Below, one piece after another: positions 1 through 64,000 of a stretch of DNA of 64,000 nt. Positions within the stretch are counted from its first letter, which is position 1, and each line of letters starts with the position of its first letter. Location: positions 32,001 to 96,000 of the forward strand of contig CAYZJA010000002.1 in the NCBI GenBank assembly GCA_964479005.1, in the 5' to 3' direction. The notes beneath the pieces are model-generated. The model searched no databases. It was not told where the DNA came from and saw only the letters and a program-made list of their open reading frames with translations. This DNA comes from an uncultured Candidatus Saccharibacteria bacterium (GTDB lineage Bacteria > Patescibacteriota > Minisyncoccia > UBA6257). The translations under genes and the position numbers were made by a program.

Positions 1-213
1 TTGGCATATTTTTTAATCACGCCCTTCAAATAAACCGGCGGTGGTAAATTCTCATATTCATCATTTTCTAAATCTTTAAGTATGGATAATAAAATTTTTG
101 TTTCTTCAGAAACTTTTTCTAAAGACCATCCTTTTTCCTGGCGCATTTTTTTTAAAAAAGCGCCGCATAATAAGCTTTCTTTATCGTTCATAATTTTCTT
201 TTTTATTAAAAAA

Positions 214-2331
214 TTAATTTTTCTTCTCTGCTTTTACAAATACCTCCCTTGGCTTAGCCCCATTAAGCGGTCCAACTATTCCCTTTTCTTCTAAAATATC
301 TAAAAGCCTGGCAGCTCTTGCATAACCAATTCGCAATCTTCTTTGCAATAAAGAAGCTGATGCTTTTTGAGCTTGTACTACCACATCATAAGCATCTGGA
401 TACAATTCATCTTCTTCTGTTTGATCTAACCCTCCAAAACCAATGCTTCTAGGAGATGGTGATCCCTCTATAAATTCTTGCAAATCCTCGGACAAACCAT
501 TTTCTTCTTCTTCAACTCCTGATTCTTCAATAATAAAAGTTACTAATTTATTAACTTCTTGTTCTGAAACATAGGCGCTTTGAATCCTTCGTGGTTTGGA
601 GGAATCAGGAGCAAGGTAAAGCATATCCCCGCTGCCTAAAAGTTTTTCTGCTCCACCAATATCCAAAATGGTTCGAGAATCTACTTGCGAAGCTACTTGA
701 AAAGCAATTCGCGCTGTAATATTTGCTTTAATTAAACCAGTAATTACTTCCACTGACGGCCTTTGCGTAGAAACAATAAGATGAATGCCTGTTGCCCGAG
801 CCATTTGCGAAATTCTAATTATTAAACCTTCCAAATCACGGCCATAACGCGCCATTAAATCAGCTAATTCATCAATAATTATTATTACATATGGCAATGG
901 CATTTCCTTTTTTGCCAAGGTTTTTAGATTATAATCTTCAATATCACGGCTTTTATATTCAGAAAGCAAATTATACCTTCTTTCCATTTCATTCGTAGCC
1001 CAACGAAGCGCTGGAAGCACTTTTTTATAATCAGTGATAACTGGCGTCAAAAGGTGCGGTATCTCATTGTAGTGAGAAAGTTCAACCCTCTTGGGGTCTA
1101 TCAAAATTAATCTTAACGTTTCTGGAGAATTTTTAAAAAGAAAAGATGAAAGAATACCATGAATGCATACGGATTTCCCCGAACCTGTAGACCCAGCTAT
1201 TAAAAGATGCGGCATTTTGCTCAAATCCGCCAGTAATGCATCGCCTTTTACATTTCTACCTAATGCAAAAGACAATGACGAAGCGACTTTTTGAAAATCG
1301 CTTTCTTTTAATAAACTCCCCAAACGAACTAATGAAATAGATTTATTAGGAACCTCAATCCCAACTAATGATCTTCCAGGAATAGGAGCTTCTATGCGTA
1401 ATGGATGAGCTGCCAAAGCTAAAGCTAAATCATTTTGAAGGGCAGTGACGCTGGAAAGCTTTACGCCTTCAGCCGGCTTAAAAGTATATTGGGTAACTGT
1501 TGGCCCCACATTTACTTCTCCCATTTCCACATCAATTCCAAAGTTTTGAAGAGTTCTTTTAATAATATTGGCATTAGCCCTGATATCACCAACGCGAGGA
1601 CGAATATTTTCAGTTTCCAATAAACCTAACGATGGAAATTTGTAATTACTTTTTGATCTTATAAAAGCGCGCATTTTCTTTTCTGATTTGGCTTCTTTAT
1701 CTTTTTGTTCTTTATCAGTAACCTCTTCAATTATTTTTTCTGGCTCAGAAATTACTTTTTTTTCCACAGATTCTGGAAAAGAAGAAATTTCTACCTCTTC
1801 TTCCTCTTCTTCTTTGCCCTTTCTCAAAAATCTAAGAGGAATATTCAAAACTAATAAAAATCCCGAGATTAAAACAGCTATATATATAATTAAAGTAGGC
1901 CAAAGCCCCAAATAATTTTTTAGCAAAGCGCCTATAGTACCAACTATACCACCCTTGCCATTGGCAAAAATCTCAAGAAGGGAAAGAGTTGAAAATAGTA
2001 TAAAAAAACATCCCTGAAATGTAAAAATAGTAAAATTAATCTTTTCAGATAAAGAGCGGAAAAAAATAAATGATATTAATAAAAAAAGGATTGGTAAAAC
2101 AAAATATCCCCACCCTAAAAGGTAATCAAAAAGCTTAAATACCCCTCTTCCTATAGGACCAGCTAGATTAAAGGAGCTTAATATTAAAATCAAAGCTAAA
2201 CATAAAAAGAGAATCACATAAAGGCTATTCCTAATTTCTGTGCCCAAAGATGCCTCTGGAATTATTCTCCTTAAAATTCCTCTTCCATTTTCCAAAAAAT
2301 TGATTTTTAGTCCTTTCTTCTTTTTACTCAT
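214..2331 (-). CDS. ftsK: DNA translocase FtsK/SpoIIIE
   Basis: 705 aa. N-terminal TM helices and an acidic linker precede a Walker A motif (GSTGSGKS). The C-terminal winged-helix gamma domain (LLQRRLRIGYARAARLLDILEEKGIVGP) is present. Confidence 0.9.
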   Translation of the reverse strand: MSKKKKGLKINFLENGRGILRRIIPEASLGTEIRNSLYVILFLCLALILILSSFNLAGPIGRGVFKLFDYLLGWGYFVLPILFLLISFIFFRSLSEKINFTIFTFQGCFFILFSTLSLLEIFANGKGGIVGTIGALLKNYLGLWPTLIIYIAVLISGFLLVLNIPLRFLRKGKEEEEEEVEISSFPESVEKKVISEPEKIIEEVTDKEQKDKEAKSEKKMRAFIRSKSNYKFPSLGLLETENIRPRVGDIRANANIIKRTLQNFGIDVEMGEVNVGPTVTQYTFKPAEGVKLSSVTALQNDLALALAAHPLRIEAPIPGRSLVGIEVPNKSISLVRLGSLLKESDFQKVASSLSFALGRNVKGDALLADLSKMPHLLIAGSTGSGKSVCIHGILSSFLFKNSPETLRLILIDPKRVELSHYNEIPHLLTPVITDYKKVLPALRWATNEMERRYNLLSEYKSRDIEDYNLKTLAKKEMPLPYVIIIIDELADLMARYGRDLEGLIIRISQMARATGIHLIVSTQRPSVEVITGLIKANITARIAFQVASQVDSRTILDIGGAEKLLGSGDMLYLAPDSSKPRRIQSAYVSEQEVNKLVTFIIEESGVEEEENGLSEDLQEFIEGSPSPRSIGFGGLDQTEEDELYPDAYDVVVQAQKASASLLQRRLRIGYARAARLLDILEEKGIVGPLNGAKPREVFVKAEKKN

Positions 2332-2376
2332 TGCTTACATTTTAACATAAAAAAGGAGCATTGATAAAGCCCTTTT

Positions 2377-2856
2377 TTAGGTGTATCTATCAGCTACTTT
2401 AGAAGCTCCATAAGATTCAGGCTTAGTCTTGACATTAAAACCAGAACCTCTAACCATGCCAATTATTTCTTGAAGCATCTCCTTTGTTTTTCCTCGAGAA
2501 CCAATGTCTACATGAACCTCAAAATCAAAATTAATATTTCTATCTTGAGATAAATTAAATAAGATTTCTTCGGCTAATTTCAAAGAGATCATTACTTCCT
2601 GATAAATTCTTGCCCTCAAACTATTAATCTTTTTTTGGTTAACTCTTCGCCAAAAGAATCTTCCTCCATGTCCAACGCGATAAACAACAATGGCGCTGAC
2701 AAAATCTGTTGTCCCATGATTAGCAGAATCTGTCCCAATCACAACTTTATATTTTTCCGTAGGGTCAGATTTAATATAAAAAAGAAGCTCTTTCACAAGT
2801 TCCTTATAACTAAATGATTTGCCACTTGGCGAATTAAACCTCTTCTTATTATCCAT
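2377..2856 (-). CDS. Hypothetical protein, possibly DUF458/YkuK-like RNase H-fold family
   Basis: 159 aa. Motifs VVIGTDS...SAIVVYRVGHGG...HVDIG...GMVRGSGF...KP.SY.ASKVADRY resemble the DUF458 family. The assignment is from memory only. Confidence 0.4.
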   Translation of the reverse strand: MDNKKRFNSPSGKSFSYKELVKELLFYIKSDPTEKYKVVIGTDSANHGTTDFVSAIVVYRVGHGGRFFWRRVNQKKINSLRARIYQEVMISLKLAEEILFNLSQDRNINFDFEVHVDIGSRGKTKEMLQEIIGMVRGSGFNVKTKPESYGASKVADRYT

Positions 2857-2865
2857 TGCAAAAAT

Positions 2866-3066
2866 TTAATAGTTAATAAAAGGCAAAAGACCCATTACTC
2901 TGGCCTTTTTTACGGCTTTTTTTAATAAACGCTGGTGCTTAGCGCATAAATTAGTTTTTCTTTGAGGATAAATCTTCATCTGGCTGGAAATAAAGCGCTT
3001 CAAAGTTTCCACATCTTTATAATCTATTTCTTTTTTATTTTGGAGACAAAAATAACATTGAGACAT
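2866..3066 (-). CDS. rpsR: 30S ribosomal protein S18
   Basis: 66 aa. Carries CYFC...[14 protein letters not shown]...CAKHQR...ARVMGLLP, the canonical S18 signature. Confidence 0.9.
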
Positions 3067-3088
3067 AATAATAACAAATTTTTAATTT

Positions 3089-4630
3089 TTAACGGCTGGC
3101 TAATTCTTTAAGATAAGAAATATCCCTTTCATACCTATCAGCTATCGCCAGTACATTATCTCCGTAAAAACGATAACGTGTATTTGTGGATCCAGAAAAA
3201 TAAATCATCGCCGCGCGCCACTCTGCATCCCTTGTTTGTTTAGCTGCCCCCCATCTGGATAAATATAAAGCAGCGGCAACAAAAGCATCTCTAATATCCC
3301 AAGGATTAGCAGGATTATTACCTGTGATTTTACTCACCTTATCTTTGTAAATCATCCATGTTGAGGGGATAAATTGAGCCGGACCCATTGCTCCGCCCCA
3401 ACCAACCTGTTTTCCACTTCTAAACATTGGGCAGGAGACAGGAGTTGTGTTAGGATCTAATCCCAATTCCCTGCAAACTTGTAAAAATGGTTGTTGATCC
3501 CTGCTTGGTTTCATTATCTCTCTCCAGCTTTTACTCGGAGGATCCCCAGGACGGTTACAAGTTCCTACATTCTGTCCTAAATTAGATTCCTGAGTCAAAA
3601 TTGCTAAAAGAAAAGCTGGCCTTACTCCAGTACGACTACTTACCCAATTGGCTATTTCCAATGCTTCACCAAAAGTAACTTGAGTTTTTACCCCAATTAA
3701 CTGATAAATACGCGCTCTAATCTCATTCGCTTTTTGCCTTGATTCAGACAACATTTGCTGATACTTATCTTCGTTTCCATCAGTAATATGCCAAAGATCA
3801 ACTTTTTCACTCTCTGTTCTATTTAAATCATTTTTCTGGAGCAACTGCATTGCTAATAAGTTTTGAGTTTCATCCTTGTCACTGCTTAATTCTTGATTTT
3901 GCTTATTTAAAGTTAGCTTTAAGGCTTCAAGCTCTTCAATACTTTCTTGAATCCTTTCCTGAATATTATTAAGAGCATTGGAATAATCAAAAAACTCGCT
4001 TATTGTCCCTGACCCCAACAGTATTTCTAAGAGCGACACCTGCTTTAATTGATAAAAAGATTGTAAAGAATTTGTTAAATTTTCTTTTGTTGCCCCTACT
4101 TTATCAATAGTTTTAATAATAGAAGTTGTCGTTTCATCAATTCTTACATCAAGATATTGCAAATTGAGATTGGTAGATTTGATTTGAAGGCTTAATTTTG
4201 ACGCCCTGCTTCTTAATTCATTAATTTTATTTTGAAGGGTCTGCTTTTCCTGTTTTGTCGTAACTATTAATTTTTCATATTCGGCTATTTCTTTTTCAAC
4301 TGATGCTAACTCTTCCTCTAATTTAGCCCGCTCTTCATCATATAGAGCTTCTGCTTCTTTTGATTGAAAAAAGATTGGCGCTGTTACGCTGGATTGAATA
4401 ATGGAAAAAAGAAAAAAAGAAAAAATTAATAACGAAACAAATCTTTGTCTTGTTATTTTCGAACGAAGTGAAAAAACAAGGTTCTGCGGACAGAGTGCGC
4501 AGGTTCTTATTTTTTTCCCTTTAGAAAAAAAGGGTGGAATAAATATTTTTCTCTTGTTTTCTACAATTTCTTTTTTAAAAGGAAAGGAAATATCTTTAAC
4601 CTTCTTTCTAGAAATAGACTTAATAACCAT
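3089..4630 (-). CDS. Membrane-anchored coiled-coil protein with C-terminal lytic transglycosylase (MltB/Slt-like) domain
   Basis: 513 aa with an N-terminal TM helix and about 250 aa of heptad-like coiled coil. The C-terminus carries GWGGAMGPAQFIPSTW, an MltB-type lytic transglycosylase motif. The N-terminal 50 aa may be over-called because a conserved non-coding element overlaps 4474-4511. Confidence 0.6.
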   Translation of the reverse strand: MVIKSISRKKVKDISFPFKKEIVENKRKIFIPPFFSKGKKIRTCALCPQNLVFSLRSKITRQRFVSLLIFSFFLFSIIQSSVTAPIFFQSKEAEALYDEERAKLEEELASVEKEIAEYEKLIVTTKQEKQTLQNKINELRSRASKLSLQIKSTNLNLQYLDVRIDETTTSIIKTIDKVGATKENLTNSLQSFYQLKQVSLLEILLGSGTISEFFDYSNALNNIQERIQESIEELEALKLTLNKQNQELSSDKDETQNLLAMQLLQKNDLNRTESEKVDLWHITDGNEDKYQQMLSESRQKANEIRARIYQLIGVKTQVTFGEALEIANWVSSRTGVRPAFLLAILTQESNLGQNVGTCNRPGDPPSKSWREIMKPSRDQQPFLQVCRELGLDPNTTPVSCPMFRSGKQVGWGGAMGPAQFIPSTWMIYKDKVSKITGNNPANPWDIRDAFVAAALYLSRWGAAKQTRDAEWRAAMIYFSGSTNTRYRFYGDNVLAIADRYERDISYLKELASR

Positions 4631-4660
4631 TTTGAAGATTTTGTTACTACTTTTTTATCG

Positions 4661-5425
4661 CTACTTTTTTTTAGAATCATCACTTTCAGAAACTTTCTCT
4701 TTCTCTTTTCCTTCTTCTTCCTTTTCCTTGCCCTCCATAACTTTAGCGGAAGATGGTTTCTCTTCTCCGCCTTCTTCCTCTTCTCCTTCTTTCTTCTCGC
4801 CTTCTACCTCTACATCTTCCACAGTTTTAGCTTCTCCAAGTTCTTTTTCAAATTCTTCTTCTGTAATTGGAGCATTTACAGACACAACAGGCGTATTTTC
4901 ATCAATCAAAACCTTTACTTTCGAAGAGAAATTAATGTCTTTGATATAAAGCGTCTGATCAAAATCTGTGAGCGAGGAAATATCAACAATAATTTCGTGA
5001 GGAATATCCATTGGCAAAGCTTCCACTTCTATTTCGCTCGTTGGTTTAACCAGAACTCCACCAAGTTTCACAGCTGGTGATTCGCCAGTAAAATTAACAG
5101 GAATATGGGCTGTTATCAGCTTATCCATTTCCACTTCAAAAAAATCTACATGAAGGAATGAACCATCTAAAAAATGATTGCTAACATTTTGAACTAAAAC
5201 GCTTTTTGTCTGCTTTTTCTTCTCGTTCTCAATTATTAAATTAATTATATCTGTATCTCCAGCTTCTTTATAAACATCCTTAAAATCTTGAGTATTCACC
5301 TGCAGGGAACAAGCTGGAGTTTTTTTTCCATAAAGAACAGCCGGAATAAAACCTTGCTCCCGAAGGAGCTTATTCTGTTTACCAAAAACAGTCCTTTTTT
5401 TTACTTTTAAGGTTAAATTTGTCAT
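4661..5425 (-). CDS. rplY: 50S ribosomal protein L25 / general stress protein Ctc, with acidic K/E-rich C-terminal tail
   Basis: 254 aa. The L25/Ctc beta-barrel region is alignable (KVKKRTVFGK...LREQGFIPAVLYG...). The C-terminal tail is E/K-rich. Confidence 0.85.
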   Translation of the reverse strand: MTNLTLKVKKRTVFGKQNKLLREQGFIPAVLYGKKTPACSLQVNTQDFKDVYKEAGDTDIINLIIENEKKKQTKSVLVQNVSNHFLDGSFLHVDFFEVEMDKLITAHIPVNFTGESPAVKLGGVLVKPTSEIEVEALPMDIPHEIIVDISSLTDFDQTLYIKDINFSSKVKVLIDENTPVVSVNAPITEEEFEKELGEAKTVEDVEVEGEKKEGEEEEGGEEKPSSAKVMEGKEKEEEGKEKEKVSESDDSKKK

Positions 5426-5482
5426 ATTGTCTACCTATTCTAACGAAAAATCCCTAAAAAAGCAAGAATAAATTATCTTTAA

Positions 5483-6127
5483 TTACTTGTCATTTAGGCT
5501 TTCTTTAAAATATGAAATTCTTTCTATGGGGTCTTCTGCTTCAAAAATAGCTGAACCAATTCCTACAAAATCCACACCTGATTTTTTAACTTCTTCTAAA
5601 TTTTCTTCATTTACCCCACCGTCTATCTCGCATAAAACTTTAGGATATTTTGTTTTAAATTCCTGAATTCTATCCAGTACAAACCATTCAAATTTCTGAC
5701 CAGAAGGGCCTGGGGTTACTCCTAACGCGACAACAATATCTATTTTCTTTAAATATTGATCAAGAGCAGTAAATGGAGTTCCTGGATTAATGGCTATGCC
5801 CAATTCTACTCCATTTTTACGGCAAAGCTCGTAGATATAAGAAAAATCTTTTATTGCCTCATAATGAATAATGACTCTCTTAGGAGAAGTTTCCAGCCAG
5901 TAAGGCAAAACCTGCTCAGGGTTAAAAACCATTAAGTGTAATTCAAATTTCCCTTTTATTTTTTTGATTTTTTTTAAAATTTCCGGACTATTCCATGTTT
6001 TCCAGGAAGTAAATTTACCATCAGCTATATCAATCTGAAAAATTCCATCAAAATCTTTTAATAATCTAATTTTTTCTTTAAGTTTTTGTATTGTTTTAGT
6101 ATTAATAACTGGAATGAGTTTAGGCAT
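5483..6127 (-). CDS. rpe: Ribulose-phosphate 3-epimerase
   Basis: 214 aa TIM-barrel sequence with HLMV, GVTPG and DGGV motifs. Confidence 0.8.
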   Translation of the reverse strand: MPKLIPVINTKTIQKLKEKIRLLKDFDGIFQIDIADGKFTSWKTWNSPEILKKIKKIKGKFELHLMVFNPEQVLPYWLETSPKRVIIHYEAIKDFSYIYELCRKNGVELGIAINPGTPFTALDQYLKKIDIVVALGVTPGPSGQKFEWFVLDRIQEFKTKYPKVLCEIDGGVNEENLEEVKKSGVDFVGIGSAIFEAEDPIERISYFKESLNDK

Positions 6128-6164
6128 AATTATAGAACAATTAACAATTAATAAATATTAAATA

Positions 6165-6608
6165 TCAATTTAACAAATTAGCAATCTTCTTTAATCTTCT
6201 TTTGTGGCGTGTTTCATTTTTAAATTTTGACTTCAACCATTCTTTAATAATCTTTTCACTAGTTCCAGCATCAGTAATATCGGCTGCTAAGCATAAAATA
6301 TTAATATCATCTTCTTCTACGGCTCTTTTTGCCATATAGCCAGAAAGACAAAGACCTGCTCTTATTTCTTTAAATTTATTAGCCACAATACTCATTCCAA
6401 TACCTGTTCCGCAAATAAGAATGCCTTTATCTTTTTTTAAATCAGAGGATATTTTCTCTACAACTTTTTTTGCAAAATCAGGATAATCATCTTCTTCGTC
6501 ATATTCCAAATTGCCCAAATCCTGAAATTTGATTTTTTCCTGTTCTAAAAATTTCTTAAGCTCTTTTTTTAAATTATATCCACGGTGATCAGCTCCTAAA
6601 TAAATCAT
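6165..6608 (-). CDS. rpiB: Ribose-5-phosphate isomerase B
   Basis: 147 aa with LGADHRG...ICGTGIGMSI motifs of the RpiB/LacAB family. It overlaps gap by 4 nt, which indicates an operon. Confidence 0.85.
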   Translation of the reverse strand: MIYLGADHRGYNLKKELKKFLEQEKIKFQDLGNLEYDEEDDYPDFAKKVVEKISSDLKKDKGILICGTGIGMSIVANKFKEIRAGLCLSGYMAKRAVEEDDINILCLAADITDAGTSEKIIKEWLKSKFKNETRHKRRLKKIANLLN

Positions 6609-7606
6609 GGTAATTTTTTAATCTGTTGGAGCAATGTCCATGAATAAGCCCATTCATTGTCATACCAAACTAAAATTTTTACTAAATCTTTATCTACCAC
6701 TTTGGTAAAACTTAAATCAACTATCGCAGGAGCAATGGTTTTAATAATATCAGAAGAAACTAATTGTTCATTTGTTGCCTCTACAATACCTTCCCAGTTT
6801 TTTTCTTCTGACGCTTTTTTAAAGATTTTATTAATTTCTTCTGCAGAAGTATCTTTCTCGGAAACAAAAGTAATATCAGCAATAGAACCGCAAACAACCG
6901 GCACTCTCAAGGCTATGCCGTCAAATTTCCCGCCTAAATCTTTCATAACTTTGCCAACGCATTTAGCTGCTCCAGTAGTAGAAGGAACAATGTTTTGACT
7001 AGCTGCTCTTCCTCTCCTCCAGTCTTTTGAATTAGGGCCATCAACTAAGCGTTGAGTAGAAGTATAAGCGTGAATTGTATTAAGAACTGCTTTTTTAATT
7101 CCAATTTTTTCTTGCAAAATTTTCATAATCGGCGCTACAGCATTAGTTGTGCAAGAACCATTAGAAATAATATCGAATTTTGCCAAATCTTCATCATTTA
7201 TTCCTATCAAAACTGTCTTCCCCAGCTTATCTTCCTCTCCTTTTGCAGGAGCAGTAATAATAACTTTTTTTGCGCCAGCTTCTATATGCGCTTTAGCTTT
7301 AACATAGTCACTAAATGCTCCAGTAGCTTCTATAACTAGATCAACTTCTAAATCCCCCCATGGAAGATTTTTTGGGTCTTTTTCCTGAAAAAATGGAATT
7401 TCCTTACCATCAATAACAAGCAACTTTCCTTGCTTTTCAATTTTTTTATCAAATTTTCCGTAGACTGTATCATTTTTCAAAAGATAGGCTAAATTCTCCA
7501 AGTCAGCCAAATCATTAATCGCGACTGTTTGAATTTTAGGTTCTTCAAAAGCCAATCGAAAAAATGCCCTGCCTATCCTTCCAAAACCATTTATACTAAT
7601 ACGCAT
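6605..7606 (-). CDS. gap: Glyceraldehyde-3-phosphate dehydrogenase
   Basis: 333 aa. Starts INGFGRIGR and has the catalytic SCTTN motif. Confidence 0.9.
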   Translation of the reverse strand: MRISINGFGRIGRAFFRLAFEEPKIQTVAINDLADLENLAYLLKNDTVYGKFDKKIEKQGKLLVIDGKEIPFFQEKDPKNLPWGDLEVDLVIEATGAFSDYVKAKAHIEAGAKKVIITAPAKGEEDKLGKTVLIGINDEDLAKFDIISNGSCTTNAVAPIMKILQEKIGIKKAVLNTIHAYTSTQRLVDGPNSKDWRRGRAASQNIVPSTTGAAKCVGKVMKDLGGKFDGIALRVPVVCGSIADITFVSEKDTSAEEINKIFKKASEEKNWEGIVEATNEQLVSSDIIKTIAPAIVDLSFTKVVDKDLVKILVWYDNEWAYSWTLLQQIKKLP

Positions 7607-7633
7607 GTTTTTAAAAATTAAATTACTTAATTA

Positions 7634-8317
7634 CTAATTACTTAGTAATTCTTTAATTGCCTTTCCAAATTCCTCAGCTGCATCTGGGCCATTGGCAGTA
7701 ATAATCTTATTATCAATTACCACTGGGCTATCTTCATATATTGCCCCATTTTCTTCTAAATCTTTTACCAAACTTTTATCCAATGCAGATGACCAAACAG
7801 TCGCTTTTTTATCTTCCAGAATTCCAGCTTTAGCTAAAAAAACTGGCGCAACACAAATTGCGGCCACTATTTTATTATTCTCGTAAAAATCTTTGGCTAA
7901 TTTATGAAACTTCTGATTATCTAATTCATTAGCCATGCCAGATCCCCCACAAAAAACAACTGCTTTATAATTTTCCAAATTAATTTCATCCAACTCAACA
8001 TGAATAACTACTTGGCCTCCTTGAGATCCTACAGCTATTCCTTTTTCAGTGCCAGTTGTATCAATGAAAAAACCAGCTTTTTCTAAAATTTCCTTGGGAA
8101 TAAAATATTCCTCATCTTGAAAATCTTTAAGAGCGACTACCATTAAAATCTTTTTTTCCATAGTAATATTAGTTAATTCATCATGAACATTAGGTTGAGT
8201 TGTTGAAGTTGTAGATGGCACTTTCTGAGGAGCAAAAAGCGTTAAAGGAACGCCCCAGAGAACTAATCCAAGGCCAACTATAATTAAAACTGCCGAATAA
8301 ATAAATCTATTTTTCAT
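7634..8317 (-). CDS. DJ-1/PfpI family protein with N-terminal membrane anchor
   Basis: 227 aa. An N-terminal TM helix is followed by a class I glutamine amidotransferase-like fold (KKILMVV...VVFCGGSG...AAICVAP). Confidence 0.6.
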   Translation of the reverse strand: MKNRFIYSAVLIIVGLGLVLWGVPLTLFAPQKVPSTTSTTQPNVHDELTNITMEKKILMVVALKDFQDEEYFIPKEILEKAGFFIDTTGTEKGIAVGSQGGQVVIHVELDEINLENYKAVVFCGGSGMANELDNQKFHKLAKDFYENNKIVAAICVAPVFLAKAGILEDKKATVWSSALDKSLVKDLEENGAIYEDSPVVIDNKIITANGPDAAEEFGKAIKELLSN

Positions 8318-8382
8318 ACTTCTTAAGCTATTTAATTATACCACAATTAATCTCAGTCATTCAAAGAAAAACAGCGCATGTA

Positions 8383-8646
8383 TTAGGCGCTGTTTTTCTT
8401 CTCTTCTTCAGTCTTATGAAAGCCCAAGATTTCCTCTAAGACCGGCTTATTAAAACCAATAACAATTTTATCATCAATTTCTATAACTGGTACTCCCATT
8501 TGTCCGCTTTTTTCCATTATTTCCTGAGCAACTTTTTCATCAATGCTTACATCAATATCTTGAAAATCTATATTATGTGATTTAAAAAAATCTTTAGCAA
8601 CATTACACCATGGGCATGCTGGGGTAGAATAAACTTTTATATTCAT
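8383..8646 (-). CDS. Glutaredoxin-like protein (NrdH/Grx family)
   Basis: 87 aa with a CPWC active site and a thioredoxin fold. Confidence 0.8.
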   Translation of the reverse strand: MNIKVYSTPACPWCNVAKDFFKSHNIDFQDIDVSIDEKVAQEIMEKSGQMGVPVIEIDDKIVIGFNKPVLEEILGFHKTEEEKKNSA

Positions 8647-8663
8647 AAATATCTATCTCTAAA

Positions 8664-9644
8664 TTAATTACAACTTGCATTCGCTCCAGCATTACTTTCT
8701 GTAGAACTATACGTAGGAGAAAAACTTGGGTTTGCCGATTCTGTGCTTAATGCTTCATCACAAAAATCTGGTTTATCCTGAAAAGCGCAGCAAACCACAG
8801 TTTTTACTGCTTCTGCTGTTCTTCCACCAAAATCAAATTCACTAATTTTATTTCCATCTAAAATCAAAGTCGGGGAACCTGTCACTCCATATATATTCTG
8901 ATTAGCAAAATCTTTTTCTGCATAAGCTAAGCCGCGATTTCCATCTGCTAAACAACCAGTTAATTTACTAACGTCAATTTGCGCTGCTTGTAAACAAAAA
9001 TCAACATCTCCTTCTTTAATATGGCAATCAATATATGCCCAAAAATTGTCTGATTGTTCTTCTCTCAAACAAATCTGACGTAAATTTTCTTGCGCCTCTT
9101 CATCACCATGCATTGCAGTAATTTTACCTCCCTCAATTGCGCCCATATACTCAACTTTAATATAAGGAGCTATTTGAGGCATATTTTTAACAATCTCATT
9201 TAAAATTCTTTGCATTTGCACGCCAAATGGACATTTACTAACAACAAATGCCTCTAAAACAGGTTCCTTTGTTTTATTAATATCCTCGCAAGTCATCTTC
9301 TCTCCTTCTGCAACTGCAGTATCTTCTTCTGGCTCCAATAAGCTAATTCCACTAGGAAAAAGAATTTTTCCATCTTTAGTCAAATACGAATCAAATTCCT
9401 CTTCATCAATTTTCATTTTAAATTTATAAACTCCACTTTCCTCAGACACAGAAACCAAAACAGCCTCAGCACCATCCAGCATATTTTCACTAACAAAATC
9501 AACAGCTTCTTGAACAGTTTCCTCCGCTTTTTGACTGCCAAAACCTCCAAACAATGCACCATCACTATTCATTTTGCCATACCCAATTAAAAATGCGGCA
9601 ATCATTAAGGTAATTAAAATCCAAGATAAATTTATTTTATTCAT
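8664..9644 (-). CDS. Secreted thioredoxin-fold/DsbA-like thiol-disulfide oxidoreductase
   Basis: 326 aa with a signal/TM anchor. It has a CPFG(V) motif in a DsbA-like domain, multiple Cys pairs and an S/T-rich C-terminus. Confidence 0.5.
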   Translation of the reverse strand: MNKINLSWILITLMIAAFLIGYGKMNSDGALFGGFGSQKAEETVQEAVDFVSENMLDGAEAVLVSVSEESGVYKFKMKIDEEEFDSYLTKDGKILFPSGISLLEPEEDTAVAEGEKMTCEDINKTKEPVLEAFVVSKCPFGVQMQRILNEIVKNMPQIAPYIKVEYMGAIEGGKITAMHGDEEAQENLRQICLREEQSDNFWAYIDCHIKEGDVDFCLQAAQIDVSKLTGCLADGNRGLAYAEKDFANQNIYGVTGSPTLILDGNKISEFDFGGRTAEAVKTVVCCAFQDKPDFCDEALSTESANPSFSPTYSSTESNAGANASCN

Positions 9645-9726
9645 ATTAAGTTTTAGTTTTTTATTCTTTATTTTTTCGACTTTAAATTCACCTAAATATA
9701 GGTTCTAAAATTCTAACAAATTTTTT

Positions 9727-10986
9727 TTATTTCCACAAGACAAAATAATAACTCTTCTTTCCTTTTTTTGCAACCAAATATTTATCAAAAAAACAATCAG
9801 GTTTTTTCATCATTCGTTGAATATCATCATAAAGGTTGCCATTAATAAATATTATTTTATTTTGAACATCCTCCCTTGCCTGCCTTTTAGATGAACAAAT
9901 TTTTGTTTCAACCAATAAATCCACTAAACTCATTCTGTTTATATCCCGTAAAATAGTCAAAGGGGCGCCTTCAAAAATCATTTGTAATTCTTCTTCAGAA
10001 AAATCTTTTATATCATCGTAAAATAATTTCTGGGATATTTTTTCTGCTATTGCCGCTACCTCATTACCATGAACTAAAGAAGTAACATTATTAGCCAAAG
10101 CTTTTTGGGCTCCTCTCTTTTCTGGATTTTTTTGAACCTCTTTTTCCAAATTCTCAATTTCTTGCTTAGATAAAAAAGTAAAAAATTTTAGATATTGAAT
10201 TACATCCCTGTCATCAGTATTTATCCAAAATTGATAAAACTGGTACGGAGTTGTTTTTTTAGCATCAAGCCAAATTGTTCCAGTTTCTGTCTTGCCAAAC
10301 TTCGCGCCATCAGCCTTTGTTGCTAAAGGAACAGTTAATCCAAATACTTCTTTTTCCAATTTTTTCTTAATTAAATCTATCCCGGCAGTTATATTACCCC
10401 ATTGATCACTTCCTCCAATTTGTAATTTACAATCATATTTTTCAAACAAATTTAAAAAATCATATGCCTGAAGCACCATATAATTAAATTCTGTAAAAGA
10501 AATCCCGCTTTCCAAACGCGCTTTTACCGATTCTTTTGCCAGCATATAAGAAACAGTAAAATATTTGCCAATGTCCCTAAGAAAATCTATTGCTTTAATT
10601 TGACCCAACCAATCATAATTATTAACAATCAAAGCAGAATTATCTTTGTTTTTAAAATCTAAAAATTGTTCTAATTGGGTTCTAAGCGCATTACTCCATT
10701 TTTCCACTATCTTCTGAGGATTAAGCGCTCTTTCGTCTTTTTTGTAACTAGGATCGCCAATTAAACCTGTTCCTCCCCCTACTAAAGCAATAGGCTGGTG
10801 TCCAGTCTCCTGAAAACGCTTTAATGTTAATATGGGCAAAAGATGTCCAATATGCAGACTATCAGCAGTAGGATCAAAACCACAATAAAGAGATATTTTC
10901 CCTTTGTTCATTTCTTTTCTCAATCCTTCTAACCCACTTGCCTGATTTATTAATCCTCTAAATTTTAAATCATCTAAAATATCCAT
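9727..10986 (-). CDS. tyrS: Tyrosine--tRNA ligase
   Basis: 419 aa. Has the HIGH motif (HIGHLLP) and a KFGKT (KMSKS-like) motif. A C-terminal S4-like domain is present. Confidence 0.9.
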   Translation of the reverse strand: MDILDDLKFRGLINQASGLEGLRKEMNKGKISLYCGFDPTADSLHIGHLLPILTLKRFQETGHQPIALVGGGTGLIGDPSYKKDERALNPQKIVEKWSNALRTQLEQFLDFKNKDNSALIVNNYDWLGQIKAIDFLRDIGKYFTVSYMLAKESVKARLESGISFTEFNYMVLQAYDFLNLFEKYDCKLQIGGSDQWGNITAGIDLIKKKLEKEVFGLTVPLATKADGAKFGKTETGTIWLDAKKTTPYQFYQFWINTDDRDVIQYLKFFTFLSKQEIENLEKEVQKNPEKRGAQKALANNVTSLVHGNEVAAIAEKISQKLFYDDIKDFSEEELQMIFEGAPLTILRDINRMSLVDLLVETKICSSKRQAREDVQNKIIFINGNLYDDIQRMMKKPDCFFDKYLVAKKGKKSYYFVLWK

Positions 10987-11116
10987 AAAAAAAATTGGTA
11001 TAGCTTTATAATACTATACCAAAATATAAAATTCAAATACAAAAACTTCTAAAATATCTACAAAAATTTATATGTTATAATAATAGAAATCCAAAAAGCT
11101 TAATCTCCAAGCAAAT

Positions 11117-11596
11117 ATGAAAAAGATTCTATTAAATACGGCATTAATTACTCTTCTCTTAATATTTTTGGCTCCTTCCTCTATTTTGGCTACTACTGTC
11201 AATGAATTCTTCACTAAAACAGGAGCAATAACTGAAATTCCTCCATCTTCAGGAAGTATTATTGACAAAGAAGGAAATGAGGTGCCAGCAGGGCGCTTTG
11301 TTCTTCAAGAATACGTACCTTGGTATCAAAGAATATTTGAAGAATTGTTGCAAATTCTAAGAATTTCAGAAAAACCAAAACACACATTCTCTATTTGGGC
11401 AGACGATGATTCTACTGATTTTCTAATTCAAGAAGCGGATAATAATTATAAAAAAGCTAGTTTTTCTGACTTAAAAATGAACGATAAAATAATTACTGAA
11501 GTAAGATATTGGACTACATATGGCACTGCTCCGCCACCTAAACATACAAATATACAGCATCACTACTCTGCTGAAAAAATAATAATAATAAAATAA
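11117..11596 (+). CDS. Secreted hypothetical protein
   Basis: 159 aa with an N-terminal signal peptide. No recognisable domain. Confidence 0.4.
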   Translation: MKKILLNTALITLLLIFLAPSSILATTVNEFFTKTGAITEIPPSSGSIIDKEGNEVPAGRFVLQEYVPWYQRIFEELLQILRISEKPKHTFSIWADDDSTDFLIQEADNNYKKASFSDLKMNDKIITEVRYWTTYGTAPPPKHTNIQHHYSAEKIIIIK

Positions 11597-11651
11597 CTTA
11601 TTTTCCCAAAGATATTTTTAATTCCCGATTAAAAACTTGAATAATCTTTAA

Positions 11652-14600
11652 TTATGGAATAGTAGTTGTGGTTACCTCTGGAACAATTGGCGGAATATTT
11701 ATAAAAATTATTTTAGGAATTTCTGATTTTAACCCTTCACTGTCTTGAGCTTTGATACCAAAAAACACATCAAGGGAAACACCAGGTAATCTTTTCTTTT
11801 CTATATAACGTAAATCATCGATAGATACTTGAAGTCGAAGTTTATTTTCTTGAGCATTCAAAGTTGGTTCCCCTAAAACATTTTGAGATTGAGAGTATCT
11901 CCATGATTGTCGTGTTAAATCGTTGTTCTCTGAACCATCTCCTTGTTTGGCAAAAACATAATGAATATCATATTTTAAAATATCTTTTGGATCTTCATCC
12001 GAAGCTGGCGTCCAAGAAAAAATTAAATTATTACAATCTTCATTATCGCATTCCACTTCAAAATTTTTGACATTAGTTGGTTGATGATAATAATTTGAGG
12101 AATAAAAATAAAATTTAGTATCATCATAAGCAATTAATTTCAAATAAGACCGAATATTTTTAGCATATCCATAATAACCAATTGTTATATATTGATCAGG
12201 AGTAAAATTTAAACCTTGACCATGAGTAGTCCCTATAACATCAACAACAAAATGATTATCGCTAGATAATTTGTCTATTCTATAGGATAGTTTTCTCGGA
12301 ACAGCAGAGCCAGCTGCCATTTTTTCATCAGCAGTGAAAATTATACTTCCTACTTTTTGAGTATCACCAACATAATTAGGATAAGATAATAATAATCCAG
12401 GAGTATTGCTATATAATTCCCAGTCATTTTTACCACCTAAATAACCTGTTGGAATGCCAAAATTTGCTGAAGGATCATCAAAATCTGAGTGGAGATAGAA
12501 CACCATCGCCGTAAAAATATTGCTCGTATGATTTGTTGAAGGAATAAAAGGATAAGAATTAATTCTAAAATCAATTACTATTTTGGGAGAATCTTTCTCA
12601 AAAGGATGCCAAGAAAATTCAGTAATATAAGGTATTGTCGGCGCTGCAGGAGTAGTGGTTGTTGGGATGAAACAATCATTAGAAGAAAAACTTTTGGGAC
12701 TGGGACAATTTTGAATTTCAAAATCATCGGCATTATTATCAGAGTCCAAAAAATTACCATCTATATACTTTCTTTGAATGCTTTGACTTGGTTCAGGATT
12801 TATCGCGCAATTAACCTCACAATCATTTGCTTCTCCATAACCAATTTTATCTACTATTTCTCTATTGGGATTCTTTAGAATAATAGTATTATTATTAGTA
12901 AGACTATAATTAGAGACTAAAACATCGGCTATCTCTGTATAAGTACTTGAAGAATGAGTAATCAATAAATATCCAAAGGAACTAATAACTTTTTCTGCTA
13001 ACAAATGAGCTGGTACTAAAGAAGAAAATTCTTGACTATTTTGGGTTTTCTTTTGAATATACCAATCAGTTAAATCTACATCATTATCATTGGGATTATA
13101 AAGTTCTATAAATTCATCTTTTGTAAGAGTTTTTGCCTCAGAGTCCAACCCAGCAATTTTTATCTCATTAATTAGAATTTTAGGAAAAACAATGGGGGGT
13201 AATGTTGTTGTTGTAGTAGTAGTAGTTGTTGTTGTAGTAGTAGTTTGCGAAGATGGAGTTGAACCCCCTCCGCCGCCTGAAGAAATAATCACAGGTTGAC
13301 TATTCTCCCTTTTGGGTGTGCCCAAAATACCATTTTGTTCTACACCACCATAGGTATGCCATGATAAATTATTGCCTCTTTCCATTGTCCGTTTTTGAGA
13401 ATTATTTCCTGCTGACCAATCCAAATCAGCTAAAACTTCATCTTGAAGCTGACAATTACTATCAAATAAACGAAGTCCTTCATCAGCATTATTAAGGACC
13501 CCTGCATAAATATGATCTGCAATCACAAAAGGAATAGAACTATCATCTGTTCTTTCCAAAAGATAAAAACCATGAGCAGCTATTTTACTGCCTTGCTCAA
13601 AAACAATTTTAATTTGTTCTTTTTTATCTATTAGCTGCCAATTAGAAATATCTATTTCATGTGAAGAAATATTTTTTAATTCTATCCACTCGTCATTGGC
13701 ACTATTTTGGGTTCCCATCCAAGCTAGTTCACTAATAATTATTTTATTTCTTAATGTGGCTTGGGTAGTATTAAAAGAACAAAAATTGGGGCTAAGAGTA
13801 GTTGTTGTGGTTAGTTTAGTTGTTGTAGTAGTTGGTTTGGTAGTGGTGACAGTGAGTTTGGTAGTTGTTGTAAATAACTTAGTAGTAGTCGTGGTTTGTT
13901 TAGTAATGGTTGGTGATTTGGTAGTAGAAGGTTGATATTTTATTGTGGTGGTTGTGGTAATTTGGGAAAGAGTAGTCGGAGAAAAAGATAAGCTGGTGTC
14001 TGAAGCATCTGGGGGACTATGTGGAATTTCTGTTTCTTCAATCAAAACATATTCGGGATTTCTTTGAAAAATATCATTAATAAAATCAGAAAGACCACTT
14101 ATCATAGCTGTCAACACATTTTTTTCATTCTTTGATATAAAATCAGGCTTAGATTTTGCCCTTGCAACTTCTTGAAAAAATAAATCAATAACTCCAGCAC
14201 CAGTTAAAACTACCCTTTTAGAAAGCCTTTCCCAGTACTCCTGAAGAACTTGATCATCTTCTAATGAAAAAATCGTGGGGCCGGAAGTTAATCGCCATCC
14301 TATATTATTTTTTAAAATAAGCGCTAAATGAAAAATATTATGGTTTTCGTCTTCTCCTAGTACATAGAAAATTAATTTTCCATTTATTAACTCAGGTACT
14401 TCAGAAAAAACAGGCTGCGGCAATTTATATTTTGAACCCGAAATCGTATCGGGACTATAAAAGTAATTATTAGAATAAAGAGCAATTTCATCAAAATATT
14501 CGTCAAGGTTAACCCTTCTAACAGGTTTCAGATTTTCGATACTCTTTCGTGTTTGTTCGTAAAAATCTTTATTATTTTTAGCTGTATAGGATTCATAAGG

Positions 14601-15164
14601 ACTGCCTGTATTTGGTATAAAAAATATATGGACATTCTGTCTTGTATGCTCTGGCACACTCATATCCTGAATCAAATGTAAAATATGGCCGAGGGCCTTA
14701 AAGGCTTCAACTCGATTTCCTTTTACATACTTATAAATAGCCTGTTGCCAAGTAAAATTAGTCTTGGAAAAAACTGGACTTTTAGCTATTGGACCAATAA
14801 GAACTGAATAAATAGGATCGTAGACAGCTTGAGCAAAAGGGTTCTGCCCCCACTCTTTAGCAGTTAAAACCGGAAAAAGATGTTCTACTCCCCCAAACTG
14901 CCAAGTTTTATTAAAAACTGGATCATAAAAATGATTTACGCTTCTAACACCATCATCCTCATCAATGCTGCCTTGCATTAAAAGTTGTTTTTCTGTTTCA
15001 TTCAAGGCATGATTTAAAAAGTGTTGATTATAAAAGTCAACAGTAATTTCTGTTAAATTTGGATGTGTAGTTTTAGCATCGTAAGCAAGAACAGAAAAAT
15101 TAGGTAAAAAGAATAAACATACAAATAAACATACAAATAAAAAACTGGTGGGGCTTTTTCTCAT
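11652..15164 (-). CDS. Giant secreted/surface protein: PLC/P1-nuclease-superfamily-like N-domain, Thr-rich linkers, two lamin-tail (LTD) domains
   Basis: 1170 aa with a signal peptide. HILHLIQDMSVPEH resembles the zinc-ligand motif HxxGDxxxPxH of S1/P1 nuclease and phospholipase C. Poly-Thr/TTTTK linkers are present. Two LTD-like segments are EWIELKN...ISNWQL and EFIELYNPNDNDVDLTDWYI. Confidence 0.6.
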   Translation of the reverse strand: MRKSPTSFLFVCLFVCLFFLPNFSVLAYDAKTTHPNLTEITVDFYNQHFLNHALNETEKQLLMQGSIDEDDGVRSVNHFYDPVFNKTWQFGGVEHLFPVLTAKEWGQNPFAQAVYDPIYSVLIGPIAKSPVFSKTNFTWQQAIYKYVKGNRVEAFKALGHILHLIQDMSVPEHTRQNVHIFFIPNTGSPYESYTAKNNKDFYEQTRKSIENLKPVRRVNLDEYFDEIALYSNNYFYSPDTISGSKYKLPQPVFSEVPELINGKLIFYVLGEDENHNIFHLALILKNNIGWRLTSGPTIFSLEDDQVLQEYWERLSKRVVLTGAGVIDLFFQEVARAKSKPDFISKNEKNVLTAMISGLSDFINDIFQRNPEYVLIEETEIPHSPPDASDTSLSFSPTTLSQITTTTTIKYQPSTTKSPTITKQTTTTTKLFTTTTKLTVTTTKPTTTTTKLTTTTTLSPNFCSFNTTQATLRNKIIISELAWMGTQNSANDEWIELKNISSHEIDISNWQLIDKKEQIKIVFEQGSKIAAHGFYLLERTDDSSIPFVIADHIYAGVLNNADEGLRLFDSNCQLQDEVLADLDWSAGNNSQKRTMERGNNLSWHTYGGVEQNGILGTPKRENSQPVIISSGGGGGSTPSSQTTTTTTTTTTTTTTLPPIVFPKILINEIKIAGLDSEAKTLTKDEFIELYNPNDNDVDLTDWYIQKKTQNSQEFSSLVPAHLLAEKVISSFGYLLITHSSSTYTEIADVLVSNYSLTNNNTIILKNPNREIVDKIGYGEANDCEVNCAINPEPSQSIQRKYIDGNFLDSDNNADDFEIQNCPSPKSFSSNDCFIPTTTTPAAPTIPYITEFSWHPFEKDSPKIVIDFRINSYPFIPSTNHTSNIFTAMVFYLHSDFDDPSANFGIPTGYLGGKNDWELYSNTPGLLLSYPNYVGDTQKVGSIIFTADEKMAAGSAVPRKLSYRIDKLSSDNHFVVDVIGTTHGQGLNFTPDQYITIGYYGYAKNIRSYLKLIAYDDTKFYFYSSNYYHQPTNVKNFEVECDNEDCNNLIFSWTPASDEDPKDILKYDIHYVFAKQGDGSENNDLTRQSWRYSQSQNVLGEPTLNAQENKLRLQVSIDDLRYIEKKRLPGVSLDVFFGIKAQDSEGLKSEIPKIIFINIPPIVPEVTTTTIP

Positions 15165-15212
15165 ATAAATACAGGGAACTTAAAGGTTTAAATAGTTTAA
15201 AGTTTAAAGCTA

Positions 15213-15758
15213 TTAAAATTCTATTATTTTCCAAATATTAGAAATTGGTTCCTTTTCTGCTGCAACAAGGTTCAATGGTATTTTTAAGACAGCCTGAGCA
15301 ATTAGATAATTCTCAGTATTATAGACACGAATAACATATGTGTTATTTTCTTTCATTTCCCCTTCCTGGTTATCAGGATTGAATAAGTCTTCAATCATTT
15401 CATTCCATTTATTATTATTTTTGATATCAGTAAAAAATTGCTTATATTCTTCCTGCTTATCTAAAATAAAATACTTACTCGCCAAACCAATGTCCTCCAT
15501 TTTTAAAGCCTGTAAAAACATTCCGTATGTTTCTTCTGGCGTTTCTCCACCATAAGTATCAGCTGCGTATTCTTCTACCTGTTCTTGAATTTTTCTAGCC
15601 AAAATCTCTGCATCTTTTTTATATTGTCGAGCTTGCCGTACTTCTGCGCTAAAATACCAAACTAACCAACTTGTAGTTAATCCTAAAATTAAAAAAATAA
15701 CAAAAATGGAAATATACCGTGATTTAAAAAATTTTATATTTTTTTTCCTATGTTTCAT
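15213..15758 (-). CDS. Membrane-anchored hypothetical protein
   Basis: 181 aa with a single N-terminal TM helix. Confidence 0.4.
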   Translation of the reverse strand: MKHRKKNIKFFKSRYISIFVIFLILGLTTSWLVWYFSAEVRQARQYKKDAEILARKIQEQVEEYAADTYGGETPEETYGMFLQALKMEDIGLASKYFILDKQEEYKQFFTDIKNNNKWNEMIEDLFNPDNQEGEMKENNTYVIRVYNTENYLIAQAVLKIPLNLVAAEKEPISNIWKIIEF

Positions 15759-15806
15759 TTTTTGTTTTTAAAATTTAAAGACCCTTTTACAGGGCCCTGA
15801 AAAGAA

Positions 15807-15872
15807 AAAACGGTGGGGCTAAAACTCTTCAGAACCCTGTAAAAAGATCCTTAGAACTATCCCCACCGTTTT
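15807..15872. repeat. Long hairpin (12-bp stem aaaacggtgggg/ccccaccgtttt, 42-nt loop) in intergenic region
   Basis: A perfect 12-bp inverted repeat read directly from the sequence. It is flanked by a GGGCCC palindrome at 15792-15797. Confidence 0.6.
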
Positions 15873-16183
15873 AATTTTATTTTCTACAATATATCCTACA
15901 AACAAAATCTTCTTCTGTCAAGATAAATTGTGGATAACTTGAAATAACTATATTATTTAGTTAACCGTTATTTTCTGACGTTAACATATTTTCATTTTCT
16001 TTTAAATATCGCATGTTAATTTCTATTTTTAATAATATTATTATACTTTTATAATATCACTTGCCTTTTCTATATACAAATCTAAGTAGTAAAATTCTGC
16101 TTGCAGATTGGGAGCCTGATTCCAATTACTACAATATTAAAATCTGTTTATAAAATCGATAAATGAAATTAGATTTTAAATAT

Positions 16184-16211
16184 AAAACCCCACTTTTTTA
16201 AATGGGGTTTT
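16184..16211 (-). terminator. Rho-independent terminator downstream of 16237..16590
   Basis: The stem aaaacccca/tggggtttt is followed by a T-run on the minus strand. Confidence 0.6.
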
Positions 16212-16236
16212 CTTCTAAGTTTATGGTTTAATAAAC

Positions 16237-16590
16237 TTAATCTATGGAGCTCCAAAATCCCTGCTCCATATTTTTAAAAGTCTCAATAAAACATTCAACT
16301 AATAAGGCTTTTGGAAAAAACTTCTTCGCTATCTTTCCTAAAATTTCCGCGTACTCATTTCTCACCCGAAGGGTTCGAGATGAATAGTCGAAAAGGCCTT
16401 TAACAAAAATAATAATTTCTTCTCCTAGGCCTTCTTTTAATCTATCTTCCGGAAAGAAAACTGAAACCTGATTAGGTCGCAGTCTTAAACTTGGGTTATC
16501 CTGACCTGCATTTTGGAGTTCTTTCAAAAATTCTTTAAGTTTATCTTTAGGATATCTATCTGGGGTCCCATTAACAAAAATTACCGGCAT
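16237..16590 (-). CDS. Hypothetical protein
   Basis: 117 aa with no recognised domain. Confidence 0.4.
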   Translation of the reverse strand: MPVIFVNGTPDRYPKDKLKEFLKELQNAGQDNPSLRLRPNQVSVFFPEDRLKEGLGEEIIIFVKGLFDYSSRTLRVRNEYAEILGKIAKKFFPKALLVECFIETFKNMEQGFWSSID

Positions 16591-16774
16591 TTTCTATAAC
16601 CTCCTTTTAAAAATCTTTTATTCTTTTTCTCTTTTATCTCTTTATAAACATTCTAAAGAAAAAAGATAAAATTCGTGTAATCCAATCGTCTTTCCGGGCG
16701 TACCTACAACGACTTCCCAAAACTCTGCTTATTCCTGCTGGCATCTTTTTCACTCCTTTCAAATTTTTTATTTT

Positions 16775-16978
16775 TTATCTTTTATCTTTCTTTACACCCT
16801 TATTGATAGACAACAATACTTCAATTAGCAATTCACATAAAATAATAAGTACTAATATGTCTGTCCATTTTTCCCATGCATCAGGAAAAAAACCAAAAAT
16901 ACTTAATGCTATGAATCCTATAGCTAAAATATGCAAAAAAGTAGCTATTGCTAAGAAAATCATATTTAATCTTTTCAT
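16775..16978 (-). CDS. Small membrane protein
   Basis: 67 aa with two predicted TM helices. Confidence 0.35.
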   Translation of the reverse strand: MKRLNMIFLAIATFLHILAIGFIALSIFGFFPDAWEKWTDILVLIILCELLIEVLLSINKGVKKDKR

Positions 16979-17185
16979 ATTTTTACCTCCTTTAATAAAA
17001 TTTTTTAATAATACACACCAGGAAACTAGCCACTAACAAAGATAATAACCAATTTCCTTGTGTGTATCAGAAGGTACTCTTTTCAAAGAACAAAAGATAT
17101 CCTATTACAGGATATCATAAATATAACATATTTTATGTTAAAGGTCAATATCTATCTCTAATTGTTTCGTAAGCTCGCAACAAAC

Positions 17186-17212
17186 AAAAATCGCCTTTTT
17201 GGCGATTTTCGT
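17186..17212 (-). terminator. Rho-independent terminator (palindromic, possibly bidirectional) downstream of rpsP
   Basis: The hairpin aaaatcgcc-ttttt-ggcgatttt is flanked by T/A runs. Confidence 0.6.
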
Positions 17213-17242
17213 CTTAATCATAAATAAAATAACTTAAAATAA

Positions 17243-17812
17243 TTATTTTTCTGTTTTTTCTTTTGGCGCTTCCTCTTTTTCCGCCTTCTTTTTTATGTCT
17301 TTTTTAGATTTCTCTTTTACTTCCTCTTTCTTCTCTTCGGTTTTAACTCCCTTTTTCTTTTCTTCCTTTTTTCCCTCAACCTTTGTTTCTTCAACAGGTT
17401 TTTCTTCTGCTTTTTCTTCAGGTTTCTTCTTGGGTTTCCCTTCAGTTGGTTTTTCTTCAATTGGCTTTTCTTCAGTTGCTGGCGCTTGCTCTGTTTTCTC
17501 AACAGACCCAGTTTCAGCTTCATCTTTTACTTTTTTCTCTTTCTTTTTCCTAATATTAATAGGCCTTTTCTTACCTTCAATAATTTTTGCTCGTACTAAA
17601 AGATTATAACAAGAATCTGAGGGCTGAGCCCCTTGGCTGATCCAATAAAGAATTCTTTCTTTTTTTAATTCAAATTTATTTATTCGCGGGTCCCACCATC
17701 CTAAAATTTCTTTTGATTTGCCGCTATTAATGGCAACTTTAGAATCAACGGCTATAATCCGAAAAATAAAATCCTTTTTTTTACCTTGTCTTTGAAATCG
17801 TAAAGTTAACAT
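17243..17812 (-). CDS. rpsP: 30S ribosomal protein S16 with ~100-aa K/E/P-rich C-terminal extension
   Basis: The N-terminal 85 aa match S16 (MLTLRFQRQGKKK..FRIIAVDS...GWWDP). The remainder is low-complexity KE-rich sequence. Confidence 0.85.
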   Translation of the reverse strand: MLTLRFQRQGKKKDFIFRIIAVDSKVAINSGKSKEILGWWDPRINKFELKKERILYWISQGAQPSDSCYNLLVRAKIIEGKKRPINIRKKKEKKVKDEAETGSVEKTEQAPATEEKPIEEKPTEGKPKKKPEEKAEEKPVEETKVEGKKEEKKKGVKTEEKKEEVKEKSKKDIKKKAEKEEAPKEKTEK

Positions 17813-17852
17813 AGTTTTAATATCCTAATTGAAAATGTTTAAAAAGTCAATT

Positions 17853-19964
17853 TTATATATCCAAATTTCTTACTTTCTGAGCATAAGCTTGAATGAATTT
17901 TTTTCTTGGTAAAACTTCTTTGCCCATTAAAATATCAAATAATCTGTCTGCTTCTTCCGCATCTTCAATAGTAACTTGCTTTAAAACCCTCTGATCAGGA
18001 TCCATTGTTGTATTCCATAATTGATCAGGATTCATTTCTCCTAATCCTTTATATCGTTGAATAGAAATTCCTTTCATTAATTCCTCGTGGCTACCCTCAG
18101 AAATCCCTTCTTTTTCTACAGCCAAAATAGCTTTGCCTTTACCTTCTTCAACTAATTTTAATTTTCGTACCTTAGATTTGGAAGGCTTCTCTTTTTTTTC
18201 TTTTACCTTACCCTGTAATTTCATTAATATCTTTAATGTCTGCAATTTCTCCTCTTTTTCTGATTCTGTATAAGCGTAATGTATTTCTTTTCCTTTTTGA
18301 ATACGATACAGAGGAGGTTGGGCAATATAAAGATAGCCAGCTTCAATAATTGGTCTAAAGTAACGGAAAAATAATGTTAAAAGCAAACTGCGGATATGAG
18401 CGCCGTCGACATCTGCGTCACTAGCGACAATTATTTTATGATAGCGTAATCTATTTATGTTAAAATCCTCGCTTATTGCTGTTCCTAAAGCCACTATTAA
18501 AGCTTTTATCTCTTCAGAAGTCATCATCTTATCAAAACGGCTTTTTTCTACATTCAAAATCTTACCTTTTAAAGGAAGAATCGCTTGCGTATTTCTATCC
18601 CTTCCCATTTTGCTCGAGCCTCCGGCAGAATCGCCCTCAACTATAAATAATTCTGATTCTTCTGCATTTTTTGAAATACAATCAGCTAATTTTCCAGGCA
18701 AAGTCATTCCTTCTAAAACCCCTTTTCTAAGAATATTCTCCCGAGCTTTTTTGGCAGCCTGCCGGGCTCGAGCGCTTAATAAAGATTTCTCAAGAATCCT
18801 TTTAGCGTCTTCCTTATTAGCTTCTAAAAACTCTTTAAAGTTTTCCCCCACAACTTTTTCTACAACAGTTCGCACTTCTGGGTTACCTAATTTTGCTTTT
18901 GTTTGCCCTTCAAATTGAGGTTCTCTTAATTTTACGCTAATCACTACCACTAATCCTTCACGGGTATCTTCACCAGCAAAACCTTTATCTCCATTTTTAA
19001 ATATTCCCTGCTCCTTAGTATAATCATTTAAGGTTCTTGTTAGTGCCGACCTAAAACCAGTCAAATGCATGCCTCCTTCCGGAGTATGAATATTATTAGC
19101 AAAAGCTTTTTCTGTGCTTTCAGAATCATCTGTATAAAGTAAGGCAACCTCAACTAAAATTCCTTCCTTCTCTTGCTTAACATAAAAAACATTATTAGTT
19201 AGGCAATGGGTATCTCTTGCCAAATATTGAACTAAAGTGATAATTCCGCTTTCAAAATAAAAAGTATAAGAGGGAATAAGAGCACCCTCCCTATTATCTT
19301 CAAATTTGATTGTAGTGCCTGGAGTAAGATATGCTTGTTGCCTTAGATGATCAAGAATTTTTTTTGTATCAAATCTAATTTCTTTAAAAATTTCTGGATC
19401 GGGTTCAAAAACAATTTTCGTCCCCGATTTTTCGCATTCCCCTATCTTTTTTATCTTTGCTTTAGTTTTACCCCGACTGTATTCCTGCATATACAAAAGA
19501 CCGTCCCTGCAAACTTCTGCTTGTAAATATTCTGAAAGGGCATTTACAACTGAAACTCCAACACCATGTAATCCACCAGCAACTTTATAAGAACTCCCTC
19601 CAAATTTTCCCCCAGCATGAAGAGTACACATTACTGTTTCTAATGCTGATTTTTTCGTCTTTTTATGGATATCCACAGGAATTCCTCTACCATCATCTGT
19701 TACAGCCACTTTATTTTCTTTTAATATCTGTATTTTAATATTCTTGGCATAACCACCCATTGCTTCATCAATAGAATTATCAACACATTCCCAAATTAAA
19801 TGGTGTAAACCCTCAGGACCAGTAGATCCAATATACATACCAGGTCTTTTTCGAACCGGGTCCAATCCTTCTAAAACATAAATGTCTTTGGCTGTATAAG
19901 AATTCTCCTCTATATTATTGAGGAAGTCTTTAACTTTTTTTGTTTTTTTTACAGATTTAATCAT
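17853..19964 (-). CDS. gyrB: DNA gyrase subunit B
   Basis: 703 aa. Has the GHKL ATPase domain, the Toprim domain (EGDSAGG) and C-terminal QRYKGLGEM. Confidence 0.9.
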   Translation of the reverse strand: MIKSVKKTKKVKDFLNNIEENSYTAKDIYVLEGLDPVRKRPGMYIGSTGPEGLHHLIWECVDNSIDEAMGGYAKNIKIQILKENKVAVTDDGRGIPVDIHKKTKKSALETVMCTLHAGGKFGGSSYKVAGGLHGVGVSVVNALSEYLQAEVCRDGLLYMQEYSRGKTKAKIKKIGECEKSGTKIVFEPDPEIFKEIRFDTKKILDHLRQQAYLTPGTTIKFEDNREGALIPSYTFYFESGIITLVQYLARDTHCLTNNVFYVKQEKEGILVEVALLYTDDSESTEKAFANNIHTPEGGMHLTGFRSALTRTLNDYTKEQGIFKNGDKGFAGEDTREGLVVVISVKLREPQFEGQTKAKLGNPEVRTVVEKVVGENFKEFLEANKEDAKRILEKSLLSARARQAAKKARENILRKGVLEGMTLPGKLADCISKNAEESELFIVEGDSAGGSSKMGRDRNTQAILPLKGKILNVEKSRFDKMMTSEEIKALIVALGTAISEDFNINRLRYHKIIVASDADVDGAHIRSLLLTLFFRYFRPIIEAGYLYIAQPPLYRIQKGKEIHYAYTESEKEEKLQTLKILMKLQGKVKEKKEKPSKSKVRKLKLVEEGKGKAILAVEKEGISEGSHEELMKGISIQRYKGLGEMNPDQLWNTTMDPDQRVLKQVTIEDAEEADRLFDILMGKEVLPRKKFIQAYAQKVRNLDI

Positions 19965-19969
19965 ATTAA

Positions 19970-22030
19970 TTATCGTATTTTCGCCCCAATACCCCTCAAT
20001 ACTTTATAAATTTTCTTCATTTCTTTATCAACCTCTTCGTTTTTTAAAGTATGATCATTGGCGCGAAAAGTTAAATGAAAAGACAAACTTTTGGTGTCTG
20101 ATGAAAGACTTTTCCCCGCATATATATCAAACAAATCCACATCTTCAAGGTTGATTGGAGAAGTCTTTTGAATAACACTTAATATTTTATCCACTAAGAT
20201 ATTCTGAGCAATAATAAAAGAAATATCCCTAATAATTGCCGGGTATTTTGGAAGTGGTTGGAATTCTCTTTCTTCTTTAATAATTTCCAATAAAGGCAAA
20301 AGTTTGATTTCCCAAAAAACCGATTTCCCTTCGCAATCATACTTTTTTAATATATCTTTTTTAGGGTTGCCTATGACGCCAATTAACTCTTTGCCTTTAT
20401 AAATAGCGGCTCCTTGTTCTAATAAAAACGAATACCCAGTGCCTTCTAATGATTTAAAACTATAATTATCTCTATCAATACCAAAGCGACTAAATAAATC
20501 TTCAATAATTCCCTTTGCTTGATAAAATATAGAAGAATCATCACATTTTTCTTTTTGAGCTAAAACGCCTGAAAAAACAAAATATTCTTTCAAGTTTTTA
20601 CTCTCTTTAAGATATGTTTTGCCTATTTCAAAGAATCTGATTTTATCAGCAAAACTGAAATTATAATTTATGTTTTTTAGAAAATTGATTAAAAGAGTCG
20701 AGCGTAAATATTTAGTCAAAGCACTGGTTGGATTTTGTATCCCTATAAGTTTCTGTTGCCATTTATTAGGCAAAATATCTTTATCTTTTTCTGATATAAA
20801 TGAATAATTATATACCTCTTCTAAACCATAGTCCTTAAGCCAATCTTTTACTTGTTTTCGGAATTCAAAAAACTCATTTTGCAAAGGAAGAGTTAGTATT
20901 TCCTGTGGAATAATAGAATCTATTTTATCAATCCCATACAAACGGGCTACTTCACCCATTACATCTTCTTTTATTTTTATATCATTTCGAAAAGGTGGCG
21001 GGGAAATTAAAAAATATTTTTTCCTTTCTTGAATAGAAAAGCCTAAAAGAGAAAGATATTGAATAACCTCCTTTTTTTTAATTGGCCATCCCAAAAACTT
21101 TTCCCAGTTTTCCCATTTAATAGGAATTAATATTTTTTCTTCTTTAGAAATCCTTTGCCCTGCTTTTCCTTTTAATATATCTCCCCCAGCTAATTCTTGG
21201 ATTAACTGAGCCAAACGATCAATTGCGTAATCAGCTATTTCCAAGGGAATATTATGTTCAAATCTCCAAGAGGCATCTGTTCTCAATCCTAATTTTTTAG
21301 AAGTTAGCCGAATATTTACCCCGTTAAAGTTAGCGCTTTCTAAAACTATATTTGTTGTATTTTTACTAATTCCGGCAATTTTCCCTCCTTTTATCCCAGC
21401 CAAAGCTAATGGATTTTTATTGTCAGCAATAAGTATTGCGCCCTTATCTAAATCATATGTTTCATCTTCCAAAGTGGTAATTTTTTCATTCTTCTTAGCC
21501 TGCCTTATAATTATTTCCTTTTTAATCTTTTTGTTAGCAACAACTGATTTATCACTAATTTTATCAAAATCAAAAACATGAAGAGGCTGACCTGTTTCCA
21601 GCATTACATAATTAGCAACATCTACAATGTTATTAATGGAACGTACGCCACAATCAGTTAATGCGTCTTTTAACCATTTCGAAGATACTTTTATTCTCAC
21701 TCCTTGAAGCAATCTTGCTAAATAATAATTACAATTTTGATCTTTTATTTTAACATTCAAAAAATCTTTAGCAAATATATCTTTTTCCTTCAAATTAATT
21801 TTAGGATAAATAAATTTTTTTCCTAAAATCGCTCCAATTTCTCTAGCCAAACCTAAATGACCCGACGCTTCAGCAACTTGATTAGATAAAAGTTCCACAT
21901 CTAAAACAGGTCTCCTGCCATGATATTTAACTGTCGTTTCAGCAAAATACATCGTTAAAATATCTGCCAGTTTTTCAGGCGTTTCTTTAAACTTCAATAA
22001 ATCTTTTAACCAATTATATGAAAATTTCAT
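19970..22030 (-). CDS. pheT: Phenylalanine--tRNA ligase beta subunit (short form)
   Basis: 686 aa. Has the PheT B3/B4 and B5 domains and lies immediately downstream of pheS. Confidence 0.85.
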   Translation of the reverse strand: MKFSYNWLKDLLKFKETPEKLADILTMYFAETTVKYHGRRPVLDVELLSNQVAEASGHLGLAREIGAILGKKFIYPKINLKEKDIFAKDFLNVKIKDQNCNYYLARLLQGVRIKVSSKWLKDALTDCGVRSINNIVDVANYVMLETGQPLHVFDFDKISDKSVVANKKIKKEIIIRQAKKNEKITTLEDETYDLDKGAILIADNKNPLALAGIKGGKIAGISKNTTNIVLESANFNGVNIRLTSKKLGLRTDASWRFEHNIPLEIADYAIDRLAQLIQELAGGDILKGKAGQRISKEEKILIPIKWENWEKFLGWPIKKKEVIQYLSLLGFSIQERKKYFLISPPPFRNDIKIKEDVMGEVARLYGIDKIDSIIPQEILTLPLQNEFFEFRKQVKDWLKDYGLEEVYNYSFISEKDKDILPNKWQQKLIGIQNPTSALTKYLRSTLLINFLKNINYNFSFADKIRFFEIGKTYLKESKNLKEYFVFSGVLAQKEKCDDSSIFYQAKGIIEDLFSRFGIDRDNYSFKSLEGTGYSFLLEQGAAIYKGKELIGVIGNPKKDILKKYDCEGKSVFWEIKLLPLLEIIKEEREFQPLPKYPAIIRDISFIIAQNILVDKILSVIQKTSPINLEDVDLFDIYAGKSLSSDTKSLSFHLTFRANDHTLKNEEVDKEMKKIYKVLRGIGAKIR

Positions 22031-22033
22031 AAT

Positions 22034-23032
22034 TTAAAATTGTTCCAAAAATCTTATGTCCGAAGAGAAAAATAATCTAATATCGTCAATATGATATTTA
22101 ATCATGGCAATTCTTTCCACTCCAAGCCCAAAAGCAAAACCCTGCCAGAGATTAGCCTCATATCCCATCCTTTTAAATAAATCTGGATGAACCATACCTG
22201 CACCCATTATTTCCAACCATTCGTTTGTATCTTGTTTTTTGCTTTTTGTTTCTTGCTTGAGCTTTATATCCACTTCAACACCAGGAGATACAAAAGGAAA
22301 ATAACTTGGCCTAAAACGAACTAAAACCTGTTGTTTGAAAATATCTTTTACAGTCTCTTCAATAACAGCTTTAAAATTAGATAGACTAATATTTTCTCCG
22401 ACCATCAACCCCTCTATTTGATGAAATTGAATTTCATGAGAAGCATCAGTCGCTTCATGACGAAAACATTTACCAGGAACAATTATACGAAAAGGCGGTT
22501 GATTAGTTTCCATATAACGAACTTGCATTGGGCTAGTATGCGTCCGCAATAACAATTTTGGCTTTATCCAAAGCGTATCCCACATTTCTCTTGCAGGATG
22601 ACCAGCAGGAATATTCAAGGCATCAAAATTATAATATTCAGTTTCTATTTCAGGCCCTTCTATAATGGAAAAACCCATTTTTTGGAAAGAATCAGTTATA
22701 TCACGTAAAATCAATGTCAAAGGGTGAAGATGCCCTTGGTGGATTTTCTCGCCTGGCTGAGTAATATCAATAAAATCCGAAGGAAAAGAAAAATTAGTTT
22801 CTAAAACTCCCTTCTTCTTCTTATACAGAGAGGAAAAAAATTGACGAAAAGCATTGGCTTTTTGCCCTCGTTTTTTCTTTTCTTTTAATGGTAATCCTAC
22901 CAAAGAATTAAAAAATAAAGAAAGGACGCTTTTCCTCCCTAAATATTTAATACGCCATTTTTCTAAATCTGATGTATTTTTAATTAAAGAAATACTATTT
23001 TCAGCTTCCTTTTTTATTTGTTCTAAATCCAT
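22034..23032 (-). CDS. pheS: Phenylalanine--tRNA ligase alpha subunit
   Basis: 332 aa with a class II aaRS core (FRPSYFPFVSPGVEVD, GAGMVHP). Confidence 0.9.
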   Translation of the reverse strand: MDLEQIKKEAENSISLIKNTSDLEKWRIKYLGRKSVLSLFFNSLVGLPLKEKKKRGQKANAFRQFFSSLYKKKKGVLETNFSFPSDFIDITQPGEKIHQGHLHPLTLILRDITDSFQKMGFSIIEGPEIETEYYNFDALNIPAGHPAREMWDTLWIKPKLLLRTHTSPMQVRYMETNQPPFRIIVPGKCFRHEATDASHEIQFHQIEGLMVGENISLSNFKAVIEETVKDIFKQQVLVRFRPSYFPFVSPGVEVDIKLKQETKSKKQDTNEWLEIMGAGMVHPDLFKRMGYEANLWQGFAFGLGVERIAMIKYHIDDIRLFFSSDIRFLEQF

Positions 23033-23185
23033 TGTGCGCTTTTTAATACCTCTATTTTAACGCTTATAGTTAATTTTACTCTAAAATATTGATTTTTTCA
23101 AGCGAAAACTGAGGAAAAAATAGTTCTCCTTGCGAAAAAATGAAAAAAATTATACAATAAAATAGCTAAATTTTTAAATATTATC

Positions 23186-23911
23186 ATGTCAGGACATTCT
23201 AAGTGGTCTAAGGTAAAATACCAAAAAGCTGTTAAAGACCCAAAAAGAGCCAAGGCTTTTTCTAAATTAACAGCCATAATCACTGTAGCGGCAAAAGACG
23301 GTGGAAATATAGATTCCAATTCTAAATTAAAAATGGCTGTTGACAAAGCAAAAGAATTTGGAATGCCTAAAGAAAATATTGAGAGAGCTATAAGTAGGGG
23401 GTCTGGCGAATTAGATGATGGAAAGAAAATTGATGAAATTTTTTGCGAGGCTTATGGTCCAGGGGGCTCAGCTCTTTTAATCCATGCGATTACAGATAAT
23501 AAAAACCGCACCTTAGCTGAACTACGGCATTTACTTCAAGAGCATGGGGCTAAAATGGCAGATACTGGAAGTGTCCGCTGGATGTTTAAAGAATTAGGAA
23601 AAATTATCTTGCCTAAAAAATTTTGGAATGATGATATTTCACTAGAAGCCATTGAAAATGGGGCCGAAGAAATAAAAGAAGAAGATGAAAAAATTATAAT
23701 TTACACTGATCCGCAAAACCTCGCTTCAATTAAAGATTTTCTTGAAAAAAAAATAGGCCAAGATGTTATTAAGGCTGAATTTGATTTTATCAGCCAACAA
23801 CCAATAAAAATTACCGATAAAGGAACAAAAGCAAAGTTGGATAATCTATTCGATGCTTTAGATGAACATGATGATGTAGAAGAAATTTATTGTAACGCTG
23901 ATTTATTGTAA
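23186..23911 (+). CDS. yebC: YebC/PmpR family DNA-binding regulator
   Basis: 241 aa starting MSGHSKWSKVK with conserved YebC motifs throughout. Confidence 0.9.
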   Translation: MSGHSKWSKVKYQKAVKDPKRAKAFSKLTAIITVAAKDGGNIDSNSKLKMAVDKAKEFGMPKENIERAISRGSGELDDGKKIDEIFCEAYGPGGSALLIHAITDNKNRTLAELRHLLQEHGAKMADTGSVRWMFKELGKIILPKKFWNDDISLEAIENGAEEIKEEDEKIIIYTDPQNLASIKDFLEKKIGQDVIKAEFDFISQQPIKITDKGTKAKLDNLFDALDEHDDVEEIYCNADLL

Positions 23912-23918
23912 CAAAACA

Positions 23919-24401
23919 ATGATAATTTTAGGTATTGATCCCGGAACAACTCGAACAGGATGGGCTTTTCTCCGTGTTGGAAGAAAAAATATTAAACCAA
24001 TAGATTATGGGTGTTTGGAGATATCCAAAGAAAGCCAAGGTGAAAGGCTAGAAATAATTGCCAAGGACCTTAATTCATTAATCAAAAAATACAAGCCATC
24101 AATAGTAGCCATAGAAAAAATATTTTTCTTTAAAAACGCTAAAACCGTTATGAGCATTAGCGAAGCCAGAGGCGTTATTCTGTTAGTTGCTCAAAAAAAC
24201 CATTTAAAATGTATTGAATTAACACCGCTTGAAATCAAGCAAAATCTTATAGGTTATGGAAGAGCGAATAAAAAAGATGTCCAAAAAACAATTCAATGTT
24301 TTTTCTCTTTAGAAACAATGCCCAAGCCCGATGATATTGCAGACGCTTTAGCTGTTGCCTTAGCAGGAGTTAATAAATTGGGAATAAAATATTCAAATTA
24401 A
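23919..24401 (+). CDS. ruvC: Crossover junction endodeoxyribonuclease RuvC
   Basis: 160 aa starting MIILGIDPGTTRTGWA, with an RNase H-like fold. It is adjacent to yebC, a conserved linkage. Confidence 0.85.
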   Translation: MIILGIDPGTTRTGWAFLRVGRKNIKPIDYGCLEISKESQGERLEIIAKDLNSLIKKYKPSIVAIEKIFFFKNAKTVMSISEARGVILLVAQKNHLKCIELTPLEIKQNLIGYGRANKKDVQKTIQCFFSLETMPKPDDIADALAVALAGVNKLGIKYSN

Positions 24402-24408
24402 AACAAAA

Positions 24409-26877
24409 ATGATAAAAAAGACCATTTCATTTTTTCTGCTACTATCCCTTCTAGCTTTAACTCTATTGGGCTTTTTTTTGATTTTTCTCGCTGAAGGATT
24501 GCCAGACCCATCTACATTTGATCAACGAGTTGTTCCAGAATCAACAAAAATTTATGATCGCACAGGAGAAATTTTGCTTTATGAAATACATGGCGGAGAA
24601 AAAAGAACTATTGTAAATTTAGACGAAATATCTCCTTATATTGTAAAAGCCACTTTGGCTGCCGAAGACCATAACTTTTATCAACATCGTGGATTTGTAA
24701 TGAAAAGTATTATTCGCGCCATTGTTCATAATTTACTGCGTCCTGATAGTCTTCAGGGGGGCTCTACAATAACCCAACAATTAGCCCGTAATGCTTTCCT
24801 CACCATTGATAAAACTTTAGTAAGAAAACTAAAAGAAGCGATTTTAACTGTTAAGATTGAACAAACTTACAGTAAAAACCAAATCTTAGAAATGTATTTG
24901 AACCAAATTAATTATGGACATAATGTTTACGGAATTGAATCAGCCAGTAATTTCTACTATAGCAAAGAAGCCAAAAATTTAACCTTAGCTGAGGCGGCTT
25001 ATTTGACAAGTCTAATCAAATCACCTAATTATTTGTCCCCTTTTGGCAATCATCTGGAAAATCTAGAAAATAGAAAAAATTGGATTCTTTCACGAGTAAA
25101 AGGCCTTGATTATTGCTCAAGTGAGGAAGTAGAAAAAGCCCAACAAGAAAAAGTAATTTTTACACCACCAAAGGTTGGCTTTAAAGCGCCTCATTTTGTA
25201 ATGTATGTTCGTAATCTTCTCTATGAAAAATTCAGTGAAGAAGAATTGGAAAAAGGCGGATATACTATTATCACAAGTTTGGATATGCGCCTTCAAAACT
25301 TGGCTGAGAAATTAGTGGAAAAATACGGGAACCTTAATGAGGAAAAAGTAGGAGTAAAAAACCTGAGCCTTTTAGCTGAAGACCCTAAAACCGGCCAAAT
25401 ATTAGCAATGGTAGGATCACGCGATTATTGGAACTTAGAAGCTGAAGGAAATGTAAATACTACTTTGAGTATTCGCCAGCCAGGTTCATCTTTTAAACCA
25501 ATAGTTTATGCCACGGTTTTTAAAAAAGGATTTCTTCCTGAAAGTATTATTTTTGATGTCGCTATAGATGGCAAAATAGCTAATTTTTCCACTGACCCAC
25601 AAAATCCTTATTTAGTCCGAAACTATGATGAAAAAACTAGAGGGCCAGTTACTTTCAAACAAGCCCTTGCTCAATCTTTAAATATTCCATCAGTAAAAAT
25701 CTTATATCTAGCTGGCATAAAAGATTCTATTAAAACAGCCCAGGATTTTGGCATTACAACACTTAATGATCCGCCAGAACATTATGGATTAAGCTTAGTT
25801 CTTGGTGGAGGGGGTGTAAAACTAATTGAAATGGTTCACGCATATACAGTTTTCAATCAAGGGGGAATCTATCACCCACAAATAAGTATTTTAAAAATAA
25901 AAGACAAAAATAATCAAACCATTGAAGAATTCTCTTTAAAAAATAAAGTGGTTTTAGATTCACAAATAGCTCATCTTATTAATAGTATTCTATCAGATAA
26001 TAGCGCGAGGGCCCCTACGTTTGGATGGAATAATCAATTATATTTTCCTGATTTTCAAGCGGCAGCAAAAACTGGAACAGATTCTGAATATCGCGATGCA
26101 TGGACAATCGGCTACACTACATCCCTGGTTAGCGGAGTCTGGGCTGGAAACAACGACAGATCTGTAGTAAGTAGAACAGGAGCGCCAGGATCTATGTTAG
26201 CAGCTCCTTGCTGGCATGAATTTATGGAAAAATCAATAGAATTTTATCCTCCAACAAATTTTATTGAACCACTTCCATATACCAATGACCAAGCAATCAA
26301 AAATTCTATCCCAATGCTTAATGGAAGTTATGTGAACACAAAAGAATATAAGAATATTCAAACTGAAGAAATTATAAGCGTCAATGAAATCCATAACATT
26401 CTTTATTATGTTAATAAAGATAATATTCTTGAATCTCCGCCTACTAACCCACTAGGTAATCCCCAGTTTTGGAATTGGGAAATCCCCGTGCTTTTATGGG
26501 CGCAAAAAAACATTATTAATTTCAGTCAAGAATATAATAAATATTTAGGCGCTAATTATATACCTATTGACACCAATGCCATACAAACAACAATAAATTT
26601 TCCCGATGTTCCTAAAATTGAATTTATTTCACCTCAAAACGGCAGCTTTATTGATGCTGATATGGATTTAATTATTAAAATTAATAGCCCTACTGAAATA
26701 ATGAATACCCAAATTTATCTTAATAAAATATTACTCGGGGAATTGAATAAAATTGATGACAATGTTTATTCTCACAAAGTACATCTGAATGATTTAATCG
26801 ATCAAAATGAAATAAAAATTGAAGCCATTGACGGCTTTAATCAAAAAAGCACAGCGTCAATAATTATATTTAAATAA
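24409..26877 (+). CDS. Penicillin-binding protein 1A (bifunctional transglycosylase/transpeptidase)
   Basis: 822 aa with an N-terminal TM helix. GT51 motifs (EDHNFYQHRGF), transpeptidase SxxK/SxN/KTGT motifs (SSFKP, SLN, KTGT) and a C-terminal extra domain are present. Confidence 0.9.
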   Translation: MIKKTISFFLLLSLLALTLLGFFLIFLAEGLPDPSTFDQRVVPESTKIYDRTGEILLYEIHGGEKRTIVNLDEISPYIVKATLAAEDHNFYQHRGFVMKSIIRAIVHNLLRPDSLQGGSTITQQLARNAFLTIDKTLVRKLKEAILTVKIEQTYSKNQILEMYLNQINYGHNVYGIESASNFYYSKEAKNLTLAEAAYLTSLIKSPNYLSPFGNHLENLENRKNWILSRVKGLDYCSSEEVEKAQQEKVIFTPPKVGFKAPHFVMYVRNLLYEKFSEEELEKGGYTIITSLDMRLQNLAEKLVEKYGNLNEEKVGVKNLSLLAEDPKTGQILAMVGSRDYWNLEAEGNVNTTLSIRQPGSSFKPIVYATVFKKGFLPESIIFDVAIDGKIANFSTDPQNPYLVRNYDEKTRGPVTFKQALAQSLNIPSVKILYLAGIKDSIKTAQDFGITTLNDPPEHYGLSLVLGGGGVKLIEMVHAYTVFNQGGIYHPQISILKIKDKNNQTIEEFSLKNKVVLDSQIAHLINSILSDNSARAPTFGWNNQLYFPDFQAAAKTGTDSEYRDAWTIGYTTSLVSGVWAGNNDRSVVSRTGAPGSMLAAPCWHEFMEKSIEFYPPTNFIEPLPYTNDQAIKNSIPMLNGSYVNTKEYKNIQTEEIISVNEIHNILYYVNKDNILESPPTNPLGNPQFWNWEIPVLLWAQKNIINFSQEYNKYLGANYIPIDTNAIQTTINFPDVPKIEFISPQNGSFIDADMDLIIKINSPTEIMNTQIYLNKILLGELNKIDDNVYSHKVHLNDLIDQNEIKIEAIDGFNQKSTASIIIFK

Positions 26878-26938
26878 CCATATTTAAATAAATTATGTAT
26901 AGATAATTATTTTCAAGTAATTACACCTTTATAATTAT

Positions 26939-27235
26939 TCATCCAATTTTATAAAAAATTTTATTAATTTTCACTTTGGGAATTCTCTTTTTAAGATAAG
27001 CTCTTAATTGCGGTTCCTCTAATCGTAATTCTGATGAAATAACTGCCCTACAACACTTAATTGTTAATATCCCCTGTTTTAAAGAACTGACCCTGACTAT
27101 ATCCAAGGACCAGTTTTTTCTTTTTTTAAAATATTGGTTGATTACGTTAATTGCTTCCTGCCCCTGAAAAAAACTTTTAAATCTTTTGGTGTTTGACCAA
27201 CTGTTTAGTGCTTGTTTGATTGATATAAAAGCCAT
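26939..27235 (-). CDS. DUF721/DciA-like protein
   Basis: 98 aa immediately downstream of dnaN. The pattern V.SLKQGILTIKC.S.VISSELRL...L resembles DUF721, which is usually linked to dnaA/dnaN. Confidence 0.5.
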   Translation of the reverse strand: MAFISIKQALNSWSNTKRFKSFFQGQEAINVINQYFKKRKNWSLDIVRVSSLKQGILTIKCCRAVISSELRLEEPQLRAYLKKRIPKVKINKIFYKIG

Positions 27236-27250
27236 AAGACAAAATACTAT

Positions 27251-27310
27251 GTCAAATTTTAATTGGCATTAAAATATAGCGTCAAATTTTAATTGGCATT
27301 AAAATATAGG
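27251..27310. repeat. Perfect 30-bp tandem duplication covering the last 8 codons plus stop of dnaN
   Basis: gtcaaattttaattggcattaaaatatag(c/g) occurs twice in tandem at 27251-27280 and 27281-27310. Copy 2 contains the real dnaN stop, and copy 1 lies just downstream. Confidence 0.9.
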
Positions 27311-28418
27311 AAAAGCTATCATCAGATTTCCCATGAATCAAGCCGGGATTAATTTCTTTATTTAATTTAATAATAATTTCATCTTCTTTAATTGAATGCA
27401 ATCCATCTAATAAGAAATGATAATTAAAACTAATCTTTAATGGATTTCCACTTATATCTTCGGGGGTAAGAACTGTATGGCTTTTCCCCAAAGAAGGGTC
27501 TTGAGCCTCAATAACAATTTCCTTTTTCGATGAATTAAAATCAAACATAACGTCATTTATCCTCCCGCTAAATAAGCCAATAATTTTAACGGCCTCAATT
27601 AATTTCTTTCTATTTAAAATTGTCTGATTTTCAAAATTAGACGGAATTATTGAAGAATATTTTGGGTATTCAGCATTAATAAGCCTGGATATTAAGCGAA
27701 CATTATTTAATGAAAACTGAATTTGATTAGGTTCTGGAAAAATCTTTACTACACTACTAACTTCCTCCATCTCTTCTTGAATAATTCTTAGAACTTCTTG
27801 CGCTGTTCTTAATGGAATTATTATTTCTAAATTATCTTTTATATTAGTTTTAATTTTTTGGGATAAAATATTCTTTTCTGCCAAACGGAAACTATCAGTG
27901 CCAACTAATTTTAAAACGCTTTTTGAAGTATCGTTTTCTAATTTGAATAAAATACCATTCAATTCTGGTTTTGGAGAAGTATAACCAACACTCGGAATTA
28001 CTTGTTCTAATGCTTCTTCAAGGTCCTTTTTTTCTATTTCTATATATCTTTCTGTTTTTGTTTCTGGAATAATTGGAAATTCATCGGGATTTATTCCTTG
28101 AAAGGTCGTATTATAATTCCCACTTTTTACTGATAGAATATTTTTACTTTCTTCAATTGTAATTTTTTCTTCTGATAAATTATTCAAAAACATAGAAAAA
28201 GTTTTTGCTGGAATGATAAATTTTCCTTCTTTTTCCACTTTTCCTGTGATGATTAATTCAATTCCAATTTCCAAATCAGTGGCCAAAAGATGGAGCTTAT
28301 TTTTATTTGTTTTTAAAAGGATATTACTCAAAATAGGGAGTGTAAGATTTTTCCCTGTAATTTTTTCTGCTAAATTAATAGATTTTTTAAAATTATCGAC
28401 TAAAGTGATAAATTTCAT
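27282..28418 (-). CDS. dnaN: DNA polymerase III beta sliding clamp
   Basis: 378 aa with the three-domain beta clamp. It lies downstream of dnaA. Confidence 0.9.
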   Translation of the reverse strand: MKFITLVDNFKKSINLAEKITGKNLTLPILSNILLKTNKNKLHLLATDLEIGIELIITGKVEKEGKFIIPAKTFSMFLNNLSEEKITIEESKNILSVKSGNYNTTFQGINPDEFPIIPETKTERYIEIEKKDLEEALEQVIPSVGYTSPKPELNGILFKLENDTSKSVLKLVGTDSFRLAEKNILSQKIKTNIKDNLEIIIPLRTAQEVLRIIQEEMEEVSSVVKIFPEPNQIQFSLNNVRLISRLINAEYPKYSSIIPSNFENQTILNRKKLIEAVKIIGLFSGRINDVMFDFNSSKKEIVIEAQDPSLGKSHTVLTPEDISGNPLKISFNYHFLLDGLHSIKEDEIIIKLNKEINPGLIHGKSDDSFSYILMPIKI

Positions 28419-28672
28419 ATTTTTATACTAATTATTATTTATATATTATATATATTAATATGTTATTATAATTAAGGACGGATATTTTGTGCATAAATGA
28501 TTTTTTAAAGGTAGTATTGGTTATTAATGATTCTTTAAATGGATAACTAGTGAATAATTAATGAATAATTTGGAGAAAACATGGGGATAGTAATTTAATT
28601 TTCGATTTTTAATTTTCAATTCTCAATTTTATCAAGTGTTTACACCTTATTTTATCAACAATATATCCACCA
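28419..28672. promoter_or_regulatory. Candidate oriC/DUE region between dnaA and dnaN with DnaA-box-like 9-mers
   Basis: An AT-rich tract at 28420-28480 is present. Boxes are TTATCAACA at 28651-28659 (8/9), aTATCCACc at 28662-28670 (7/9) and atGGATAAc near 28540 (7/9 to TGTGGATAA). Confidence 0.55.
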
Positions 28673-30055
28673 TCATTTATTATACAACATTTCTTTCAAA
28701 ATTGTTATTTCCTGACAAAAAACAGGGTTTTTTTCAATTTCAGAAGATATCTTTTTATATGCATGAATAACGGTGGTATGGTCACGATTACCTAATTTTT
28801 CAGCAATACTGGTATAGGAATAATGCAACTCTTCGCGCAAAAGATACATTACTATTTGCCTTGGTTTTACTAATTCTTTCTTCCTAGAACGACCCAAAAC
28901 ATCGTCTTCTTTAAGGTCATAGAAAGAAACTATTTTTTTAATCACTTCTTTTGGTGAAATATATTTATTTGATTTATTTAAAATGAGTGACAATATTCTT
29001 TTGGTTTCTTCTAAAGAGATTGGACTATTTTTAAGGCGCGCATGCGCGATGACTCTGTTTAATGCTCCCTCTAATTCCCTGATATTCTTTGGGATTGCCT
29101 CAGCTATATACTTAAGAACATCATTGTTTATAAGATGGGATACATCCTGACTTTTGTTTTCTAAAATAGCTAATCTTGTTTCAAAATCAGGATAACCAAT
29201 ATCAGCTATCATACCCCCTTCAAATCTAGACCTTAACCGTTCCTCAATAGACGGAATAGATTTTGGCGGGCGATCAGAGGTAAAAACAATTTGTTTATCT
29301 TTTTCATAGAGCGTATTAAACGTATGGAAAAGTTCTTCTTGTGTTTTATCTTTTCCGGCGACAAACTGGACATCGTCAATTAAAAGAAGATCAAGATTTC
29401 GGAAACTTTTTTTAAACTCTGTCATTTTTTGATTACGGATAGCATTAACTAAATCATCTGTAAATTTTTCCGAGGTAGCGTATAAAATTTTCAATTTCTT
29501 TTTTTTTCTCTTTAGTTCATTACCAATAGCTTGTAGAAGATGTGTTTTTCCTAATCCAACGCCGCCATAGATAAAAAGAGGATTATATTTTTTTCCTAGA
29601 TTTTCTATTACTGCCAAAGATGCTGCATTAGCTAATTCATTATTGGTTCCGACAACAAAGTTTTCAAAAAGGTATTTTGGATTAAGATTAGTTTCAGGGT
29701 CAATATTAAATTCTAATTGTTCATCTAAAACTGACGATTTTGAAATAGTTGAAGAACGTTTTGTTTTTTTAGTCTCTATTTTTTTTAAAGAATCTTTATT
29801 AGTAGTAACCAGATATTCAATCTTTTTAATTTTAGGATTTAAGCTAAAAAGAGCGTGTAGAATTTGTTTATGGTATTTATTTTCAAGCCATTCTTTTGTA
29901 AAACTAGATGGGACACCTATAAAGACCGTTCCTTCTTTAATATCTAAAATAAAAGCATCTTTTAACCATGTTAGGTAATTAGCTTTAGAAATATTCAATT
30001 TAATCTCTCCCAAAGCTGCTTCCCAAAGTTCTTTGATATCCATAATTGAAATCAC
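28673..30055 (-). CDS. dnaA: Chromosomal replication initiator DnaA
   Basis: 460 aa with the AAA+ motif (GGVGLGKTHLLQAIGNE), sensor motifs and a C-terminal HTH DNA-binding domain. Confidence 0.95.
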   Translation of the reverse strand: MISIMDIKELWEAALGEIKLNISKANYLTWLKDAFILDIKEGTVFIGVPSSFTKEWLENKYHKQILHALFSLNPKIKKIEYLVTTNKDSLKKIETKKTKRSSTISKSSVLDEQLEFNIDPETNLNPKYLFENFVVGTNNELANAASLAVIENLGKKYNPLFIYGGVGLGKTHLLQAIGNELKRKKKKLKILYATSEKFTDDLVNAIRNQKMTEFKKSFRNLDLLLIDDVQFVAGKDKTQEELFHTFNTLYEKDKQIVFTSDRPPKSIPSIEERLRSRFEGGMIADIGYPDFETRLAILENKSQDVSHLINNDVLKYIAEAIPKNIRELEGALNRVIAHARLKNSPISLEETKRILSLILNKSNKYISPKEVIKKIVSFYDLKEDDVLGRSRKKELVKPRQIVMYLLREELHYSYTSIAEKLGNRDHTTVIHAYKKISSEIEKNPVFCQEITILKEMLYNK

Positions 30056-30261
30056 AATATTTACATTCTATAGTATAACAACCTTTCGTTTTACTCAAGA
30101 ACGTTGAAATTGAAATGTACGCATTTCCATTATAAAAATAAAATTTAGTTTCTGCAAGAAAATCATTCTCTTTTGGGGATAAACTGTTGATAATCAGTGG
30201 GTTTGATATTTAACGTATATTTTGGTATGCTGTTCTAGATTTAAATTTAATATTTATTGCT
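30056..30261. promoter_or_regulatory. Divergent dnaA / rpmH promoter region with tandem DnaA boxes
   Basis: TGGGGATAA at 30174-30182 and TGTTGATAA at 30185-30193 are each 8/9 to TGTGGATAA and sit 2 bp apart. Confidence 0.55.
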
Positions 30262-30396
30262 ATGTCGATTACTTATCAGCCAAAAAAGAAAAAGAGATCA
30301 CGCGCCCATGGATTTTTAAAAAGAATGTCTTCTAAGGGAGGAAAAAAAGTTATTAGTCAACGGAGGCAAAAAGGAAGAAAAAAATTAACTCCTTAA
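30262..30396 (+). CDS. rpmH: 50S ribosomal protein L34 (below the ORF-track size cutoff)
   Basis: Translates as [44 protein letters not shown] (44 aa), the classic L34 sequence. It lies directly upstream of rnpA. Confidence 0.9.
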
Positions 30397-30399
30397 GTA

Positions 30400-30735
30400 A
30401 TGCTTAAAAAGAAAAACAGAATTACATCTTCTGTTGCTTTTAAAGAGATTTTTACTAAAGGTAATGTAAAAGAAAACGAGTGTTTTAAAATTATCTTCAA
30501 AAAGAGTGATTTAGACTATCCGAGGTATGGAATTATTGTTAAGGCTCAAAATAGTAAGTCAGCTGTACAAAGGAATGCTTTAAAAAGAAGAATTAGAGAT
30601 ATACTTAGAAATTCTTTGTTGGTTTTTCCAAAAGGATTTGATGTTGTGATTGTTACGAAGAGAAATTGTTTAAATATGAATTTCTCAAAGCTGAAAGAAT
30701 CTCTTGGTGAATTATTATTAAAACTATTTAAATAA
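30400..30735 (+). CDS. rnpA: Ribonuclease P protein component
   Basis: 111 aa basic protein in the canonical rpmH-rnpA-yidC-jag arrangement. Confidence 0.8.
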   Translation: MLKKKNRITSSVAFKEIFTKGNVKENECFKIIFKKSDLDYPRYGIIVKAQNSKSAVQRNALKRRIRDILRNSLLVFPKGFDVVIVTKRNCLNMNFSKLKESLGELLLKLFK

Positions 30736-30741
30736 ATTATT

Positions 30742-31434
30742 ATGAATGTTTTTGAATTATTGATTTTTCAACCGCTATATAATCTTTTAGCCTTACTCTC
30801 CAATCTAACAATGGGTGATTTAGGGTGGGCTGTTTTAATTTTGGCGGCAATAATTCGTTTTATTATTTGGCCTTGGTATAAAAAAGCCATGGGGGATCAA
30901 AGAAAAATGGCAAAATTACAGCCGAAAATTAAAGAAATTCAAAAGAAGTTTAAGAAGGAACCAATAAAGGCCAATCAGGAAGTAATGAAAATTTTTAAGG
31001 AAGAAAAAATCAATCCTGGCAATTCTTTCTTTTTTATCATTTTCCAATTGGCTATTTTTATTTCCCTTTATATATTTTTTAGGCAAGCCATAGTCAATGA
31101 TTGGGCTCCTTATCTTTATAGCTTTGTTAAATTGCCAGAACAAATAAATTATTTATTCCTTGGCATTATTGATCTTAAAGCTCCAAGCCTTGCTCTCGCG
31201 ATTATTTCAGCTTGCTTGAACTCCTTTTTGACTTTTATCCAACCAAGTTCAGGCCAGAACAAAGCAATGTTACTTGGCTTCCCTTTTATAATTTTATTTT
31301 TCTACCAGAGATTTCCCGCGATTGTTATTTTGTATTGGATAGGATTTACTTTAGTAAATCTTTTGCAGGAATATATGACTAAGAAAGAAACCATTCTCCC
31401 AAATCAAGCATCGGAAGTAAAGGCTATCAGTTAA
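30742..31434 (+). CDS. yidC: Membrane protein insertase YidC (short form)
   Basis: 230 aa polytopic membrane protein. The assignment rests on synteny with rnpA/jag plus YidC/Oxa1-like TM topology. Confidence 0.75.
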   Translation: MNVFELLIFQPLYNLLALLSNLTMGDLGWAVLILAAIIRFIIWPWYKKAMGDQRKMAKLQPKIKEIQKKFKKEPIKANQEVMKIFKEEKINPGNSFFFIIFQLAIFISLYIFFRQAIVNDWAPYLYSFVKLPEQINYLFLGIIDLKAPSLALAIISACLNSFLTFIQPSSGQNKAMLLGFPFIILFFYQRFPAIVILYWIGFTLVNLLQEYMTKKETILPNQASEVKAIS

Positions 31435-31508
31435 TTTTGAGCAAAGCCACGTTTAACGTGGCAAAGTGAGAAACAAGGTTCTGTGAACAAAGTAAACAGG
31501 TTCTTATT

Positions 31509-31982
31509 ATGGAAACATTAAAGGTAAAATCTTTTTTAGAAGAATTGCTTACAATTGTTGGTTTTGTAAATTTTGAGATTAGTACACAAGAAAGTCCCCA
31601 GGACAAACTTGTTCAGTTTTCAATTAAAACTGATTCAGAAATTAATTATAGTGGTCTTTTGATAGGACGTGATGGAGAAAACCTGCAAGCATTAGAATAT
31701 TTATTAAATATCTTTTCAAAAAAATACTCCAATGATTATCCTTGGAGAATTATTTTAGATATTAATAATTATCGGGCAATACAGGAAGAAAAATTAAGAG
31801 AATTTGCTAAAAAAGCGGCTCGTCACGTATCTTTATCAAAAAAAGAAATAGAATTACCGCCCATGAGGGCGCGAGATAGAAGAATTATCCATTTAGAGAT
31901 TGCTTTAAGAAGTGATGTATTCACAGAAAGTGTTGGGGAAAGGAAAGAGAGGCATATTATAATAAAACCGCAAGAAAAATAG
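31509..31982 (+). CDS. jag: Jag/KhpB-like RNA-binding protein (KH + R3H domains)
   Basis: 157 aa with a KH-like GRDGENLQALEYLLN segment and an R3H motif (RARDRRIIHLEIA). Confidence 0.8.
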   Translation: METLKVKSFLEELLTIVGFVNFEISTQESPQDKLVQFSIKTDSEINYSGLLIGRDGENLQALEYLLNIFSKKYSNDYPWRIILDINNYRAIQEEKLREFAKKAARHVSLSKKEIELPPMRARDRRIIHLEIALRSDVFTESVGERKERHIIIKPQEK

Positions 31983-32000
31983 ATTTTCTAATATTTGATT

Positions 32001-32714
32001 TTAAGTAGCACCATACCAGCATCCTTCAGTAATACAATAATCACTGCCTGGATATGAACCATATCCAGTTGCTTCCATTAAAGATACATGGAGATGATTT
32101 CCCTCATCTAATACTGCCAATCCAGCTTTATTAAATTCTGCTATTATTTTTTTATTATCTTCAGAACTATTTGAAACTGAATCTATATCTACACAAGTGC
32201 CATCAAGATGACAATCATCGGCTCTCCTTGGCGTATAACTTGTACTATTGCATTCAGCGTCAATACAGGCATCATTTACCCACCACTTCGGATTTATATC
32301 TTTTAATAGAAGTAATTTATTTGCTAACGTGGAATCTAAATAAGCTTCTGATTGACCAAATGTATTATCATTTATTGGAATCCCCATATCTCTTATATTA
32401 ACTAAATTTTTTGATATAGCCTGATCTTCTGTAGTAACTTCTAGGGTAACTTCTGATGAGGGCAGGGTTATTGTATCAGAAGAACCTTTTAGAATATCAG
32501 GATTGATAGTATAAAGAATAATATAAAAAGCAAACAATAAAAGAAGTCCAATAATGGCGCCTGTGATTCTTTCTTGGGCGTCTTTTTGTTGGGCAGTATT
32601 ACCTCCAGAAGTAAGGTATTGAAAACCAGCATAAACAATCATGGCAAAAGCTAAAATTCCAGCGAGGCGAAAAGCCCACCAAATAAAAGTCTCGATTAAG
32701 CTTATTGGAGTCAT
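32001..32714 (-). CDS. T4SS pilin-like (VirB2-analog, two TM helices) protein fused to a C-terminal Cys-rich domain with HxD / HxH metallopeptidase-like motifs
   Basis: 237 aa. The N-terminus (AGILAFAMIVYAGFQYLTSGGNTAQQKDAQERITGAIIGLLLLFAFYII) fits the Gram-positive/CPR T4SS pilin pattern. The C-terminal ~140 aa contain CHLDGTC and NHLHVS. A LAS-type fold is a guess. Confidence 0.5.
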   Translation of the reverse strand: MTPISLIETFIWWAFRLAGILAFAMIVYAGFQYLTSGGNTAQQKDAQERITGAIIGLLLLFAFYIILYTINPDILKGSSDTITLPSSEVTLEVTTEDQAISKNLVNIRDMGIPINDNTFGQSEAYLDSTLANKLLLLKDINPKWWVNDACIDAECNSTSYTPRRADDCHLDGTCVDIDSVSNSSEDNKKIIAEFNKAGLAVLDEGNHLHVSLMEATGYGSYPGSDYCITEGCWYGAT

Positions 32715-32723
32715 AAGTTTTTA

Positions 32724-33419
32724 TTAAAATTGAGTAACATCGCCAGGATTAACTAGTCCAGGAATTCCTATTTCCCATTGGTAAGATTCAAAAATAGGAT
32801 ATTCAATTGACTGTATGTTTGGTGGAGCTGGTGGTTCTGGCAATGTTTGCAGAAATGTCTGCAGAATTTCATTTAAAATTATTGGGCATATTTGGGTAAT
32901 AAGAATAGCCATTGAGGTGCCAACTGTTGTGCCAAAAACCATTATATTTGCAGTTGCATCTGAAAGTGATTTACAGATATGCTCAATATCTACATGTTTA
33001 AGTAATAAATCTAAAATCCAACTTTTGACAAGTCCTGAAATATCATTATTTCCGTTTATTGCGCTTATAACCAATAATTTTAAGTCTTCTGGAATTACTT
33101 CATTATTCTGTATGATATTTATGAGTTCGTCTTTAACAGTATCTGTAATGTTCCCGTCATTTTGTATTGAGTTTATGAGATATGGTTTTAAATCTTCTGG
33201 AATCTCTTGACTGTTCTGTATTATGTTTATAAGTTCATTTTGAGTAAGTTCTGCTAATTCTGCGCCATCATTAAGGTTTGTTATTGTATCTAAGACCCCT
33301 TGTGGATCCAAAAAAGCCTGAGTTTGTATTGGGACTAAAAATAAACCACCTAATCCCAAATTTAATATCAAAACAATTAATACTATAGCCTTTGTTTTTT
33401 TGAAGATATTTTTAAGCAT
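32724..33419 (-). CDS. Secreted protein with three internal ~25-aa repeats (ELINIIQN..IPEDLK)
   Basis: 231 aa with a signal peptide. Repeats are visible in the translation and the C-terminus is hydrophobic. Confidence 0.4.
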   Translation of the reverse strand: MLKNIFKKTKAIVLIVLILNLGLGGLFLVPIQTQAFLDPQGVLDTITNLNDGAELAELTQNELINIIQNSQEIPEDLKPYLINSIQNDGNITDTVKDELINIIQNNEVIPEDLKLLVISAINGNNDISGLVKSWILDLLLKHVDIEHICKSLSDATANIMVFGTTVGTSMAILITQICPIILNEILQTFLQTLPEPPAPPNIQSIEYPIFESYQWEIGIPGLVNPGDVTQF

Positions 33420-33441
33420 ATTATTTTTTATTTAAAAATGA

Positions 33442-33810
33442 TTAGACTTTTTTTGGCGATGTTGCAGACGTAAGTTTAGTTACAGACGCAAGCTTAGCTG
33501 TTTTTTTTATTGCTTTTTTAACAGGTGCTGGTGATTTTTGGAGTGCATAGACAAGTATAACAGTTAAAGTGGCAATGGGCAAAATACTGGCAAATGGTAT
33601 AAGATCTAATGCTTGACCAATAAAAATCCATGTACCTCTTATTCCGCTGATAAGTGTAATAACAAAGATATAAATGACGAGAGGCAGGACAATAACCCAA
33701 ACAAAGAGGTTAATTCCAGGAATAAATCCCAAAAAGATTTCTATAACATCTTTAATAATGGATGTTATAAGCAAGAATAAAAATATTGTTAAGCTCATTT
33801 TATTTTTCAT
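33442..33810 (-). CDS. Small polytopic membrane protein (T4SS-cluster associated)
   Basis: 122 aa with 3-4 TM helices and a K-rich C-terminus. Confidence 0.4.
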   Translation of the reverse strand: MKNKMSLTIFLFLLITSIIKDVIEIFLGFIPGINLFVWVIVLPLVIYIFVITLISGIRGTWIFIGQALDLIPFASILPIATLTVILVYALQKSPAPVKKAIKKTAKLASVTKLTSATSPKKV

Positions 33811-33820
33811 AGAATAATAT

Positions 33821-35611
33821 TTATTCTTTTTTGAACTCCTCTTTAGCTTTCCTAATATCTATAAGTTGAGCTGGGTTTGAGGTAATAATTTGGTCTTCAG
33901 CATAAGAAGCGATAATCTGAATGGCAGCATGTTTGTCTTCTGCAAAAAAGAGACCTGTGCCAACAGAAGCTTGCAAAAGGATGGTTTTTTCTTGTTCTGT
34001 AAGATTTAAGGCTTTGCCTATGATATCAATATTCGCAGGCGACTGTCTTAGTAAAAGGGCTAAAGCAGAGTTGGTAATTAATGGTTTTCCATAAGGTGAT
34101 TTTAAAGCGTCTTCTATGTCCTGTGTAATAAAGGTTACTCCCATATAATACTTTCGCGCTCTTTTAACTAAACCAAAAAGAAAAGACGCGCTTTCTTCGT
34201 GGCGTAACAACCACCATCCTTCATCAATTATTACAACCCTTTTTCTTAAATCCTTTTTTATCATTGTCCATATGTAATTTAATACTACATACATGGCAAT
34301 AGGCCTAAGTTCTTCTTCTAATTCTCTTACGCCAAAGATAACTAAACGATTGTTAATATTAATATTCGATGGTTGATTAAGGAAGCCAGCATAGCTTCCT
34401 TTGGTGAATTTATAAAGTTTTGCAGCTAAATCTTCGCCTCCCTCGGTATTTTTAAGAACATTCTCTAGATCTTCCATTAATGGCAGATTTTTTTTCTCAA
34501 CCATATTTTCAGGAAAAATATCCCGACTTGCGTATGTTTGTACAATGGCTCTATCTAGCATAAGTTCTTCCTGAGGAGAAAGACCTTTAAGCATTAACTT
34601 AATTAGGCCAATAAGATTTAAAATATGGTTGCGAAAAACTTCTTCGCCAGTTTCCTCTTTTTTTACTGTAGGAAGTTCAAATGGATTAATATTATCATCA
34701 GAAGCAACAGATATTTTAAAGTAGCTTCCGCCAATTGAATCAGCCAAGTATTCATACTCATTTTCCGGATCAATAATCAATACATTAGTTCCTAGTAATA
34801 ATGAACGAAGGATTTCTAATTTTATAGCATAACTTTTTCCTGCGCCAGCTTGGGCAAAAACTATCATATTTGCGTTTGGTAGAACAAAGCGGTCAAAAAT
34901 AATCAAGCTATTATTATGCAGATTAACGCCATAAAGGATTCCTTTGTTTTCTGAAAGGTCTAAAGAAGAAAAAGGGAAAAGGGTTGAAGCCGGCTGTGAA
35001 TTTAAGGGAGTAGTTAATAATAATCTATCTATTCCCAATGGTAAGGAAGATTCCATTCCTTCGAATTCTCTAAAGACAGTTGGTTTTGCGTAAATTAACT
35101 GCTGCTCTAATACATTTTTGATTTTACTTTCTATTTTTATAAGTTCCTCCTTGTCATTGGCAAAAAAAGTGATATAAACACCTACTTCAAAAAGTTTTTC
35201 ACTACCTTGTTGGATAGTATCTCTTAGTTTTTCAATATTATTTAAAGCAGCTTCTAATAAGGGGTTACGAACTAATCCTCTATCTGCTTCAATGCTTAAT
35301 TGAGCTTGAATTTCTGCAGATTTTTTTCTTAAATTTCTTAAAACCTTATTAATATTAAGAGGGTGGAAAAAGATTGAAATATTAAAAGATTCATCCAAAT
35401 TAATAATTGAGGAAAACCAATTAGAGGCTAAATAATTTGGATAAGTTAGGATAAAAAGAGTTGAACAATATTTATTTCCTAATTTGAGAAAGTTAGTATT
35501 AATTTCTAATCCAGCAGGGGAAATTAAGTCCTGAAGAGTAGAAACAGCCTGGGATTGCGCTACCACTTGCGGGTTTTTAGGTTTTCTTTTAAATAAGTTT
35601 GGAAAACGCAT
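33821..35611 (-). CDS. VirB4/TrbE/CagE-family conjugal-transfer-type ATPase (C-terminal ATPase portion)
   Basis: 596 aa with Walker A (AQAGAGKS) and Walker B (VVIIDEGWW). It is followed in the cluster by PrgI-like and VirB6-like proteins. Confidence 0.75.
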   Translation of the reverse strand: MRFPNLFKRKPKNPQVVAQSQAVSTLQDLISPAGLEINTNFLKLGNKYCSTLFILTYPNYLASNWFSSIINLDESFNISIFFHPLNINKVLRNLRKKSAEIQAQLSIEADRGLVRNPLLEAALNNIEKLRDTIQQGSEKLFEVGVYITFFANDKEELIKIESKIKNVLEQQLIYAKPTVFREFEGMESSLPLGIDRLLLTTPLNSQPASTLFPFSSLDLSENKGILYGVNLHNNSLIIFDRFVLPNANMIVFAQAGAGKSYAIKLEILRSLLLGTNVLIIDPENEYEYLADSIGGSYFKISVASDDNINPFELPTVKKEETGEEVFRNHILNLIGLIKLMLKGLSPQEELMLDRAIVQTYASRDIFPENMVEKKNLPLMEDLENVLKNTEGGEDLAAKLYKFTKGSYAGFLNQPSNININNRLVIFGVRELEEELRPIAMYVVLNYIWTMIKKDLRKRVVIIDEGWWLLRHEESASFLFGLVKRARKYYMGVTFITQDIEDALKSPYGKPLITNSALALLLRQSPANIDIIGKALNLTEQEKTILLQASVGTGLFFAEDKHAAIQIIASYAEDQIITSNPAQLIDIRKAKEEFKKE

Positions 35612-35614
35612 ATT

Positions 35615-36295
35615 TTATTTATTAAATTCTTCTGGAATATTTATGGATTCTCTTTCAAAAGCTTCTGGGTTGTATGAATTGAAAAATAATTCAATCAGTT
35701 CTTTAGTAGTTAATGGTCGTGATTGTAATCCCATTCTAGTTAAATTCGTAATGATATTATTTTGTCTGATTATTAATTGTTGATAATGCTGACGAAAGCT
35801 TTCATCAGAAAGAGGGATTGTGGCGGAAAATGCCTGGTGCCTTAAATTAAGCAATGTTTTATAAGCTTCTAATATTTGGCTTAACGCGGTCTTTGGTTTA
35901 ATCATAATGGGGTCATAGGGCACTATTACATAGAATTTCTTTTTCATAATATTGTTTCCAGTAACAAGTCCTTTAATGAATGTATAATAATCCTCTCCTT
36001 GCAGTTTAAGCAGATTATTTGTTTCTTGACCAATCTTTTCCTGAAGAAAATTTAAATATGATTCAATATTAACGCGCCTAGAATGAGCTACAACTTGCAA
36101 TGGAAAATCTAAGTTATTTATAAGATTACGCCAGCTCATTAACACGGAAGATTGTTCTTCTTCTGATTTTAAATCAAAATTTATACCTGATACTTCTAAA
36201 ACCGAACGGAGCGAACCGTTTTTAAGAATAACTACCCCTTTTCTAATTTGTTGAAGGGAAATGAGTGACTGGCTACTGAAAGTTTCTTTAGGCAT
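35615..36295 (-). CDS. Hypothetical protein, likely the detached N-terminal domain of VirB4
   Basis: 226 aa ending 3 nt before the ATPase ORF start and in the same frame (TAA-AAT-ATG). The combined length of 822 aa is about that of a full VirB4. Confidence 0.45.
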   Translation of the reverse strand: MPKETFSSQSLISLQQIRKGVVILKNGSLRSVLEVSGINFDLKSEEEQSSVLMSWRNLINNLDFPLQVVAHSRRVNIESYLNFLQEKIGQETNNLLKLQGEDYYTFIKGLVTGNNIMKKKFYVIVPYDPIMIKPKTALSQILEAYKTLLNLRHQAFSATIPLSDESFRQHYQQLIIRQNNIITNLTRMGLQSRPLTTKELIELFFNSYNPEAFERESINIPEEFNK

Positions 36296-36712
36296 CTATT
36301 TATCTAATATATCGGTTAATTGTTTAAGTGTTTTTTTGTCCAATTGTTTTTTAATCTGTGTTTTTACTGTGGGTTTAGGCTTTTGAGAAACAGAATAAGA
36401 TACTTTCGAAAAAGTTTTTTCTTTTTTCCATAGATAGTATTTTGGAAGCCAAAAATGTCTGATTGCGGCAATGGCGAGTGTATAAATAGGAACACTATGG
36501 ATTTTCCCAAATGCGAGAGAAAAACCGACTGGAGCGAGAATCATTGCTAAAATTAACCAAAGCCATGGTTTTAAAACAGAAAAAAGTAAAAGGAGGAGTC
36601 CTCCAAAAGATAATAAAATCCATAATTGGGTAAAGGTAATCCAACCCATTAATTTTGTTTCCTCTTTTATAAATTGAGGCACTTGATAAGTCATATTTTT
36701 AAGCTTTACCAA
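36296..36712 (-). CDS. PrgI-family / VirB3-like small membrane protein
   Basis: 138 aa with two TM helices, positioned immediately upstream of the VirB4 homolog as in Gram-positive T4SS loci. Confidence 0.55.
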   Translation of the reverse strand: MVKLKNMTYQVPQFIKEETKLMGWITFTQLWILLSFGGLLLLLFSVLKPWLWLILAMILAPVGFSLAFGKIHSVPIYTLAIAAIRHFWLPKYYLWKKEKTFSKVSYSVSQKPKPTVKTQIKKQLDKKTLKQLTDILDK

Positions 36713-37589
36713 AAGGACTTTTTTTCTGATATTTTTTATAAGGAATAGGCTTTTGGATAGTAGGCGTTTCTTCTTTTTTTTCTTTTTCCTTTTTTAATTT
36801 AACGTCAAGGATATATGGTTTTTCTTTTTTAGTTTTCACAAAAACTTCTTCATCCTCAAATTCTTTTCCTTCACCGCTTAAAATTTTAGAGGGCGTTAAT
36901 TCTCCTATTCTTTTCTTTTCTAATATTTCCTTTTCTTCTCTTTTTGCTTCTTTGGGCGATGGGGGTTTTAAAGAGACTTTTTTCATTTCTTCAACAATCT
37001 TCGGTTGGACGGGTTTTCTCTGCATTGCCGCCAATAGCTTTGCTCTGATTTTTTCTTGTTGTTCTGAAGAAATTTTTGGAGCAACAACTTTTTTTAATTC
37101 CTCTATTTTACTAACTGGTTTTTCCACTTTTACTTCAGATGGTTCAGGCAAAGAATATTCAGGAATAATTGGTTCAGAAGGCATTTGTTCTGTAATGGTT
37201 TGTTCAATTTTTTCTTTCGTAATAGGCTTTATCTTTGAGGGCTTTTGCGGAATTCTTTGCTCTAAAGGTTGAGGTTTGTATTGGTTCAATTCTTTCTCAA
37301 ATATTTTAAAGATTTTTCCTTCAATTACTTTGTTAACAATTTGAGCTGCTACTGGAGAAATATTAATTCTTCTTTCTAATTCATTTTTGAATTGATCTTT
37401 AGATAATTGAAAAGATAAAATTTCTGTTATGATGTCCATAACACTAGAAAATTTTTCAGATGAAACTTTGCCCAAATTTAAAGCATCATCTATAATTGCC
37501 CCCATCTTGTCAGAGGCCAAAAAGTCCTGAATACGAAATGGAAGTTTATTGAATGATTTTAAGAATTTGTTTTTGTTCGTTTCTTCCAT
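36699..37589 (-). CDS. K/E/P-rich low-complexity hypothetical protein (T4SS-cluster associated)
   Basis: 296 aa with a structured N-terminal 100 aa followed by a KEP-rich tail. Confidence 0.4.
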   Translation of the reverse strand: MEETNKNKFLKSFNKLPFRIQDFLASDKMGAIIDDALNLGKVSSEKFSSVMDIITEILSFQLSKDQFKNELERRINISPVAAQIVNKVIEGKIFKIFEKELNQYKPQPLEQRIPQKPSKIKPITKEKIEQTITEQMPSEPIIPEYSLPEPSEVKVEKPVSKIEELKKVVAPKISSEQQEKIRAKLLAAMQRKPVQPKIVEEMKKVSLKPPSPKEAKREEKEILEKKRIGELTPSKILSGEGKEFEDEEVFVKTKKEKPYILDVKLKKEKEKKEETPTIQKPIPYKKYQKKSPFGKA

Positions 37590-37603
37590 ATTCCTCAGTA
37601 AGA

Positions 37604-39820
37604 TTAAAAAGGCAAAAATTCTGCCAAGAAACGATTTTTGTCGTATTTTCTTCTTTTGAGCTCTTGTTTAACAGTTTCTTCATTTCCGTGGATTTTGTCT
37701 TGGACAGATTTTACAAGTTTTTGTGCCCATTTTGTTTGTTTTTCAGTATCATTTGTTGACCTAAGCATAGCAGCAAAATTTCCAGCTGGAAGATTTTTAT
37801 CTAAAAGAGTATAGAAAAATCGATTGGTATGCTGTGGTCCTTTTTCTTCTAATCTTTCAAGAATGTTTTCCCAATTACCTAATTTTATATCATCAGGCGA
37901 AGATTTTAGCAGTTGTTCTGCTATAAGATTAGTGATAACACGATTTTTAGCTTCATCACGAGAGACTCCATGGAATCTTCGCTTCATCTGTTCTATTGCT
38001 TTGTCCATATCTTCAGGTTTTGTAAAGTATTTAGCATGAAGTTCTGGATGAATTTTTTTAATTCCTGAAACATTTAAATTAGGTTGATTTTTAGCTATTT
38101 CGATGAACTTGCTATCTTTTTTATAATCCAGTGATTCTTTTCCTATTAATGTGTTAACACCCAAAGCCATTCTTCCCCCATCTGTCTTATGTGCTTCCAT
38201 ATCAACTCTAATTTGATCTGGGCTTCTTCCTTTATAATCTTCTTCAATTTGTTTTAGTTCAGCTTCGCGAACTTTCCTAGGCTGCCTACCCATCCAAACC
38301 CCTATGTCATGTGTAGGCGCAAATTTGCTGTCTTCTAATTTTTTCTGAGCTTTTCTCCATGGTTCTGAGCTTACGGCTCCTTTTAATGCTTTATGACCAA
38401 GGAAGGCGCCAGCTACTGCTCCAGCCTTAGTAGTTTGTTTCATAACTAATTGAGATGCTGCTCCTCCGCTTTGGAGGGAGAAAATTAATCCTCCTACCAA
38501 AAACATAGAGAATAAAATCATTTGCACTATTGTTGAAGTTACAGAGTCTGCGCCGATTGATATTTGACTCATTCCACTCATTGCTATTATAGCAATATAC
38601 AGTATAAAACTAAAAATAACAGGAAAAAAACACCATTTTATAAATTGTTGCCACCACATTTTCCAATATTTTTCTGTATCTGGGAAAATCCAACAAGCAA
38701 AAACGATAGGGGATAAACCTAGAAGCATAATTAAAATGAATGCTCTGAAAATTATTGTCAAGAAAATAGCAAGCAAAGCAATAACAGCAAAACCTCCAAC
38801 CAATATCATTATAAAGCTGATTATGAAAAAGTTACCAAAACGTAGGCTATAACTCTCTACTTCCGTTGCTGCTGTTGTAGTTGCTGTACCAGTATCTCCA
38901 AGACCTAGAATTTTTGGCGTTTCATATTTATCCTCGCCAAATAAAACAGGAGGATCAAATGTTTTTGTATCCGCTGATTGTTGTTCTTGTTCAATATAAC
39001 TAAAACTTTCCATTATACGAGGGGCAAGGCTTTCATTTTTTTCTTGAGCAATGTTTAGAAAATATACTGAGAGATAATTAGAAGTATCTACTATGATTCC
39101 TGATATAACTAAACTGAAGTTTACTAACAAAGCAACAAGTATTAATTTCCAAAGGATTTGTTTCCAAGCATATTTTTTATAACCAAGAATAGTTGCGATA
39201 GCAATACCTATTAACCCTAAAACTAAAAGTGCGTTAACTAAATTGCGCATCATTTCCCATATTTGTATAACACCATCATTTGTAGCAAATCCGCCATAAG
39301 TTTTCGGATTTAACGCTTTTAATATCCAGCCTATTTCTAAATCTATTAATCCAGCAAACATTTTACCCAAACCTTCAAGTATGGCTTTTGTAGTAACACA
39401 CCACATGTCTGCAATCACTACTTTTATTTCGCATCCAAGCGCATCTAACCCCCAACCATACCTCGCTGCGCATTCCTGCATTCCCTCTTCAAAGTTCTTC
39501 TTACAAAGACCTTCTGGCCTTTCTTCTTGAAGTCTGGTTTTTATTGTCTGTGCTCCATGTCTTATCTCTGTTGTCCCAGGTTCAGGATTTGGAATACAAC
39601 ATTGCTCACTACCAAATCCAGGACAACTCAAAGAAGATTCAATGTAATCTTCTAAATCACTACATTTTGTTGTCTTTTTAACAACACATGTACCTCCTGC
39701 TTCTTCGCAGTCAGACCCAGCTCTTACTTGTGAAATATCAGTTTTTAAAACAGGGCTGATTAGTAATGTAAGAATAACTATGCTAAAAACCCCAATTTTT
39801 AATATATTTTTTGTTTTCAT
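37604..39820 (-). CDS. VirB6/TrbL-like polytopic membrane protein with N-terminal Cys-rich extracellular domain and C-terminal soluble domain
   Basis: 738 aa. A signal peptide is followed by a Cys-rich region with about 8 Cys, at least 6 TM helices in the middle and a soluble C-terminal 250 aa. Confidence 0.5.
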   Translation of the reverse strand: MKTKNILKIGVFSIVILTLLISPVLKTDISQVRAGSDCEEAGGTCVVKKTTKCSDLEDYIESSLSCPGFGSEQCCIPNPEPGTTEIRHGAQTIKTRLQEERPEGLCKKNFEEGMQECAARYGWGLDALGCEIKVVIADMWCVTTKAILEGLGKMFAGLIDLEIGWILKALNPKTYGGFATNDGVIQIWEMMRNLVNALLVLGLIGIAIATILGYKKYAWKQILWKLILVALLVNFSLVISGIIVDTSNYLSVYFLNIAQEKNESLAPRIMESFSYIEQEQQSADTKTFDPPVLFGEDKYETPKILGLGDTGTATTTAATEVESYSLRFGNFFIISFIMILVGGFAVIALLAIFLTIIFRAFILIMLLGLSPIVFACWIFPDTEKYWKMWWQQFIKWCFFPVIFSFILYIAIIAMSGMSQISIGADSVTSTIVQMILFSMFLVGGLIFSLQSGGAASQLVMKQTTKAGAVAGAFLGHKALKGAVSSEPWRKAQKKLEDSKFAPTHDIGVWMGRQPRKVREAELKQIEEDYKGRSPDQIRVDMEAHKTDGGRMALGVNTLIGKESLDYKKDSKFIEIAKNQPNLNVSGIKKIHPELHAKYFTKPEDMDKAIEQMKRRFHGVSRDEAKNRVITNLIAEQLLKSSPDDIKLGNWENILERLEEKGPQHTNRFFYTLLDKNLPAGNFAAMLRSTNDTEKQTKWAQKLVKSVQDKIHGNEETVKQELKRRKYDKNRFLAEFLPF

Positions 39821-39853
39821 AATATTAAATTAATGTTTAATATATTTTCTTTA

Positions 39854-40669
39854 TTATACAATATTTTTGATTAACAAGGAAGAAAGAGAAATCCATTCTT
39901 TTATGGAAAGATTTTGCGCCCTTGTATTTAGCGGCATGTTTAATTGTATGAATATTTTTTGGAGAACGTCTCTTTTTATACTGAGATTTTTGGAGAGATT
40001 ATTTATAAGCAATTTTCTTGGTTGCTTAAAACCAGCTTTTATAACTTTGAAAAAAGATTGCGGAGTTTGCCCGCCTAAATTTTGTTTCAAAATTTTAGCG
40101 GGTAAAGGAGTTATTTTAATAACAGCAGAGTCTACTTTAGGTTCTGGATAAAAAGCGGTTCTTGGAACATAGCAAATGATTTCTGGTTTTGCATAAAATT
40201 GTACAGAAGCGGATAGAAGATTCATTTTTGGTGGTTGAGCTATTATTCTTTCAGCCACCTCTTTTTGAATCATTAAAACTATTAATTTAGGTTTAATTGG
40301 ATTTTCTAAAAGTAAACGCAAAAGTCGCGAAGTTAAATAATAAGGAATATTGCCGATGGCCTTGTATTCAGTATTCAGTATTCTGTATTCAGTGTTTTGG
40401 AGGAAGTCTCGAATATCTCCTTGGATAATTTTTAAATTTAATTTGTCTTTAAAGTAATCTTTCAGGAATTTTACTAATTCTGGGTCTTTTTCAACAGCGA
40501 TTATTTCAGCACCAGTTTTCAAAAAAGCTTGAGTTAAAATGCCCTTTCCTGGTCCAATTTCTAAAATTTGATCTTTGGAGTTGATATCTGCTGCTTGGAT
40601 AATCTTTTGTATAGTCTCCTCGTCCTTAAGGAAAACTTGCCCTAATTTTTTTTGTTTTCTTGTTATCAT
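39854..40669 (-). CDS. rsmA: 16S rRNA (adenine1518/1519-N6)-dimethyltransferase
   Basis: 271 aa with LGQVFL...ILEIGPGKGILT and SAM-MTase motifs. It contains a small in-frame tandem duplication (NTEYRILNTEYKA). Confidence 0.9.
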   Translation of the reverse strand: MITRKQKKLGQVFLKDEETIQKIIQAADINSKDQILEIGPGKGILTQAFLKTGAEIIAVEKDPELVKFLKDYFKDKLNLKIIQGDIRDFLQNTEYRILNTEYKAIGNIPYYLTSRLLRLLLENPIKPKLIVLMIQKEVAERIIAQPPKMNLLSASVQFYAKPEIICYVPRTAFYPEPKVDSAVIKITPLPAKILKQNLGGQTPQSFFKVIKAGFKQPRKLLINNLSKNLSIKRDVLQKIFIQLNMPLNTRAQNLSIKEWISLSSLLIKNIV

Positions 40670-40736
40670 ATAGATTTTGACAAAAGTATTTATAATGGTA
40701 AAATAGAAAGGTAATTAAAATAATTATATAAAAATA

Positions 40737-41420
40737 ATGAATAAAAAAACATATACAAATTTGGTCATCATTGGTCTGGCCATAATAGCAATTGTCGCAG
40801 TCTTGCTTGTAAGAAGTAGGGGAAATCAAAATATTTATACTGGATTCTTAAAACCTGGAGAAGGCGCTTGGTCTGAAATTATGAATAGTGCAGAAAACTC
40901 ACAAAGGATAGTTTATTTAGGAGAAAAGATTGTTCATAATACACGAGCATATGGAATAGAAATTGAGTCAATTGTTTCTGAAAATGAAAGTGCTGTTACG
41001 CAGGTATGGCGGGACAGAGAATCAAATGAAATAGTGGAGATTGTTAGTAAACTAAAAGGGAAAAGCGAAGTTATTTGCGTAAACGATTCTTTAATGGAAA
41101 TACTTATACCTTCATTTAGTTCTTTGCTTCCAGCAATAAAAACACCAGAAAAATATAGTTTAAATAATGAATATACTTATGGTACTTTTACTACTAATAC
41201 CGGAAAAACAATTCAAATAGCGAAGCTCATGGACGAAAACGATATTGAGATATGGATTAGCAGTGAAGTTCCGTTTGGTATTGTAAAAATTGTAAATAAC
41301 ACAACAGGAGAAATCACAGCTTATTTACAGGATTTTGGTTTGACTGGAGGCAAGGCAAAGATTTCAGAAACAGAAATGCTTAATTGCAAAAAGATAAATT
41401 TTCCTAATTTAACAGAATAG
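40737..41420 (+). CDS. Secreted/membrane-anchored hypothetical protein
   Basis: 227 aa with an N-terminal TM/signal. Confidence 0.4.
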   Translation: MNKKTYTNLVIIGLAIIAIVAVLLVRSRGNQNIYTGFLKPGEGAWSEIMNSAENSQRIVYLGEKIVHNTRAYGIEIESIVSENESAVTQVWRDRESNEIVEIVSKLKGKSEVICVNDSLMEILIPSFSSLLPAIKTPEKYSLNNEYTYGTFTTNTGKTIQIAKLMDENDIEIWISSEVPFGIVKIVNNTTGEITAYLQDFGLTGGKAKISETEMLNCKKINFPNLTE

Positions 41421-41442
41421 ACTAAAAGATATATTTTGTTTA

Positions 41443-41471
41443 CCCCGTTAGAAGTATTGTTTCTGACGGGG
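41443..41471 (+). terminator. Hairpin (ccccgttagaa / tttctgacgggg) downstream of 40737..41420
   Basis: About 11-bp stem with one mismatch. It is not followed by a strong T-run, so terminator function is uncertain. Confidence 0.35.
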
Positions 41472-41499
41472 TTGACATTCAAACTAATCTTGATAGAAT
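41472..41499 (+). promoter_or_regulatory. Sigma70-like promoter (TTGACA-16-TAGAAT)
   Basis: TTGACA at 41472-41477 and TAGAAT at 41494-41499, upstream of the LysM-M23 gene. Confidence 0.4.
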
Positions 41500-41606
41500 T
41501 ATTGATAAGGCCTTTAAGAAGGCTTTTTTAATAACATTTATTCTAAATTACCATTTTTACCTGGAAAGCACAACTTAATAAAGGTATAAAAAGCGCCAAT
41601 TATTTA

Positions 41607-42686
41607 ATGTCCTTATCTTTATTAAAGATAGCAATTGGTTTGTTTTTGATTTCTTTGTTTTTCGGCAATTCTTATCTTTCTTCCCAAATTATGTTTCTTC
41701 AAAAAGAGGGGGAAGAGTTTTTAATAAAAGAAGACGGTTGCCCCATAATTTTAGAAGGCAGTTCATTTGCTAAGACGGCTTATGCCTACAGTGAATGCTT
41801 AAGTGCGGACGGAAGTCAAATTATTGAGGGCGATTTTGAAACGTATGACCCAGCCCAACAGAATTTTTTGATTATTATAAACAGCGATAGTTTTTTGGGA
41901 ATTAATTCCCCTGTTAAATTTTTATTGCCTTCATCTCAGCGCCATACAGTTTTTTCCTATGTAGTGCAGGAAGGAGATACGCCGGGTAGAATTGCGGCAA
42001 ATTTTGGAGTAAGTTTAAATACTATTTTATGGGCTAATGATTTAAAATCCAGCTCTATAATTAAACCCAATCAGGAACTCATTATTCTTCCAATTTCAGG
42101 AGTAATGCATACAGTCAAAAAAGGAGACACATTACTTTCTATAGCCAAAAAATACAGGGCATCATCTGATGAAATATTTGTTTTTAATGATTTAAAAGAT
42201 GAAGGTTCTATAAAAATCGGCCAAGAACTTATCATTCCAAGTGGTCGGCTTTCTTCAGCCACTTCTCTATCATTATCTGCTGGGCTTAAACCTATGATAA
42301 TTGATATTAGTCATTGGCCAGAGATTGATGGCTTTTTTGCTTATCCTACTTCCTTCGGCTTGAATAGAGGGATTTTCCACTATTATAATGCCGTTGATAT
42401 TGTGAGTTCTTGTGGAAGTCCTATTTATGCTGCTGCTGATGGAATGGTAGTTGAAGCTAAAGGAACAGGAAGATATAATTACGGTTATGGTAATTTAGTT
42501 AAGATTCAACATTATAACGGCACTACGACTGTTTATGGCCATCTAAGCGGATTATCTGTAAAAGAAGGAGATAAGGTTTATCAAGGAGATCTAATAGGAA
42601 AGATGGGTGACACAGGCAATGCTGAATGTTGTCATCTTCATTTTGAAGTCAGAGGAGCCCAGAATCCTTTTGTAAAAAGACGATAG
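41607..42686 (+). CDS. Secreted LysM-LysM-M23 family metallopeptidase
   Basis: 359 aa with two LysM repeats and a C-terminal M23 domain (HYNGTTTVYGHLSG...GDTGNAECCHLHFEV). Confidence 0.85.
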   Translation: MSLSLLKIAIGLFLISLFFGNSYLSSQIMFLQKEGEEFLIKEDGCPIILEGSSFAKTAYAYSECLSADGSQIIEGDFETYDPAQQNFLIIINSDSFLGINSPVKFLLPSSQRHTVFSYVVQEGDTPGRIAANFGVSLNTILWANDLKSSSIIKPNQELIILPISGVMHTVKKGDTLLSIAKKYRASSDEIFVFNDLKDEGSIKIGQELIIPSGRLSSATSLSLSAGLKPMIIDISHWPEIDGFFAYPTSFGLNRGIFHYYNAVDIVSSCGSPIYAAADGMVVEAKGTGRYNYGYGNLVKIQHYNGTTTVYGHLSGLSVKEGDKVYQGDLIGKMGDTGNAECCHLHFEVRGAQNPFVKRR

Positions 42687-42692
42687 GGACAA

Positions 42693-44237
42693 TTAATATT
42701 CATTCCAAGAAAATTCCGTTTTATATTGCAATGCTTCGGCAACGTGATTAAACTTAATTGTTTCTGTATTTTCTAAATCAGCTATTGTCCGGCTGATTTT
42801 TAAAATTCTGTGATAGGATCGAGCTGATAAAGAATATTTGTTGATAGCCTTTTTTAGTAAGATTTCCGCTTGTTGCTCTACTTGGCAAAATTCATTTATT
42901 TCTTTTATTTTCATTTCCCCGTTAGTAGACATACTAGGATTAATATTAATGAATCTTTGTTCTTGTATTTTACGGGCAGTAATAATCTTTTGTTTTATTT
43001 CTTCCGAGGTTTCTAGGGGGATATTGCTCTTTATTTCTTTAAATGATAAACGCGGTACATCAATAATAATATCGATTCTATCCAAAAGTGGGCCAGAAAT
43101 CTTTTTTCTATATCTAATTATATCTCCAGGGCGGCAGACGCATTCTTTATGCGAATCACCAAAATAGCCACATGGGCAGGGATTCATTGCCGCTATTAAA
43201 ATAAATTTAGCTGGAAAAGTGATTCTGTTTTGGACGCGGGATACGCAAATTTTCCCCTCTTCTAGTGGCTGCCTAAGGCTTTCCAAAACATCTCTTTTGA
43301 ATTCTGGCAATTCATCCAGAAAAAGGATTCCGCAATGAGCTAAAGTAATTTCCCCGGGCATCGGATGCGTTCCCCCTCCAATTAGCGCAGCTGACGACGC
43401 AGTATGATGCGGAGAACGAAAAGGACATTGCGTAATTAATGGTTGAGAAGGCGGGAGCAATCCGCTAATACTGTGAATTTTAGTCACTTCAAGGCATTTT
43501 TCCATGCTCATTGGTGGGAGAATAGAGAGAAAGGCTTTGGCTAGCAGAGTTTTTCCCGAACCAGGCGGACCTATCATTAAAATATTATGATTTCCGCTGG
43601 CAGCGACAACAAGCGCCCTTTTTGCTCTGGCTTGCCCCTTTATTTGAGAAAAATCCATCTCTTTATTAAAAGCACTGGGAAAATTCTTAGGGGCTTTATA
43701 AGGAGAAAGATTAATTTTGTTTTCTAAAAAAGAAATAAGTTCTTTAAGGTTTTTTATTCCAATAACTTTTAGATTTTTTGCAGCCATAGCCGCTTCGGCA
43801 GCATTTTTAGAAGGAACGAAAATATATTCATAACCGTTTTTTTCTGCCCACATAGCAATAGCTAAAACTCCGCGTACTGGTTTTACCAATCCTTCTAATG
43901 TTAATTCTCCAACGAAAATCTTTTTTTCAGGAGAAAAAGGAATAATTTGTTCAGAAGCCAAAAGATAGCCTAATGCAATAGCTACATCATAATAAGAGCC
44001 GTATTTTTTCATATTAGCTGGCGCTAAATTAATAGTAATTTTCCTATTTGCTCTTAAAGGAGATTTAGCTCCAATATTTTTTATTGCGGCTGATACTCTT
44101 TGCTTGGCTTCTTTAATAGAAATATCTGGTAAGCCGATTATATTAAAAGAATGAAGTCCATTAGATACATCAACTTCTACTTCAATTAAAGTAGTTTCTA
44201 AACCAAAAAGAGCGGCAGAGTAAATTTTAGACAACAT
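42693..44237 (-). CDS. comM: Mg-chelatase-like AAA+ protein ComM/YifB
   Basis: 514 aa with the N-terminal Lon-like domain (MLSKIYSAALFGLE..) and an AAA+ core (GPPGSGKT). Confidence 0.9.
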   Translation of the reverse strand: MLSKIYSAALFGLETTLIEVEVDVSNGLHSFNIIGLPDISIKEAKQRVSAAIKNIGAKSPLRANRKITINLAPANMKKYGSYYDVAIALGYLLASEQIIPFSPEKKIFVGELTLEGLVKPVRGVLAIAMWAEKNGYEYIFVPSKNAAEAAMAAKNLKVIGIKNLKELISFLENKINLSPYKAPKNFPSAFNKEMDFSQIKGQARAKRALVVAASGNHNILMIGPPGSGKTLLAKAFLSILPPMSMEKCLEVTKIHSISGLLPPSQPLITQCPFRSPHHTASSAALIGGGTHPMPGEITLAHCGILFLDELPEFKRDVLESLRQPLEEGKICVSRVQNRITFPAKFILIAAMNPCPCGYFGDSHKECVCRPGDIIRYRKKISGPLLDRIDIIIDVPRLSFKEIKSNIPLETSEEIKQKIITARKIQEQRFININPSMSTNGEMKIKEINEFCQVEQQAEILLKKAINKYSLSARSYHRILKISRTIADLENTETIKFNHVAEALQYKTEFSWNEY

Positions 44238-44275
44238 AATTTATGCACCCGCCGCTTTTTTGAATATTTTATAGT

Positions 44276-44659
44276 TTATTTTTTCTGGGACTTGTTTTTA
44301 TTATTGCAAATTATACAAGTTTTAGCCGCAGCATTGGCCTTTAAACGATCCAATCGGATATCTTTTTTACAGATTTCACAGCGACCATAATTATTTTCTT
44401 TAATTTTTTCCAAAGCTTCATTAACTTCTTTAAGGCGAATTTCTAAAGCATATTCTACAGCCAATAAGTTTTCATACATTTCTGTTTCTTTAACGCCTTC
44501 ATCAGGCGCAGAAGAACGGCCTCCGAGATCTGGAAATCTGGTATCGTAATCATCAGGCAGCTTCTTATCTTTATCGGCAAATTTTAACAAATCCTTTTCT
44601 AAAAGGGCTCGTTCTTGCTCTAATTTCTTTTTTAATTCGGAGAGAGTTTTTTTGTCCAT
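44276..44659 (-). CDS. DksA/TraR-family C4 zinc-finger protein
   Basis: 127 aa with an N-terminal coiled coil and a C-terminal CxxC...CxxC motif (CEICKK...CIICNN). Confidence 0.7.
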   Translation of the reverse strand: MDKKTLSELKKKLEQERALLEKDLLKFADKDKKLPDDYDTRFPDLGGRSSAPDEGVKETEMYENLLAVEYALEIRLKEVNEALEKIKENNYGRCEICKKDIRLDRLKANAAAKTCIICNNKNKSQKK

Positions 44660-44718
44660 AATTTTAATACAGGCATTCTATCATAAAATCAGAATTTTTA
44701 AAAGTCAACCCCATGCTG

Positions 44719-44747
44719 ATTGACCTTACATAAAAATATTGATATTA
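44719..44747 (+). promoter_or_regulatory. Promoter for tRNA-Gly (TTGACC-17-TATTAT)
   Basis: The -35 element is at 44719-44724 and the -10 at 44742-44747. The tRNA starts 10 nt downstream. Confidence 0.5.
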
Positions 44748-44757
44748 TAAAAACAAA

Positions 44758-44830
44758 TGCGGGGTTAGTATAGTGGTAATATACGACATTGCCAATGTCG
44801 AGACGCGAGTTCAATTCTCGTACCCCGCTC
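44758..44830 (+). tRNA. tRNA-Gly (anticodon GCC)
   Basis: The cloverleaf was folded by hand. The acceptor is GCGGGGT/ACCCCGC, the anticodon stem-loop is CGACA-TTGCCAA-TGTCG and the T-arm is GCGAG-TTCAATT-CTCGT. Confidence 0.85.
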
Positions 44831-44884
44831 AAATTAAATAGCAATTAACAAAATAACAATGATTAAAAACAACCCATTAATTAA

Positions 44885-45160
44885 TTAATGAGTTGTTTTT
44901 TTAATATCCGTTACTATCTTTTTTGTTTCTTCCATCATAATCTCTTGTAGATTTCCCAGGTAGTCATGCAAGAAATTATTTTTTTCTTCTTCATTATCAG
45001 AATTGAATATTTTTGCCATCATTGCTTTTTTTTCGTTATCTAAATTTTTATAAGCTCGCATTAATGAACGTTCTAATATAGTGTCATATATAGTGTCATA
45101 TAATTGTGAAACCGTGCTTTTCATTTCTGGAGGAAGATTGTTTAAAAATTTTTGTTGCAT
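44885..45160 (-). CDS. Hypothetical protein
   Basis: 91 aa with no recognised domain. Confidence 0.35.
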   Translation of the reverse strand: MQQKFLNNLPPEMKSTVSQLYDTIYDTILERSLMRAYKNLDNEKKAMMAKIFNSDNEEEKNNFLHDYLGNLQEIMMEETKKIVTDIKKTTH

Positions 45161-45195
45161 TTTACATATTATTTAAAATTTTAATAAATTAATTA

Positions 45196-46551
45196 TCATT
45201 TTTTCTCTTTCTTTTTACCTCCTCCGGCTTGTCCTATCAAATAATCTTCTCCCTTCATCAGAAGTCCAATAAAAAGAATTAAGATTAATGTAACAAACCA
45301 ACCAGCTGCTCCAAAAGCTGTTCCCCATGCAGATTCTTTTTTCTCAATATGTTCTTTTGCTTTTGTGATAGAATCTGGGACTTCTTCTTTTTGTTTTGTT
45401 ATCTTTTCTATTGTTTTTCTAAGCGCTTGAAATTCTTTTGTGTTTATGAGTTTTTGAACTTTTTCCTTTGTCTTTGGATCCTCAAAAAAGTTAACCAGTT
45501 CGGGCAGAACCTTGGATACTGCTTCTTTGTCAAACCCAAATTTTTTTAATTGTTCTATAATTATTTCATCTGGCGGTAATTTGTCGTGTTTCATATCTTT
45601 CTTTAGATCCTGTAAAGATTGTTTCTTCTTTTCAATTGATTCTTTCTCTATATCTGCTATTTCTGCTATAGTTTTTGACTTAATATCTGGGTTTTCTATA
45701 TTTTTAACAATAACATCAACATTGCCTTTAAAAGGTATATCTTCTGAGGCTAAAATCTGGGCTATTTCTTTGAAGGTTTTATCCTTTGAATAAAAAATAT
45801 TCTCTTTTTCTAATTGTCCATTAACAAAATTTTTTATTATTTTCAGTTTTTCTTTATCCTCAAGACCCCACTCTTTATAGTCTAAGGCCATAGTTAAGCC
45901 AACTTTGTTAACTGTTTGTGCCTTTTTTAAATCATAAAGAAATATCGATGGCTCTAATCTATTAAGTTCTGAGAAAATATTTTGGATGCCTTTATAATTA
46001 TCTAAATAGGCTGTGTCTGTCCAGTCGTCGATTAATTTAAAGTATCTTTCCGTTTTTTCTTTTTTTAATTTTTTAGTATCACATGGCATTTGCTTGATTT
46101 TTTCCAGTTCATCATAATATTCCTCTGTAATCTCTCTTTCTAAATCCTCTTTTTCCTTTTCTTTTTCTCCTTTTTTCTTTTTTGGACCCTCTTTCTTCCC
46201 AGGTTTTTTTCCTTCTGGTTTTACCTCCTTTTCTTCTTTTCCCCCCGGAGTTTCTTTAGTCTGTTTGTCTAGTGTGGTATATTTTATTTCTAACTCCTTC
46301 TTTTTTTGTATGTCGTCGGGACTAAGATATTCTTTATCATCTAATTTCTTTAATTCTTCTTCTAATGATGTTAATTCTTTATCAGTCTCTTCCTTTTTTG
46401 CATGGTCACCTTCTTTATCCTGTTCTGTTGATTCAGCGCTTTTCTCCTCAGCAGGTTTTCTCCAGATACCATTTTCAAGAACCCATCCAGGATAGGGAGG
46501 TTGTTCTTTAGATGGTTCTAATGGAGTATTTGGTATTTGTTCAAATCTCAT
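45196..46551 (-). CDS. K/E-rich hypothetical protein with C-terminal TM anchor
   Basis: 451 aa of highly charged low-complexity sequence. The C-terminus has a TM helix followed by GGGKKKEKK. Confidence 0.4.
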   Translation of the reverse strand: MRFEQIPNTPLEPSKEQPPYPGWVLENGIWRKPAEEKSAESTEQDKEGDHAKKEETDKELTSLEEELKKLDDKEYLSPDDIQKKKELEIKYTTLDKQTKETPGGKEEKEVKPEGKKPGKKEGPKKKKGEKEKEKEDLEREITEEYYDELEKIKQMPCDTKKLKKEKTERYFKLIDDWTDTAYLDNYKGIQNIFSELNRLEPSIFLYDLKKAQTVNKVGLTMALDYKEWGLEDKEKLKIIKNFVNGQLEKENIFYSKDKTFKEIAQILASEDIPFKGNVDVIVKNIENPDIKSKTIAEIADIEKESIEKKKQSLQDLKKDMKHDKLPPDEIIIEQLKKFGFDKEAVSKVLPELVNFFEDPKTKEKVQKLINTKEFQALRKTIEKITKQKEEVPDSITKAKEHIEKKESAWGTAFGAAGWFVTLILILFIGLLMKGEDYLIGQAGGGKKKEKK

Positions 46552-46565
46552 AATATTTTTTGCTA

Positions 46566-47180
46566 CTATTTTTTGTTTTTTATAATCTCATCAATAATTC
46601 CATATTCTTTTGCTTCTTCAGGAGTAAGCCAAAAATCCCTGTCAGTTTCTTTTGATATTTTCGCGATAGGTTGTCCAGTATGTTTTGCCAAAATCTGATT
46701 TAATTGTTTTTTAACACGAAGAATTTGTTTTGCCGCGATTTCTATTTCTGTAGCCTGACCTCCTGCTTCTCCCATTACCTGATGAAGAAGAAGCTCTGCA
46801 TTAGGAAGGGCAAAGCGTTTGCCTTTTTTACCAGCAGCTAAAATGACAGCGGCGCCAGAGGCGGCCATGCCCAAGCAAAGCGAGGAAACATCACATTTAA
46901 CATATTGTATTGTGTCGTAAATTGCCAGGGTAGAAGTAACTGATCCTCCTGGGGAATTAATGTAAAGGAGGATGTCCTTTTTTGGGTCTTGATGTTCCAA
47001 AAATAACAATTGAGCAATAATAGTATTAGCTAGAGGGTCATCAATTGGACCTCCCAAGAAGATGATTCTTTCTTTCAAAAGTCGGGAATAAATGTCATAA
47101 ACCCTTTCTCCAATAGCGGATTTTTCAATAACAGTAGGAACAAGAACCATATCATTTTGATTTTGAGAAAAATTCTTCAT
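46566..47180 (-). CDS. clpP: ATP-dependent Clp protease proteolytic subunit
   Basis: 204 aa with the Ser-His-Asp triad context ([14 protein letters not shown]). Confidence 0.9.
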
Positions 47181-47282
47181 ATTTATTTGTTTACAGTAAT
47201 ATATTTAATATAGTGGTTTTTAAATCTTTTGTCAAACCCCATGCCTTTGAAAAATAAAATAAAATTAGTATAATGAATTCAT

Positions 47283-47969
47283 ATGGAAGAAAAAGAATTA
47301 TCTATTATTATTCCCGTCTATGAAAAAGGGAAGTGGATTAGTAATACAATTAAATCTCTACTTGAACATTTTCCTCGGGCAGAGATTATTATAATTAATG
47401 ACGGTAGCAAAGATGATACGCAAAAGATAAGAGATATATTTGGCGAGAGAATTGTTTACTTAGAAAACGAAATGAATTACGGGAAAGGATATAGTTTACG
47501 GAAAGGATTTAATAAAGCGCAAGGAAAATATTTGATTTTTACTGATGCTGATCTGCCTTTTAACGTTGAATATATAGACAAAGTATTTGAAGAATTAAAA
47601 AAGAAAAAATCTATAGTAATTGGTTACCGCAAACGATTCTATAATGATAGATTTTACAAAAAGCTTATTAGGCCTTTCTTGTATTTAACATTAAAAATCT
47701 TGTTTGGTTTTAAATATCGTGATACTCAGTGTGGTTTGAAGGGATTTGCCAAAGAACAAGGTAAAAAAATATTTGCCCTTAGTATTACAAATGGTTTTGT
47801 GATTGATATAGAAATACTTTATTTAGCCAAAAGATTAGGTTATTCAGTGGATAAAGCTGAAGTAAAACAAGGGATTTTTTCTGATTCATCCACTTTTTAT
47901 CTTTCTGGTATGTTGCGAATGGTTTTTGATTTATTAATAATAAAATTTCATCACTATGAAATACCTTAA
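47283..47969 (+). CDS. Family 2 glycosyltransferase (polyprenol-phosphate sugar synthase-like)
   Basis: 228 aa with a GT-A fold. It has IIIPVYEK, the DGSKDDT motif and a DAD motif. Confidence 0.75.
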   Translation: MEEKELSIIIPVYEKGKWISNTIKSLLEHFPRAEIIIINDGSKDDTQKIRDIFGERIVYLENEMNYGKGYSLRKGFNKAQGKYLIFTDADLPFNVEYIDKVFEELKKKKSIVIGYRKRFYNDRFYKKLIRPFLYLTLKILFGFKYRDTQCGLKGFAKEQGKKIFALSITNGFVIDIEILYLAKRLGYSVDKAEVKQGIFSDSSTFYLSGMLRMVFDLLIIKFHHYEIP

Positions 47970-50043
47970 ATTTCAAAGGATTTCTGTTATCCTGGTTTTT
48001 ATCTTTATTTTTGGTTATTTAATTTCTCAAATTCCGTGGAATTTAATCTTTACTGATACAATGGTTGGTGGAGGAGACACAGGTTCTCATAATTATGTTG
48101 TTTATTATGCTCAAGAGATTTTTCCAAAAATAAAATGGTGGTCTCCTGATTGGTATGCTGGTTTTCCTTTTCTATATTTTTATCCCCCGCTCCTTTATTA
48201 CACAACAATACTATTAAGTTATGCCATTCCTTTAAATATTGCCTTTAAATTAATTACACTTTTAGGAACATTTCTTTTGCCTTTAACTGTTTTTCTTTGT
48301 TTGTTATTTCTTGACTTCAAATTTCCTATCCCTTCTTTAGGGGCTCTTCTGAGCTTAAGCTATTTGTTTCTGGAAAAGTTTTCTATTTATGGCGGTAATA
48401 TCCCGAGTACTTTATCAGGGGTGTTTTCATATTCTTTTGCTTTTGCTCTTTTCTTTTTATTTATTGGCTTATTAGTAAAAGGAATAAAAGAAAATCGTTA
48501 TTTAATTATTAATATTTTTGTTCTTTCTTTAATGATTTTATCCCATCCCTTCTCTGCTATGGTTGCTGTTTTATTTGCAGCGATTATTTTTTTACAAAGT
48601 GTAATAAAAAAAGAAGCAAAGAAAGTTTTTTTGTATTTAATTAAGGTTTTTGGTTTAGCTTTTGGTTTAACTGCTTTTTGGTCACTTCCTTTTTTAGGTC
48701 TTCTTTCCTATACATCAAAAATGAGTTGGACCAAAATAATTAAATTTGAAGAAATTTTTCCAGCCTCTTTAATGATTTTTCAGATCATTGCGATATTAGG
48801 AATAATTTATGCTTTTCTTAAAAAAGACAAAAAACTTTTTCCTCTTGTTTTTATTATTTGCGTTTCTTTGATACCATTTCTTTTTCTTAATAATTCCAGT
48901 ATATTGAACGCCAGATTTTTGCCATTTATTTTAATGGCTAGCTTGATGATTGCCGCGTATACCTTAGGAAGCTGGATACAATATATAAAAAAACCATTTG
49001 TTTTTATTGTTTTGCTAGTTTTTTCCGGCTATATGTTATTTTTCTATCTTCCTTCAACAATTTCTTATATTCCTTTTTGGATGAAATGGAATTATGAAGG
49101 ATTGCAAAGTAAGGATGCTTGGCCAGAATTAGAAAGTCTTTCTGGCTATTTAAAAGATCTTCCTTATGGAAGAGTAATGTGGGAATACCGTTCTGAATAT
49201 GATAAATTTGGCACTCCTCGCGTTTTAGAAAACCTGCCGATTTTTACTAACAAACCAACTTTTGAAGGTTTGTTAATTGAGTCTTCTGTTTCTGGCTATT
49301 TTCATTTTATTAATCAAGCTGAAACAACCAAAACGCCTACTTCAGCTATTGCTGGATTAGAATATCCGTCTTTTAATTTTGAAAATGGAGCAAAGCATTT
49401 GCAGTATTTTGGGGCTCAATATTTTGTCGCGTATACATCTGAAATTAAAGAGTTGGCTGACGAACATTTTATCAGAATGTCTGATGTTGGTGGATTTAGA
49501 GTTTATAAGATTCCAGATTCTGATTTGGTGGAGGTTATTCCTGATATTAACTTAAAATTGAAAACAAAAAAGTGGTTAGACGAGTCAATTGATTGGTATA
49601 AAAAAATGGACTTATCTCAGCCCATAGTTTTTTATCAAAATAAAAAAGAATTAGAGGATATAAGGGGCTATATTCAGCAAAAGGAACTAACAGAGAATGC
49701 AATCGTTGAAATAAAAGAAATAAAAAATGATTCTTTAATTTTTTCAACTGATTATTTAGGAATGCCTCATTTAATAAAATATAGTTATTTTCCCGGTTGG
49801 CAAGCAAAAGGAGCAAAAGGCCCTTATTTAATTAGCCCATCTTTTATGATGGTGATTCCTTTTCAAAATGAAGTAACTTTAAAGTATTCTTATAATATTT
49901 GGGATAAAATTGGCTTTGTGATGTCTCTAGGTAGTTTTATGATGATTCTATTGTTGTTGCGAAATTTGTCTTTTTGGCAAAGCCAAAAGGGCGATGCGAA
50001 GCAATCCAAAAAGATTACTGAGTCGCTTCGCTCTTCACAATAA
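47956..50043 (+). CDS. Large polytopic membrane protein, putative GT-C-type glycosyltransferase
   Basis: 695 aa with at least 12 TM helices in the N-terminal two thirds and a soluble C-terminal domain. It overlaps the GT2 gene by 14 nt. The function is inferred from this pairing. Confidence 0.4.
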   Translation: MKYLKFQRISVILVFIFIFGYLISQIPWNLIFTDTMVGGGDTGSHNYVVYYAQEIFPKIKWWSPDWYAGFPFLYFYPPLLYYTTILLSYAIPLNIAFKLITLLGTFLLPLTVFLCLLFLDFKFPIPSLGALLSLSYLFLEKFSIYGGNIPSTLSGVFSYSFAFALFFLFIGLLVKGIKENRYLIINIFVLSLMILSHPFSAMVAVLFAAIIFLQSVIKKEAKKVFLYLIKVFGLAFGLTAFWSLPFLGLLSYTSKMSWTKIIKFEEIFPASLMIFQIIAILGIIYAFLKKDKKLFPLVFIICVSLIPFLFLNNSSILNARFLPFILMASLMIAAYTLGSWIQYIKKPFVFIVLLVFSGYMLFFYLPSTISYIPFWMKWNYEGLQSKDAWPELESLSGYLKDLPYGRVMWEYRSEYDKFGTPRVLENLPIFTNKPTFEGLLIESSVSGYFHFINQAETTKTPTSAIAGLEYPSFNFENGAKHLQYFGAQYFVAYTSEIKELADEHFIRMSDVGGFRVYKIPDSDLVEVIPDINLKLKTKKWLDESIDWYKKMDLSQPIVFYQNKKELEDIRGYIQQKELTENAIVEIKEIKNDSLIFSTDYLGMPHLIKYSYFPGWQAKGAKGPYLISPSFMMVIPFQNEVTLKYSYNIWDKIGFVMSLGSFMMILLLLRNLSFWQSQKGDAKQSKKITESLRSSQ

Positions 50044-50054
50044 CAAGAGAAAAA

Positions 50055-51335
50055 TTATTGTTTTTCCAGTATTTGAAATACTTTTTCATTACGCACTATT
50101 CCTAATGCGAATTCTTTTAAGTCTTCAGGATTAATTTTTTCTTTAACTTTTGGGTCAGGAATTTGTTGTAAGATTTCATTAACTTTTTCTTTTATTTCGT
50201 CTTCAGATACTTCAATTTTTTCTAAAAGACCGATTTCTCTTAAAACCAAAGACGAGAAAACTCTTTTTTTTGCCAGTTCTTGGAAATCTTTTCTTAACTC
50301 TTCTTCCGTTTTTTTAATTTGTTCAAGATATTTTTCAAAAGTTAATTGGATTTTTTCAAGCTGAGATTTTAATTCTTCCATCATTTTCTCAATTTCAGTA
50401 TGAATGAGAATTTCAGGAATATCTACTTTAGCATCTGTTATTATTTTATCCAAAACCGCTAAACGCCATTTTTCTTTTTCTTTTGTTTCTTTTTCAATCT
50501 TAAGTCCTTTTAGAATGTTCTTTTTTAATTCTTCTAAATCTTTAAATTTTCCCAATTCTTGAGCAAACTTATCATTTAAAGGAGGTAGTTTTTTTTTCTT
50601 TATTTCTTTGAGAGAAATTTCAACAGAAAGTTTTTTGTCTTGTAAATCTTTTTGAACCCAAGATTTTGGTACTGTTATATTAAAAATTTTATTTTCTCCT
50701 GTTTTCATTCCAATTAAATTTTCTTCAAACCCCGGAATAAAATGTCCTTTTCCTAATATAAAAGAATAGTTTTTATCTTCACCATTTTTAATTAAGCTCT
50801 CCTTTTCTTTAATTTGATAGTCAATGGTGACAATATCTTCTTTTTCAGCTGGACGTTCTACTTTTTCTAAAACAGAGCGGGAGTTTTGCAGCCATAGTAA
50901 CGCGTCATTGATTTCTTTTTTCTCTATTGCAACATTCAATTTTTTCGCCTGCATATCTTTGGCGATTTTTTTATAATCAGGCAAATTTAAATTAGGAATA
51001 ATAGATATTTCTGCTTTAAACTCTACATCCTGATTAGGAATTATTTTAGTGATGTTAATAGATGGATACCCAATTGCTTGAATTTCTTTTTCTTTGATAA
51101 TTTGCGGATAGAATTTTTCAATAGCTAAGCTGGCTGCTTTTTCATAAATTTTTAAGGGGGAAAAATGGTTTTCTGCGATTGACAGAGGGGCTTTACCGAC
51201 GCGATATCCGTTAACTTTAAGATCTTTATTAAGGTCTTTTAAGGCAATATCTTTAAAAGGTAAAAGATCTTTTTTATCAAGATTGACAATTATTTCAATT
51301 TTTGATTTTGGAAGGGAGTTAATTTTTATTTTCAT
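50055..51335 (-). CDS. tig: Trigger factor
   Basis: 426 aa with an N-terminal ribosome-binding domain, a PPIase-like middle domain and a C-terminal arm. Confidence 0.85.
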   Translation of the reverse strand: MKIKINSLPKSKIEIIVNLDKKDLLPFKDIALKDLNKDLKVNGYRVGKAPLSIAENHFSPLKIYEKAASLAIEKFYPQIIKEKEIQAIGYPSINITKIIPNQDVEFKAEISIIPNLNLPDYKKIAKDMQAKKLNVAIEKKEINDALLWLQNSRSVLEKVERPAEKEDIVTIDYQIKEKESLIKNGEDKNYSFILGKGHFIPGFEENLIGMKTGENKIFNITVPKSWVQKDLQDKKLSVEISLKEIKKKKLPPLNDKFAQELGKFKDLEELKKNILKGLKIEKETKEKEKWRLAVLDKIITDAKVDIPEILIHTEIEKMMEELKSQLEKIQLTFEKYLEQIKKTEEELRKDFQELAKKRVFSSLVLREIGLLEKIEVSEDEIKEKVNEILQQIPDPKVKEKINPEDLKEFALGIVRNEKVFQILEKQ

Positions 51336-51352
51336 AATTGCAAATTTATTGT

Positions 51353-52618
51353 TTAATCTTCTTTAATAATTTGTTTTGTTTTTTCTGTTTTTCTTTTGTC
51401 TTTTGTTTTATCAAGCTTCTTTTCTTCTTTGGTGTCAGCTACTCCTCCTTCTATTGTTTCTTCTGGCGCAAGAGCAGAGCGAATATCGATTTTCCAGCCA
51501 GTAAGTTTTGCCGCTAAACGAACATTCTGACCATTTTTACCAATAGCTAAAGAAATTTGATCAGGAGGAACGAATACTCTTACTTCTCTTTTCTCGGAAA
51601 TAATTTCGGCTTCTTTAATTTTTGCTGGACCTAAAGCAGACGCAACATATCTAGTTGGTTCTTCAGAATAAGGAATAATATCTATTTTTTCACCGTTTAA
51701 TTCGTCAATAATAGTTGTTACCCGTGTTCCTTTTTGCCCAACGCAAGCGCCTACTGGATCTACGTTTTCATCTTTGGAATCTACAGCGATTTTTGTTCGA
51801 TTTCCCGGTTCACGGGCGATAGATTTTATTTCTACTACTCCCTCACTTATTTCAGGAACTTCCATTTCAAAAAGATAAGAGACAAATTTTGGATGACAAC
51901 GGGAGAGCAGAATTATCGGTCCTCGCCCTTTTTCTTCTAATCGAAGAATATAGAATTTTTTTCTTTCCCCTGCTTGGTAATGTTCGCCTGGTATTCCCTC
52001 ATTGGCATAGAGGACGCCAAATGTTTTTCCTAGATCAACATAGATATTTTTTCTCTCTATTCTTTGGATGATTCCGCTTACTACCATTCCTTCTTTTTCT
52101 TTAAATTCTGAAAGGATTGTTTCTTTTTCTAATTCCTTGAGTTTTTGTAGGATAACTTGTTTGGCAGTTTGGGCAGCTATTCGGCTAAAATCGCTTTTTA
52201 CATCTAAAGGAGTAACTATTTCTTCATCGATTTTAACATTTGATTTTGTCTTTTTCGCTTCTTCTAAAAAGATATGCCTTTCAGGATTAAATTTGATTTT
52301 TCGATTCTCATCTTCATCAACTTCGTTTTCATTTTTCTTCCCCCCACTTTTTTTTGTTGAATCAATTTTTTCTTCTTTTTCTTCCTCCTCTTCAGCAATA
52401 ACAGAAGATTTATCAACAACAATTTTTACTTGCGAGAATTTTACTTGCCCATCATCAGGATTAATTTCTGCCCGAATAACTTGTGTTTTTTTGCCATATT
52501 CTTTTTTATAAGCAGCAGCAAAAGCGACCTCTAAAGCTTCGAAAACTTTTTGTTCCGAAAGTCCTTTCTCTTCGGCAATCTGACGAATTAATGGTTTTAA
52601 GGTTTTTAGATCTAACAT
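51353..52618 (-). CDS. nusA: Transcription termination/antitermination factor NusA
   Basis: 421 aa with an N-terminal domain, S1 and two KH domains. There is an acidic insertion and a K-rich C-terminus. Confidence 0.9.
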   Translation of the reverse strand: MLDLKTLKPLIRQIAEEKGLSEQKVFEALEVAFAAAYKKEYGKKTQVIRAEINPDDGQVKFSQVKIVVDKSSVIAEEEEEKEEKIDSTKKSGGKKNENEVDEDENRKIKFNPERHIFLEEAKKTKSNVKIDEEIVTPLDVKSDFSRIAAQTAKQVILQKLKELEKETILSEFKEKEGMVVSGIIQRIERKNIYVDLGKTFGVLYANEGIPGEHYQAGERKKFYILRLEEKGRGPIILLSRCHPKFVSYLFEMEVPEISEGVVEIKSIAREPGNRTKIAVDSKDENVDPVGACVGQKGTRVTTIIDELNGEKIDIIPYSEEPTRYVASALGPAKIKEAEIISEKREVRVFVPPDQISLAIGKNGQNVRLAAKLTGWKIDIRSALAPEETIEGGVADTKEEKKLDKTKDKRKTEKTKQIIKED

Positions 52619-52700
52619 TTTATTTTAAATTAATTTTATTAAGAAAGACCGCCTTTGGGCGATCTCATCGTTACTTTTAGTAGCTTATCTTGTTTTTTCT

Positions 52701-52830
52701 GAAAAGTCAACCCCGTTAGAGATTTAAGTTAGTTAATTTATTTTCAATGACCATAGCCGAGAGGCGGCTTCGCCTTATGGTTTTTATATTATTGAAAAGC
52801 TGGGTTGAATCTCTAACGGGGTCAACCCTC
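52701..52830. other. ~130-nt nested hairpin element (candidate structured RNA)
   Basis: The outer 15-bp perfect inverted repeat is accccgttagagatt / aatctctaacggggt. An 8-bp stem ttttcaat/attgaaaa sits inside, and an inner ccata..aggcg-gctt-cgcct..tatgg hairpin sits inside that. Confidence 0.6.
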
Positions 52831-52876
52831 CACGCTAAGATTTGTAATTATGGGATAAAAATATTAAAATAAAAGG

Positions 52877-53254
52877 ATGAGGATAGGAAGAATTGGTTCT
52901 TTTGGAGAAGATAAAGCAACAACTTATCTTCAAAATAGCCATTATCAAGTTATACAAAGAAATTTCCAAAGGAAGTGGGGTGAGATTGATATTATTGCAA
53001 AAGATAAAAAAACAAAAGAATTAGTTTTTGTAGAAGTTAAAACAAGACAATTAAATTATGCTTATAGTTTAAACCCAGAAGAGGCATTAACTTCAAAGAA
53101 GGTTCGTCGTTTAAAGCGGGCCTTTTTAAGTTATTTAATTCAATATAATTTAGAAGATAAACCCTGGCGCTTTGATTTTATTGCTATAGAAATAGATAAT
53201 TTTAATTCAGAACCAATAATTCGGCATTATAAAGATATATTTTTACAATTTTAA
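52877..53254 (+). CDS. yraN: YraN/UPF0102 family endonuclease
   Basis: 125 aa. YLQNSHYQVIQRNFQRKWGEIDIIAKD...VFVEVKTR matches the UPF0102 PD-(D/E)xK pattern. Confidence 0.75.
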   Translation: MRIGRIGSFGEDKATTYLQNSHYQVIQRNFQRKWGEIDIIAKDKKTKELVFVEVKTRQLNYAYSLNPEEALTSKKVRRLKRAFLSYLIQYNLEDKPWRFDFIAIEIDNFNSEPIIRHYKDIFLQF

Positions 53255-53264
53255 ATTAAATTGA

Positions 53265-53465
53265 CTTTGTGACACGGTAAACATTGTGTGAAACAAAGTG
53301 TGAAACAATATTAACAAAGCCATTTCCTAATTTTAGACTAAAAATCTGGCTTATTTATGGGCAAACCAAGTAATTTAGGCAGCTTTTATCTCTATTAAGC
53401 CAAAACCCTAATTAAAAATAGTTACTTTGTGACACGGTAAACATTGTGTGAAACAAAGCGTGAAA
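53265..53465. repeat. Two ~45-bp direct repeats (ttactttgtgacacggtaaacattgtgtgaaacaaag[t/c]gtgaaaca) separated by ~113 bp
   Basis: Copies lie at 53265-53308 and 53422-53465 with 44/45 identity. Each contains GTGTGAAACA sub-repeats. They sit between the yraN stop and the tRNA island. Confidence 0.9.
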
Positions 53466-53496
53466 CACCGTAAAACGGCGTGAAGGAAATTATTTG

Positions 53497-53681
53497 TGGA
53501 CTCAGCGAGAATCGAACTCGCGTCTTCGCAACTTGCCCCCACACCATTATATTAGTGGACCCGAGGGGAATCGAACCCCTATCTCGGCAATGCGAATGCC
53601 GTGTAATACCATTGTACTACGGGCCCGTATTTTATGGTGTGGGGGTAAAAATGCGGTATATTACCACTATACTATGAGCCC
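53497..53681 (-). tRNA. Split/interrupted tRNA-like gene (Gly-like body, G3:U70) whose anticodon arm carries a ~150-nt insertion containing a complete tRNA-Ala
   Basis: The 5' half at 53681-53651 is GGGCTCA-TA-GTAT-AGTGGTAA-TATAC-CGCAT. The 3' half at 53530-53497 is TTGCG-AAGAC-GCGAG-TTCGATT-CTCGC-TGAGTCC-A. The acceptor halves pair perfectly (GGGCTCA/TGAGTCC). The insertion is clamped by the 12-bp inverted repeat CCCCCACACCAT/ATGGTGTGGGGG. Confidence 0.5.
53556..53626 (-). tRNA. tRNA-Ala (anticodon CGC), nested inside the split tRNA-like gene
   Basis: Hand-folded. The acceptor GGGCCCG/CGGGTCC has the G3:U70 alanine identity pair. The anticodon stem-loop is CGGCA-TTCGCAT-TGCCG and the T-arm is AGGGG-TTCGATT-CCCCT. 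Confidence 0.8.
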
Positions 53682-53885
53682 ATTAATTAAATTCACATTA
53701 TTTAAAATTATCTAAAATAGCATAGCAAAGATTTTAGATTTAAACAAATTTAAAGAAATAAAAAAGGAAGAAGAGAGGGGAGGTTCTTGTTCTGTCTTTA
53801 CCCTGAGATTTTACAGAGGAAGTACAATTACCCTTTTAGGAGATAAGTATCTCAACCTTGGCTTCTTCCTTATTTATATTCCCCT

Positions 53886-54083
53886 TTATTTAGATAGAAG
53901 ATCATTAAGCATTTCTTTGATAATCTCTTCACCAAATTCTTTCAATTCTGATAGGGGGATATTAGTGGCTTTGGCCATGTTACCTAACTCTCGTTTCATA
54001 TCTGGTCCGAGTCGCATACCTTCACGATTGAGCCGATACTTCAAGAGAATTAAAGCAATTTCACCTTTTCTTTTTTCATCCAT
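53886..54083 (-). CDS. Small hypothetical protein
   Basis: 65 aa with no recognised domain. Confidence 0.35.
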   Translation of the reverse strand: MDEKRKGEIALILLKYRLNREGMRLGPDMKRELGNMAKATNIPLSELKEFGEEIIKEMLNDLLSK

Positions 54084-54231
54084 GTTTTTAATTTAGTTAA
54101 ATTAATCGATCTTTATAGAATAGAGTTCTTTGAACTCTATTTGTTCTAAGTATACGTCTATTCTATTATTCTGTCAAGGTGGAAAATAATGATGGCTAAG
54201 GTTATAATCTTAGCCATTAACTAATTAATAG

Positions 54232-54302
54232 TCGGGGAACCGGGACTTGAACCCGGACTAAATCCTCCCAAAGGACTCGTGCTACCATTACACTATCCCC
54301 CG
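54232..54302 (-). tRNA. tRNA-Pro (anticodon TGG)
   Basis: C1:G72 acceptor (CGGGGGA/TTCCCCG). The anticodon stem-loop is AGTCC-TTTGGGA-GGATT and the T-arm is CCGGG-TTCAAGT-CCCGG. Confidence 0.8.
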
Positions 54303-54317
54303 ATATGTTTTTAACAG

Positions 54318-54391
54318 TGCCCTCGGCAGGACTCGAACCTGCACTCTTGTCCTTAGAAGAGACCTGCTTTATCCAATTAAGCTACGAGGGC
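54318..54391 (-). tRNA. tRNA-Arg (anticodon TCT)
   Basis: Acceptor GCCCTCG/CGAGGGC. The D-arm is GCTT..AAGC, the anticodon loop is CTTCTAA and the T-arm is GCAGG-TTCGAGT-CCTGC. Confidence 0.7.
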
Positions 54392-54534
54392 AATTCTTTT
54401 TGAGCTTATCTTCATTTGAGTTGCAGGGATGTCTGGTTTCTATTTTATCATACTTTTACTTGAAATAAAAGTTTTTTTGATTTATAATAAAGTAAAAGTG
54501 GGGCTTATATTTTAAAGATGAGAATAATGTATAT

Positions 54535-55701
54535 ATGCCCAAAGTAAAATGTAGAGTTTGCAAAAAGATATTCTATATCAAATCCAATTGGCTTAAAAGA
54601 GGATGGGGAAAATATTGTTCGAGGAAATGTCAGTACAAATCCCAATTGAAAGGAAAATTTGTGGTTTGCGCCTATTGCGGTAGAAGGGTATATCGATCAC
54701 TTGCTGAATTGCGCAGAAAATCTAAGGCAGGAGTTTATTTTTGTAATTTATCCTGTCATTGCGCTTGGAAAAATAAACAAAGGAAAAGTAAGGGAAGATT
54801 TAAATTACAAAATTTATGGGGACCGTGGTGTAATAGTAGCACTAGGACCTGTGGCGTCCTCGGTACGGATGCAAATTCCGTCGGTCCCCCATTTTTCTTT
54901 CTAAAATTCTTAAAGCCCAAGAAGAAAAAAAATAATCTTTTATTTCTTAAGCGGCCACCAAAGAAAATTCTTTATCATTTTTATTGGAAAAAGAATTATA
55001 CCCAAACAGAGATAGCTAAAATTTTTAATGCCACCCACACTAGCGTGAAAAGATGGTTTAATTATTATAAAATCATGGTGAAGTACCGAACTCTATCTTG
55101 TGGCCATAATCCCAATATTTTAAGAAATTTAAAATTAGGTCGTACAGATAAAGCTATTAGAAAATCGGCAGAAGCAAGAAGAATTTATTCAAAAGAAAAA
55201 CTTATTGAAAAAATAAAAGAATTTGTACAAAAAGAAGAAAGAATTCCTACAAAGAACGAATTTATTAATAATTCCTCTTATCCAGATTATGTCACTTACA
55301 GGCATTATTTTGGCACTTGGAATAATGCCATCAAGACAGCGGGCTACAAGCCAAATGAACAATGGTTTGCCTCAGGACATTTATTTGCTAAAGATGGGCA
55401 CAAATGTAATTCAATTTCAGAAATAATCATTGACGATTGGTTTTTTGAAAATGATATTTCTCATACGAGAGAGTGTTTATACCCAGAAGGACGATATCGC
55501 TGTGATTTTATGGTTGGCAATACTTTTATTGAATTTTTTGGTTTATTTAATGCTTCCATTGTTAACCCAAGTTATATTGAAATCGTTAAAAGAAAAAAAG
55601 AAATATGTAAGAAATTTAATATTGTCCTCATTGAACTCTATGAGAAGGATCTTTATAAATTAGATCAATCCTTGGGAGCAAAGATTGGATTAAAAGTATA
55701 A
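54535..55701 (+). CDS. Composite ORF: N-terminal double Zn-ribbon, HTH, HNH-repeat (homing-endonuclease-associated) and DUF559/Vsr-like PD-(D/E)xK nuclease region
   Basis: 388 aa. The CxxC..CxxxC repeat occurs twice. The other elements are an HTH (TQTEIAKIFNATHTSVKRW), an HNH-repeat-like motif (YVTYRHYFGTWNNAIKTAGY) and a C-terminal S.SE....DDW...N..H..E...P.G.YR.DF.V......IEF.G. The ORF reads through an embedded tRNA-His-like gene at 54818-54891 and a poly-A tract, so the true CDS boundaries are uncertain and it may be a fragmented gene. Confidence 0.4.
   Translation: MPKVKCRVCKKIFYIKSNWLKRGWGKYCSRKCQYKSQLKGKFVVCAYCGRRVYRSLAELRRKSKAGVYFCNLSCHCAWKNKQRKSKGRFKLQNLWGPWCNSSTRTCGVLGTDANSVGPPFFFLKFLKPKKKKNNLLFLKRPPKKILYHFYWKKNYTQTEIAKIFNATHTSVKRWFNYYKIMVKYRTLSCGHNPNILRNLKLGRTDKAIRKSAEARRIYSKEKLIEKIKEFVQKEERIPTKNEFINNSSYPDYVTYRHYFGTWNNAIKTAGYKPNEQWFASGHLFAKDGHKCNSISEIIIDDWFFENDISHTRECLYPEGRYRCDFMVGNTFIEFFGLFNASIVNPSYIEIVKRKKEICKKFNIVLIELYEKDLYKLDQSLGAKIGLKV
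54818..54891 (+). tRNA. tRNA-His-like gene (anticodon GTG) with encoded G-1:C73
   Basis: Hand-folded. G-1 is followed by the acceptor GGGACCG/CGGTCCC and discriminator C. The D-arm is GTGT..GCAC, the anticodon stem-loop is AGGAC-CTGTGGC-GTCCT and the T-arm is ACGGA-TGCAAAT-TCCGT. It is oriented opposite to the neighbouring tRNAs and lies inside the predicted ORF. Confidence 0.6.
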
Positions 55702-55791
55702 AAGGCGATAGAGGATTGACCCGCACACCATAACGAATACTAAGTGCCTTTGGCGCTAAGATACGAAGTATGTGCTCGTTTGGTATCAGGG

Positions 55792-55819
55792 TTGACAAAT
55801 TATTTTTCTTTGTTATAAT
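55792..55819 (+). promoter_or_regulatory. Consensus sigma70 promoter (TTGACA-16-TATAAT)
   Basis: TTGACA at 55792-55797 and TATAAT at 55814-55819. Confidence 0.6.
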
Positions 55820-55822
55820 GGG

Positions 55823-55888
55823 AATGCTATCGTTTAGAGATATTAAATAGCTTGCTATCTAATTTCAAAAAGCGATAGCATTTTTTTT
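55823..55888 (+). ncRNA. Candidate small RNA / attenuator: 10-bp stem (aatgctatcg/cgatagcatt) enclosing an inner hairpin, followed by T8
   Basis: It starts about 4 nt downstream of the -10 element. The inner palindrome is atagcttgctat. The element ends in an 8-T tract at 55881-55888. Confidence 0.4.
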
Positions 55889-55957
55889 ACCGCAAAAATA
55901 TGAAGAGTAATCCTTCACATTTTTTAAATTCATAATATTTGGTATAATATAAATATT

Positions 55958-56266
55958 ATGAAAATAGATTGGAACAAAAAAATCGGAATGCAGGAAGAAA
56001 ATTACGGTTTAACGGTATTTGTTGGAGGGTTAATGCAAATAGTTTTTGGATTTAGTTTTGGTTTAATTCCTTTAGCCATTTTTATTATTACAGTAATCGC
56101 TTTTGTTTTAAGTTTGAAACATGACAGATACGAACCTTTTAGAAGAAGAATGAGTTTTATCGGTTTAGGCATTGTGATTACAATGGTTTTACTTTATTTT
56201 GTTTTTGGCTGGGTAGGAATTATTGGGACATTAGTAATGCCAAAATATGTTTCAATGTTAAGGTAA
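55958..56266 (+). CDS. Small membrane protein
   Basis: 102 aa with two long hydrophobic segments. Confidence 0.45.
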   Translation: MKIDWNKKIGMQEENYGLTVFVGGLMQIVFGFSFGLIPLAIFIITVIAFVLSLKHDRYEPFRRRMSFIGLGIVITMVLLYFVFGWVGIIGTLVMPKYVSMLR

Positions 56267-56279
56267 AGCAGAAATTTAA

Positions 56280-56310
56280 AACAGCCCCGATTTATCGGAG
56301 CTGTTTTTAT
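56280..56310. terminator. Bidirectional rho-independent terminator between convergent genes
   Basis: The stem acagccccgat/atcggagctgt has one mismatch and is flanked by T/A runs on both strands. Confidence 0.6.
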
Positions 56311-56321
56311 TAGTTACTTTT

Positions 56322-58448
56322 TTAATCTTTGCGCATAATCTGATGACGTGTATATGCCAACCAAATATCACGAATTTTACTTTCTACTCTAACTAAAGCA
56401 AGCTGTCCTTTAGGATTAAATTTCAGATAATACCAGATTATTAAAGCTGATATTAAGCTGATAATAAGAGATATTAACAAAGTGTTCAAAGGGCCTGTGC
56501 GGATTGTGGCAGCGCCTGCTACTAATCCATAGGTAATTGAAGCGCTATCTGTTATTTTAGTTTCATTGTCTGCTGTTACTTCAGCAGTATTGGTGTAAGT
56601 CAAATAAGTTCCTGAAGAAAGGCTGATAGCTTGGAATACAATTGCTTTACTAGCTCCTCTATAAATTGTTCCTAACGATAATCCGGTGGTAGCAATCGTA
56701 TCTGATTGTACTATGCCATTAATTTTAGTAGTACCAGGCATATAACTAAGTACAGAAGGCATAATATCTTTTAAGCTTACGTTATAAAGATCTTTATTAT
56801 TGCCAGCAGTTATAGTTAAGTGGAATTCAATTACATCGCCTTCAGTAACACGAATAACTTTTGAATATACTCTATCCCCAGAAGAAAGATTTCTTCCTAA
56901 TTTTGTCAAATTAAGGTTAGTGCTTATAGAAGTTACGTAGATCGTAACAGAGCGTGTGATTTGTCCGCCACTACCATAACAAGTTAAGCGATACGTTGTA
57001 TCAGAATTGGGAGAAGTAGATTCATATCCACTAGTTGATTTACTTCCGCTCCATCCATTAGAAGCAGTACAGTAGTTAGCATTAGTGGAGGTCCAGCGAA
57101 GATATGTAGATTCTCCTTGAGTAATCGTATATTTATCTGCCCAGAGATTAAGTGTAGGGGTATTAGTGTATTGTCCACTGACATTTACACTACAAGAAGT
57201 ACTTGCGCTTCTATTTTGTGAATCATGAACAGTTAAATAAGCTGTGTAATTACCATATGAACTAAAACTTTTTTGACTATATGAAGTACTACCATAAGTT
57301 GCCCCAGACCAATAATATGAATAATTTCCTGAACCACCAGAAATATTACTAGAAAAAGTAACTGTTTGGTCCGTTTGGGCTGGATTAGGGGAGGCAGAAC
57401 AAGAAACAGATAGAGATTGATTTGTTTGTTGACAAGCATTAGCACAATCATTATATGAAATATAAGAGCCAGAAGTTGTTTGATAACATTGATGGGTAGA
57501 ATAATTACAAGAATATCTTGTTTGGGCAATGCAGTTATTTTGGCAATTATTTAAAGAAGTGTAAGGACCAGAAGTTGATTGATAACATTGCCATGTAGAA
57601 GTATTGCATGCATATCTAGTTATGGGTGTTTGGCAAGCATTTGCACAATCATTTAAATTAGCATAAGCCCCATTAGTAGCTACATAACATTGATAAGTAT
57701 TTGTATTACAGGAATATCTTGTTGGTGCAATACAGTTATTTTGACATGTGCTTAAAGAGGTATATTGTCCATTAGAATCTACCACACATTGATAATTAGA
57801 ATTGCAAGTGTATCGAGTTACAGGCGGCTGACAATTAGTTGTGCAATCATTTAAATTAGCATAAGCCCCATTAGTAGCTACATAGCATTGATAAGTATTT
57901 GTATTGCATGAATATCTTGTTGGAGATGGAGGTGCCTGAACATAAACCGTAGCGCTATCAGTGACCGTATCGTAATGGCAGTTACTATTACAAGTGATTG
58001 TAAAAGCAGTAGTTTTAGTAAGATTATTAATAGATTTATTTCCATTAAGAGTTACGCTACCACTCCATTGATAATTATACGGAGAAGCAGATGCAGTACA
58101 GTAATTAGTATTAGAAGAAGTCCAGTGCAAAGTAGCAGAACTATTGTATGGAACAGAAGTCGGGGCAGCAGAAATATTTACTGATGGGGAATGGCAAATA
58201 GTAGTGGTTGTGGTAGGAGGACAGGTTGTTGTAGTGGTGCAAGGAGGTTGTGTAGTTGTAGTTGTGGTAGGGGTAGGATAATGGCAATCAGGATAATGGC
58301 AAGGTGGATAAGTAGTTGTAGTTGGACCCGTAACAATTATAGAAGCATCTACAAAAGATGGACTTATTAATGTAAATAGCAAAATAGCCCCTAAGACAAA
58401 GCTTGGGATTATATATTTTCTAAGAGTTCTATAAAAAAGCTTGTTCAT
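56322..58448 (-). CDS. Secreted surface protein: Thr/Pro linker, ~7 tandem ~31-aa Cys-rich repeats, DUF11-like domain, C-terminal TM anchor with basic tail
   Basis: 708 aa with a signal peptide. Repeats follow TRYSCNTNTYQCYVATNGAYANLNDC..NCQ.P. The DUF11-like region covers LNLTKLG...VIEFHLTITAGNN...AEVTADNE. The C-terminus reads ...IRTGP, then a hydrophobic helix, then K/R-rich sequence. Confidence 0.6.
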   Translation of the reverse strand: MNKLFYRTLRKYIIPSFVLGAILLFTLISPSFVDASIIVTGPTTTTYPPCHYPDCHYPTPTTTTTTQPPCTTTTTCPPTTTTTICHSPSVNISAAPTSVPYNSSATLHWTSSNTNYCTASASPYNYQWSGSVTLNGNKSINNLTKTTAFTITCNSNCHYDTVTDSATVYVQAPPSPTRYSCNTNTYQCYVATNGAYANLNDCTTNCQPPVTRYTCNSNYQCVVDSNGQYTSLSTCQNNCIAPTRYSCNTNTYQCYVATNGAYANLNDCANACQTPITRYACNTSTWQCYQSTSGPYTSLNNCQNNCIAQTRYSCNYSTHQCYQTTSGSYISYNDCANACQQTNQSLSVSCSASPNPAQTDQTVTFSSNISGGSGNYSYYWSGATYGSTSYSQKSFSSYGNYTAYLTVHDSQNRSASTSCSVNVSGQYTNTPTLNLWADKYTITQGESTYLRWTSTNANYCTASNGWSGSKSTSGYESTSPNSDTTYRLTCYGSGGQITRSVTIYVTSISTNLNLTKLGRNLSSGDRVYSKVIRVTEGDVIEFHLTITAGNNKDLYNVSLKDIMPSVLSYMPGTTKINGIVQSDTIATTGLSLGTIYRGASKAIVFQAISLSSGTYLTYTNTAEVTADNETKITDSASITYGLVAGAATIRTGPLNTLLISLIISLISALIIWYYLKFNPKGQLALVRVESKIRDIWLAYTRHQIMRKD

Positions 58449-58538
58449 ATTTTTATGTTTTTATTTCTATATTAAAGATTTCCATAATATTATCACATAA
58501 AGATATAACTGTCAAGGAGTAATGGATTTAGCATGGAC

Positions 58539-58566
58539 TTGACAAATCACAAAAATGTAGTATAAT
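58539..58566 (+). promoter_or_regulatory. Consensus sigma70 promoter (TTGACA-16-TATAAT)
   Basis: TTGACA at 58539-58544 and TATAAT at 58561-58566, upstream of the small ORF and lipoprotein operon. Confidence 0.6.
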
Positions 58567-58633
58567 TTAATTAACATCTTAGTATTTTAGCATCATTGAT
58601 AATTTAATAAATGAAAAAAAGGAGATAGATAGA

Positions 58634-58762
58634 ATGAGAATCAAAAAGGCATATCTTTTATTAGTAATTATAGGTTTTGTAATATTGCTAATTGGTTTTT
58701 GTGTTTATGACAAGGGGCCTACAAAAATATATAGAGTTTACGAATTTTCTTTAGAAAGATAA
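58634..58762 (+). CDS. Unannotated small membrane protein (42 aa)
   Basis: A strong SD (aaggagat) lies 7 nt upstream of the ATG. It translates as MRIKKAYLLLVIIGFVILLIGFCVYDKGPTKIYRVYEFSLER. The downstream gene has its own SD. Confidence 0.4.
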   Translation: MRIKKAYLLLVIIGFVILLIGFCVYDKGPTKIYRVYEFSLER

Positions 58763-58802
58763 GAGAGATAAAGAAAGAAATAAAAAAAAGGAGGAAAAAG
58801 AA

Positions 58803-59252
58803 ATGAAAGGAATGAAAAGAAAAGTACTATTTTTTGTTTTAGTAATTTTGCTGGGAGGTTTGTTGACAGGGTGTAATATTGTAATTACTGCACCTGATTG
58901 TTGCCCGTCTCAAATCGAGTGCAGCCTTACTGTAGTGGCAGACTCTTCAGAGGTATATGGAGAAATTGTTGTCAATGGTCAACGAACTGGAAAGTATATA
59001 TTACCTGGTCAATCAATAATAATTTACGGAGTTCTTTGCAATCAGATTGCGACGATTTCTATAGTTGATAATTGTGGGTATTGGTCGCACGAGGAGAATA
59101 TTTACATAATTCCAGGGTCAAACAACTATGTTGTCTTTAGTTACTGGGGTCCATACGGTGTATACAAGGAACAGCAGAAGGAACAGAATGACTATCAGGG
59201 ACAGAACGATTGTCATTGTCATTGTATGAGTATGATGAGTACGAAGGATTAA
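58803..59252 (+). CDS. Lipoprotein (LTGC lipobox) with C-terminal CHCHC motif
   Basis: 149 aa with a signal peptide ending LLTGC. Confidence 0.5.
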   Translation: MKGMKRKVLFFVLVILLGGLLTGCNIVITAPDCCPSQIECSLTVVADSSEVYGEIVVNGQRTGKYILPGQSIIIYGVLCNQIATISIVDNCGYWSHEENIYIIPGSNNYVVFSYWGPYGVYKEQQKEQNDYQGQNDCHCHCMSMMSTKD

Positions 59253-59282
59253 ATAAGGGCTAAGAAGTTAGTAGTACAAAGT

Positions 59283-59324
59283 ATCAAGCTTGTTCAGTAA
59301 GTGGGCAAGCTTGATTTTTTTTAA
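59283..59324 (+). terminator. Rho-independent terminator
   Basis: The 10-bp stem atcaagcttg/caagcttgat has a 14-nt loop and is followed by T8. Confidence 0.7.
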
Positions 59325-59354
59325 ATTCAATTTTCGTTTTGACATATAATATTG

Positions 59355-59386
59355 TTATTTGTCAGGAGGTGATAAATGTGGTATAA
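59355..59386 (+). promoter_or_regulatory. Promoter with extended -10 (TTGTCA-17-TGgTATAAT)
   Basis: Read directly from the sequence upstream of the CAP-domain gene. Confidence 0.4.
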
Positions 59387-59456
59387 TATAAATATAATTA
59401 GAAATTTATTAAAATTAATAGAAATTGATAGAAATTTATTGTAATATATATTAAAT

Positions 59457-60443
59457 ATGAAAATGTTATCTAAAATTAAAAATTGGTTTTTGCCGACTAA
59501 AGAGAATAATTTTCAGCCAAGCGTTTTAAGCGACAGGGCGATTTCTGTTTTTATACTTTTATTTTTATTGGTAAAAGTTATTTTTAGTTTTAATTTAATA
59601 TTAGTAAAACAGTCTTCTCTTTTTGCCGATATTAGCGCTCAAAGAATAATATTTTTAACTAATGAAGTTCGTCAGCAATATGATTTGCCTCTTGTGCAAG
59701 AAGATTCATTATTAAACAAGGCTGCCCAGGAAAAGGCTCAGGATATGTTTAAAAATAAATATTTTAGTCATTATAGCCCAGCTGGAACTTCTCCTTGGCA
59801 TTGGATAGATAAATCTGGATATGATTATTATTATGCTGGGGAAAATTTGGCAATGAATTTTTTAGACACCGAAGAAGTAATAGAAGGATGGCTTAATTCC
59901 CCTTCTCATAGGGAAAATCTTTTGAATAAAGACTATAAAGACATGGGAATTGCTGTTGTTTCAGGAGATTTTAATAGTGAAGGAATTAACAGGATTTTGG
60001 TAGTGCAGATGTTTGCTTCTAAAGCCAAACCATCAATTCCTGTAGCTATGGCTCAAGTTCCTCCAGAGGTTATTCCTTCTGAGGAAATTTTGGAAGAAAA
60101 CAAAGTTTTACCTGAAACAACGGAAACAACAATTCAGACGATTATTGGGGTTGCAGAGGAACAGGCGAAAGATATAACCAGTAAACAGGTTTTAGCGCAA
60201 AAAAATGTATTAGCTCAAATTAATAATAATACAAGAAATCAGGTAGAAACAACGAATAAAGTTATTGCTGGGTTTATAATTCTTTTGGGGGTAATGGCTA
60301 TTGCGGGAATTATTTTGCAGCAGAAAACAATTAGTTTTGGTCTTTCCGAACTCGTTTTAAGAAGCGCAATTATTATTATTTTAGGCGTGTCGTTTACCGC
60401 TTTTCATTTAGAGAATTTAATAGGACACTTGATGATATCTTAA
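59457..60443 (+). CDS. Membrane-anchored CAP/SCP/PR-1 (YkwD-like) domain protein
   Basis: 328 aa with an N-terminal TM helix. The CAP motifs are HYSPAG...GENLA and WLNSPSHRENLL. There are two TM helices at the C-terminus. Confidence 0.7.
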   Translation: MKMLSKIKNWFLPTKENNFQPSVLSDRAISVFILLFLLVKVIFSFNLILVKQSSLFADISAQRIIFLTNEVRQQYDLPLVQEDSLLNKAAQEKAQDMFKNKYFSHYSPAGTSPWHWIDKSGYDYYYAGENLAMNFLDTEEVIEGWLNSPSHRENLLNKDYKDMGIAVVSGDFNSEGINRILVVQMFASKAKPSIPVAMAQVPPEVIPSEEILEENKVLPETTETTIQTIIGVAEEQAKDITSKQVLAQKNVLAQINNNTRNQVETTNKVIAGFIILLGVMAIAGIILQQKTISFGLSELVLRSAIIIILGVSFTAFHLENLIGHLMIS

Positions 60444-60488
60444 TTGTTATTTGTTGATTGTTACTTGTTATTTGCTATTATGTAGGAT

Positions 60489-61175
60489 ATGTTTAAAGAT
60501 TTAAAGCTTTTTTTTCAGATTTTTTTTATAATTTTTATAATTTCTTTTTTTATTTTTAATGGGGCTGCTTTTTTTGATTTAGTAAATTATAAAATTAATA
60601 AATCAACAGAAGTCATAAAGCAAGAATTAATTCGTACTCCTTCTTTTTTAACTAATTTGCCTACACTTGAGGGAATACAATCTTTAATACCAAGCATTAT
60701 TTCACCTGTAATTAGGCCTATTCCTCCTGAAGCAAAAAATGCCAATATTTTAGAAATACCTCAGTTTAATATTAAAGCGCCAATTTTGGAGGTGGAAACA
60801 GCTGATTCAGAGACAATTTATAAAAAATTAAGACAAGGCGTTGTATTATACCCAGGTTCTGATATTCCTGGTAAGGGTTATTCTATTATCGTAGGGCATA
60901 GCTCACAATATCCTTGGGATCCAGGCAGATATAAATCAGTGTTTTCTTTATTAAACCAATTAGAGCAAGGTGATAAAGTTTATGTATTTTGGGATCAAAG
61001 ACCATTAGTTTTTGAAGTAAAAGAGAAAAAGATATTTTTGCCTTGGCCCAAAGGAACAGAAAGCACTGAAATTATTTTTCCGCCAAGCGATGAGAGAACT
61101 TTAATCTTACAAAGCTGCTGGCCTGTAGGCGTTGCCTCTAAAAGAGTGGCAGTGAAAACGGTTCTTGTAAGATAA
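60489..61175 (+). CDS. Sortase family transpeptidase
   Basis: 228 aa with an N-terminal TM helix. The catalytic His is in IIVGHS, the Cys in LILQSCWP (TLxTC-like) and the Arg in KRVAVKTV. Confidence 0.75.
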   Translation: MFKDLKLFFQIFFIIFIISFFIFNGAAFFDLVNYKINKSTEVIKQELIRTPSFLTNLPTLEGIQSLIPSIISPVIRPIPPEAKNANILEIPQFNIKAPILEVETADSETIYKKLRQGVVLYPGSDIPGKGYSIIVGHSSQYPWDPGRYKSVFSLLNQLEQGDKVYVFWDQRPLVFEVKEKKIFLPWPKGTESTEIIFPPSDERTLILQSCWPVGVASKRVAVKTVLVR

Positions 61176-61219
61176 TCTTTTTTTTGTTATGCTAATTTGG
61201 TTCGTTCCAAAATTATAAT

Positions 61220-61294
61220 GCCGTCATCGTCTAGCTTGGTTTAGGACACGGGGCCTTCAATCCCGTAACATGGGTTCAAATCCCATTGACGGCA
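61220..61294 (+). tRNA. tRNA-Glu (anticodon TTC)
   Basis: Acceptor GCCGTCA/TGACGGC. The anticodon stem-loop is CGGGG-CCTTCAA-TCCCG and the T-arm is ATGGG-TTCAAAT-CCCAT. C33 is unusual. Confidence 0.65.
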
Positions 61295-61313
61295 CTCTTC
61301 ATTTTTCTTATTT

Positions 61314-62435
61314 ATGACAATTTTAGGAATTGAGAGTTCTTGTGATGAAACGGCTGTTGGTGTTTTAGAAATAAAAAAAATCAAAGCCGGTTTTTTTATT
61401 AATCCACTTTCTAATGTAGTAGCTAGCCAGATAAAAATACATAGAAAATATGGAGGAGTGGTGCCTATGTTAGCGAGCAGAGAGCACACAAAGAACATTT
61501 CAGTAGTAACTAAAAAAGCGCTAAAAGAAGCATTCGGTTCTGAAAAAGATATTGTTCAAAAAATAGATCTCATAGTTGTTACAAAAGGCCCAGGGTTAAT
61601 TTTATCTCTTTTGATTGGAGTTAATTTTGCCAAAACATTAGCTTGGAAGTGGAATAAACCAATAATTGGGATTAATCATTTGGAAGGCCATCTCCATAGT
61701 TTCTTGTTGCCGCAAAAAACTAAAAATTTAAAACAAATACACAATACAAAATACAGAGCACAGAAGACAAAATCTGTCTTTCCATCAATTTGTCTTTTAG
61801 TTTCTGGGGGAAATACACAATTAATTCATGTAAAAGGCATTGGAAAATATAAAATTATTGGAGAAACTCGCGATGATGCCGCTGGAGAATGTTTTGATAA
61901 AGGAGCAAGAATTTTAGGCCTTAGTTATCCAGGAGGGCCGAGCATTGCTGCTGAAACAGCAAAATTAAAAATTAAAAATTTAAAGTTAAAAATTAGCTTT
62001 AGTCTTCCTCGGCCTATGATTGATTCTGAGAATTATGATTTTTCTTTTTCCGGACTTAAAACCGCTTTACTTTATTTAACTCAAGATATTGGGCCAAAAA
62101 AGGTGAAAAAATATCGTCAAGCTATTGCTTATGAGTTTCAGGAAGCTATTGTTGATGTTTTAATTAGGAAAACAATAAAAGCTGCTAAAGAATTTAAAAC
62201 GAAATCCATTATTTTAGCTGGCGGTGTCTCTGCCAATAAACGATTAAAAGAAAAATTTCAAGAAAGGTTAAAAAAGGAAAAATTGAATATTAAATTGCTT
62301 GTTCCAAAATTGGAATACGCAACTGATAATGCTATAATGATAGCGCTTGCGGGATTTTTCCAATATATTAAGCATGGTAAAAAATCTTTGAGCTGGAAAA
62401 GGATTAAAGCAGATGCAAATTTAAGATTGAGATGA
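61314..62435 (+). CDS. tsaD: tRNA N6-adenosine threonylcarbamoyltransferase TsaD
   Basis: 373 aa starting MTILGIESSCDETAVGV, of the Kae1/TsaD family. It carries a lineage-specific insertion. Confidence 0.9.
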   Translation: MTILGIESSCDETAVGVLEIKKIKAGFFINPLSNVVASQIKIHRKYGGVVPMLASREHTKNISVVTKKALKEAFGSEKDIVQKIDLIVVTKGPGLILSLLIGVNFAKTLAWKWNKPIIGINHLEGHLHSFLLPQKTKNLKQIHNTKYRAQKTKSVFPSICLLVSGGNTQLIHVKGIGKYKIIGETRDDAAGECFDKGARILGLSYPGGPSIAAETAKLKIKNLKLKISFSLPRPMIDSENYDFSFSGLKTALLYLTQDIGPKKVKKYRQAIAYEFQEAIVDVLIRKTIKAAKEFKTKSIILAGGVSANKRLKEKFQERLKKEKLNIKLLVPKLEYATDNAIMIALAGFFQYIKHGKKSLSWKRIKADANLRLR

Positions 62436-62490
62436 ATATAATATAACAAGAACGTTGAAATTGATATGTAACTATTTCAATTATAAAATA

Positions 62491-64000
62491 GTGAATAAAA
62501 TTTACGAACCACAAAAAACCGAGCAGAAAATTTACCGACTTTGGAAAAAGTCGGGCTATTTTAATCCTGATAAATTACCTAACAAAAAAAGCAAGCCGTT
62601 TTGTATTATAATGCCTCCGCCTAATGCAAATGCCCCTTTGCATATTGGGCATGGAGTTTTTGTCACTTTGCAGGATATAATAATTCGTTATCAGAGAATG
62701 AAAGGAAGAAAGGCTTTATGGTTGCCAGGCACAGATCATGCCGGGTTTGAAACTCAAGTTGTTTTTGAAAAGAAATTAAAAAAAGAAGGAAAATCTGGTT
62801 TAGATATGCCGCGCGATGAATTTTATAAAGCGGTTTGGGAATATACACAAAAAAATAGAGAAGTTGTTAAAAAACAATTAGAACAGTTAGGCGCTTCATG
62901 TGATTGGTCTCGTGAAAAATTTACTCTTGATAGAGATATTCAAAAAATCGTTTATCAAACATTAGAGCGGTTATGGAAGGATAAATTGCTTTATCGCGGC
63001 AAAAGAATAGTTAATTATTGCCCCAAACATAAAACAGCCTTTTCTGATTTGGAAGTCAAGTATAAAGAAGAGAAAGGAAGATTATATTTTGTGGAATATA
63101 GATGTAGAGACAAAAATGAATCAATCACTGTTGCCACTACAAGGCCAGAAACTATTCCTGGCGATGTTGCCATTGCTGTTAATTCTAATGATAGAAGATA
63201 CAAAGAGTTAATTGGGGAAAGCGTGATAGAGCCTATTACCAAAAGGGAAATTCCTATTATTAGTGATGAGGCTGTGGATATTGATTTTGGCACTGGTGCA
63301 TTAAAAATTACGCCAGCCCATGATTCTTTAGATTTTGAAATTGGGCAAAGGCATAATTTAGAAACAAAAGAGACATTAGATTTTGATGGGTATTTCAATG
63401 AATTAGCCGGTCCTTTAGCAGGATTAAATATCGCAGATGCGAGGGAAAAATCGGTTGATATTTTAAGAAAAAACAGGGCATTAGTTAAAGAAGATGATTA
63501 TGTTCATGAGATTGGCCATTGTTATAAATGCGAGACAGTTATAGAGCCAATGTTGATGAATCAATGGTTTATAGCTGTAACAAAGTCATTGCCTAAGACA
63601 AAAGAATCTTTACGTGATTTAGCTGTTGACGCAGTAAAGAATAAAAAAATAAAGATTATACCAAAACATTTTGAAAAAGTCTTTTTCCATTGGATGAAGA
63701 ACATAAAAGATTGGAATATTTCGCGCCAAATTCGTTGGGGAATTCCAATCCCTGCTTATTATTGTGATGACTGCGGAAAATCTTTTATTAAAGCGAAAGG
63801 AAATGTATCAAATTGTATTTATTGCAAAAGCGGAAATATTAAAAGCGATTCAGACGTATTAGATACTTGGTTTTCTTCAGGGCAGTGGCCGTTTGCCACT
63901 CTTTTAACATCTAAAAATAAAAAGGATTTTAAAACTTTTTACCCAACTGATGTAATGGAAACAGGCTGGGATATTTTATTTTTTTGGGTGGCAAGGATGA
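62491..64000 (+). CDS. valS: Valine--tRNA ligase (5' part; runs off window end; GTG start)
   Basis: It translates as VNKIYEPQKTEQKIYRLWKKSGYF...PPPNANAPLHIGHG (HIGH motif). A Zn-binding CxxC...CxxC editing-domain region is present. It is absent from the ORF track because there is no stop within the window. Confidence 0.85.
   Translation, partial: MNKIYEPQKTEQKIYRLWKKSGYFNPDKLPNKKSKPFCIIMPPPNANAPLHIGHGVFVTLQDIIIRYQRMKGRKALWLPGTDHAGFETQVVFEKKLKKEGKSGLDMPRDEFYKAVWEYTQKNREVVKKQLEQLGASCDWSREKFTLDRDIQKIVYQTLERLWKDKLLYRGKRIVNYCPKHKTAFSDLEVKYKEEKGRLYFVEYRCRDKNESITVATTRPETIPGDVAIAVNSNDRRYKELIGESVIEPITKREIPIISDEAVDIDFGTGALKITPAHDSLDFEIGQRHNLETKETLDFDGYFNELAGPLAGLNIADAREKSVDILRKNRALVKEDDYVHEIGHCYKCETVIEPMLMNQWFIAVTKSLPKTKESLRDLAVDAVKNKKIKIIPKHFEKVFFHWMKNIKDWNISRQIRWGIPIPAYYCDDCGKSFIKAKGNVSNCIYCKSGNIKSDSDVLDTWFSSGQWPFATLLTSKNKKDFKTFYPTDVMETGWDILFFWVARM

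Follow-up and report, generated by a model that had tools for sequence, protein, structure and literature searches.

Conjugative-type pilins have so far been regarded as small structural subunits. Within the stretch of DNA analysed here, a 64-kb window from an ultrasmall (Patescibacteria/CPR) bacterium, one gene encodes a protein that a sequence-only reading had described as a T4SS pilin-like N-terminus fused to a Cys-rich C-terminal domain, with motifs reminiscent of the zinc site of LAS/M15-type peptidoglycan hydrolases. The question raised by this locus is why a pilin should carry a domain of this kind, and on which cell wall, that of the bacterium itself or that of its host, such a domain would act.

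Architecture and distribution of the pilin fusion

The gene is an ATG-initiated ORF of 237 aa plus stop in the ORF list of the window, located at 32001..32714 on the minus strand. The protein can be divided into an N-terminal pilin module, a flexible linker and a C-terminal LAS domain that contains both motifs:

32001..32714, minus strand: whole gene, a pilin-linker-LAS fusion (ORF list, homologue search, dN/dS)
32487..32714, minus strand: VirB2-like T4SS pilin module, residues 1-76, a hydrophobic two-helix hairpin with a polar loop (TSGGNTAQQKDAQER)
32406..32486, minus strand: flexible Ser/Thr/Glu-rich linker, residues ~77-103 (pLDDT, dN/dS)
32004..32405, minus strand: C-terminal LAS (Hedgehog/DD-peptidase, M15-like) domain, residues ~104-237, ~135 aa with six Cys
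32187..32213, minus strand: motif 1, C168-H169-L-D-G172-T-C174-V-D176 (CHLDGTCVD), an H-x6-D motif with the first two predicted Zn ligands between a Cys pair (conservation; aligned to Shh LHYEGRAVD)
32088..32105, minus strand: motif 2, E204-G-N-H207-L-H209 (the start of EGNHLHVSL), with the predicted catalytic Glu and an H-x-H containing the predicted third Zn ligand (aligned to Shh E177...H181-I-H183)

The N-terminal module has the two-helix, pilin-like character proposed from the sequence alone. Residues 12-69 match PF18895 (T4SS_pilin) in a Pfam scan with 32.1 bits against a gathering cut-off of 26.6, a match also found in 30/30 aligned homologues, and the AF2 prediction places two long helices at residues 3-35 and 40-70. 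The module shows the pilin features of a hydrophobic hairpin with a short polar loop and of structural likeness to a solved conjugative pilin; the leader peptide that pilins lose on export is missing from the window copy, although most orthologues do have a signal peptide. In its hairpin and above-threshold Pfam score, the module resembles VirB2/TrbC-type pilins (PF18895), including the VirB2-like pilins of Patescibacteria (Wang et al. 2023, Quinonero-Coronel et al. 2025), and like the latter it is encoded in an operon with VirB4, VirB3/PrgI-like and VirB6-like proteins, beside dnaA, rnpA and ksgA. Unlike described VirB2 pilins, which are ~7 kDa when mature and have no globular domain, the window protein carries a 135-aa enzyme-like C-terminal domain and has no signal peptide.

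The AF2 model of the 237-aa protein has a mean pLDDT of 87, rising above 90 over the C-terminal domain and falling below 50 in the linker only, where residues 80-99 are predicted to be disordered. Linker length and sequence differ between orthologues, and in P0010, P0014 and P0019 Cys-rich insertions of ~130 aa occupy the linker position. The C-terminal part contains exactly six Cys (150, 155, 168, 174, 227 and 232), the number given in the sequence-only reading, and the whole protein contains only three His (169, 207 and 209), all inside the two motifs.

Homologue searches returned 109 sequences, ~85 of which span both parts, extending to ~35% identity; these are labelled as Pacebacteria, Paceibacterota, Minisyncoccia, Parcubacteria or, in the case of MAGs, Saccharibacteria. 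When 1.84 billion representatives were searched exhaustively with a profile, 263 clusters were obtained at E<=1e-3, and T4SS_pilin is present in 100 of the 136 clusters that were scanned with Pfam. Custom HMMs located the pilin and LAS modules together in 191 proteins, with the pilin first in every one, and the fusion is therefore retained in orthologues. As the sequence-only reading supposed, it is unusual when set against described T4SS pilins, but inside Patescibacteria it is common. A word-indexed search for stand-alone LAS domains gave pilin-fused proteins only, and the clusters of the exhaustive search are mostly pilin fusions, with a few non-pilin proteins such as P0148, which has two tandem domains. 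Since both parts are retained in over 85 homologues of full length, the most distant with ~35% identity, and since the motif residues are the best-conserved positions of the C-terminal domain, the pilin-LAS fusion is not a product of chance. Computed against two close relatives, dN/dS is 0.065-0.074 for the LAS domain, 0.17 for the pilin and up to 0.8 for the linker, and the gene is under purifying selection.

A divergent Hedgehog/DD-peptidase superfamily domain

The C-terminal 160 aa alone gave no Pfam match even at E<=10, and a single-sequence phmmer search of the C-terminal domain against the PDB returned nothing meaningful; the lone match, a beta-lactamase at E 0.55, was taken as chance. 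A profile of the 30-sequence alignment matches the N-domains of Sonic, Desert and Indian hedgehog at E 0.0045, and a domain-only profile does so at E 0.0012, the matches of the two profiles lying between 0.001 and 0.005. The profile alignments set cHxxGxcVD on Shh LHYEGRAVD and E...HlHv on E-SKAHIHCSV, placing the motifs on Shh H141, D148, E177, H181 and H183, of which H141, D148 and H183 are the Zn ligands and E177 is catalytic. The combination of H-x6-D and H-x-H is the hallmark of the Hedgehog/DD-peptidase group, with E177 as the catalytic base (PMC6027127). Structure comparison agrees with the profile searches, the top 25 PDB matches of the model in Foldseek all being Hedgehog N-domains with probabilities of 0.93-1.0. 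The resemblance to LAS/M15-type zinc sites suspected from the two motifs is thus borne out by these alignments and by an H...D...E...H pattern that is near-invariant in 229 domains.

Pfam HH_signal is matched by 9/136 scanned family members (best E 1.7e-5) and Peptidase_M15_3 by 5/136, a weak VanY match occurs in P0093 (E 0.0015), and identity to solved LAS structures is only ~11-20%. The C-terminal domain is a divergent member of the LAS (lysostaphin, D-Ala-D-Ala peptidase, Sonic hedgehog)/Hedgehog-DD-peptidase superfamily, closest in fold to Hedgehog-N and VanX/VanY/LdcB; because no curated model matches it and its relatives give sub-threshold or weak matches only, it constitutes a distinct family in this superfamily. 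With LAS zinc peptidases (the M15 enzymes VanX, VanY and LdcB, Hedgehog N and, more distantly, MepA) it shares H-x6-D, H-x-H and the Glu aligned with Shh E177, the counterpart of which in VanX is E181, the catalytic Glu before the last ligand. As in the 'SxHxxGxAxD' motif of VanY-type enzymes, the first His is followed by Gly at +3 and by a small residue at +5. The domain differs from canonical LAS enzymes in the Cys pair 168/174 that brackets the first ligand (Ser/Ala in those enzymes), in its additional predicted disulfides, in its attachment to a pilin, and in that the window protein has no Pfam M15, VanY or HH_signal match.

In the C-terminal part of the 30-sequence alignment, H169, G172, E204 and H209 are invariant, and C150, C168, C174, V175 and D176 are conserved at 90% or above. 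Over 229 domains, H169 is kept in 229/229, G172 in 223/229, D176 in 222/229, E204 in 227/227 and H209 in 188/191, with H207 less conserved (135/197). In 201 of these domains C168 and C174 occur together, in 25 neither is found and in 3 only one of them, and the Cys count is even in 186/229, a paired pattern as expected for the disulfides of an extracytoplasmic domain. The predicted geometry of a Zn site formed by H169, D176 and H209 is drawn from alignments only. Residue 164, which is Arg in the window copy and His in 166/228 relatives, appears to occupy the position of Shh H135, a correspondence judged from motif spacing and shown in no alignment, and this Arg counts against a peptidase reading for the window copy. 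Hedgehog retains the same residues, yet acts mainly as a ligand, which also counts against a peptidase reading, as does the failure of the window protein to match any Pfam peptidase family or, as a single sequence, a PDB entry.

An origin-proximal T4SS operon with exchangeable heads

The pilin fusion is the last of eight closely packed same-strand T4SS genes, the other seven of which are as follows:

37604..39820, minus strand: first gene of the operon, encoding a polytopic VirB6/TrbL-like membrane protein whose N-terminal ectodomain is rich in Cys (PF04610 TrbL, E 1.6e-5, 25.2 bits against a GA of 25.9)
36699..37589, minus strand: Lys/Glu/Pro-rich operon protein of 296 aa (syntenic in relatives)
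36296..36712, minus strand: PrgI/VirB3-like membrane protein (PF12666 PrgI, E 3.5e-5, 24.7 bits, slightly below the GA of 27)
35615..36295, minus strand: TraC-like/VirB4-N-like protein of 226 aa (precomputed PF26593 TraC-like match in syntenic orthologues)
33821..35611, minus strand: VirB4-type T4SS ATPase (PF19044 at 1.7e-24, PF12846, PF03135)
33442..33810, minus strand: small conserved membrane protein of 122 aa (ORF list, syntenic genes)
32724..33419, minus strand: conserved upstream gene of 231 aa with a signal peptide and the C-terminal end ...YQWEIGIPGLVNPGDVTQF

A Pfam scan of the window copy of the 226-aa protein gave no match. Syntenic counterparts of the 122-aa gene, encoding 119-145 aa, are present in L002, L004, L010, L011 and L012, and the synteny of the operon was recovered in nine related loci (L001-L004 and L009-L013). 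The operon converges on jag/khpB, followed by yidC, rnpA, dnaA and dnaN, with ksgA, pheST and ruvC also nearby; the G+C content of the window is 29-35% in 4-kb steps. It is the T4SS locus that has been reported from patescibacterial chromosomes close to the origin (PMC12102498). In these bacteria the T4SS is widespread, chromosomal and located near the replication origin (PMC10633639, PMC12102498, PMC12857230), and in the one genetically tractable species epibiotic growth on the host requires both the T4SS and its pilins; the system has neither a relaxase nor a coupling protein (PMC10633639). VirB1 homologues are seldom linked to virB4 in Patescibacteria (PMC12102498).

An HMM made from the pilin part found no second, plain pilin among the 457 six-frame ORFs of the window, the pilin-LAS ORF being the sole match. 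Only 18 nt separate the pilin ORF from the convergent jag, leaving no room for an immunity gene there. A class A PBP encoded at 24409..26877 indicates that peptidoglycan is made by the organism itself, and ~2 kb away from the operon lies the gene of a separate M23+LysM hydrolase.

The pilin ORF of the window opens with MTPISLIETF, which leads straight into helix 1, and its ATG is directly preceded by stop codons; in the absence of a signal peptide, the topology of this copy is argued from charges and Cys residues. Copies lacking the signal peptide recur, with intact ORFs, in L001, L010 and L011. The pilin ATG lies 9 nt past the stop of 32724..33419 and in the same frame (TAA TAA AAA CTT ATG), and WEIGIPG... 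near the end of the upstream ORF also occurs within the pro-region of longer homologues of the pilin. In some relatives the upstream module shares a single ORF with the pilin or with pilin-LAS, and single-ORF forms of the upstream module and pilin are represented by P0026, P0049 and P0110. A split gene or stop-codon read-through was ruled out by the two-gene arrangement of L010, L011 and L001, in which the spacers are 8, 10 and 17 nt and the frames are others. The upstream gene and the pilin fusion thus form a conserved pair of genes, which either arose from the fused form or gave rise to it.

Pilin modules 53-89% identical to that of the window carry different C-termini. Pfam Peptidase_M23 forms the C-terminal head of P0267 (locus L012) and P0270. 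A family comprising P0080, P0082, P0088 and P0254 has an invariant G-x-S-C-D...H-T-A-L...Q-A-S and a C-terminal model with a pLDDT of ~90, and a CHAP/NlpC-P60 fold was found in the sister family P0082/P0254. The M23 and NlpC/P60 heads keep H-x-H or conserved Cys/His. The syntenic slot of the window gene is occupied by the pilin-M23 gene in L012 and by the pilin-NlpC/P60 gene in L013; the L013 gene is found between the VirB4 block and jag-yidC-rnpA, and in L012 (9489-17785) the contig, 17,785 bp long, ends directly past the pilin-M23 gene, so that its T4SS context is visible upstream only.

Presence of the head also differs between close relatives. Locus L009, with ~92-93% DNA identity to the window over the flanks, encodes a bare 127-aa pilin with a signal peptide at the same site, and two clean indels set the two sequences apart: 168 nt covering the signal peptide and pro-region are found in L009 only, and 491 nt covering the linker plus LAS (window 31997..32487) are found in the window and absent from L009. 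In L005 the signal peptide and LAS occur together, and from the layouts of L005, L009 and the window it follows that all combinations of the two occur. The head is an accessory, swappable module, with at least three unrelated peptidase folds at one genomic slot and close relatives that differ by its presence or absence.

Proposed action and alternative readings

The reading put forward here, held with middling confidence, is that the gene encodes a VirB2-type pilin with a linker-tethered, disulfide-stabilised Zn-peptidase-like LAS domain that cuts peptidoglycan near the T4SS, the host wall being the favoured target. Both pilin termini face outward in solved conjugative pili, and by analogy the hairpin of the window protein would lie in the membrane with both ends most likely outside. 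The charges relevant to this topology are an uncharged or acidic N-tail, K44 and R49 in the loop, and an acidic, Cys-rich C-terminal part. Having both ends outside would place the peptidase head in the cell-wall zone, or on the outer pilus face if the protein polymerises; as regards such incorporation into a pilus, a VirB2-type filament may lack the space for a 15-kDa head on each 7-kDa subunit. For the role of tip component raised in the sequence-only reading, no supporting observation was made; the gene is the only VirB2-like one detected in the window. Zinc would be held by H169, D176 and H209, with E204 predicted from its alignment to activate water as a general base, and the putative substrate would be the peptide stems or cross-links of peptidoglycan, cut where the T4SS or pilus meets the wall.

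The head would act as an exchangeable accessory, with M23, NlpC/P60 or no head at all in other lineages, and it is on account of this exchangeability that the partner (host) cell's wall is favoured over housekeeping assembly through the wall of the bacterium itself. The strain-level presence or absence of the head and the separate M23+LysM hydrolase near the operon likewise favour the host wall as the probable main target. Against the reading put forward here speak the lack of an immunity gene such as those found with wall-degrading weapons, the organism's own peptidoglycan and, from another angle, the same M23+LysM hydrolase. In its conserved N-terminal delivery module and interchangeable wall-degrading C-terminal heads, the family resembles polymorphic toxins and the T6SS amidase effectors Tse1, Tae3 and Tae4; unlike these systems, it has no adjacent immunity gene, uses a pilin and not PAAR, Rhs or VgrG, and has putative peptidase heads that are tethered to the producer.

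A possible, though doubtful, alternative is that the protein is a VirB1 analogue acting on the wall of its own cell, with the hairpin as a membrane anchor or docking element and a head that opens this wall for channel or pilus assembly, as with TraG of pIP501, PrgK of pCF10 and Orf14 of Tn916. Gram-positive T4SS hydrolases are membrane-anchored with CHAP, NlpC/P60 or M23-type domains, and virB4-adjacent VirB1 homologues are rare in Patescibacteria (PMC12102498); both points argue for such a role, as do a peptidoglycan synthase of the organism's own and the absence of an immunity gene next to the pilin fusion. However, the operon of the ~92%-identical relative is the same except that its pilin is bare and lacks any hydrolase head, which implies that basic assembly does not depend on the head, provided that no other enzyme stands in for it. 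The M23+LysM hydrolase encoded close to the operon also weighs against this alternative, and a long variable linker and frequent head exchange are more typical of surface-interaction modules.

The likeness to TraG, PrgK and Orf14/CD419 of Tn916-like elements is that of a putative membrane-tethered peptidoglycan hydrolase in a monoderm-type T4SS operon, and sister proteins at the same locus share M23 or NlpC/P60-CHAP domains with these hydrolases (PMC12102498). Unlike VirB1 analogues, the window protein has no SLT/lysozyme domain and no homology to VirB1, TrsG or CD419, and its anchor is a VirB2-like hairpin as opposed to a single TM helix. As its fold is LAS, and not SLT or CHAP, the relation to VirB1-type hydrolases is one of functional analogy at most. 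No T4SS hydrolase with a LAS/M15-like catalytic domain is known to have been described.

It is unlikely that the LAS domain is a non-catalytic binding head, an adhesin or ligand for peptide stems or glycans of the host surface that would resemble Hedgehog-N in its zinc-cleft binding and make the pilin an adhesive subunit. The nearest fold matches are Hedgehog signalling domains, in which the zinc site is kept although no physiological substrate has been proven (PMC6027127), and both the variability of H207, the first His of H-x-H (kept in 135/197), and the Arg at 164 in place of the common His are consistent with binding. The invariance of the catalytic Glu (227/227), alongside which all three ligand positions are kept, makes a purely adhesive role less likely, and the conserved Cys/His or H-x-H of the alternative M23 and NlpC/P60 heads suggests that what the heads have in common is enzymatic action and not binding.

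Highly improbable is the reading of the pilin as a carrier or leader, in which the hairpin would provide export and anchoring and the LAS domain would be cleaved in the linker and released as a soluble hydrolase. Its linker is disordered, of low complexity and poorly conserved, and the upstream 'N-domain' module is either fused to the pilin or a separate gene, suggesting that multi-module proteins of this family may be processed; however, neither a protease site nor a processing enzyme was identified, purifying selection also acts on the pilin core (dN/dS 0.17), and the gene is the sole VirB2-like gene of the operon. Mis-assembly, a gene-calling error or a decaying pseudogene, as might be suggested by the lack of a signal peptide common in orthologues and by a start 9 nt past the previous stop and in frame with it, is effectively refuted by the same architecture in 191 proteins from many independent assemblies, by the recurrence of signal-peptide-less copies with intact ORFs and spacers of 8, 9, 10 and 17 nt, and by a dN/dS of 0.07.

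The pilin-LAS protein is a set of known parts in an apparently undescribed, conserved and functionally suggestive combination. The literature on the Patescibacteria T4SS deals with pilins of the VirB2-like type, with arrays of pilins and with how scarce VirB1 is (PMC12102498, PMC10633639). In the searchable part of this literature, the coverage of which is incomplete, no description of hydrolase-fused pilins was found, and an earlier description elsewhere is possible. A large family of conjugative-type pilins carries conserved cell-wall-peptidase-like domains under purifying selection, and these domains define a new divergent Hedgehog/DD-peptidase branch that is invisible to current Pfam peptidase models.

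The finding suggests an undescribed way to bring wall-cutting enzymes to the working site of a T4SS, and offers a possible explanation for the scarcity of VirB1 homologues beside virB4 in Patescibacteria. The purpose of the Patescibacteria T4SS becomes testable, as it can be asked whether wall-cutting enzymes are presented to the wall of the host or to that of the bacterium itself. A broader proposal, advanced only tentatively, is that the T4SS pilus of Patescibacteria is a wall-breaching organelle, in which the filament, or else the patch of membrane surrounding the T4SS, would open the host wall at the contact site with tethered LAS, M23 or NlpC/P60 heads; the type of head would suit the chemistry of the host's wall, and recombination at one set locus beside oriC would exchange it. 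If true, the window protein and its relatives would represent the first enzymatically active conjugative-type pilin, and a wall-breaching pilus would give a concrete function to an essential T4SS that lacks a relaxase and a coupling protein.

Modular exchange within the pilin gene

Comparison of the window with L009, a related locus with approximately 92% DNA identity in which a bare signal-peptide pilin occupies the same slot of the T4SS operon, identified two clean indels, both of which lie inside the pilin gene (window positions 31997..32487 and 32712..32719 against L009 positions 3833..4000 and 4225..4235). A 491-nt segment encoding the linker and LAS domain is present in the window gene and absent from the L009 relative, whereas a 168-nt signal-peptide/pro-region is present in the L009 relative and absent from the window gene. 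These indels are modular gain or loss between strains at a fixed locus.

The pilin ORF (32001..32714, (-) strand) is adjoined on its 32714 side by the following upstream gene:

32724..33419, (-) strand: gene encoding a 231-aa product with a signal peptide

This product contains repeated '...LINIIQN..IPEDLK' units. The upstream module was compared across the window, five related loci (L001, L002, L004, L010, and L011) and seven homologous proteins (P0026, P0049, P0072, P0076, P0077, P0079, and P0110). A single ORF encodes the upstream module, pilin and LAS domain in P0026, P0049, and P0110, and the upstream module with the pilin in P0072, P0076, P0077, and P0079; in the remaining cases, the module is a gene of its own, followed after a spacer of 8, 9, 10 or 17 nt by a pilin lacking a signal peptide. 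The upstream gene always stops approximately 10 aa past a conserved 'Y.WE[VI]GIPG[FL]' motif. This motif marks a module boundary, and may serve as a processing site.

Variation in the LAS domain and its architectures

Residue 164 (codon 32223..32225), located five residues N-terminal of the first predicted zinc ligand, is histidine in 166 of 228 relatives and arginine in the window protein and its closest relatives. Based on motif spacing, we infer that this position would be equivalent to H135 of Sonic hedgehog, and Arg164 may represent a changed transition-state-stabilising residue. In VanX, an arginine serves in this role.

Three pilin-LAS orthologues, P0010, P0014 (L002 8001..9116), and P0019, carry an additional Cys-rich insertion of approximately 130 aa in the linker, at the pilin/LAS junction. 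The pilins P0094 and P0095 have a very Cys-rich C-terminal domain that is different from LAS. P0148 (448 aa) is a secreted, non-pilin protein in which this LAS/Hedgehog-like domain occurs twice in tandem, with the motifs 'SAHYQGRAVD...DSHLHLQ', and P0152 (1103 aa) is a very large surface protein whose C-terminal end is a divergent pilin-like hairpin followed by a LAS domain; the LAS domain is therefore found in other surface architectures as well.

Other genes in and near the T4SS operon

Two further genes were annotated:

37604..39820, (-) strand: VirB6/TrbL-like protein (Pfam TrbL score 25.2, just under the threshold of 25.9)
41607..42686, (+) strand: secreted LysM + Peptidase_M23 protein, approximately 2 kb from the T4SS operon

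The VirB6/TrbL-like protein has a Cys-rich secreted segment at its N-terminus and a long soluble region at its C-terminus, and varies in length from 641 to 899 aa among syntenic relatives. The LysM + Peptidase_M23 gene is separated from the operon by ksgA and one further gene. Its product could be a housekeeping or a T4SS-associated wall hydrolase, a possibility that bears on whether the cell's own wall requires a LAS head at all.

What the first reader, a model, noticed from the sequence alone, without database searches (positions are those of the whole stretch)
33821..36295. VirB4 homolog split by a single in-frame TAA
ORF 35615-36295 (226 aa) and ORF 33821-35611 (596 aa, Walker A/B) are separated by TAA-AAT-ATG in the same frame. 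Together they would give an ~822-aa VirB4-length protein. This could be a genuinely bipartite VirB4, a recent nonsense mutation (pseudogene), stop-codon read-through or a sequencing error.
Basis: partly seen in the sequence, partly recalled or inferred. Interest (0 to 1): 0.5.

Follow-up and report, generated by a model that had tools for sequence, protein, structure and literature searches.

The report
Two-gene VirB4: TrsD-like plus ATPase
The "split" VirB4 is the normal, conserved two-gene form of this secretion ATPase in Patescibacteria, a small TrsD-like N-terminal protein followed by a short VirB4 ATPase; it is already described in the literature and is not a broken gene.

Summary
On the minus strand a 226-aa ORF (36295..35615) ends in TAA. 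After one AAT codon, a 596-aa Walker A/B ORF (35611..33821) starts in the same frame. The two are collinear parts of VirB4: the first matches the N-terminus of VirB4 profiles and folds like the TrwK/VirB4 N-terminal region, and the second matches the remainder.

The split is not a lesion.
- All listed homologues of the 226-aa protein, down to 32% identity, are stand-alone proteins except one fused form.
- 119 of the 120 best homologues of the ATPase are also short.
- Both genes are under strong purifying selection (dN/dS 0.03-0.09).
- The identical protein occurs in independent assemblies.
- In relatives the gap after the stop is 2, 4 or 5 nt, so the genes sit in different frames. The in-frame arrangement here is a coincidence.

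The break falls at the same profile position as the TrsD|TrsE boundary of staphylococcal plasmid pSK41. A 2025 paper (PMC12102498) already reports TrsD homologues next to virB4 as the most abundant T4SS component of Patescibacteria. This is known and ordinary; interest is low.

The parts
35615..36295 (-). Gene A: stand-alone VirB4 N-terminal module (TrsD-like protein, 226 aa, stop TAA included)
   Evidence: ORF. NCBIfam hits to the N-termini of VirB4 profiles and to TrsD/TraD. Precomputed Pfam hits PF26593 TraC-like and PF27097 VirB4_TrbE_N on the identical protein. AF2 model with pLDDT 88, whose best PDB matches are TrwK/VirB4.
35612..35617 (-). Junction: TAA stop of gene A (35617-35615) plus AAT spacer (35614-35612), directly before the ATG of gene B
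   Evidence: Relatives have TAA+tt, TAA+aaaa or TAA+caaat at this position, in other frames.
33821..35611 (-). Gene B: short VirB4 ATPase (596 aa), holding the rest of the N-terminal region plus the P-loop C-terminal domain
   Evidence: NCBIfam conju_CD1110, 356 bits against a cutoff of 325, profile positions 183-729 of 752. Pfam P-loop_TraG, AAA_10 and CagE_TrbE_VirB. PDB 4AG5 VirB4 C-terminal domain, E 2.6e-37.
34829..34855 (-). Walker A motif (AQAGAGKSY, residues 253-261 of B)
   Evidence: the G-x-G-K-S residues are invariant in alignment A5.
34214..34237 (-). Walker B motif (VVIIDEGW, residues 459-466 of B)
   Evidence: D689 and E690 of the concatenated numbering are invariant.
36296..36712 (-). 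PrgI/VirB3-like small membrane protein. It is 138 aa from the TTG at 36712, or 132 aa from the ATG at 36694 as called in relatives. Its TAG stop abuts the ATG of gene A.
   Evidence: Pfam PrgI, E 3.5e-5, 24.7 bits, just under the cutoff of 27. A 132-aa gene sits at the same position in all related loci. Two hydrophobic helices are visible in the translation.
37604..39820 (-). TrbL/VirB6-like polytopic membrane protein (738 aa)
   Evidence: Pfam TrbL, E 1.6e-5. TrbL_3 is recorded on the orthologues in L003 and L013.
32001..32714 (-). T4SS pilin-like protein (237 aa)
   Evidence: Pfam T4SS_pilin PF18895, 32.1 bits against a cutoff of 26.6. It holds the same position in relatives.
36699..37589 (-). 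Conserved cluster gene (296 aa, rich in Lys, Glu and Pro), no family match
   Evidence: A syntenic gene of 285-361 aa is present in relatives.
32724..33810 (-). Two conserved cluster genes downstream of gene B (122 aa membrane protein at 33442-33810; 231 aa at 32724-33419), no family match
   Evidence: syntenic in relatives.

Best explanation
The two ORFs are two real, separately translated genes that together make up one VirB4, the signature ATPase of type IV secretion systems. Gene A (226 aa) is a TrsD-like protein, equivalent to roughly the first 180 profile positions of a full-length VirB4. Gene B (596 aa) is a short VirB4 that carries the rest of the N-terminal region and the Walker A/B ATPase domain. 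This two-gene layout is the standard one in the chromosomal T4SS of Patescibacteria (here a Paceibacteria-like genome). It is shared with the TrsD/TrsE pair of the pGO1/pSK41 subclass of monoderm (MPF_FATA) conjugation systems, and the break falls at the same position. Inferred, not shown: A binds B non-covalently to rebuild the VirB4 N-terminal domain; the complex docks on the adjacent PrgI/VirB3-like membrane protein; and the 0-5 nt stop-start spacing gives coupled, roughly equimolar translation. The shared reading frame in this strain has no function.
For: (1) Collinear homology. A matches CD1110-VirB4 profile positions 3-119, TIGR00929 positions 19-174 and TrsD positions 12-106. B matches CD1110 positions 183-729 above the curated cutoff.
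(3) Conservation of the split. All 120 best homologues of A are 229 aa or shorter, none fused, at 64-100% identity. Among cluster representatives at 50% identity, 143 match A at E<=1e-30, and only one of the best 150 (P0126, 797 aa) is fused. 119 of the 120 best homologues of B are 496-607 aa and one (P0386, 788 aa) is fused.
(4) Junctions in relatives. TAA+aaaa+ATG gives frame +1, already at 84% identity. TAA+tt+ATG and TAA+caaat+ATG give frame +2.
(5) Purifying selection. dN/dS is 0.05-0.09 for A and 0.03-0.07 for B.
(6) Independent assemblies. The identical 226-aa protein occurs on at least 8 contigs from different samples.
(7) Same break as pSK41. A residues 19-213 align with TrsD 45-220, and B residues 28-566 align with TrsE 36-617. 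TrsE and B both begin at CD1110 profile position 183. The same PrgI-like / TrsD-like / VirB4 trio occurs on Pontibacillus and Geobacillus plasmids.
(8) The two fused relatives match TIGR00929 as one stretch, positions 18-725, showing that A plus B equals one VirB4.
(9) Literature. PMC12102498 reports 2,272 TrsD homologues in Patescibacteria, 1,664 of them next to virB4. It describes TrsD as remotely homologous to the VirB4 N-terminus and as essential in Ca. Southlakia epibionticum.
Against: No physical A-B interaction was shown. The AF2 model of concatenated A+B had low confidence (mean pLDDT 58, A part below 50), so it says nothing about docking. A scores only 38 bits on the NCBIfam TrsD model against a cutoff of 200, so it is a remote relative of staphylococcal TrsD rather than a member of that narrow subfamily. 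A had no hit in the local Pfam copy and none by sequence in the PDB. [quoted passage not shown]
Confidence: 0.92

Rival explanations
1. Recent nonsense mutation: a full-length virB4 was broken by a single TAA, and the locus is a pseudogene.
For: The two ORFs share a frame and are separated by only one sense codon. Rare full-length fused relatives exist (P0126, P0386).
Against: The stop falls at the same place in every relative examined, from 96% down to 65% identity. Stand-alone homologues extend to 32% identity. dN/dS is below 0.1 for both halves. B has its own ATG, conserved in all relatives. In the fused relative the region around the break is a deletion-prone linker, not a simple sense codon.
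Confidence: 0.01
2. Programmed stop-codon read-through or recoding of TAA makes a single 823-aa VirB4 from the two ORFs.
For: The junction is in frame in this strain and in relatives of at least 96% identity. Fused homologues exist, so a fusion product would probably be tolerated.
Against: At 84%, 78% and 65-68% identity the genes lie in frames +1 or +2, so no read-through product is possible there. TAA is the dominant ordinary stop in the window (38 of 51 ORFs). No suppressor tRNA is among the 6 tRNAs found. No special sequence context is conserved after the stop.
Confidence: 0.03
3. Sequencing or assembly error introduced the stop.
For: None beyond the a priori possibility in metagenome assemblies.
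Against: The identical 226-aa protein, with the same stop, is found on at least 8 contigs from different samples and assemblers: JGI 3300005782, SRR3091743, SRR3091719 and an NCBI contig of 551,616 bp. Dozens of variants at 92-97% identity have the same length.
Confidence: 0.01
4. The 226-aa ORF is an unrelated accessory protein that merely sits upstream of a naturally short VirB4.
For: The local Pfam scan gave no significant hit. A PDB sequence search gave only chance hits.
Confidence: 0.02

Closest known systems
TrsD homologue + VirB4 of the Patescibacteria (CPR) chromosomal T4SS, as described by Quinonero-Coronel et al. 2025 (PMC12102498)
   Same: The gene set and order match: TrbL/VirB6-like, PrgI/VirB3-like, TrsD-like, VirB4 and VirB2-like pilin. 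The cluster is chromosomal and sits next to dnaA. No relaxase was found in the cluster or among the long ORFs of the window that were scanned. The TrsD-like gene lies directly upstream of virB4. Homologues are named Paceibacteria, Parcubacteria or Minisyncoccia by their sources.
   Different: Nothing substantive. This window is one more instance. The paper does not discuss the junction or reading frame, nor, in the passages read, the rare fused forms.
TrsD/TraD + TrsE/TraE of staphylococcal conjugative plasmids pGO1/pSK41 (MPF_FATA subclass)
   Same: The same three-gene order: a small membrane protein (135 aa), TrsD (227 aa) and a VirB4-like ATPase (672 aa). A aligns nearly end to end with TrsD, and B with TrsE from its N-terminus. 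Both ATPases start at CD1110 profile position 183.
   Different: Identity is only 18% (A versus TrsD) and 25% (B versus TrsE). A scores 38 bits on the NCBIfam TrsD model, far under its cutoff of 200. pSK41 is a conjugative plasmid with a relaxase and a coupling protein, whereas this cluster is chromosomal and has neither next to it.
Full-length VirB4 (TrwK of R388; CD1110-family VirB4 of Firmicutes; rare fused Patescibacteria forms P0126 and P0386)
   Same: The domain content and order are the same once A and B are joined. The ATPase core is homologous (PDB 4AG5 E 2.6e-37; TrwK E 1.5e-7). The N-terminal fold is shared.
   Different: It is one polypeptide of about 750-820 aa instead of two. In the fused relative P0126 the region corresponding to A's last 12 or so residues and B's first 11 or so is deleted.
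VirB3-VirB4 fusions (for example the Mbov_0397 family of Mycoplasma ICEs, NF045975, 894-position profile)
   Same: The three modules occur in the same order. The PrgI-like ORF matches profile positions 15-124 weakly (E 0.013), A matches 102-233 and B matches 292-893.
   Different: There all three modules form one protein; here they are three separate genes. This shows that the module boundaries are evolutionarily flexible.

Membership tests
VirB4 family ATPase (gene B) | Score above the curated cutoff of a VirB4 family model | tested here: met
   NCBIfam NF045971 (VirB4-like conjugal transfer ATPase, CD1110 family): 356.2 bits against a cutoff of 325.
VirB4 family ATPase (gene B) | Walker A and Walker B motifs in a P-loop C-terminal domain homologous to solved VirB4 C-terminal domains | tested here: met
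   GAGKS at residues 256-260 and VVIIDEGW at 459-466. PDB 4AG5 E 2.6e-37 and TrwK 7O41 E 1.5e-7. Pfam P-loop_TraG 86.7 bits.
VirB4 family ATPase (gene B) | Complete N-terminal domain on the same polypeptide | tested here: not met
   B starts at profile position 183 of 752. Positions 3-119 are matched by the separate gene A. The family member here is therefore the A+B pair, not B alone.
TrsD/TraD family (gene A) | Score above the NCBIfam NF041427 cutoff | tested here: not met
   38.3 bits against a cutoff of 200, E 1.2e-9. pSK41 TrsD itself scores 227.6 bits. A is a remote homologue, not a member of the narrow staphylococcal subfamily.
TrsD/TraD family (gene A) | A protein of about 200-230 aa homologous to the N-terminal part of VirB4 | tested here: met
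   226 aa. Hits to the N-terminal positions of four VirB4 models. TrwK/VirB4 is the top structural hit. Pairwise E 4e-7 against pSK41 TrsD over A residues 19-213.
TrsD/TraD family (gene A) | Encoded directly upstream of a short VirB4-like ATPase and downstream of a VirB3/PrgI-like gene, with the break at the same position | tested here: met
   Gene order in the window compared with pSK41. Both ATPases begin at CD1110 profile position 183.
Pfam PF26593 TraC-like / PF27097 VirB4_TrbE_N (gene A) | Significant match to the Pfam model | tested here: inconclusive
   Precomputed hits are recorded for the identical protein P0001 and its relatives (PF26593 is unmarked, meaning E<=1e-5). The local Pfam scan returned neither family; why was not established, though the local copy may lack these models.
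Patescibacteria-type T4SS (MPF_FATA-related, PMC12102498) | Co-located VirB4, TrsD, PrgI/VirB3, VirB6 and VirB2-like pilin genes | tested here: met
   The PrgI and TrbL hits fall slightly below the Pfam cutoffs but are supported by synteny.
Patescibacteria-type T4SS (MPF_FATA-related, PMC12102498) | Chromosomal location, often near dnaA, with no relaxase in the cluster | tested here: met
   dnaA at 28673-30055, yidC, jag and ksgA flank the cluster. The cumulative GC-skew minimum lies at 28-30 kb. No relaxase or T4CP domain was found in the 24 window ORFs scanned; small ORFs were not all scanned.
Patescibacteria-type T4SS (MPF_FATA-related, PMC12102498) | VirB4 falls inside the monophyletic Patescibacteria VirB4 clade | not tested
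   No phylogeny was built. Source names of the nearest homologues (Paceibacterota, Parcubacteria, Minisyncoccia) are consistent with this.

The most novel reading that the evidence does not exclude
In this particular sublineage (the window and relatives of at least 96% identity) the junction happens to be in frame (TAA-AAT-ATG). Low-level natural read-through of TAA could therefore produce a minor fused, full-length VirB4 alongside the two separate proteins, giving a mixed population of ATPase subunits. More broadly, keeping the N-terminal module as a separate gene might let the cell set the ratio of membrane-docking module to ATPase independently.
Probability: 0.03. Interest if true: 0.3.

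Novelty: already known. Interest (0 to 1): 0.1.

Why it matters
It matters mainly for annotation. This gene pair should not be flagged as a pseudogene, frameshift or assembly error, and the upstream "hypothetical protein" should be named a TrsD-like VirB4 N-terminal module. [quoted passage not shown] That is established literature, and this window adds only one more example. A small addition from this work is that the break maps to the same profile position in Patescibacteria and in pSK41, and that fused forms are rare (1 of 150 and 1 of 120 in the lists examined).

Tried and rejected
- The local Pfam scan of gene A gave no meaningful hit.
- A sequence search of A against the PDB gave only chance hits to ribosomal protein uS5, E about 1.
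- The literature search for the phrase "split VirB4" returned nothing.
- The main text of Guglielmini et al. 2014 (PMC4027160) does not mention TrsD by name. The statement that TrsD resembles the VirB4 N-terminus is therefore cited from PMC12102498 only.
- I tried to model an A+B assembly.
- A mixed alignment of A homologues and B homologues was misaligned by MAFFT, with the A homologues smeared across all 822 columns, so I dropped it.
- The accepted job used concatenated A+B with two fused relatives and B homologues only. It gave mean pLDDT 57.9 with the A part below 50. That is uninformative about docking, so I did not use it or run a fold search on it.
- Pseudogene, read-through, sequencing error and unrelated accessory protein were each considered and rejected, as set out under the rival explanations.

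Full report
**Observation.** On the minus strand, ORF A runs 36295..35615 (226 aa) and ends in TAA at 35617-35615. AAT follows at 35614-35612. ORF B starts with ATG at 35611 and runs to 33821 (596 aa). The two share a reading frame. ORF B has a Walker A motif (GAGKS, residues 256-260) and a Walker B motif (VVIIDEGW, residues 459-466). The window has about 32% G+C and is densely coding. It uses all three stop codons, with TAA dominant (38 of 51 long ORFs). None of the 6 tRNAs found is a suppressor, so TAA is read as a stop.

**What the two ORFs are.** NCBIfam places the pieces collinearly on VirB4 models.
- ORF A matches positions 3-119 of the 752-position CD1110-type VirB4 model, positions 19-174 of TIGR00929 (VirB4_CagE) and positions 102-233 of the Mycoplasma VirB4 model. 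It also matches positions 12-106 of the 201-position TrsD/TraD model (E 1.2e-9).
- ORF B matches CD1110 positions 183-729 at 356 bits, above the curated cutoff of 325. It carries the Pfam domains P-loop_TraG, AAA_10 and CagE_TrbE_VirB.
- By sequence, B matches the solved VirB4 C-terminal domain 4AG5 (E 2.6e-37) and TrwK of R388.
- ORF A had no hit in the local Pfam copy or by sequence in the PDB. The collection's precomputed annotation lists PF26593 (TraC-like) and PF27097 (VirB4_TrbE_N) for the identical protein.

A is the VirB4 N-terminal module.

**Is the split a lesion?** It is not, and five lines of evidence agree.
- *Homologues of A.* Of 493 homologues in the 90%-clustered collection, the 120 best (64-100% identity) are all 229 aa or shorter. 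118 of them are 225-229 aa, and their sources name them Paceibacteria, Parcubacteria or Minisyncoccia. A full scan of 1.84 billion cluster representatives at 50% identity finds 2,155 matches (143 at E<=1e-30). Only one of the best 150, P0126 (797 aa, 41% identity to A), also contains the B part. The proteins of 280-443 aa in that list that were inspected (9 of them) are stand-alone A modules with low-complexity tails rich in Pro, Gln and Thr, and none of them matches B.
- *Homologues of B.* 119 of the 120 best (53-95% identity) are 496-607 aa. One, P0386 (788 aa, 56% identity), is fused.
- *Genomic context.* Seven distinct related junctions (12 of the 14 loci fetched) show the same pair of a 225-229 aa gene followed by a 594-597 aa gene. 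The spacers differ: TAA+aat+ATG (frame 0) in the window and in relatives of at least 96% identity; TAA+aaaa+ATG (frame +1) at 84% and 78% identity; TAA+tt+ATG and TAA+caaat+ATG (frame +2) at 65-68% identity. The shared frame in this window is therefore incidental, and read-through cannot be the conserved way of expressing B.
- *Selection.* Nei-Gojobori dN/dS between the window and these relatives is 0.05-0.09 for A and 0.03-0.07 for B. Both genes are under strong purifying selection.
- *Independent assemblies.* The identical 226-aa protein is found on at least 8 contigs from independent samples and assemblers, which excludes a sequencing error.

**Where the break lies.** The two rare fused relatives match TIGR00929 as a single stretch, positions 18-725, confirming that A plus B equals one VirB4. 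In the alignment of concatenated A+B with P0126, the last 12 or so residues of A and the first 11 or so of B are simply absent from the fused protein. In the model of A, the C-terminal tail has low confidence (pLDDT about 64). The break therefore sits in a variable linker.

**Known precedent.** Staphylococcal plasmid pSK41, a close relative of pGO1, carries a 135-aa gene, then trsD (227 aa), then a 672-aa DUF87/VirB4-like gene (TrsE), in that order.
- A residues 19-213 align with TrsD residues 45-220 (18% identity, E 4e-7).
- B residues 28-566 align with TrsE residues 36-617 (25% identity, E 1e-32).
- TrsE, like B, starts at CD1110 profile position 183, so the break is at the same position in both systems.
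- tblastn of A against plasmids finds stand-alone homologues on Firmicutes plasmids. In Pontibacillus and Geobacillus they sit between a small or PrgI-family gene and a VirB4-like ATPase.

The arrangement is also published for this very group. Quinonero-Coronel et al. [quoted passage not shown] They found 2,272 homologues in 2,221 assemblies, 1,664 of them associated with virB4. [quoted passage not shown] Southlakia epibionticum is listed as essential.

**Context in the window.** The pair sits in a minus-strand cluster. In order of transcription, the genes are:
- a TrbL/VirB6-like gene (37604-39820);
- a 296-aa gene;
- a PrgI/VirB3-like gene (36296-36694, or to 36712 from the TTG start), whose TAG stop abuts the ATG of A;
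- gene A and gene B;
- a 122-aa gene and a 231-aa gene;
- a T4SS-pilin-like gene (32001-32714).

The cluster is flanked by ksgA on one side and by jag, yidC and dnaA on the other. The cumulative GC-skew minimum lies at 28-30 kb. This matches the dnaA-proximal chromosomal placement described in the same paper. Other large ORFs in the window are housekeeping genes, including ftsK, gyrB, pheT, a class A PBP and comM. No relaxase or coupling protein was seen among the ORFs scanned.

**Mechanism.** It is shown that there are two conserved, selected genes encoding the N-terminal module and the ATPase remainder of VirB4, packed tightly in an operon-like cluster. The rest is inferred from the homology to full-length VirB4 and from established knowledge of R388, where VirB3 binds the VirB4 N-terminal domain at the membrane.
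- A probably associates non-covalently with B and with the PrgI/VirB3-like protein to form the membrane-docked ATPase that energises the T4SS or pilus.
- Shine-Dalgarno motifs are almost absent upstream of genes in this window, and stop-start spacings in the cluster are 0-5 nt. B is therefore probably translated by coupling to A.

I could not test the A-B interaction. The only accepted AlphaFold job on concatenated A+B was of low confidence (mean pLDDT 58).

**Verdict.** The pseudogene, read-through and sequencing-error options are rejected. The feature is an ordinary instance of an already described architecture: TrsD-like plus VirB4 in the Patescibacteria T4SS, with the same break as TrsD/TrsE of pGO1/pSK41. 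Interest is low, and the practical value lies in correct annotation.

Noticed in passing
window 28673-40669: The whole T4SS-like cluster is chromosomal and lies directly beside dnaA (28673-30055), yidC and jag on one side and ksgA on the other. The cumulative GC-skew minimum at about 28-30 kb suggests oriC is here. This matches the dnaA-proximal placement reported for Patescibacteria T4SS (PMC12102498).
   Followed up: partly
window 54819-54890 (within ORF 54535-55701, + strand): ARAGORN calls a tRNA-His inside a mechanically listed 388-aa ORF. Most likely the real gene starts downstream of the tRNA, or the ORF is spurious at its 5' end.
   Followed up: no
whole window (upstream 25 nt of 51 long ORFs): Shine-Dalgarno-like tetramers are almost absent: only about 6 of 51 ORFs have any, and upstream regions are A/T-rich. 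Translation initiation in this organism seems largely independent of Shine-Dalgarno pairing.
   Followed up: partly
proteins P0131, P0157, P0165, P0174, P0144, P0249, P0268, P0133, P0239: Some distant stand-alone TrsD-like proteins carry low-complexity extensions of 100-220 residues, rich in Pro, Gln, Thr and Ala, at the N- or C-terminus. Their role is unknown.
   Followed up: partly
L015:3851-4675 and L016:3845-4801 (Firmicutes plasmids): The TrsD-like proteins of the Pontibacillus and Geobacillus plasmids begin with a hydrophobic, transmembrane-like segment (MSDILIGILLAIVGGAGFIAYKWW, MAVIVGVLLFLLMVGGMGYAVYW). The Patescibacteria protein in the window has none. Their genes also overlap the downstream VirB4 gene by 11-14 nt instead of being spaced from it.
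   Followed up: no
proteins P0126 (797 aa) and P0386 (788 aa): Rare fused TrsD-VirB4 forms exist among close relatives of the split genes (41% and 53% identity to A and B for P0126; 56% identity to B for P0386). Whether they are secondary fusions was not determined.
   Followed up: partly
window 36694-36712: The start of the PrgI/VirB3-like gene is ambiguous. The mechanical ORF starts at TTG 36712 (138 aa) and overlaps the upstream gene. Most relatives are called from the ATG equivalent to 36694 (132 aa), 4 nt after the upstream stop.
   Followed up: partly
window 11652-15164 and 56322-58448 (minus strand): There are large probable surface proteins: one of 1170 aa with Lamin Tail Domains and one of 708 aa with a DUF11 repeat.
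   Followed up: no

Follow-up and report, generated by a model that had tools for sequence, protein, structure and literature searches.

A hairpin between nusA and yraN in a Patescibacteria genome is very probably a MITE-type mobile insertion in the nusA promoter -35 box

We consider it highly probable that the 130-nt hairpin region between nusA and yraN in the window (by which we mean the whole 64,000-nt stretch of DNA analysed here) is a 111-bp non-coding mobile insertion of the MITE type, seated in the -35 box of the nusA promoter. Comparison of filled and empty alleles establishes that the element entered the TTGAC pentamer of that box and duplicated TTGA, and related copies elsewhere demonstrate that the family to which it belongs is mobile, duplicates its target on insertion and prefers TTGAC. 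The relatives of its NusA place the genome in Patescibacteria/Paceibacteria. The two genes, identified from their translations and Pfam labels, are nusA (51353-52618, minus strand) and a UPF0102/YraN gene (52877-53254, plus strand); the sole open reading frame that touches the element encodes 41 aa (52747-52872) and extends beyond it. The features on which the argument turns are as follows.

52711-52821, unstranded: MITE-like element of the family that we call A, 111 bp, with ends CCCCGTTAGAG...CTCTAACGGGG and no transposase; defined by empty orthologous sites and by copies elsewhere.
52707-52710, unstranded: left target-site duplication TCAA (TTGA on the nusA strand), represented by a single GGGGTTGAC in empty alleles.
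52822-52825, unstranded: right target-site duplication TCAA, from comparison with empty alleles.
52711-52727, unstranded: left terminal inverted repeat CCCCGTTAGAGATTTAA, from the repeat search.
52805-52821, unstranded: right terminal inverted repeat TTGAATCTCTAACGGGG, from the repeat search and pair counts.
52705-52710, minus strand: nusA promoter -35 hexamer TTGACT, which includes the duplicated target and abuts the element end.
52682-52687, minus strand: nusA promoter -10 hexamer TAAGCT, in the arrangement TTGACT-17-TAAGCT.
52761-52776, plus strand: apical GC hairpin GAGGCG-GCTT-CGCCTT followed by ATGGTTTTTA, terminator-like on the plus strand in a terminator scan.
52645-52666, minus strand: terminator-like hairpin in the nusA 5' leader, GAGAUCGCC-CAAA-GGCGGUCUU plus a U-rich tail, outside the element and 48 nt upstream of the nusA ATG.

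The insertion can be read from relatives in which the site is empty. There the sequence runs ...GGGGTTGACTTT..., as seen in L082/L083 (NusA 96% identical), L084 (92%) and L086-88 (90%), and more remote relatives (NusA 86%, 80% and 79%) are likewise empty, as are L225-L228. On the nusA strand, the window instead reads GGGTTGA/CCCCGTTAGAG...CTCTAACGGGG/TTGACTTTT, and BLAST breaks the alignment at window positions 52714/52835. The direct repeat in the window can be read as 4 bp (TCAA), 6 bp (GTCAAC) or 8 bp (GTCAACCC, 52706-52713), and the extra DNA can be described, equally validly, as 109 bp plus GTTGAC instead of 111 bp plus TTGA; the 4-bp duplication is nonetheless the only reading that fits all of the simple, non-nested copies found. 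Because TTGA was duplicated on insertion, one TTGAC keeps the right spacing to the -10 hexamer, and the nusA promoter survives. The hexamers and spacing of TTGACT-17-TAAGCT are identical in L082, L084, L086, L222, L225, L226 and L227, and are kept throughout the relatives examined. On the other side of the element, the yraN ATG (52877) lies 7 nt past a TAAAAT -10-like hexamer (TTGTAA-17-TAAAAT), which suggests that the yraN mRNA is leaderless; in L082/83 yraN appears disrupted, with only a 32-aa call.

The sequence of the hairpin matches its first description as three-tiered with a GC-rich inner part. The 15-bp perfect outer stem noted in the first-pass annotation is present, with ACCCCGTTAGAGATT at 52710-52724 (plus strand) and its exact complement at 52808-52822, and in an inverted-repeat search the arms, separated by 77 nt, reach 18 nt and are 94% complementary. 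Folded as RNA, 52695-52840 gives a minimum free energy of -56.9 kcal/mol on the plus strand (z -7.5; 0 of 200 shuffles equally stable) and -48.9 kcal/mol on the minus strand (z -5.9); folded as DNA, 52707-52825 gives -29.3 kcal/mol (z -8.3). The tiers comprise an outer stem of about 18 bp, middle stems of 5 and 10 bp, and the apical GC hairpin, which is present in every family-A copy and is the site of nested mini elements in L085 and L214. The 8-bp stem of the earlier description (ACCATA/TATGGT) forms in the DNA fold and is restricted to the window copy; other copies have ATAATC there. The long hairpin is two terminal inverted repeats pairing together with a largely self-complementary interior, a property of the DNA and not the sign of an RNA gene.

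A first alternative is a structured RNA with a function. It could be a leader or attenuator of nusA, the kind of cis-regulatory RNA that the first-pass annotation suggested beside a dispersed repeat, or the product of a small gene between nusA and yraN. Both strands are predicted to fold very stably, G-U pairs lengthen the stem to 25 bp on the minus strand, and a weak promoter-like match (TTTTAT-17-TAGCGT) precedes the stem. Against this, the hairpin is missing in the nearest relatives and inverted in others, with both orientations found at the nusA site itself, and its middle stem is peculiar to the window copy. Its 3' arm, on the nusA strand, runs directly into TTGACT-17-TAAGCT, so that the hairpin lies upstream of the nusA transcription start and of the conserved -35 and -10 boxes. 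An Rfam scan of the whole window at gathering thresholds returned tRNAs only, and a scan of 52500-53000 down to E = 10 returned noise far under threshold (miRNA, AaHKsRNA41 and Phe_leader). A leader RNA fails on these last two grounds, the position upstream of the promoter and the lack of an Rfam match, and we regard a functional RNA of either sort as having next to no chance of being correct.

The real conserved structure of the nusA leader is the separate small hairpin at 52645-52666. In about 26 of 36 Patescibacteria loci a hairpin followed by a T-run lies ahead of nusA, and the stem sequences differ and yet pair (GTTCGCC/GGCGGAC, GTCCGT/ACGGAC and GGACGCC/GGCGTCC, for example). NusA-autoregulated attenuators have been described in E. 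coli and B. subtilis, and the leader hairpin looks like one. Elsewhere in the window, a near-consensus promoter (TTGACA-16-TATAAT) at 55792-55890 on the plus strand is followed by a perfect-stem hairpin of about 65 nt and U8 (fold z -4.9); this stretch has no Rfam match, is 77% conserved in L212/L214/L219, stem changes included, and is a candidate small RNA gene upstream of a 102-aa open reading frame at 55958.

The suggestion of a dispersed structured-repeat family, by contrast with that of a leader RNA, is borne out: the element is bounded by terminal inverted repeats and target-site duplications, is present in some relatives and absent from others, and has copies at unrelated loci. A metagenome scan with one end and the core as the pattern (CCCGTTAGA-N26-34-CCATAGCCGAG) yielded 10 loci, six of them true copies on contigs of 0.32-0.36 GC and four of them chance matches on high-GC contigs. 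Two of the family-A copies share one 300-kb contig (L212 and L215), on which a family-B copy (L215:14441-14566) also appears to lie; L214 is the ortholog of the L212 site, with the copy present, and L220 is the L085 locus recovered again. Syntenic 21-kb loci supplied more copies, at the nusA site (L230), at the site corresponding to window position 44702 (L232/233) and upstream of clpP (L232). In all, there are at least five independent family-A sites, and occupancy differs among relatives at both the nusA and the tRNA-Gly sites. Viral contigs gave nothing related: the pattern CCCGTTAGA-N3-33-TCTRACGGG matched 88 stretches, which are ordinary phage terminators in unrelated contexts and about as many as chance predicts, and the 35 matches to the 15-mer CCATAGCCGAGAGGC are all unrelated (30-47 of 109 positions identical).

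Identities among the nine distinct family-A copies span 72-97% and form a star-like pattern, the window copy being 80-91% identical to the others. The terminal inverted repeats are preserved in all nine, and so is the foldback: in the eight distinct copies other than that of the window, 88% of stem cells are paired, as against 39-56% in slid controls. Six stem pairs have changed on both sides, four of them in helix 1, the outer stem that bears the terminal repeats (for example CCCATTAG/CTAATGGG in L230). Such paired changes in both terminal repeats are not demanded by a transposase model and call for an extra process; they may come from template-switch correction of quasi-palindromes.

Related copies occur in both orientations, nested in one another and at non-orthologous loci, and the nusA -35 box is a hotspot for them. 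It is occupied by family A in the window and in L230, by an inverted family-A copy with a nested mini in L085/L220 (NusA of L085 91% identical), and by a different 79-bp element (CCCCGTAGTG...) with an unrelated interior in L222-224. The nusA-site copies are 83-85% identical to one another, versus 91% to copies elsewhere; the site may have been hit once, with later inversion or loss, or several times, and the pairwise identities fit either history. At the same position, two species-representative genomes, L001 (2830-2929; the closest) and L006 (2842-2941), have a run of exactly 100 N directly before the nusA promoter or leader; masking, or an assembly gap at a hairpin, could account for the run, which makes L001 uninformative on occupancy.

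These orientations bear on a second alternative, an inverton, in which the 13-18-bp inverted repeats would recombine and flip the roughly 80-bp interior, so that protection against read-through transcription would pass from one of the two divergent genes to the other. Both interior orientations do occur between identical flanks at the nusA site (window and L230 versus L085 and L220) and again at the tRNA-Gly/dksA-like site (L221 versus L232); the terminator-like hairpin is asymmetric, and inversion of Correia elements is on record (PMC10969869). On the other hand, the orientation differs between genomes that are 9-25% apart and not within one population, no recombinase gene was found among the neighbouring genes, and the interior, at 80 bp, leaves little length for synapsis. 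The same data are explained if a transposon with symmetric ends inserted independently at a hotspot, and the third, unrelated element at the nusA site in L222 indicates that repeated insertion there does occur. Inversion would, in any case, be a property added to a MITE rather than an alternative origin for one. We therefore judge the inverton unlikely and retain the reading as a mobile insertion.

Identical bases, four of them, flank both sides of every simple (non-nested) CCCCG...CGGGG copy; they are TTGA in the majority of copies and TTTA in the family-A copy of L215, and in L085 they are TTGA, the terminal C:G pair having become T:A on both arms. By manual count there are 14 insertions with matching 4-bp flanks across five terminus types, 11 at TTGA, two at TTTA and one at TTAA; most of the matching flanks were flagged automatically, and inspection by eye supplied those of the sibling family (once shifted by one base) and those of L222, L215:14441 and L229. 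All families have CCCC...GGGG termini. A C follows the duplication in the TTGA and TTTA cases read, so the recognised site is at least TTGAC. At six of the seven family sites this TTGAC is followed, after 16-18 nt, by a -10-like hexamer. In the window, 76 of the 98 TTGAC pentamers are coding and 22 lie between genes, 13 of these being promoter-like; targeting of TTGAC combined with the loss of insertions into coding sequence is enough to explain the promoter association. We also considered whether GGGGTTGAC might be an extended -35 motif and rejected this, since other promoter-like sites in the window have no G-run and every GGGGTTGAC is either an element junction or a site occupied in a relative.

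Several hairpins and shared oligomers in the window can be placed in this context. The four stretches concerned are these.

44705-44725, unstranded: back-to-back -35 boxes (TCAA ... TTGACC) with 11 extra bases, CCCCATGCTGA, between them; from orthologous sites.
41443-41471, unstranded: 29-bp mini member consisting of the two ends only (CCCCGTTAGAAgtattgtTTCTGACGGGG), with flanks TTTA and TTGA; from orthologs.
55720-55791, unstranded: decayed sibling-family copy CCCGCACACC...GGTATCAGGG, with flanks TTGA and TTGA; from intact relatives elsewhere.
53536-53645, unstranded: sibling-family inverted repeats CCCCCACACC and GGTGTGGGGG around tRNA-Ala(CGC); from the inverted-repeat search.

The first of these accounts for the 11-mer AAGTCAACCCC that the first-pass annotation had found both beside the hairpin and upstream of the tRNA-Gly promoter. 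The 11-mer does recur, at 44702-44712, and with at most one mismatch it has three matches in the window, versus 0.6 expected (two of 100 shuffles reach three). It does not belong to the body of a repeat, and instead marks where a promoter -35 box (GTTGACTT on the other strand), the preferred target of insertion, meets the CCCC terminus of an element or remnant, and the two sites have it in common because a -35 box is read backwards into a CCCC element end. The stretch with the 11 extra bases at 44705-44725 probably goes back to a decayed element, and the shared AAGTCAACCCC stems from it. Among relatives, this tRNA-Gly/dksA-like site is unoccupied in L220 (GTCAATTGAC); L221 has a complete family-A copy there, L232/L233 have one in the opposite orientation, and L230 has a degenerate mini. 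The spacers at 47228-47250 and 44705-44725, both between divergent promoters, share the form GTCAA(A)-CCCCATGC-...-TTGA and may be what is left of yet another element type, one that ends in CCCCATGC; at the position orthologous to 47235, L232 has a full family-A-like copy (16710-16819).

The related hairpin reported near 41443 is likewise present, as ACCCCGTTAGAA-gtattgt-TTCTGACGGGGT at 41442-41472. To the right of this mini, TTGACA serves as the -35 box for the following gene; in L229 the orthologous mini is flanked perfectly by GTTGAC/GTTGAC, and the element is present in L230 and L232 too. The right TTGACA of the 55720-55791 copy is, in the same way, a promoter -35 box, and intact copies of its sibling family (CCCCCACACC...GGTGTGGGGG, flanks TTGA/TCAA) occur in L219, L215 and L214. 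The tRNA-Ala(CGC) gene (53555-53626, minus strand) lies exactly between CCCCCACACC and GGTGTGGGGG, and the same layout is found in L230; either a tRNA gene sits inside a MITE-like hairpin, or a hairpin formed around the tRNA. Just downstream of it, at about 53497-53535 on the minus strand, is a sequence like the 3' half of a tRNA (...GCGAGTTCGATTCTCGCTGAGTCCA) that neither ARAGORN nor Rfam calls, and short repeats at 53279-53308 and 53439-53467 lie in the 300-nt non-coding stretch after yraN; the tRNA-like piece and the short repeats may be debris of an integration event. A scan of all Patescibacteria loci for CCC palindromes added an element type CCCCGCACC... with TTTA flanks in L232, and another, CCCCGTACGAAG..., with TTAA flanks in the Yanofskybacteria genome L015. 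Finally, a CCCCACA...TGTGGGG hairpin of about 75 nt (L230:19640-19725) interrupts the nusA leader downstream of the attenuator hairpin and ahead of the start codon, which means that the sibling family can land inside a transcribed leader too.

A hairpin with a short fixed target also brings to mind a third alternative, a palindrome of the REP/REPIN kind or one derived from IS200/IS605, moved as single-stranded DNA by a Y1 (HUH) transposase and inserted 3' of a short target. IS608 and ISDra2 have the targets TTAC and TTGAT, and the target of the window family is similarly specific, a 4-5-mer (TTGAC, TTTAC or TTGAT). The long hairpin has a minimal 26-29-nt hairpin form as well, and paired stem changes are expected if the hairpin itself is recognised. 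REPINs and REP sequences (RAYT) and IS200/IS605-derived palindromes are, moreover, hairpin-forming, non-coding and intergenic, with long and minimal forms and a short target. Unlike them, the window family makes true duplications, which Y1 enzymes do not, as is evident from flanks that co-vary (TTGA/TTGA, TTTA/TTTA, TTAA/TTAA and CTTCG/CTTCG). The terminal repeats are symmetric, rather than distinct left and right subterminal hairpins, and the orientation of the interior relative to the asymmetric TTGAC is not fixed but random, split about 4:4 among site-lineages; nor was a Y1 gene seen. We accordingly hold this origin to be very unlikely, somewhat more so than the inverton. The related idea that the duplication is a cleavage site carried by the element itself, in the IS200/IS605 style, was rejected because the flanks co-vary on both sides and both orientations occur. 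An integron attC site was also discarded: attC has the inverse core RYYYAAC at the 5' end of the hairpin and the core GTTRRRY at the 3' end, and here the order is reversed, with GTTAGAG 5' and CTCTAAC 3' on either strand, each matching the consensus at 6 of 7 positions.

For the mobile insertion that we favour, a general pathway can be proposed. A transposase supplied in trans would move the element, cutting TTNA with a 4-bp stagger, mostly at TTGA followed by C, and recognising the CCC(C) termini. Such an enzyme would resemble the piggyBac/IS1380 type of DDE transposase, a type that is also capable of precise excision. The near-exclusive location in -35 boxes would then follow from the TTGAC target: about 87% of the genome is coding, so most of the TTGAC sites at which an insertion is tolerated would be -35 boxes. 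More speculatively, the GC hairpin and T-run might act as a one-directional terminator, and a copy upstream of a promoter could insulate that promoter. The nested minis do not fit easily with one enzyme of fixed stagger. In the L085/L220 copy a 26-bp mini is nested in the apical GCTTCGC, and nested minis have a CTTCG duplication, of 5 bp (or 3 or 7 bp), which such an enzyme would not make.

In about 190 kb of DNA from the clade (the window and related loci), no transposase with matching ends 0.3-3.5 kb apart was found. Two candidates were set aside: L219 43-3441, which as a full-length parent resolves into two separate elements around ordinary genes, and a 217-aa open reading frame of L232 (13506-14159), which has an N-terminal HTH_23 domain (E 7e-6) and a LAGLIDADG-like motif (FIAGLMIYWGEGD) and is not a DDE transposase. 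The latter frame adjoins the element at the tRNA-Gly/dksA-like site in L232 and is absent from the window. We can, tentatively, envisage a larger scheme, possible rather than probable, in which the families, of at least five terminus types (CCCC...GGGG, TTNA), together make up a palindromic MITE superfamily that specifically recognises the sigma-70 -35 sequence TTGAC, rebuilds the -35 box and plants a terminator-like hairpin upstream of it, a possibly invertible promoter-insulating module whose mover is perhaps piggyBac/IS1380-like and perhaps encoded outside the same genome.

For annotation, the result removes a false candidate nusA regulatory RNA and gathers several hairpins and shared oligomers in the window into one repeat family. 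It also shows that MITEs are, or recently were, active in ultra-small Patescibacteria genomes, in which mobile DNA is usually thought to be scarce. Since insertion takes place at -35 boxes, the copies mark promoters and are able to rewire them, and since the polymorphism separates strains at 90-96% protein identity, they make useful strain markers and are a likely cause of assembly breaks. If the targeting of -35 boxes is enzymatic rather than the outcome of selection, it is an unusual target choice for a bacterial transposon.

How, then, does the window family compare with known elements? Prokaryotic MITEs are defined as short (typically <500 bp) sequences without a transposase, with terminal inverted repeats of about 4-30 bp, target duplications and several polymorphic copies (PMC10969869). 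At 111 bp, with terminal repeats of 15 perfect bp (18 nt at 94%), a TCAA duplication and dispersed polymorphic copies, the element has all of the defining features apart from an identified parent IS. A literature search combining MITE with Patescibacteria or candidate phyla radiation returned nothing on MITEs in the phylum; the kind of element is thus a familiar one, which appears not to have been described from this phylum. A possible relationship to piggyBac is suggested by the 4-bp TTNA duplication, by 12-19-bp terminal repeats that start CCC...GGG, and by clean empty sites in relatives, which look like either precise excision or targets that were never occupied. IS1380 elements, as catalogued in ISfinder, have 'CC' ends and 4-5-bp duplications. 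The preferred target here is TTGA(C) and not TTAA, and the duplication at nested minis is of odd length, both unlike piggyBac. The target duplication of piggyBac is TTAA (PMC5381638), and IS1380 transposases are its distant prokaryotic relatives (PMC10140906).

The closer comparison is with the short palindromic repeats of other bacteria. Nested insertion, inversion (Correia), a terminator-like core (SPRITE) and residence in reduced genomes (Rickettsia, Coxiella) all have precedents among them (PMC10969869). Like Correia elements in Neisseria, RUP, BOX and SPRITE in Streptococcus pneumoniae, ERIC, QMITE in Coxiella and the Rickettsia palindromic elements, the window family is about 100 bp long and non-coding, with terminal inverted repeats and target duplications, and it shares with them a stable stem-loop, intergenic promoter-proximal sites, nesting and insertion in either orientation; its terminator-like core recalls SPRITE in particular, and its reduced-genome host the elements of Rickettsia and Coxiella. 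What sets it apart is an unrelated sequence, a host among the Patescibacteria (CPR), and a target that is the sigma-70 -35 consensus TTGAC, with a 4-bp TTGA duplication, where Correia elements target TA. That choice of the -35 box is the one unusual trait of the family.

Follow-up and report, generated by a model that had tools for sequence, protein, structure and literature searches.

Two direct repeats near the probable replication origin of a Saccharibacteria chromosome as the likely arms of a parS-derived module

The window analysed here, a 64-kb stretch of bacterial chromosome with about 32% GC, carries two near-identical repeat blocks beside a tRNA cluster. Judging from sequence comparison with related loci, we think it rather likely that these repeats are the arms of a lineage-conserved, origin-proximal module that is derived from parS, binds ParB and is related to a centromere.

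The blocks are 44 nt long each (53264-53307 and 53424-53467) and agree at 43 of 44 positions, the sole mismatch being a T/C difference at repeat position 36. They lie 160 nt apart from start to start, with a spacer of 116 nt (53308-53423) between them. The original prediction had seen a near-identical pair at 53265-53308 and 53422-53465, separated by 113 bp; the pair is real, whereas its positions were 1-2 nt off and the spacer was given 3 nt too short. Each copy is built as ACTTTGTGACACGGTAAACATT-GTGTGAAAC-AAA-G(T/C)GTGAAAC-A, with two perfect GTGTGAAAC/GCGTGAAAC units and a degenerate one (GTGACAC, GGTAAAC), so the three GTGTGA(A/C)AC-like sub-motifs that had been described per copy hold in substance. 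That they lie past the yraN stop (53254) and short of the minus-strand tRNA cluster, whose 3' end is at 53497, was likewise correct. The locus is made up as follows.

52877-53254, plus strand: yraN (UPF0102), the upstream neighbour, listed as context only.
53264-53307, plus strand: block A, a decayed parS at 53268-53283 (TGTGACACGGTAAACA, 4 of 16 positions mismatched) followed by two direct half-parS heptamers.
53288-53294 and 53300-53306, plus strand: the GTGAAAC heptamers of block A, which with GGTAAAC at 53276-53282 make three units in 12-bp phasing.
53308-53346, plus strand: linker, with the clade-invariant segment AATATTAACAAAGCCATTT at 53308-53330.
53347-53402, without strand: central palindromic hairpin of about 60 nt, with the basal stem TGGCTTA (53347-53353)/TAAGCCA (53396-53402) and a 3' A-run.
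53403-53423, plus strand: variable linker that for the most part cannot be aligned between relatives; its counterpart in close relatives has 39 additional bp and includes a perfect parS, AACTTTGTTTCACGTGAAACAAAGTT.
53424-53467, plus strand: block B, composed as block A, with its decayed parS at 53428-53443.
53448-53454 and 53460-53466, plus strand: the half-parS heptamers of block B.
53468-53489, plus strand: extension of block B with two more degenerate units, GTAAAAC and GTGAAGG, a window-specific insertion relative to L009-L011.

The 44-mer has these two copies only in the 64 kb, and no match to it arose in 100 dinucleotide shuffles of the window. Five independent Logan contigs (L001, L002 and L004-L006) end at one and the same base in block A, 39 nt past the yraN stop. 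These breaks are what k=31 graph branching at a two-copy repeat produces, and they therefore give no evidence for extra copies. A common dispersed intergenic repeat was rejected on both grounds, namely that the window holds two copies only and that the pair itself explains the contig breaks. The same k=31 artefact would hide the module locus in short-read assemblies.

The identity of the blocks is best read in the relatives. There, the left part of the block is in many cases a perfect palindrome with the halves AATGTTTCAC and GTGAAACATT, and its 16-bp core is TGTTTCACGTGAAACA. By its sequence, this core is canonical chromosomal parS, the class of site bound by ParB; the chromosomal consensus is TGTTNCACGTGAAACA in B. 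subtilis, C. glutamicum and others (PMC7022226). ChIP-seq experiments show the heptamers GTTCCAC and GTTTCAC, known as half-parS, to be bound by the ParB of P. aeruginosa and by several others (PMC7022226), and the window locus holds four perfect copies of the second as its reverse complement, GTGAAAC (starts at 53288, 53300, 53448 and 53460). These are four of the six GTGAAAC heptamers of the entire 64-kb window, and they fall inside this 200-bp locus. Taken together, the palindrome of the relatives and the two heptamers define the presumed ancestral block as canonical parS, TGTTTCACGTGAAACA, followed by two further direct copies of its right half-site, GTGAAACA, spaced 12 bp apart.

How well the parS part is kept differs widely between relatives. 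Of the 16-mers that adjoin the direct half-sites in 96 non-redundant blocks, 26 are a perfect parS and a further 14 have one or two mismatches (seven each), which at this homologous position is within the 1-2 mismatches to TGTTNCACGTGAAACA expected of a chromosomal parS. Nine blocks have three mismatches and 36 have four, including both blocks of the window, where the 16-mer reads TGTGACACGGTAAACA and lies outside that range. The four substitutions in the window's decayed parS are not symmetric. Perfect parS sites are present at 31 loci and are clustered: L023 and L034 have nine within about 770 bp, while L029, L056, L064 and L076 have six, and all 79 perfect sites in the 577 kb scanned lie within 700 bp of a block motif. 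Plasmid and chromid records of Clostridium, Listeria, Corynebacterium and Riemerella match the palindrome part only, and the composite matches none. In the ~82 kb round the window's origin (the window and ~18 kb beyond its ends), no parS within two mismatches was found. Close relatives with a 199-nt spacing carry the perfect AACTTTGTTTCACGTGAAACAAAGTT between the hairpin and block B; the window does not.

The composite is conserved across species. The 26-mer core is found exactly in three GTDB species representatives labelled Candidatus Saccharibacteria, and these are syntenic with one another, running from the yraN stop through a block, a spacer of ~113 nt and a second block to a minus-strand tRNA. 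Thus, when the repeat was followed into related genomes, as had been suggested along with the original prediction, the two-copy module was met at the same place across species. Proteins identical to those of the window were also found on contigs of environmental metagenomes. With a tolerant pattern demanding two heptamers, 78 metagenome loci were recovered, of which about 65 are distinct; two (L060 and L077) are chance pattern matches without module context, and 76 are in context. In most of the loci the two blocks are 139-200 nt apart, some loci have one block, and two, L043 (oriented 513-608) and L069 (18-65), have the 12-nt unit (WWW-GTGTGAAAC) expanded into tandem arrays of at least eight units, so the number of half-sites varies between genomes. 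The metagenome-assembled genome of one locus, L009 (DATKUW010000044.1), is labelled Bacillota, yet the locus is syntenic with the Saccharibacteria loci and ~80-90% identical to them; this contig is probably mis-binned.

In a 12-genome alignment the blocks are essentially invariant. Both are 91-100% identical in eight window-type relatives, in which the yraN coding sequence is 80-91% identical; block A alone is 93-100% identical in these eight and 64-86% in four others, against 80-92% for yraN. Variation within the blocks is concentrated in the former palindrome and the half-sites are constant, a constancy that across loci is partly an ascertainment effect, since the search pattern required half-sites. 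By this pattern of sequence identity, the blocks are still under purifying selection in the window lineage although their palindromes have decayed. It could be argued instead that the locus is a neutral relic, left by local tandem duplication of what was once a parS region and no longer functional in the window lineage. The decayed palindrome, the weak window hairpin and the lack of any ParB in the DNA scanned are what such a relic would show, but neutral sequence should differ between relatives, whereas the blocks keep 91-100% identity against 80-91% for the adjacent coding sequence and linkers that have diverged beyond alignment. We regard the relic as quite improbable.

The reading as a parS-derived module also fits the genomic setting. 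The window encodes trigger factor, NusA, ClpP, GyrB, FtsK, PheRS and a type IV secretion-like cluster, along with the following genes.

27282-28418: dnaN, beside dnaA.
28673-30055, minus strand: dnaA, which with dnaN and rnpA-yidC-jag marks the probable oriC region.
30400-31982: rnpA-yidC-jag, divergent from dnaN and dnaA.

GC skew is negative up to ~22 kb of the window and positive from ~54 kb. The presence of dnaA, dnaN and rnpA-yidC-jag, together with this change of sign, places the replication origin within the window and makes the repeat locus origin-proximal. Chromosomal parS sites usually are origin-proximal, and the module lies ~23 kb from dnaA. No DnaA-box cluster was found at the module locus in the window. 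At two related loci, L050 and L074, two perfect DnaA boxes (TGTGGATAA) stand 12 nt apart directly after block B, upstream of sufC. The secretion-like cluster (window 32001-39820), about 2 kb from the probable oriC region, comprises a T4SS pilin, a VirB4/TraG-like ATPase, PrgI and a TrbL/VirB6-like protein.

Which genes the module accompanies bears on a further reading, that of the original prediction, in which direct repeats next to tRNA genes would be integration att sites. The module lies 10-30 nt past the yraN stop in most relatives and accompanies yraN homologues down to ~50% amino-acid identity, in either orientation; at loci without yraN, it follows a minus-strand ORF of ~400 aa in the position that NusA has in the window. 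The genes downstream vary (tRNAs, sufCD, the alanine racemase gene alr, an IS481 transposase), and loci without a nearby tRNA still carry the module. The module therefore tracks the nusA/yraN neighbourhood and not tRNA genes. Attachment sites would bound an element with an integrase or cargo and usually overlap a tRNA 3' end; here, the interval is 116 nt long and gene-free, the repeat stops 30 nt short of the tRNA 3' end and overlaps no tRNA gene, and the neighbours (YraN, NusA, a 65-aa ORF and an HNH_repeat protein) include neither an integrase nor a replication initiator, for which the original prediction had proposed to look. As for an attP-like copy, the 26-mer core has no match in IMG/VR, and the module has none in phage and plasmid records. 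Also against an attL/attR pair or a mobile-element scar are the parS-like content of the repeats and the conservation of the module across species. What speaks for such an origin is that the direct repeats adjoin tRNA genes, that an insertion interrupts the adjacent tRNA-Ala gene too, and that a 160-bp unit is missing at one locus; we nevertheless consider it extremely unlikely. The locus in question, L017 (1040-1140), shares its flanks with L011 and runs from yraN through a single block to the tRNA, with hairpin and one block precisely missing relative to L011. The variable presence of the interval, proposed as a check along with the original prediction, is thus real. Recombination between direct repeats of 44 bp would be expected to remove just such a unit, and the loss is not a sign of a mobile element.

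The alternative offered by the original prediction, that the repeats are iterons or binding sites for a regulator of the tRNA operon, was sound as to kind, since the units do resemble repeated protein sites. It missed the target: as parS and half-parS sequences, the units go with yraN/nusA and the origin region and not with the tRNA operon. As replication iterons they would form an array beside a rep gene and an AT-rich unwinding element; here, no Rep-type gene is present and dnaA is 23 kb away.

With the blocks read as arms of a parS-derived module, a mode of action may be proposed. The blocks would serve as DNA sites for the chromosome-partition protein ParB, two blocks of ancestral type flanking the palindromic element of ~60 bp. 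ParB clamps would nucleate at intact palindromes, with the heptamer half-sites providing weaker, non-spreading ParB contacts, as reported for several ParBs; the module may in this way help to organise or segregate the origin region. In the lineage of the window, the palindromes have decayed, and what is left are the half-site arrays, still under purifying selection. Probably, the window retains an accessory ParB site, or one made of half-sites only, and any parS that nucleates binding would lie elsewhere in the genome.

ParA and ParB genes were found neither among the scanned ORFs of the window and ~18 kb beyond its ends nor, with approximate Spo0J/Soj sequences as probes, in the flanks of ~80 related loci. 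It is here that the ParB reading is weakest. Several ORFs that came into consideration turned out to be other genes. The 251- and 303-aa ORFs beside the module in L050 are SufC and SufD, a 291-aa ORF to the left of the window is a release factor, and a 1170-aa ORF considered as SMC has a Lamin-tail domain instead. The literature searched holds nothing relevant on parS or ParB in Saccharibacteria/CPR. To our knowledge, the chromosome biology of these bacteria is essentially undescribed.

We would note that direct half-site repeats with 12-bp phasing are, as far as we know, not a described ParB site architecture, and fixed 12-bp direct repeats are typical of tandem binders, not of a dimer bound to a palindrome. 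The GTGAAAC repeats might thus serve another sequence-specific DNA-binding protein, for example a Noc/KorB-type paralogue of ParB or a tandem-repeat transcription factor; they would then have been exapted from parS for a regulatory or nucleoid role outside ParABS. The constancy of the half-sites where the palindrome decays in many lineages, the tandem expansion of the unit in L043 and L069 and the absence of ParB from the DNA scanned would all suit such a protein. The repeats, however, abut a perfect parS in 26 of 96 blocks and up to nine perfect parS cluster together, for which one protein is the simplest explanation. Moreover, no candidate regulator gene is constantly adjacent, given that yraN is missing at many loci and the downstream genes vary. 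We hold a role for another protein to be rather unlikely.

The second element of the module is the central hairpin. It consists of a basal stem of invariant sequence, TGGCTTA(A)/(T)TAAGCCA, then an A-run, an internal loop and a middle stem, AAACCNGG/CCNGGTTT, the sequence of which changes between lineages; in the window copy the middle stem is eroded (-10 kcal/mol). A covariance model (R1) finds 53337-53410 with 78.8 bits as its sole match in the window. Elsewhere it finds the hairpin once per module, with the exceptions of L015 and L048, where it occurs twice, and it detects no copy at the parS-dense loci L023, L029, L034 and L056. Directly after block A, the segment AATATTAACAAAGCCATTT varies as little as the blocks do within the window-type clade (12-genome alignment), and its AAGCCA can pair with the TGGCTT of the hairpin base, which would allow two pairings that exclude each other; 24 of 45 distinct loci have an AGCC(A/T) upstream. 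The linker from hairpin to block B is unalignable in most of the eight window-type relatives.

The pairing itself appears to be maintained. Across 47 loci, 38 cells of the middle stem are changed on both sides, against 22.6 +/- 4.2 in shuffled controls (none of 500 reached the observed value) and at most 12 in slid controls, as counted on an alignment fitted to the structure, which favours pairing. On a MAFFT alignment, RNAalifold supports only five basal pairs. G.U and A.C pairs are balanced overall (40 vs 37), with a slight plus-strand excess in the basal helix (18 vs 7). The counts indicate that hairpin pairing is selected, at the level of either DNA or RNA, and the data do not tell the strand. 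As candidate roles, the hairpin may act in the origin domain as a DNA cruciform or protein site, give rise to a small RNA or be a minus-strand terminator.

An RNA could in principle account for the whole locus, that is, a small non-coding RNA or cis-RNA with the hairpin as its core and the repeats as motifs for transcript processing or protein binding, or else a minus-strand terminator of convergent genes. The covariation of the middle stem, the G.U excess of the basal helix, the alternative pairing with the upstream AAGCCA and a T-run after most copies on the minus strand are in keeping with this, as is the constant orientation of the hairpin relative to the block in the covariance-model matches. 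The latter also counts against a ParB site, since a symmetric site would not require a constant relative orientation. Other observations disagree with an RNA. No Rfam family is found even at permissive thresholds (in Rfam 15 only tRNAs pass, and the best other match at the locus is Fusobacteriales-1 with 21.8 bits against a threshold of 52.1, E=4.2); the overall balance of G.U and A.C reveals no strand preference; and the support from RNAalifold is confined to the base. By inspection, no conserved -10/-35 stands between block and hairpin. A lineage-invariant basal-stem sequence is atypical for a terminator, and an RNA would not explain why the blocks are parS in sequence. We judge the RNA and terminator alternatives to be unlikely.

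Several more specific assignments at the locus were considered and discarded. SRP RNA and 6S RNA lack support in the hairpin, which has no GNRA/AGCA motif and no Rfam match. A small ORF in the spacer (MGKPSNLGSFYLY) loses its start or meets an early stop in relatives (L015, L018). The sigma-70 promoter TTAACA-17-TAGACT at 53311-53339 has a -10 that is not kept in relatives. A plus-strand RNA hairpin within each block is not maintained, as the variants GACACGC and GTCACAC break pairs without compensation.

A bolder version of the centromere reading deserves mention, in which the locus is a composite centromere specific to the phylum Saccharibacteria: parS plus phased direct half-parS, in two arms round a conserved palindrome, with some lineages, including that of the window, having dispensed with the canonical palindrome. 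ParB or a paralogue would act through the half-sites, and the central palindrome would be a new cis element of the origin domain, either a DNA cruciform or a small RNA. We offer this as a possibility, though a doubtful one.

Compared with known chromosomal parS (the Spo0J sites of B. subtilis, TGTTNCACGTGAAACA), the module shares the identical 16-bp palindrome in relatives, as well as clustering, intergenic location and proximity to oriC, and the window blocks derive from that palindrome by four substitutions. It differs in that the window has no palindrome within two mismatches, that the site is part of a larger block with two extra direct half-sites, duplicated round a palindromic element, and that a cognate ParB was not seen in ~82 kb round the origin. 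The half-parS heptamers reported earlier (PMC7022226) have the same sequence, GTGAAAC being the reverse complement of GTTTCAC; unlike the module, they are hundreds of dispersed singles, whereas the present ones form a phased 12-bp array that is conserved, locus-specific and adjacent to a full or decayed parS.

Plasmid centromeres are a further point of reference. R1 parC, the pSM19035 heptads and the P1 parS boxes A and B are arrays of short direct or inverted repeats, which are bound by RHH or plasmid-specific ParB/ParR proteins and lie beside their own par genes. The module resembles them in its arrays of short units of mixed orientation and in having one such array on either side of a central region; in contrast, its units are halves of chromosomal parS and no par gene is adjacent. 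TIGR and CRISPR arrays, too, are short tandem repeats in CPR genomes, and the module repeat starts with GTTTC and ends with GAAAC. A CRISPR/TIGR array was nonetheless rejected, because the module has three fixed nucleotides between units in place of variable spacers, its 116-nt inter-repeat interval is conserved, and no Nop-domain tas gene or cas gene is nearby. As for the hairpin alone, integron attC is likewise an imperfect palindrome of ~60 nt with a variable apex, and the hairpin ends GCTTAAC ... GTTAAGC fit RYYYAAC ... GTTRRRY. It was discarded as well, as the hairpin is single-copy per genome, syntenic and conserved across species, with no cassette array and no integron integrase among the scanned ORFs.

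parS and half-parS are already known; the composite, phased, two-armed module with a conserved central palindrome is new with respect to the literature searched, in which its restriction to Saccharibacteria-type genomes and the half-site-only state of the window are likewise undescribed. The locus represents a natural case of half-sites that are phased, conserved and selected though the full palindrome has decayed, and is as such a substrate for testing half-site binding. In addition, the module is an easily recognised landmark of the origin domain for Saccharibacteria/CPR genomes and flags a conserved single-copy palindromic element. For annotation, it teaches that direct repeats beside tRNA genes are not att sites by default.

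Some features of the neighbourhood are recorded in their own right. Between nusA and yraN, an 18-nt inverted repeat (52710-52822; 94% complementary, 77 nt apart) encloses a terminator-like GC hairpin (52761-52776); only about one third of this intergenic region aligns in most relatives, and 80% in L010. ARAGORN predicts a tRNA-His(GTG) at 54819-54890, inside an ORF with an HNH_repeat domain (54535-55701), and makes the same prediction at the corresponding place in several relatives; at the gathering score, this tRNA is missing from the Rfam results. This is either a real tRNA with a wrong start assigned to the ORF, or a conserved false positive.

Next to the module, a tRNA-Ala-like gene on the minus strand (53497-53680) is split in its anticodon loop into a 5' half (~53641-53680) and a 3' half (53497-53532). 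In place of the loop CGCA stand ~108 nt with a complete tRNA-Ala(CGC) at 53555-53626, on either side of which lie the arms of a 20-nt inverted repeat (53533-53552/53629-53648). With introns allowed, ARAGORN calls the inner tRNA-Ala only at 53497-53680. L009 has an uninterrupted tRNA-Ala(CGC) at the homologous place, and the insertion is present in L010 and L012. It looks like a tiny insertion that breaks up a tRNA gene while supplying a substitute copy of its own.
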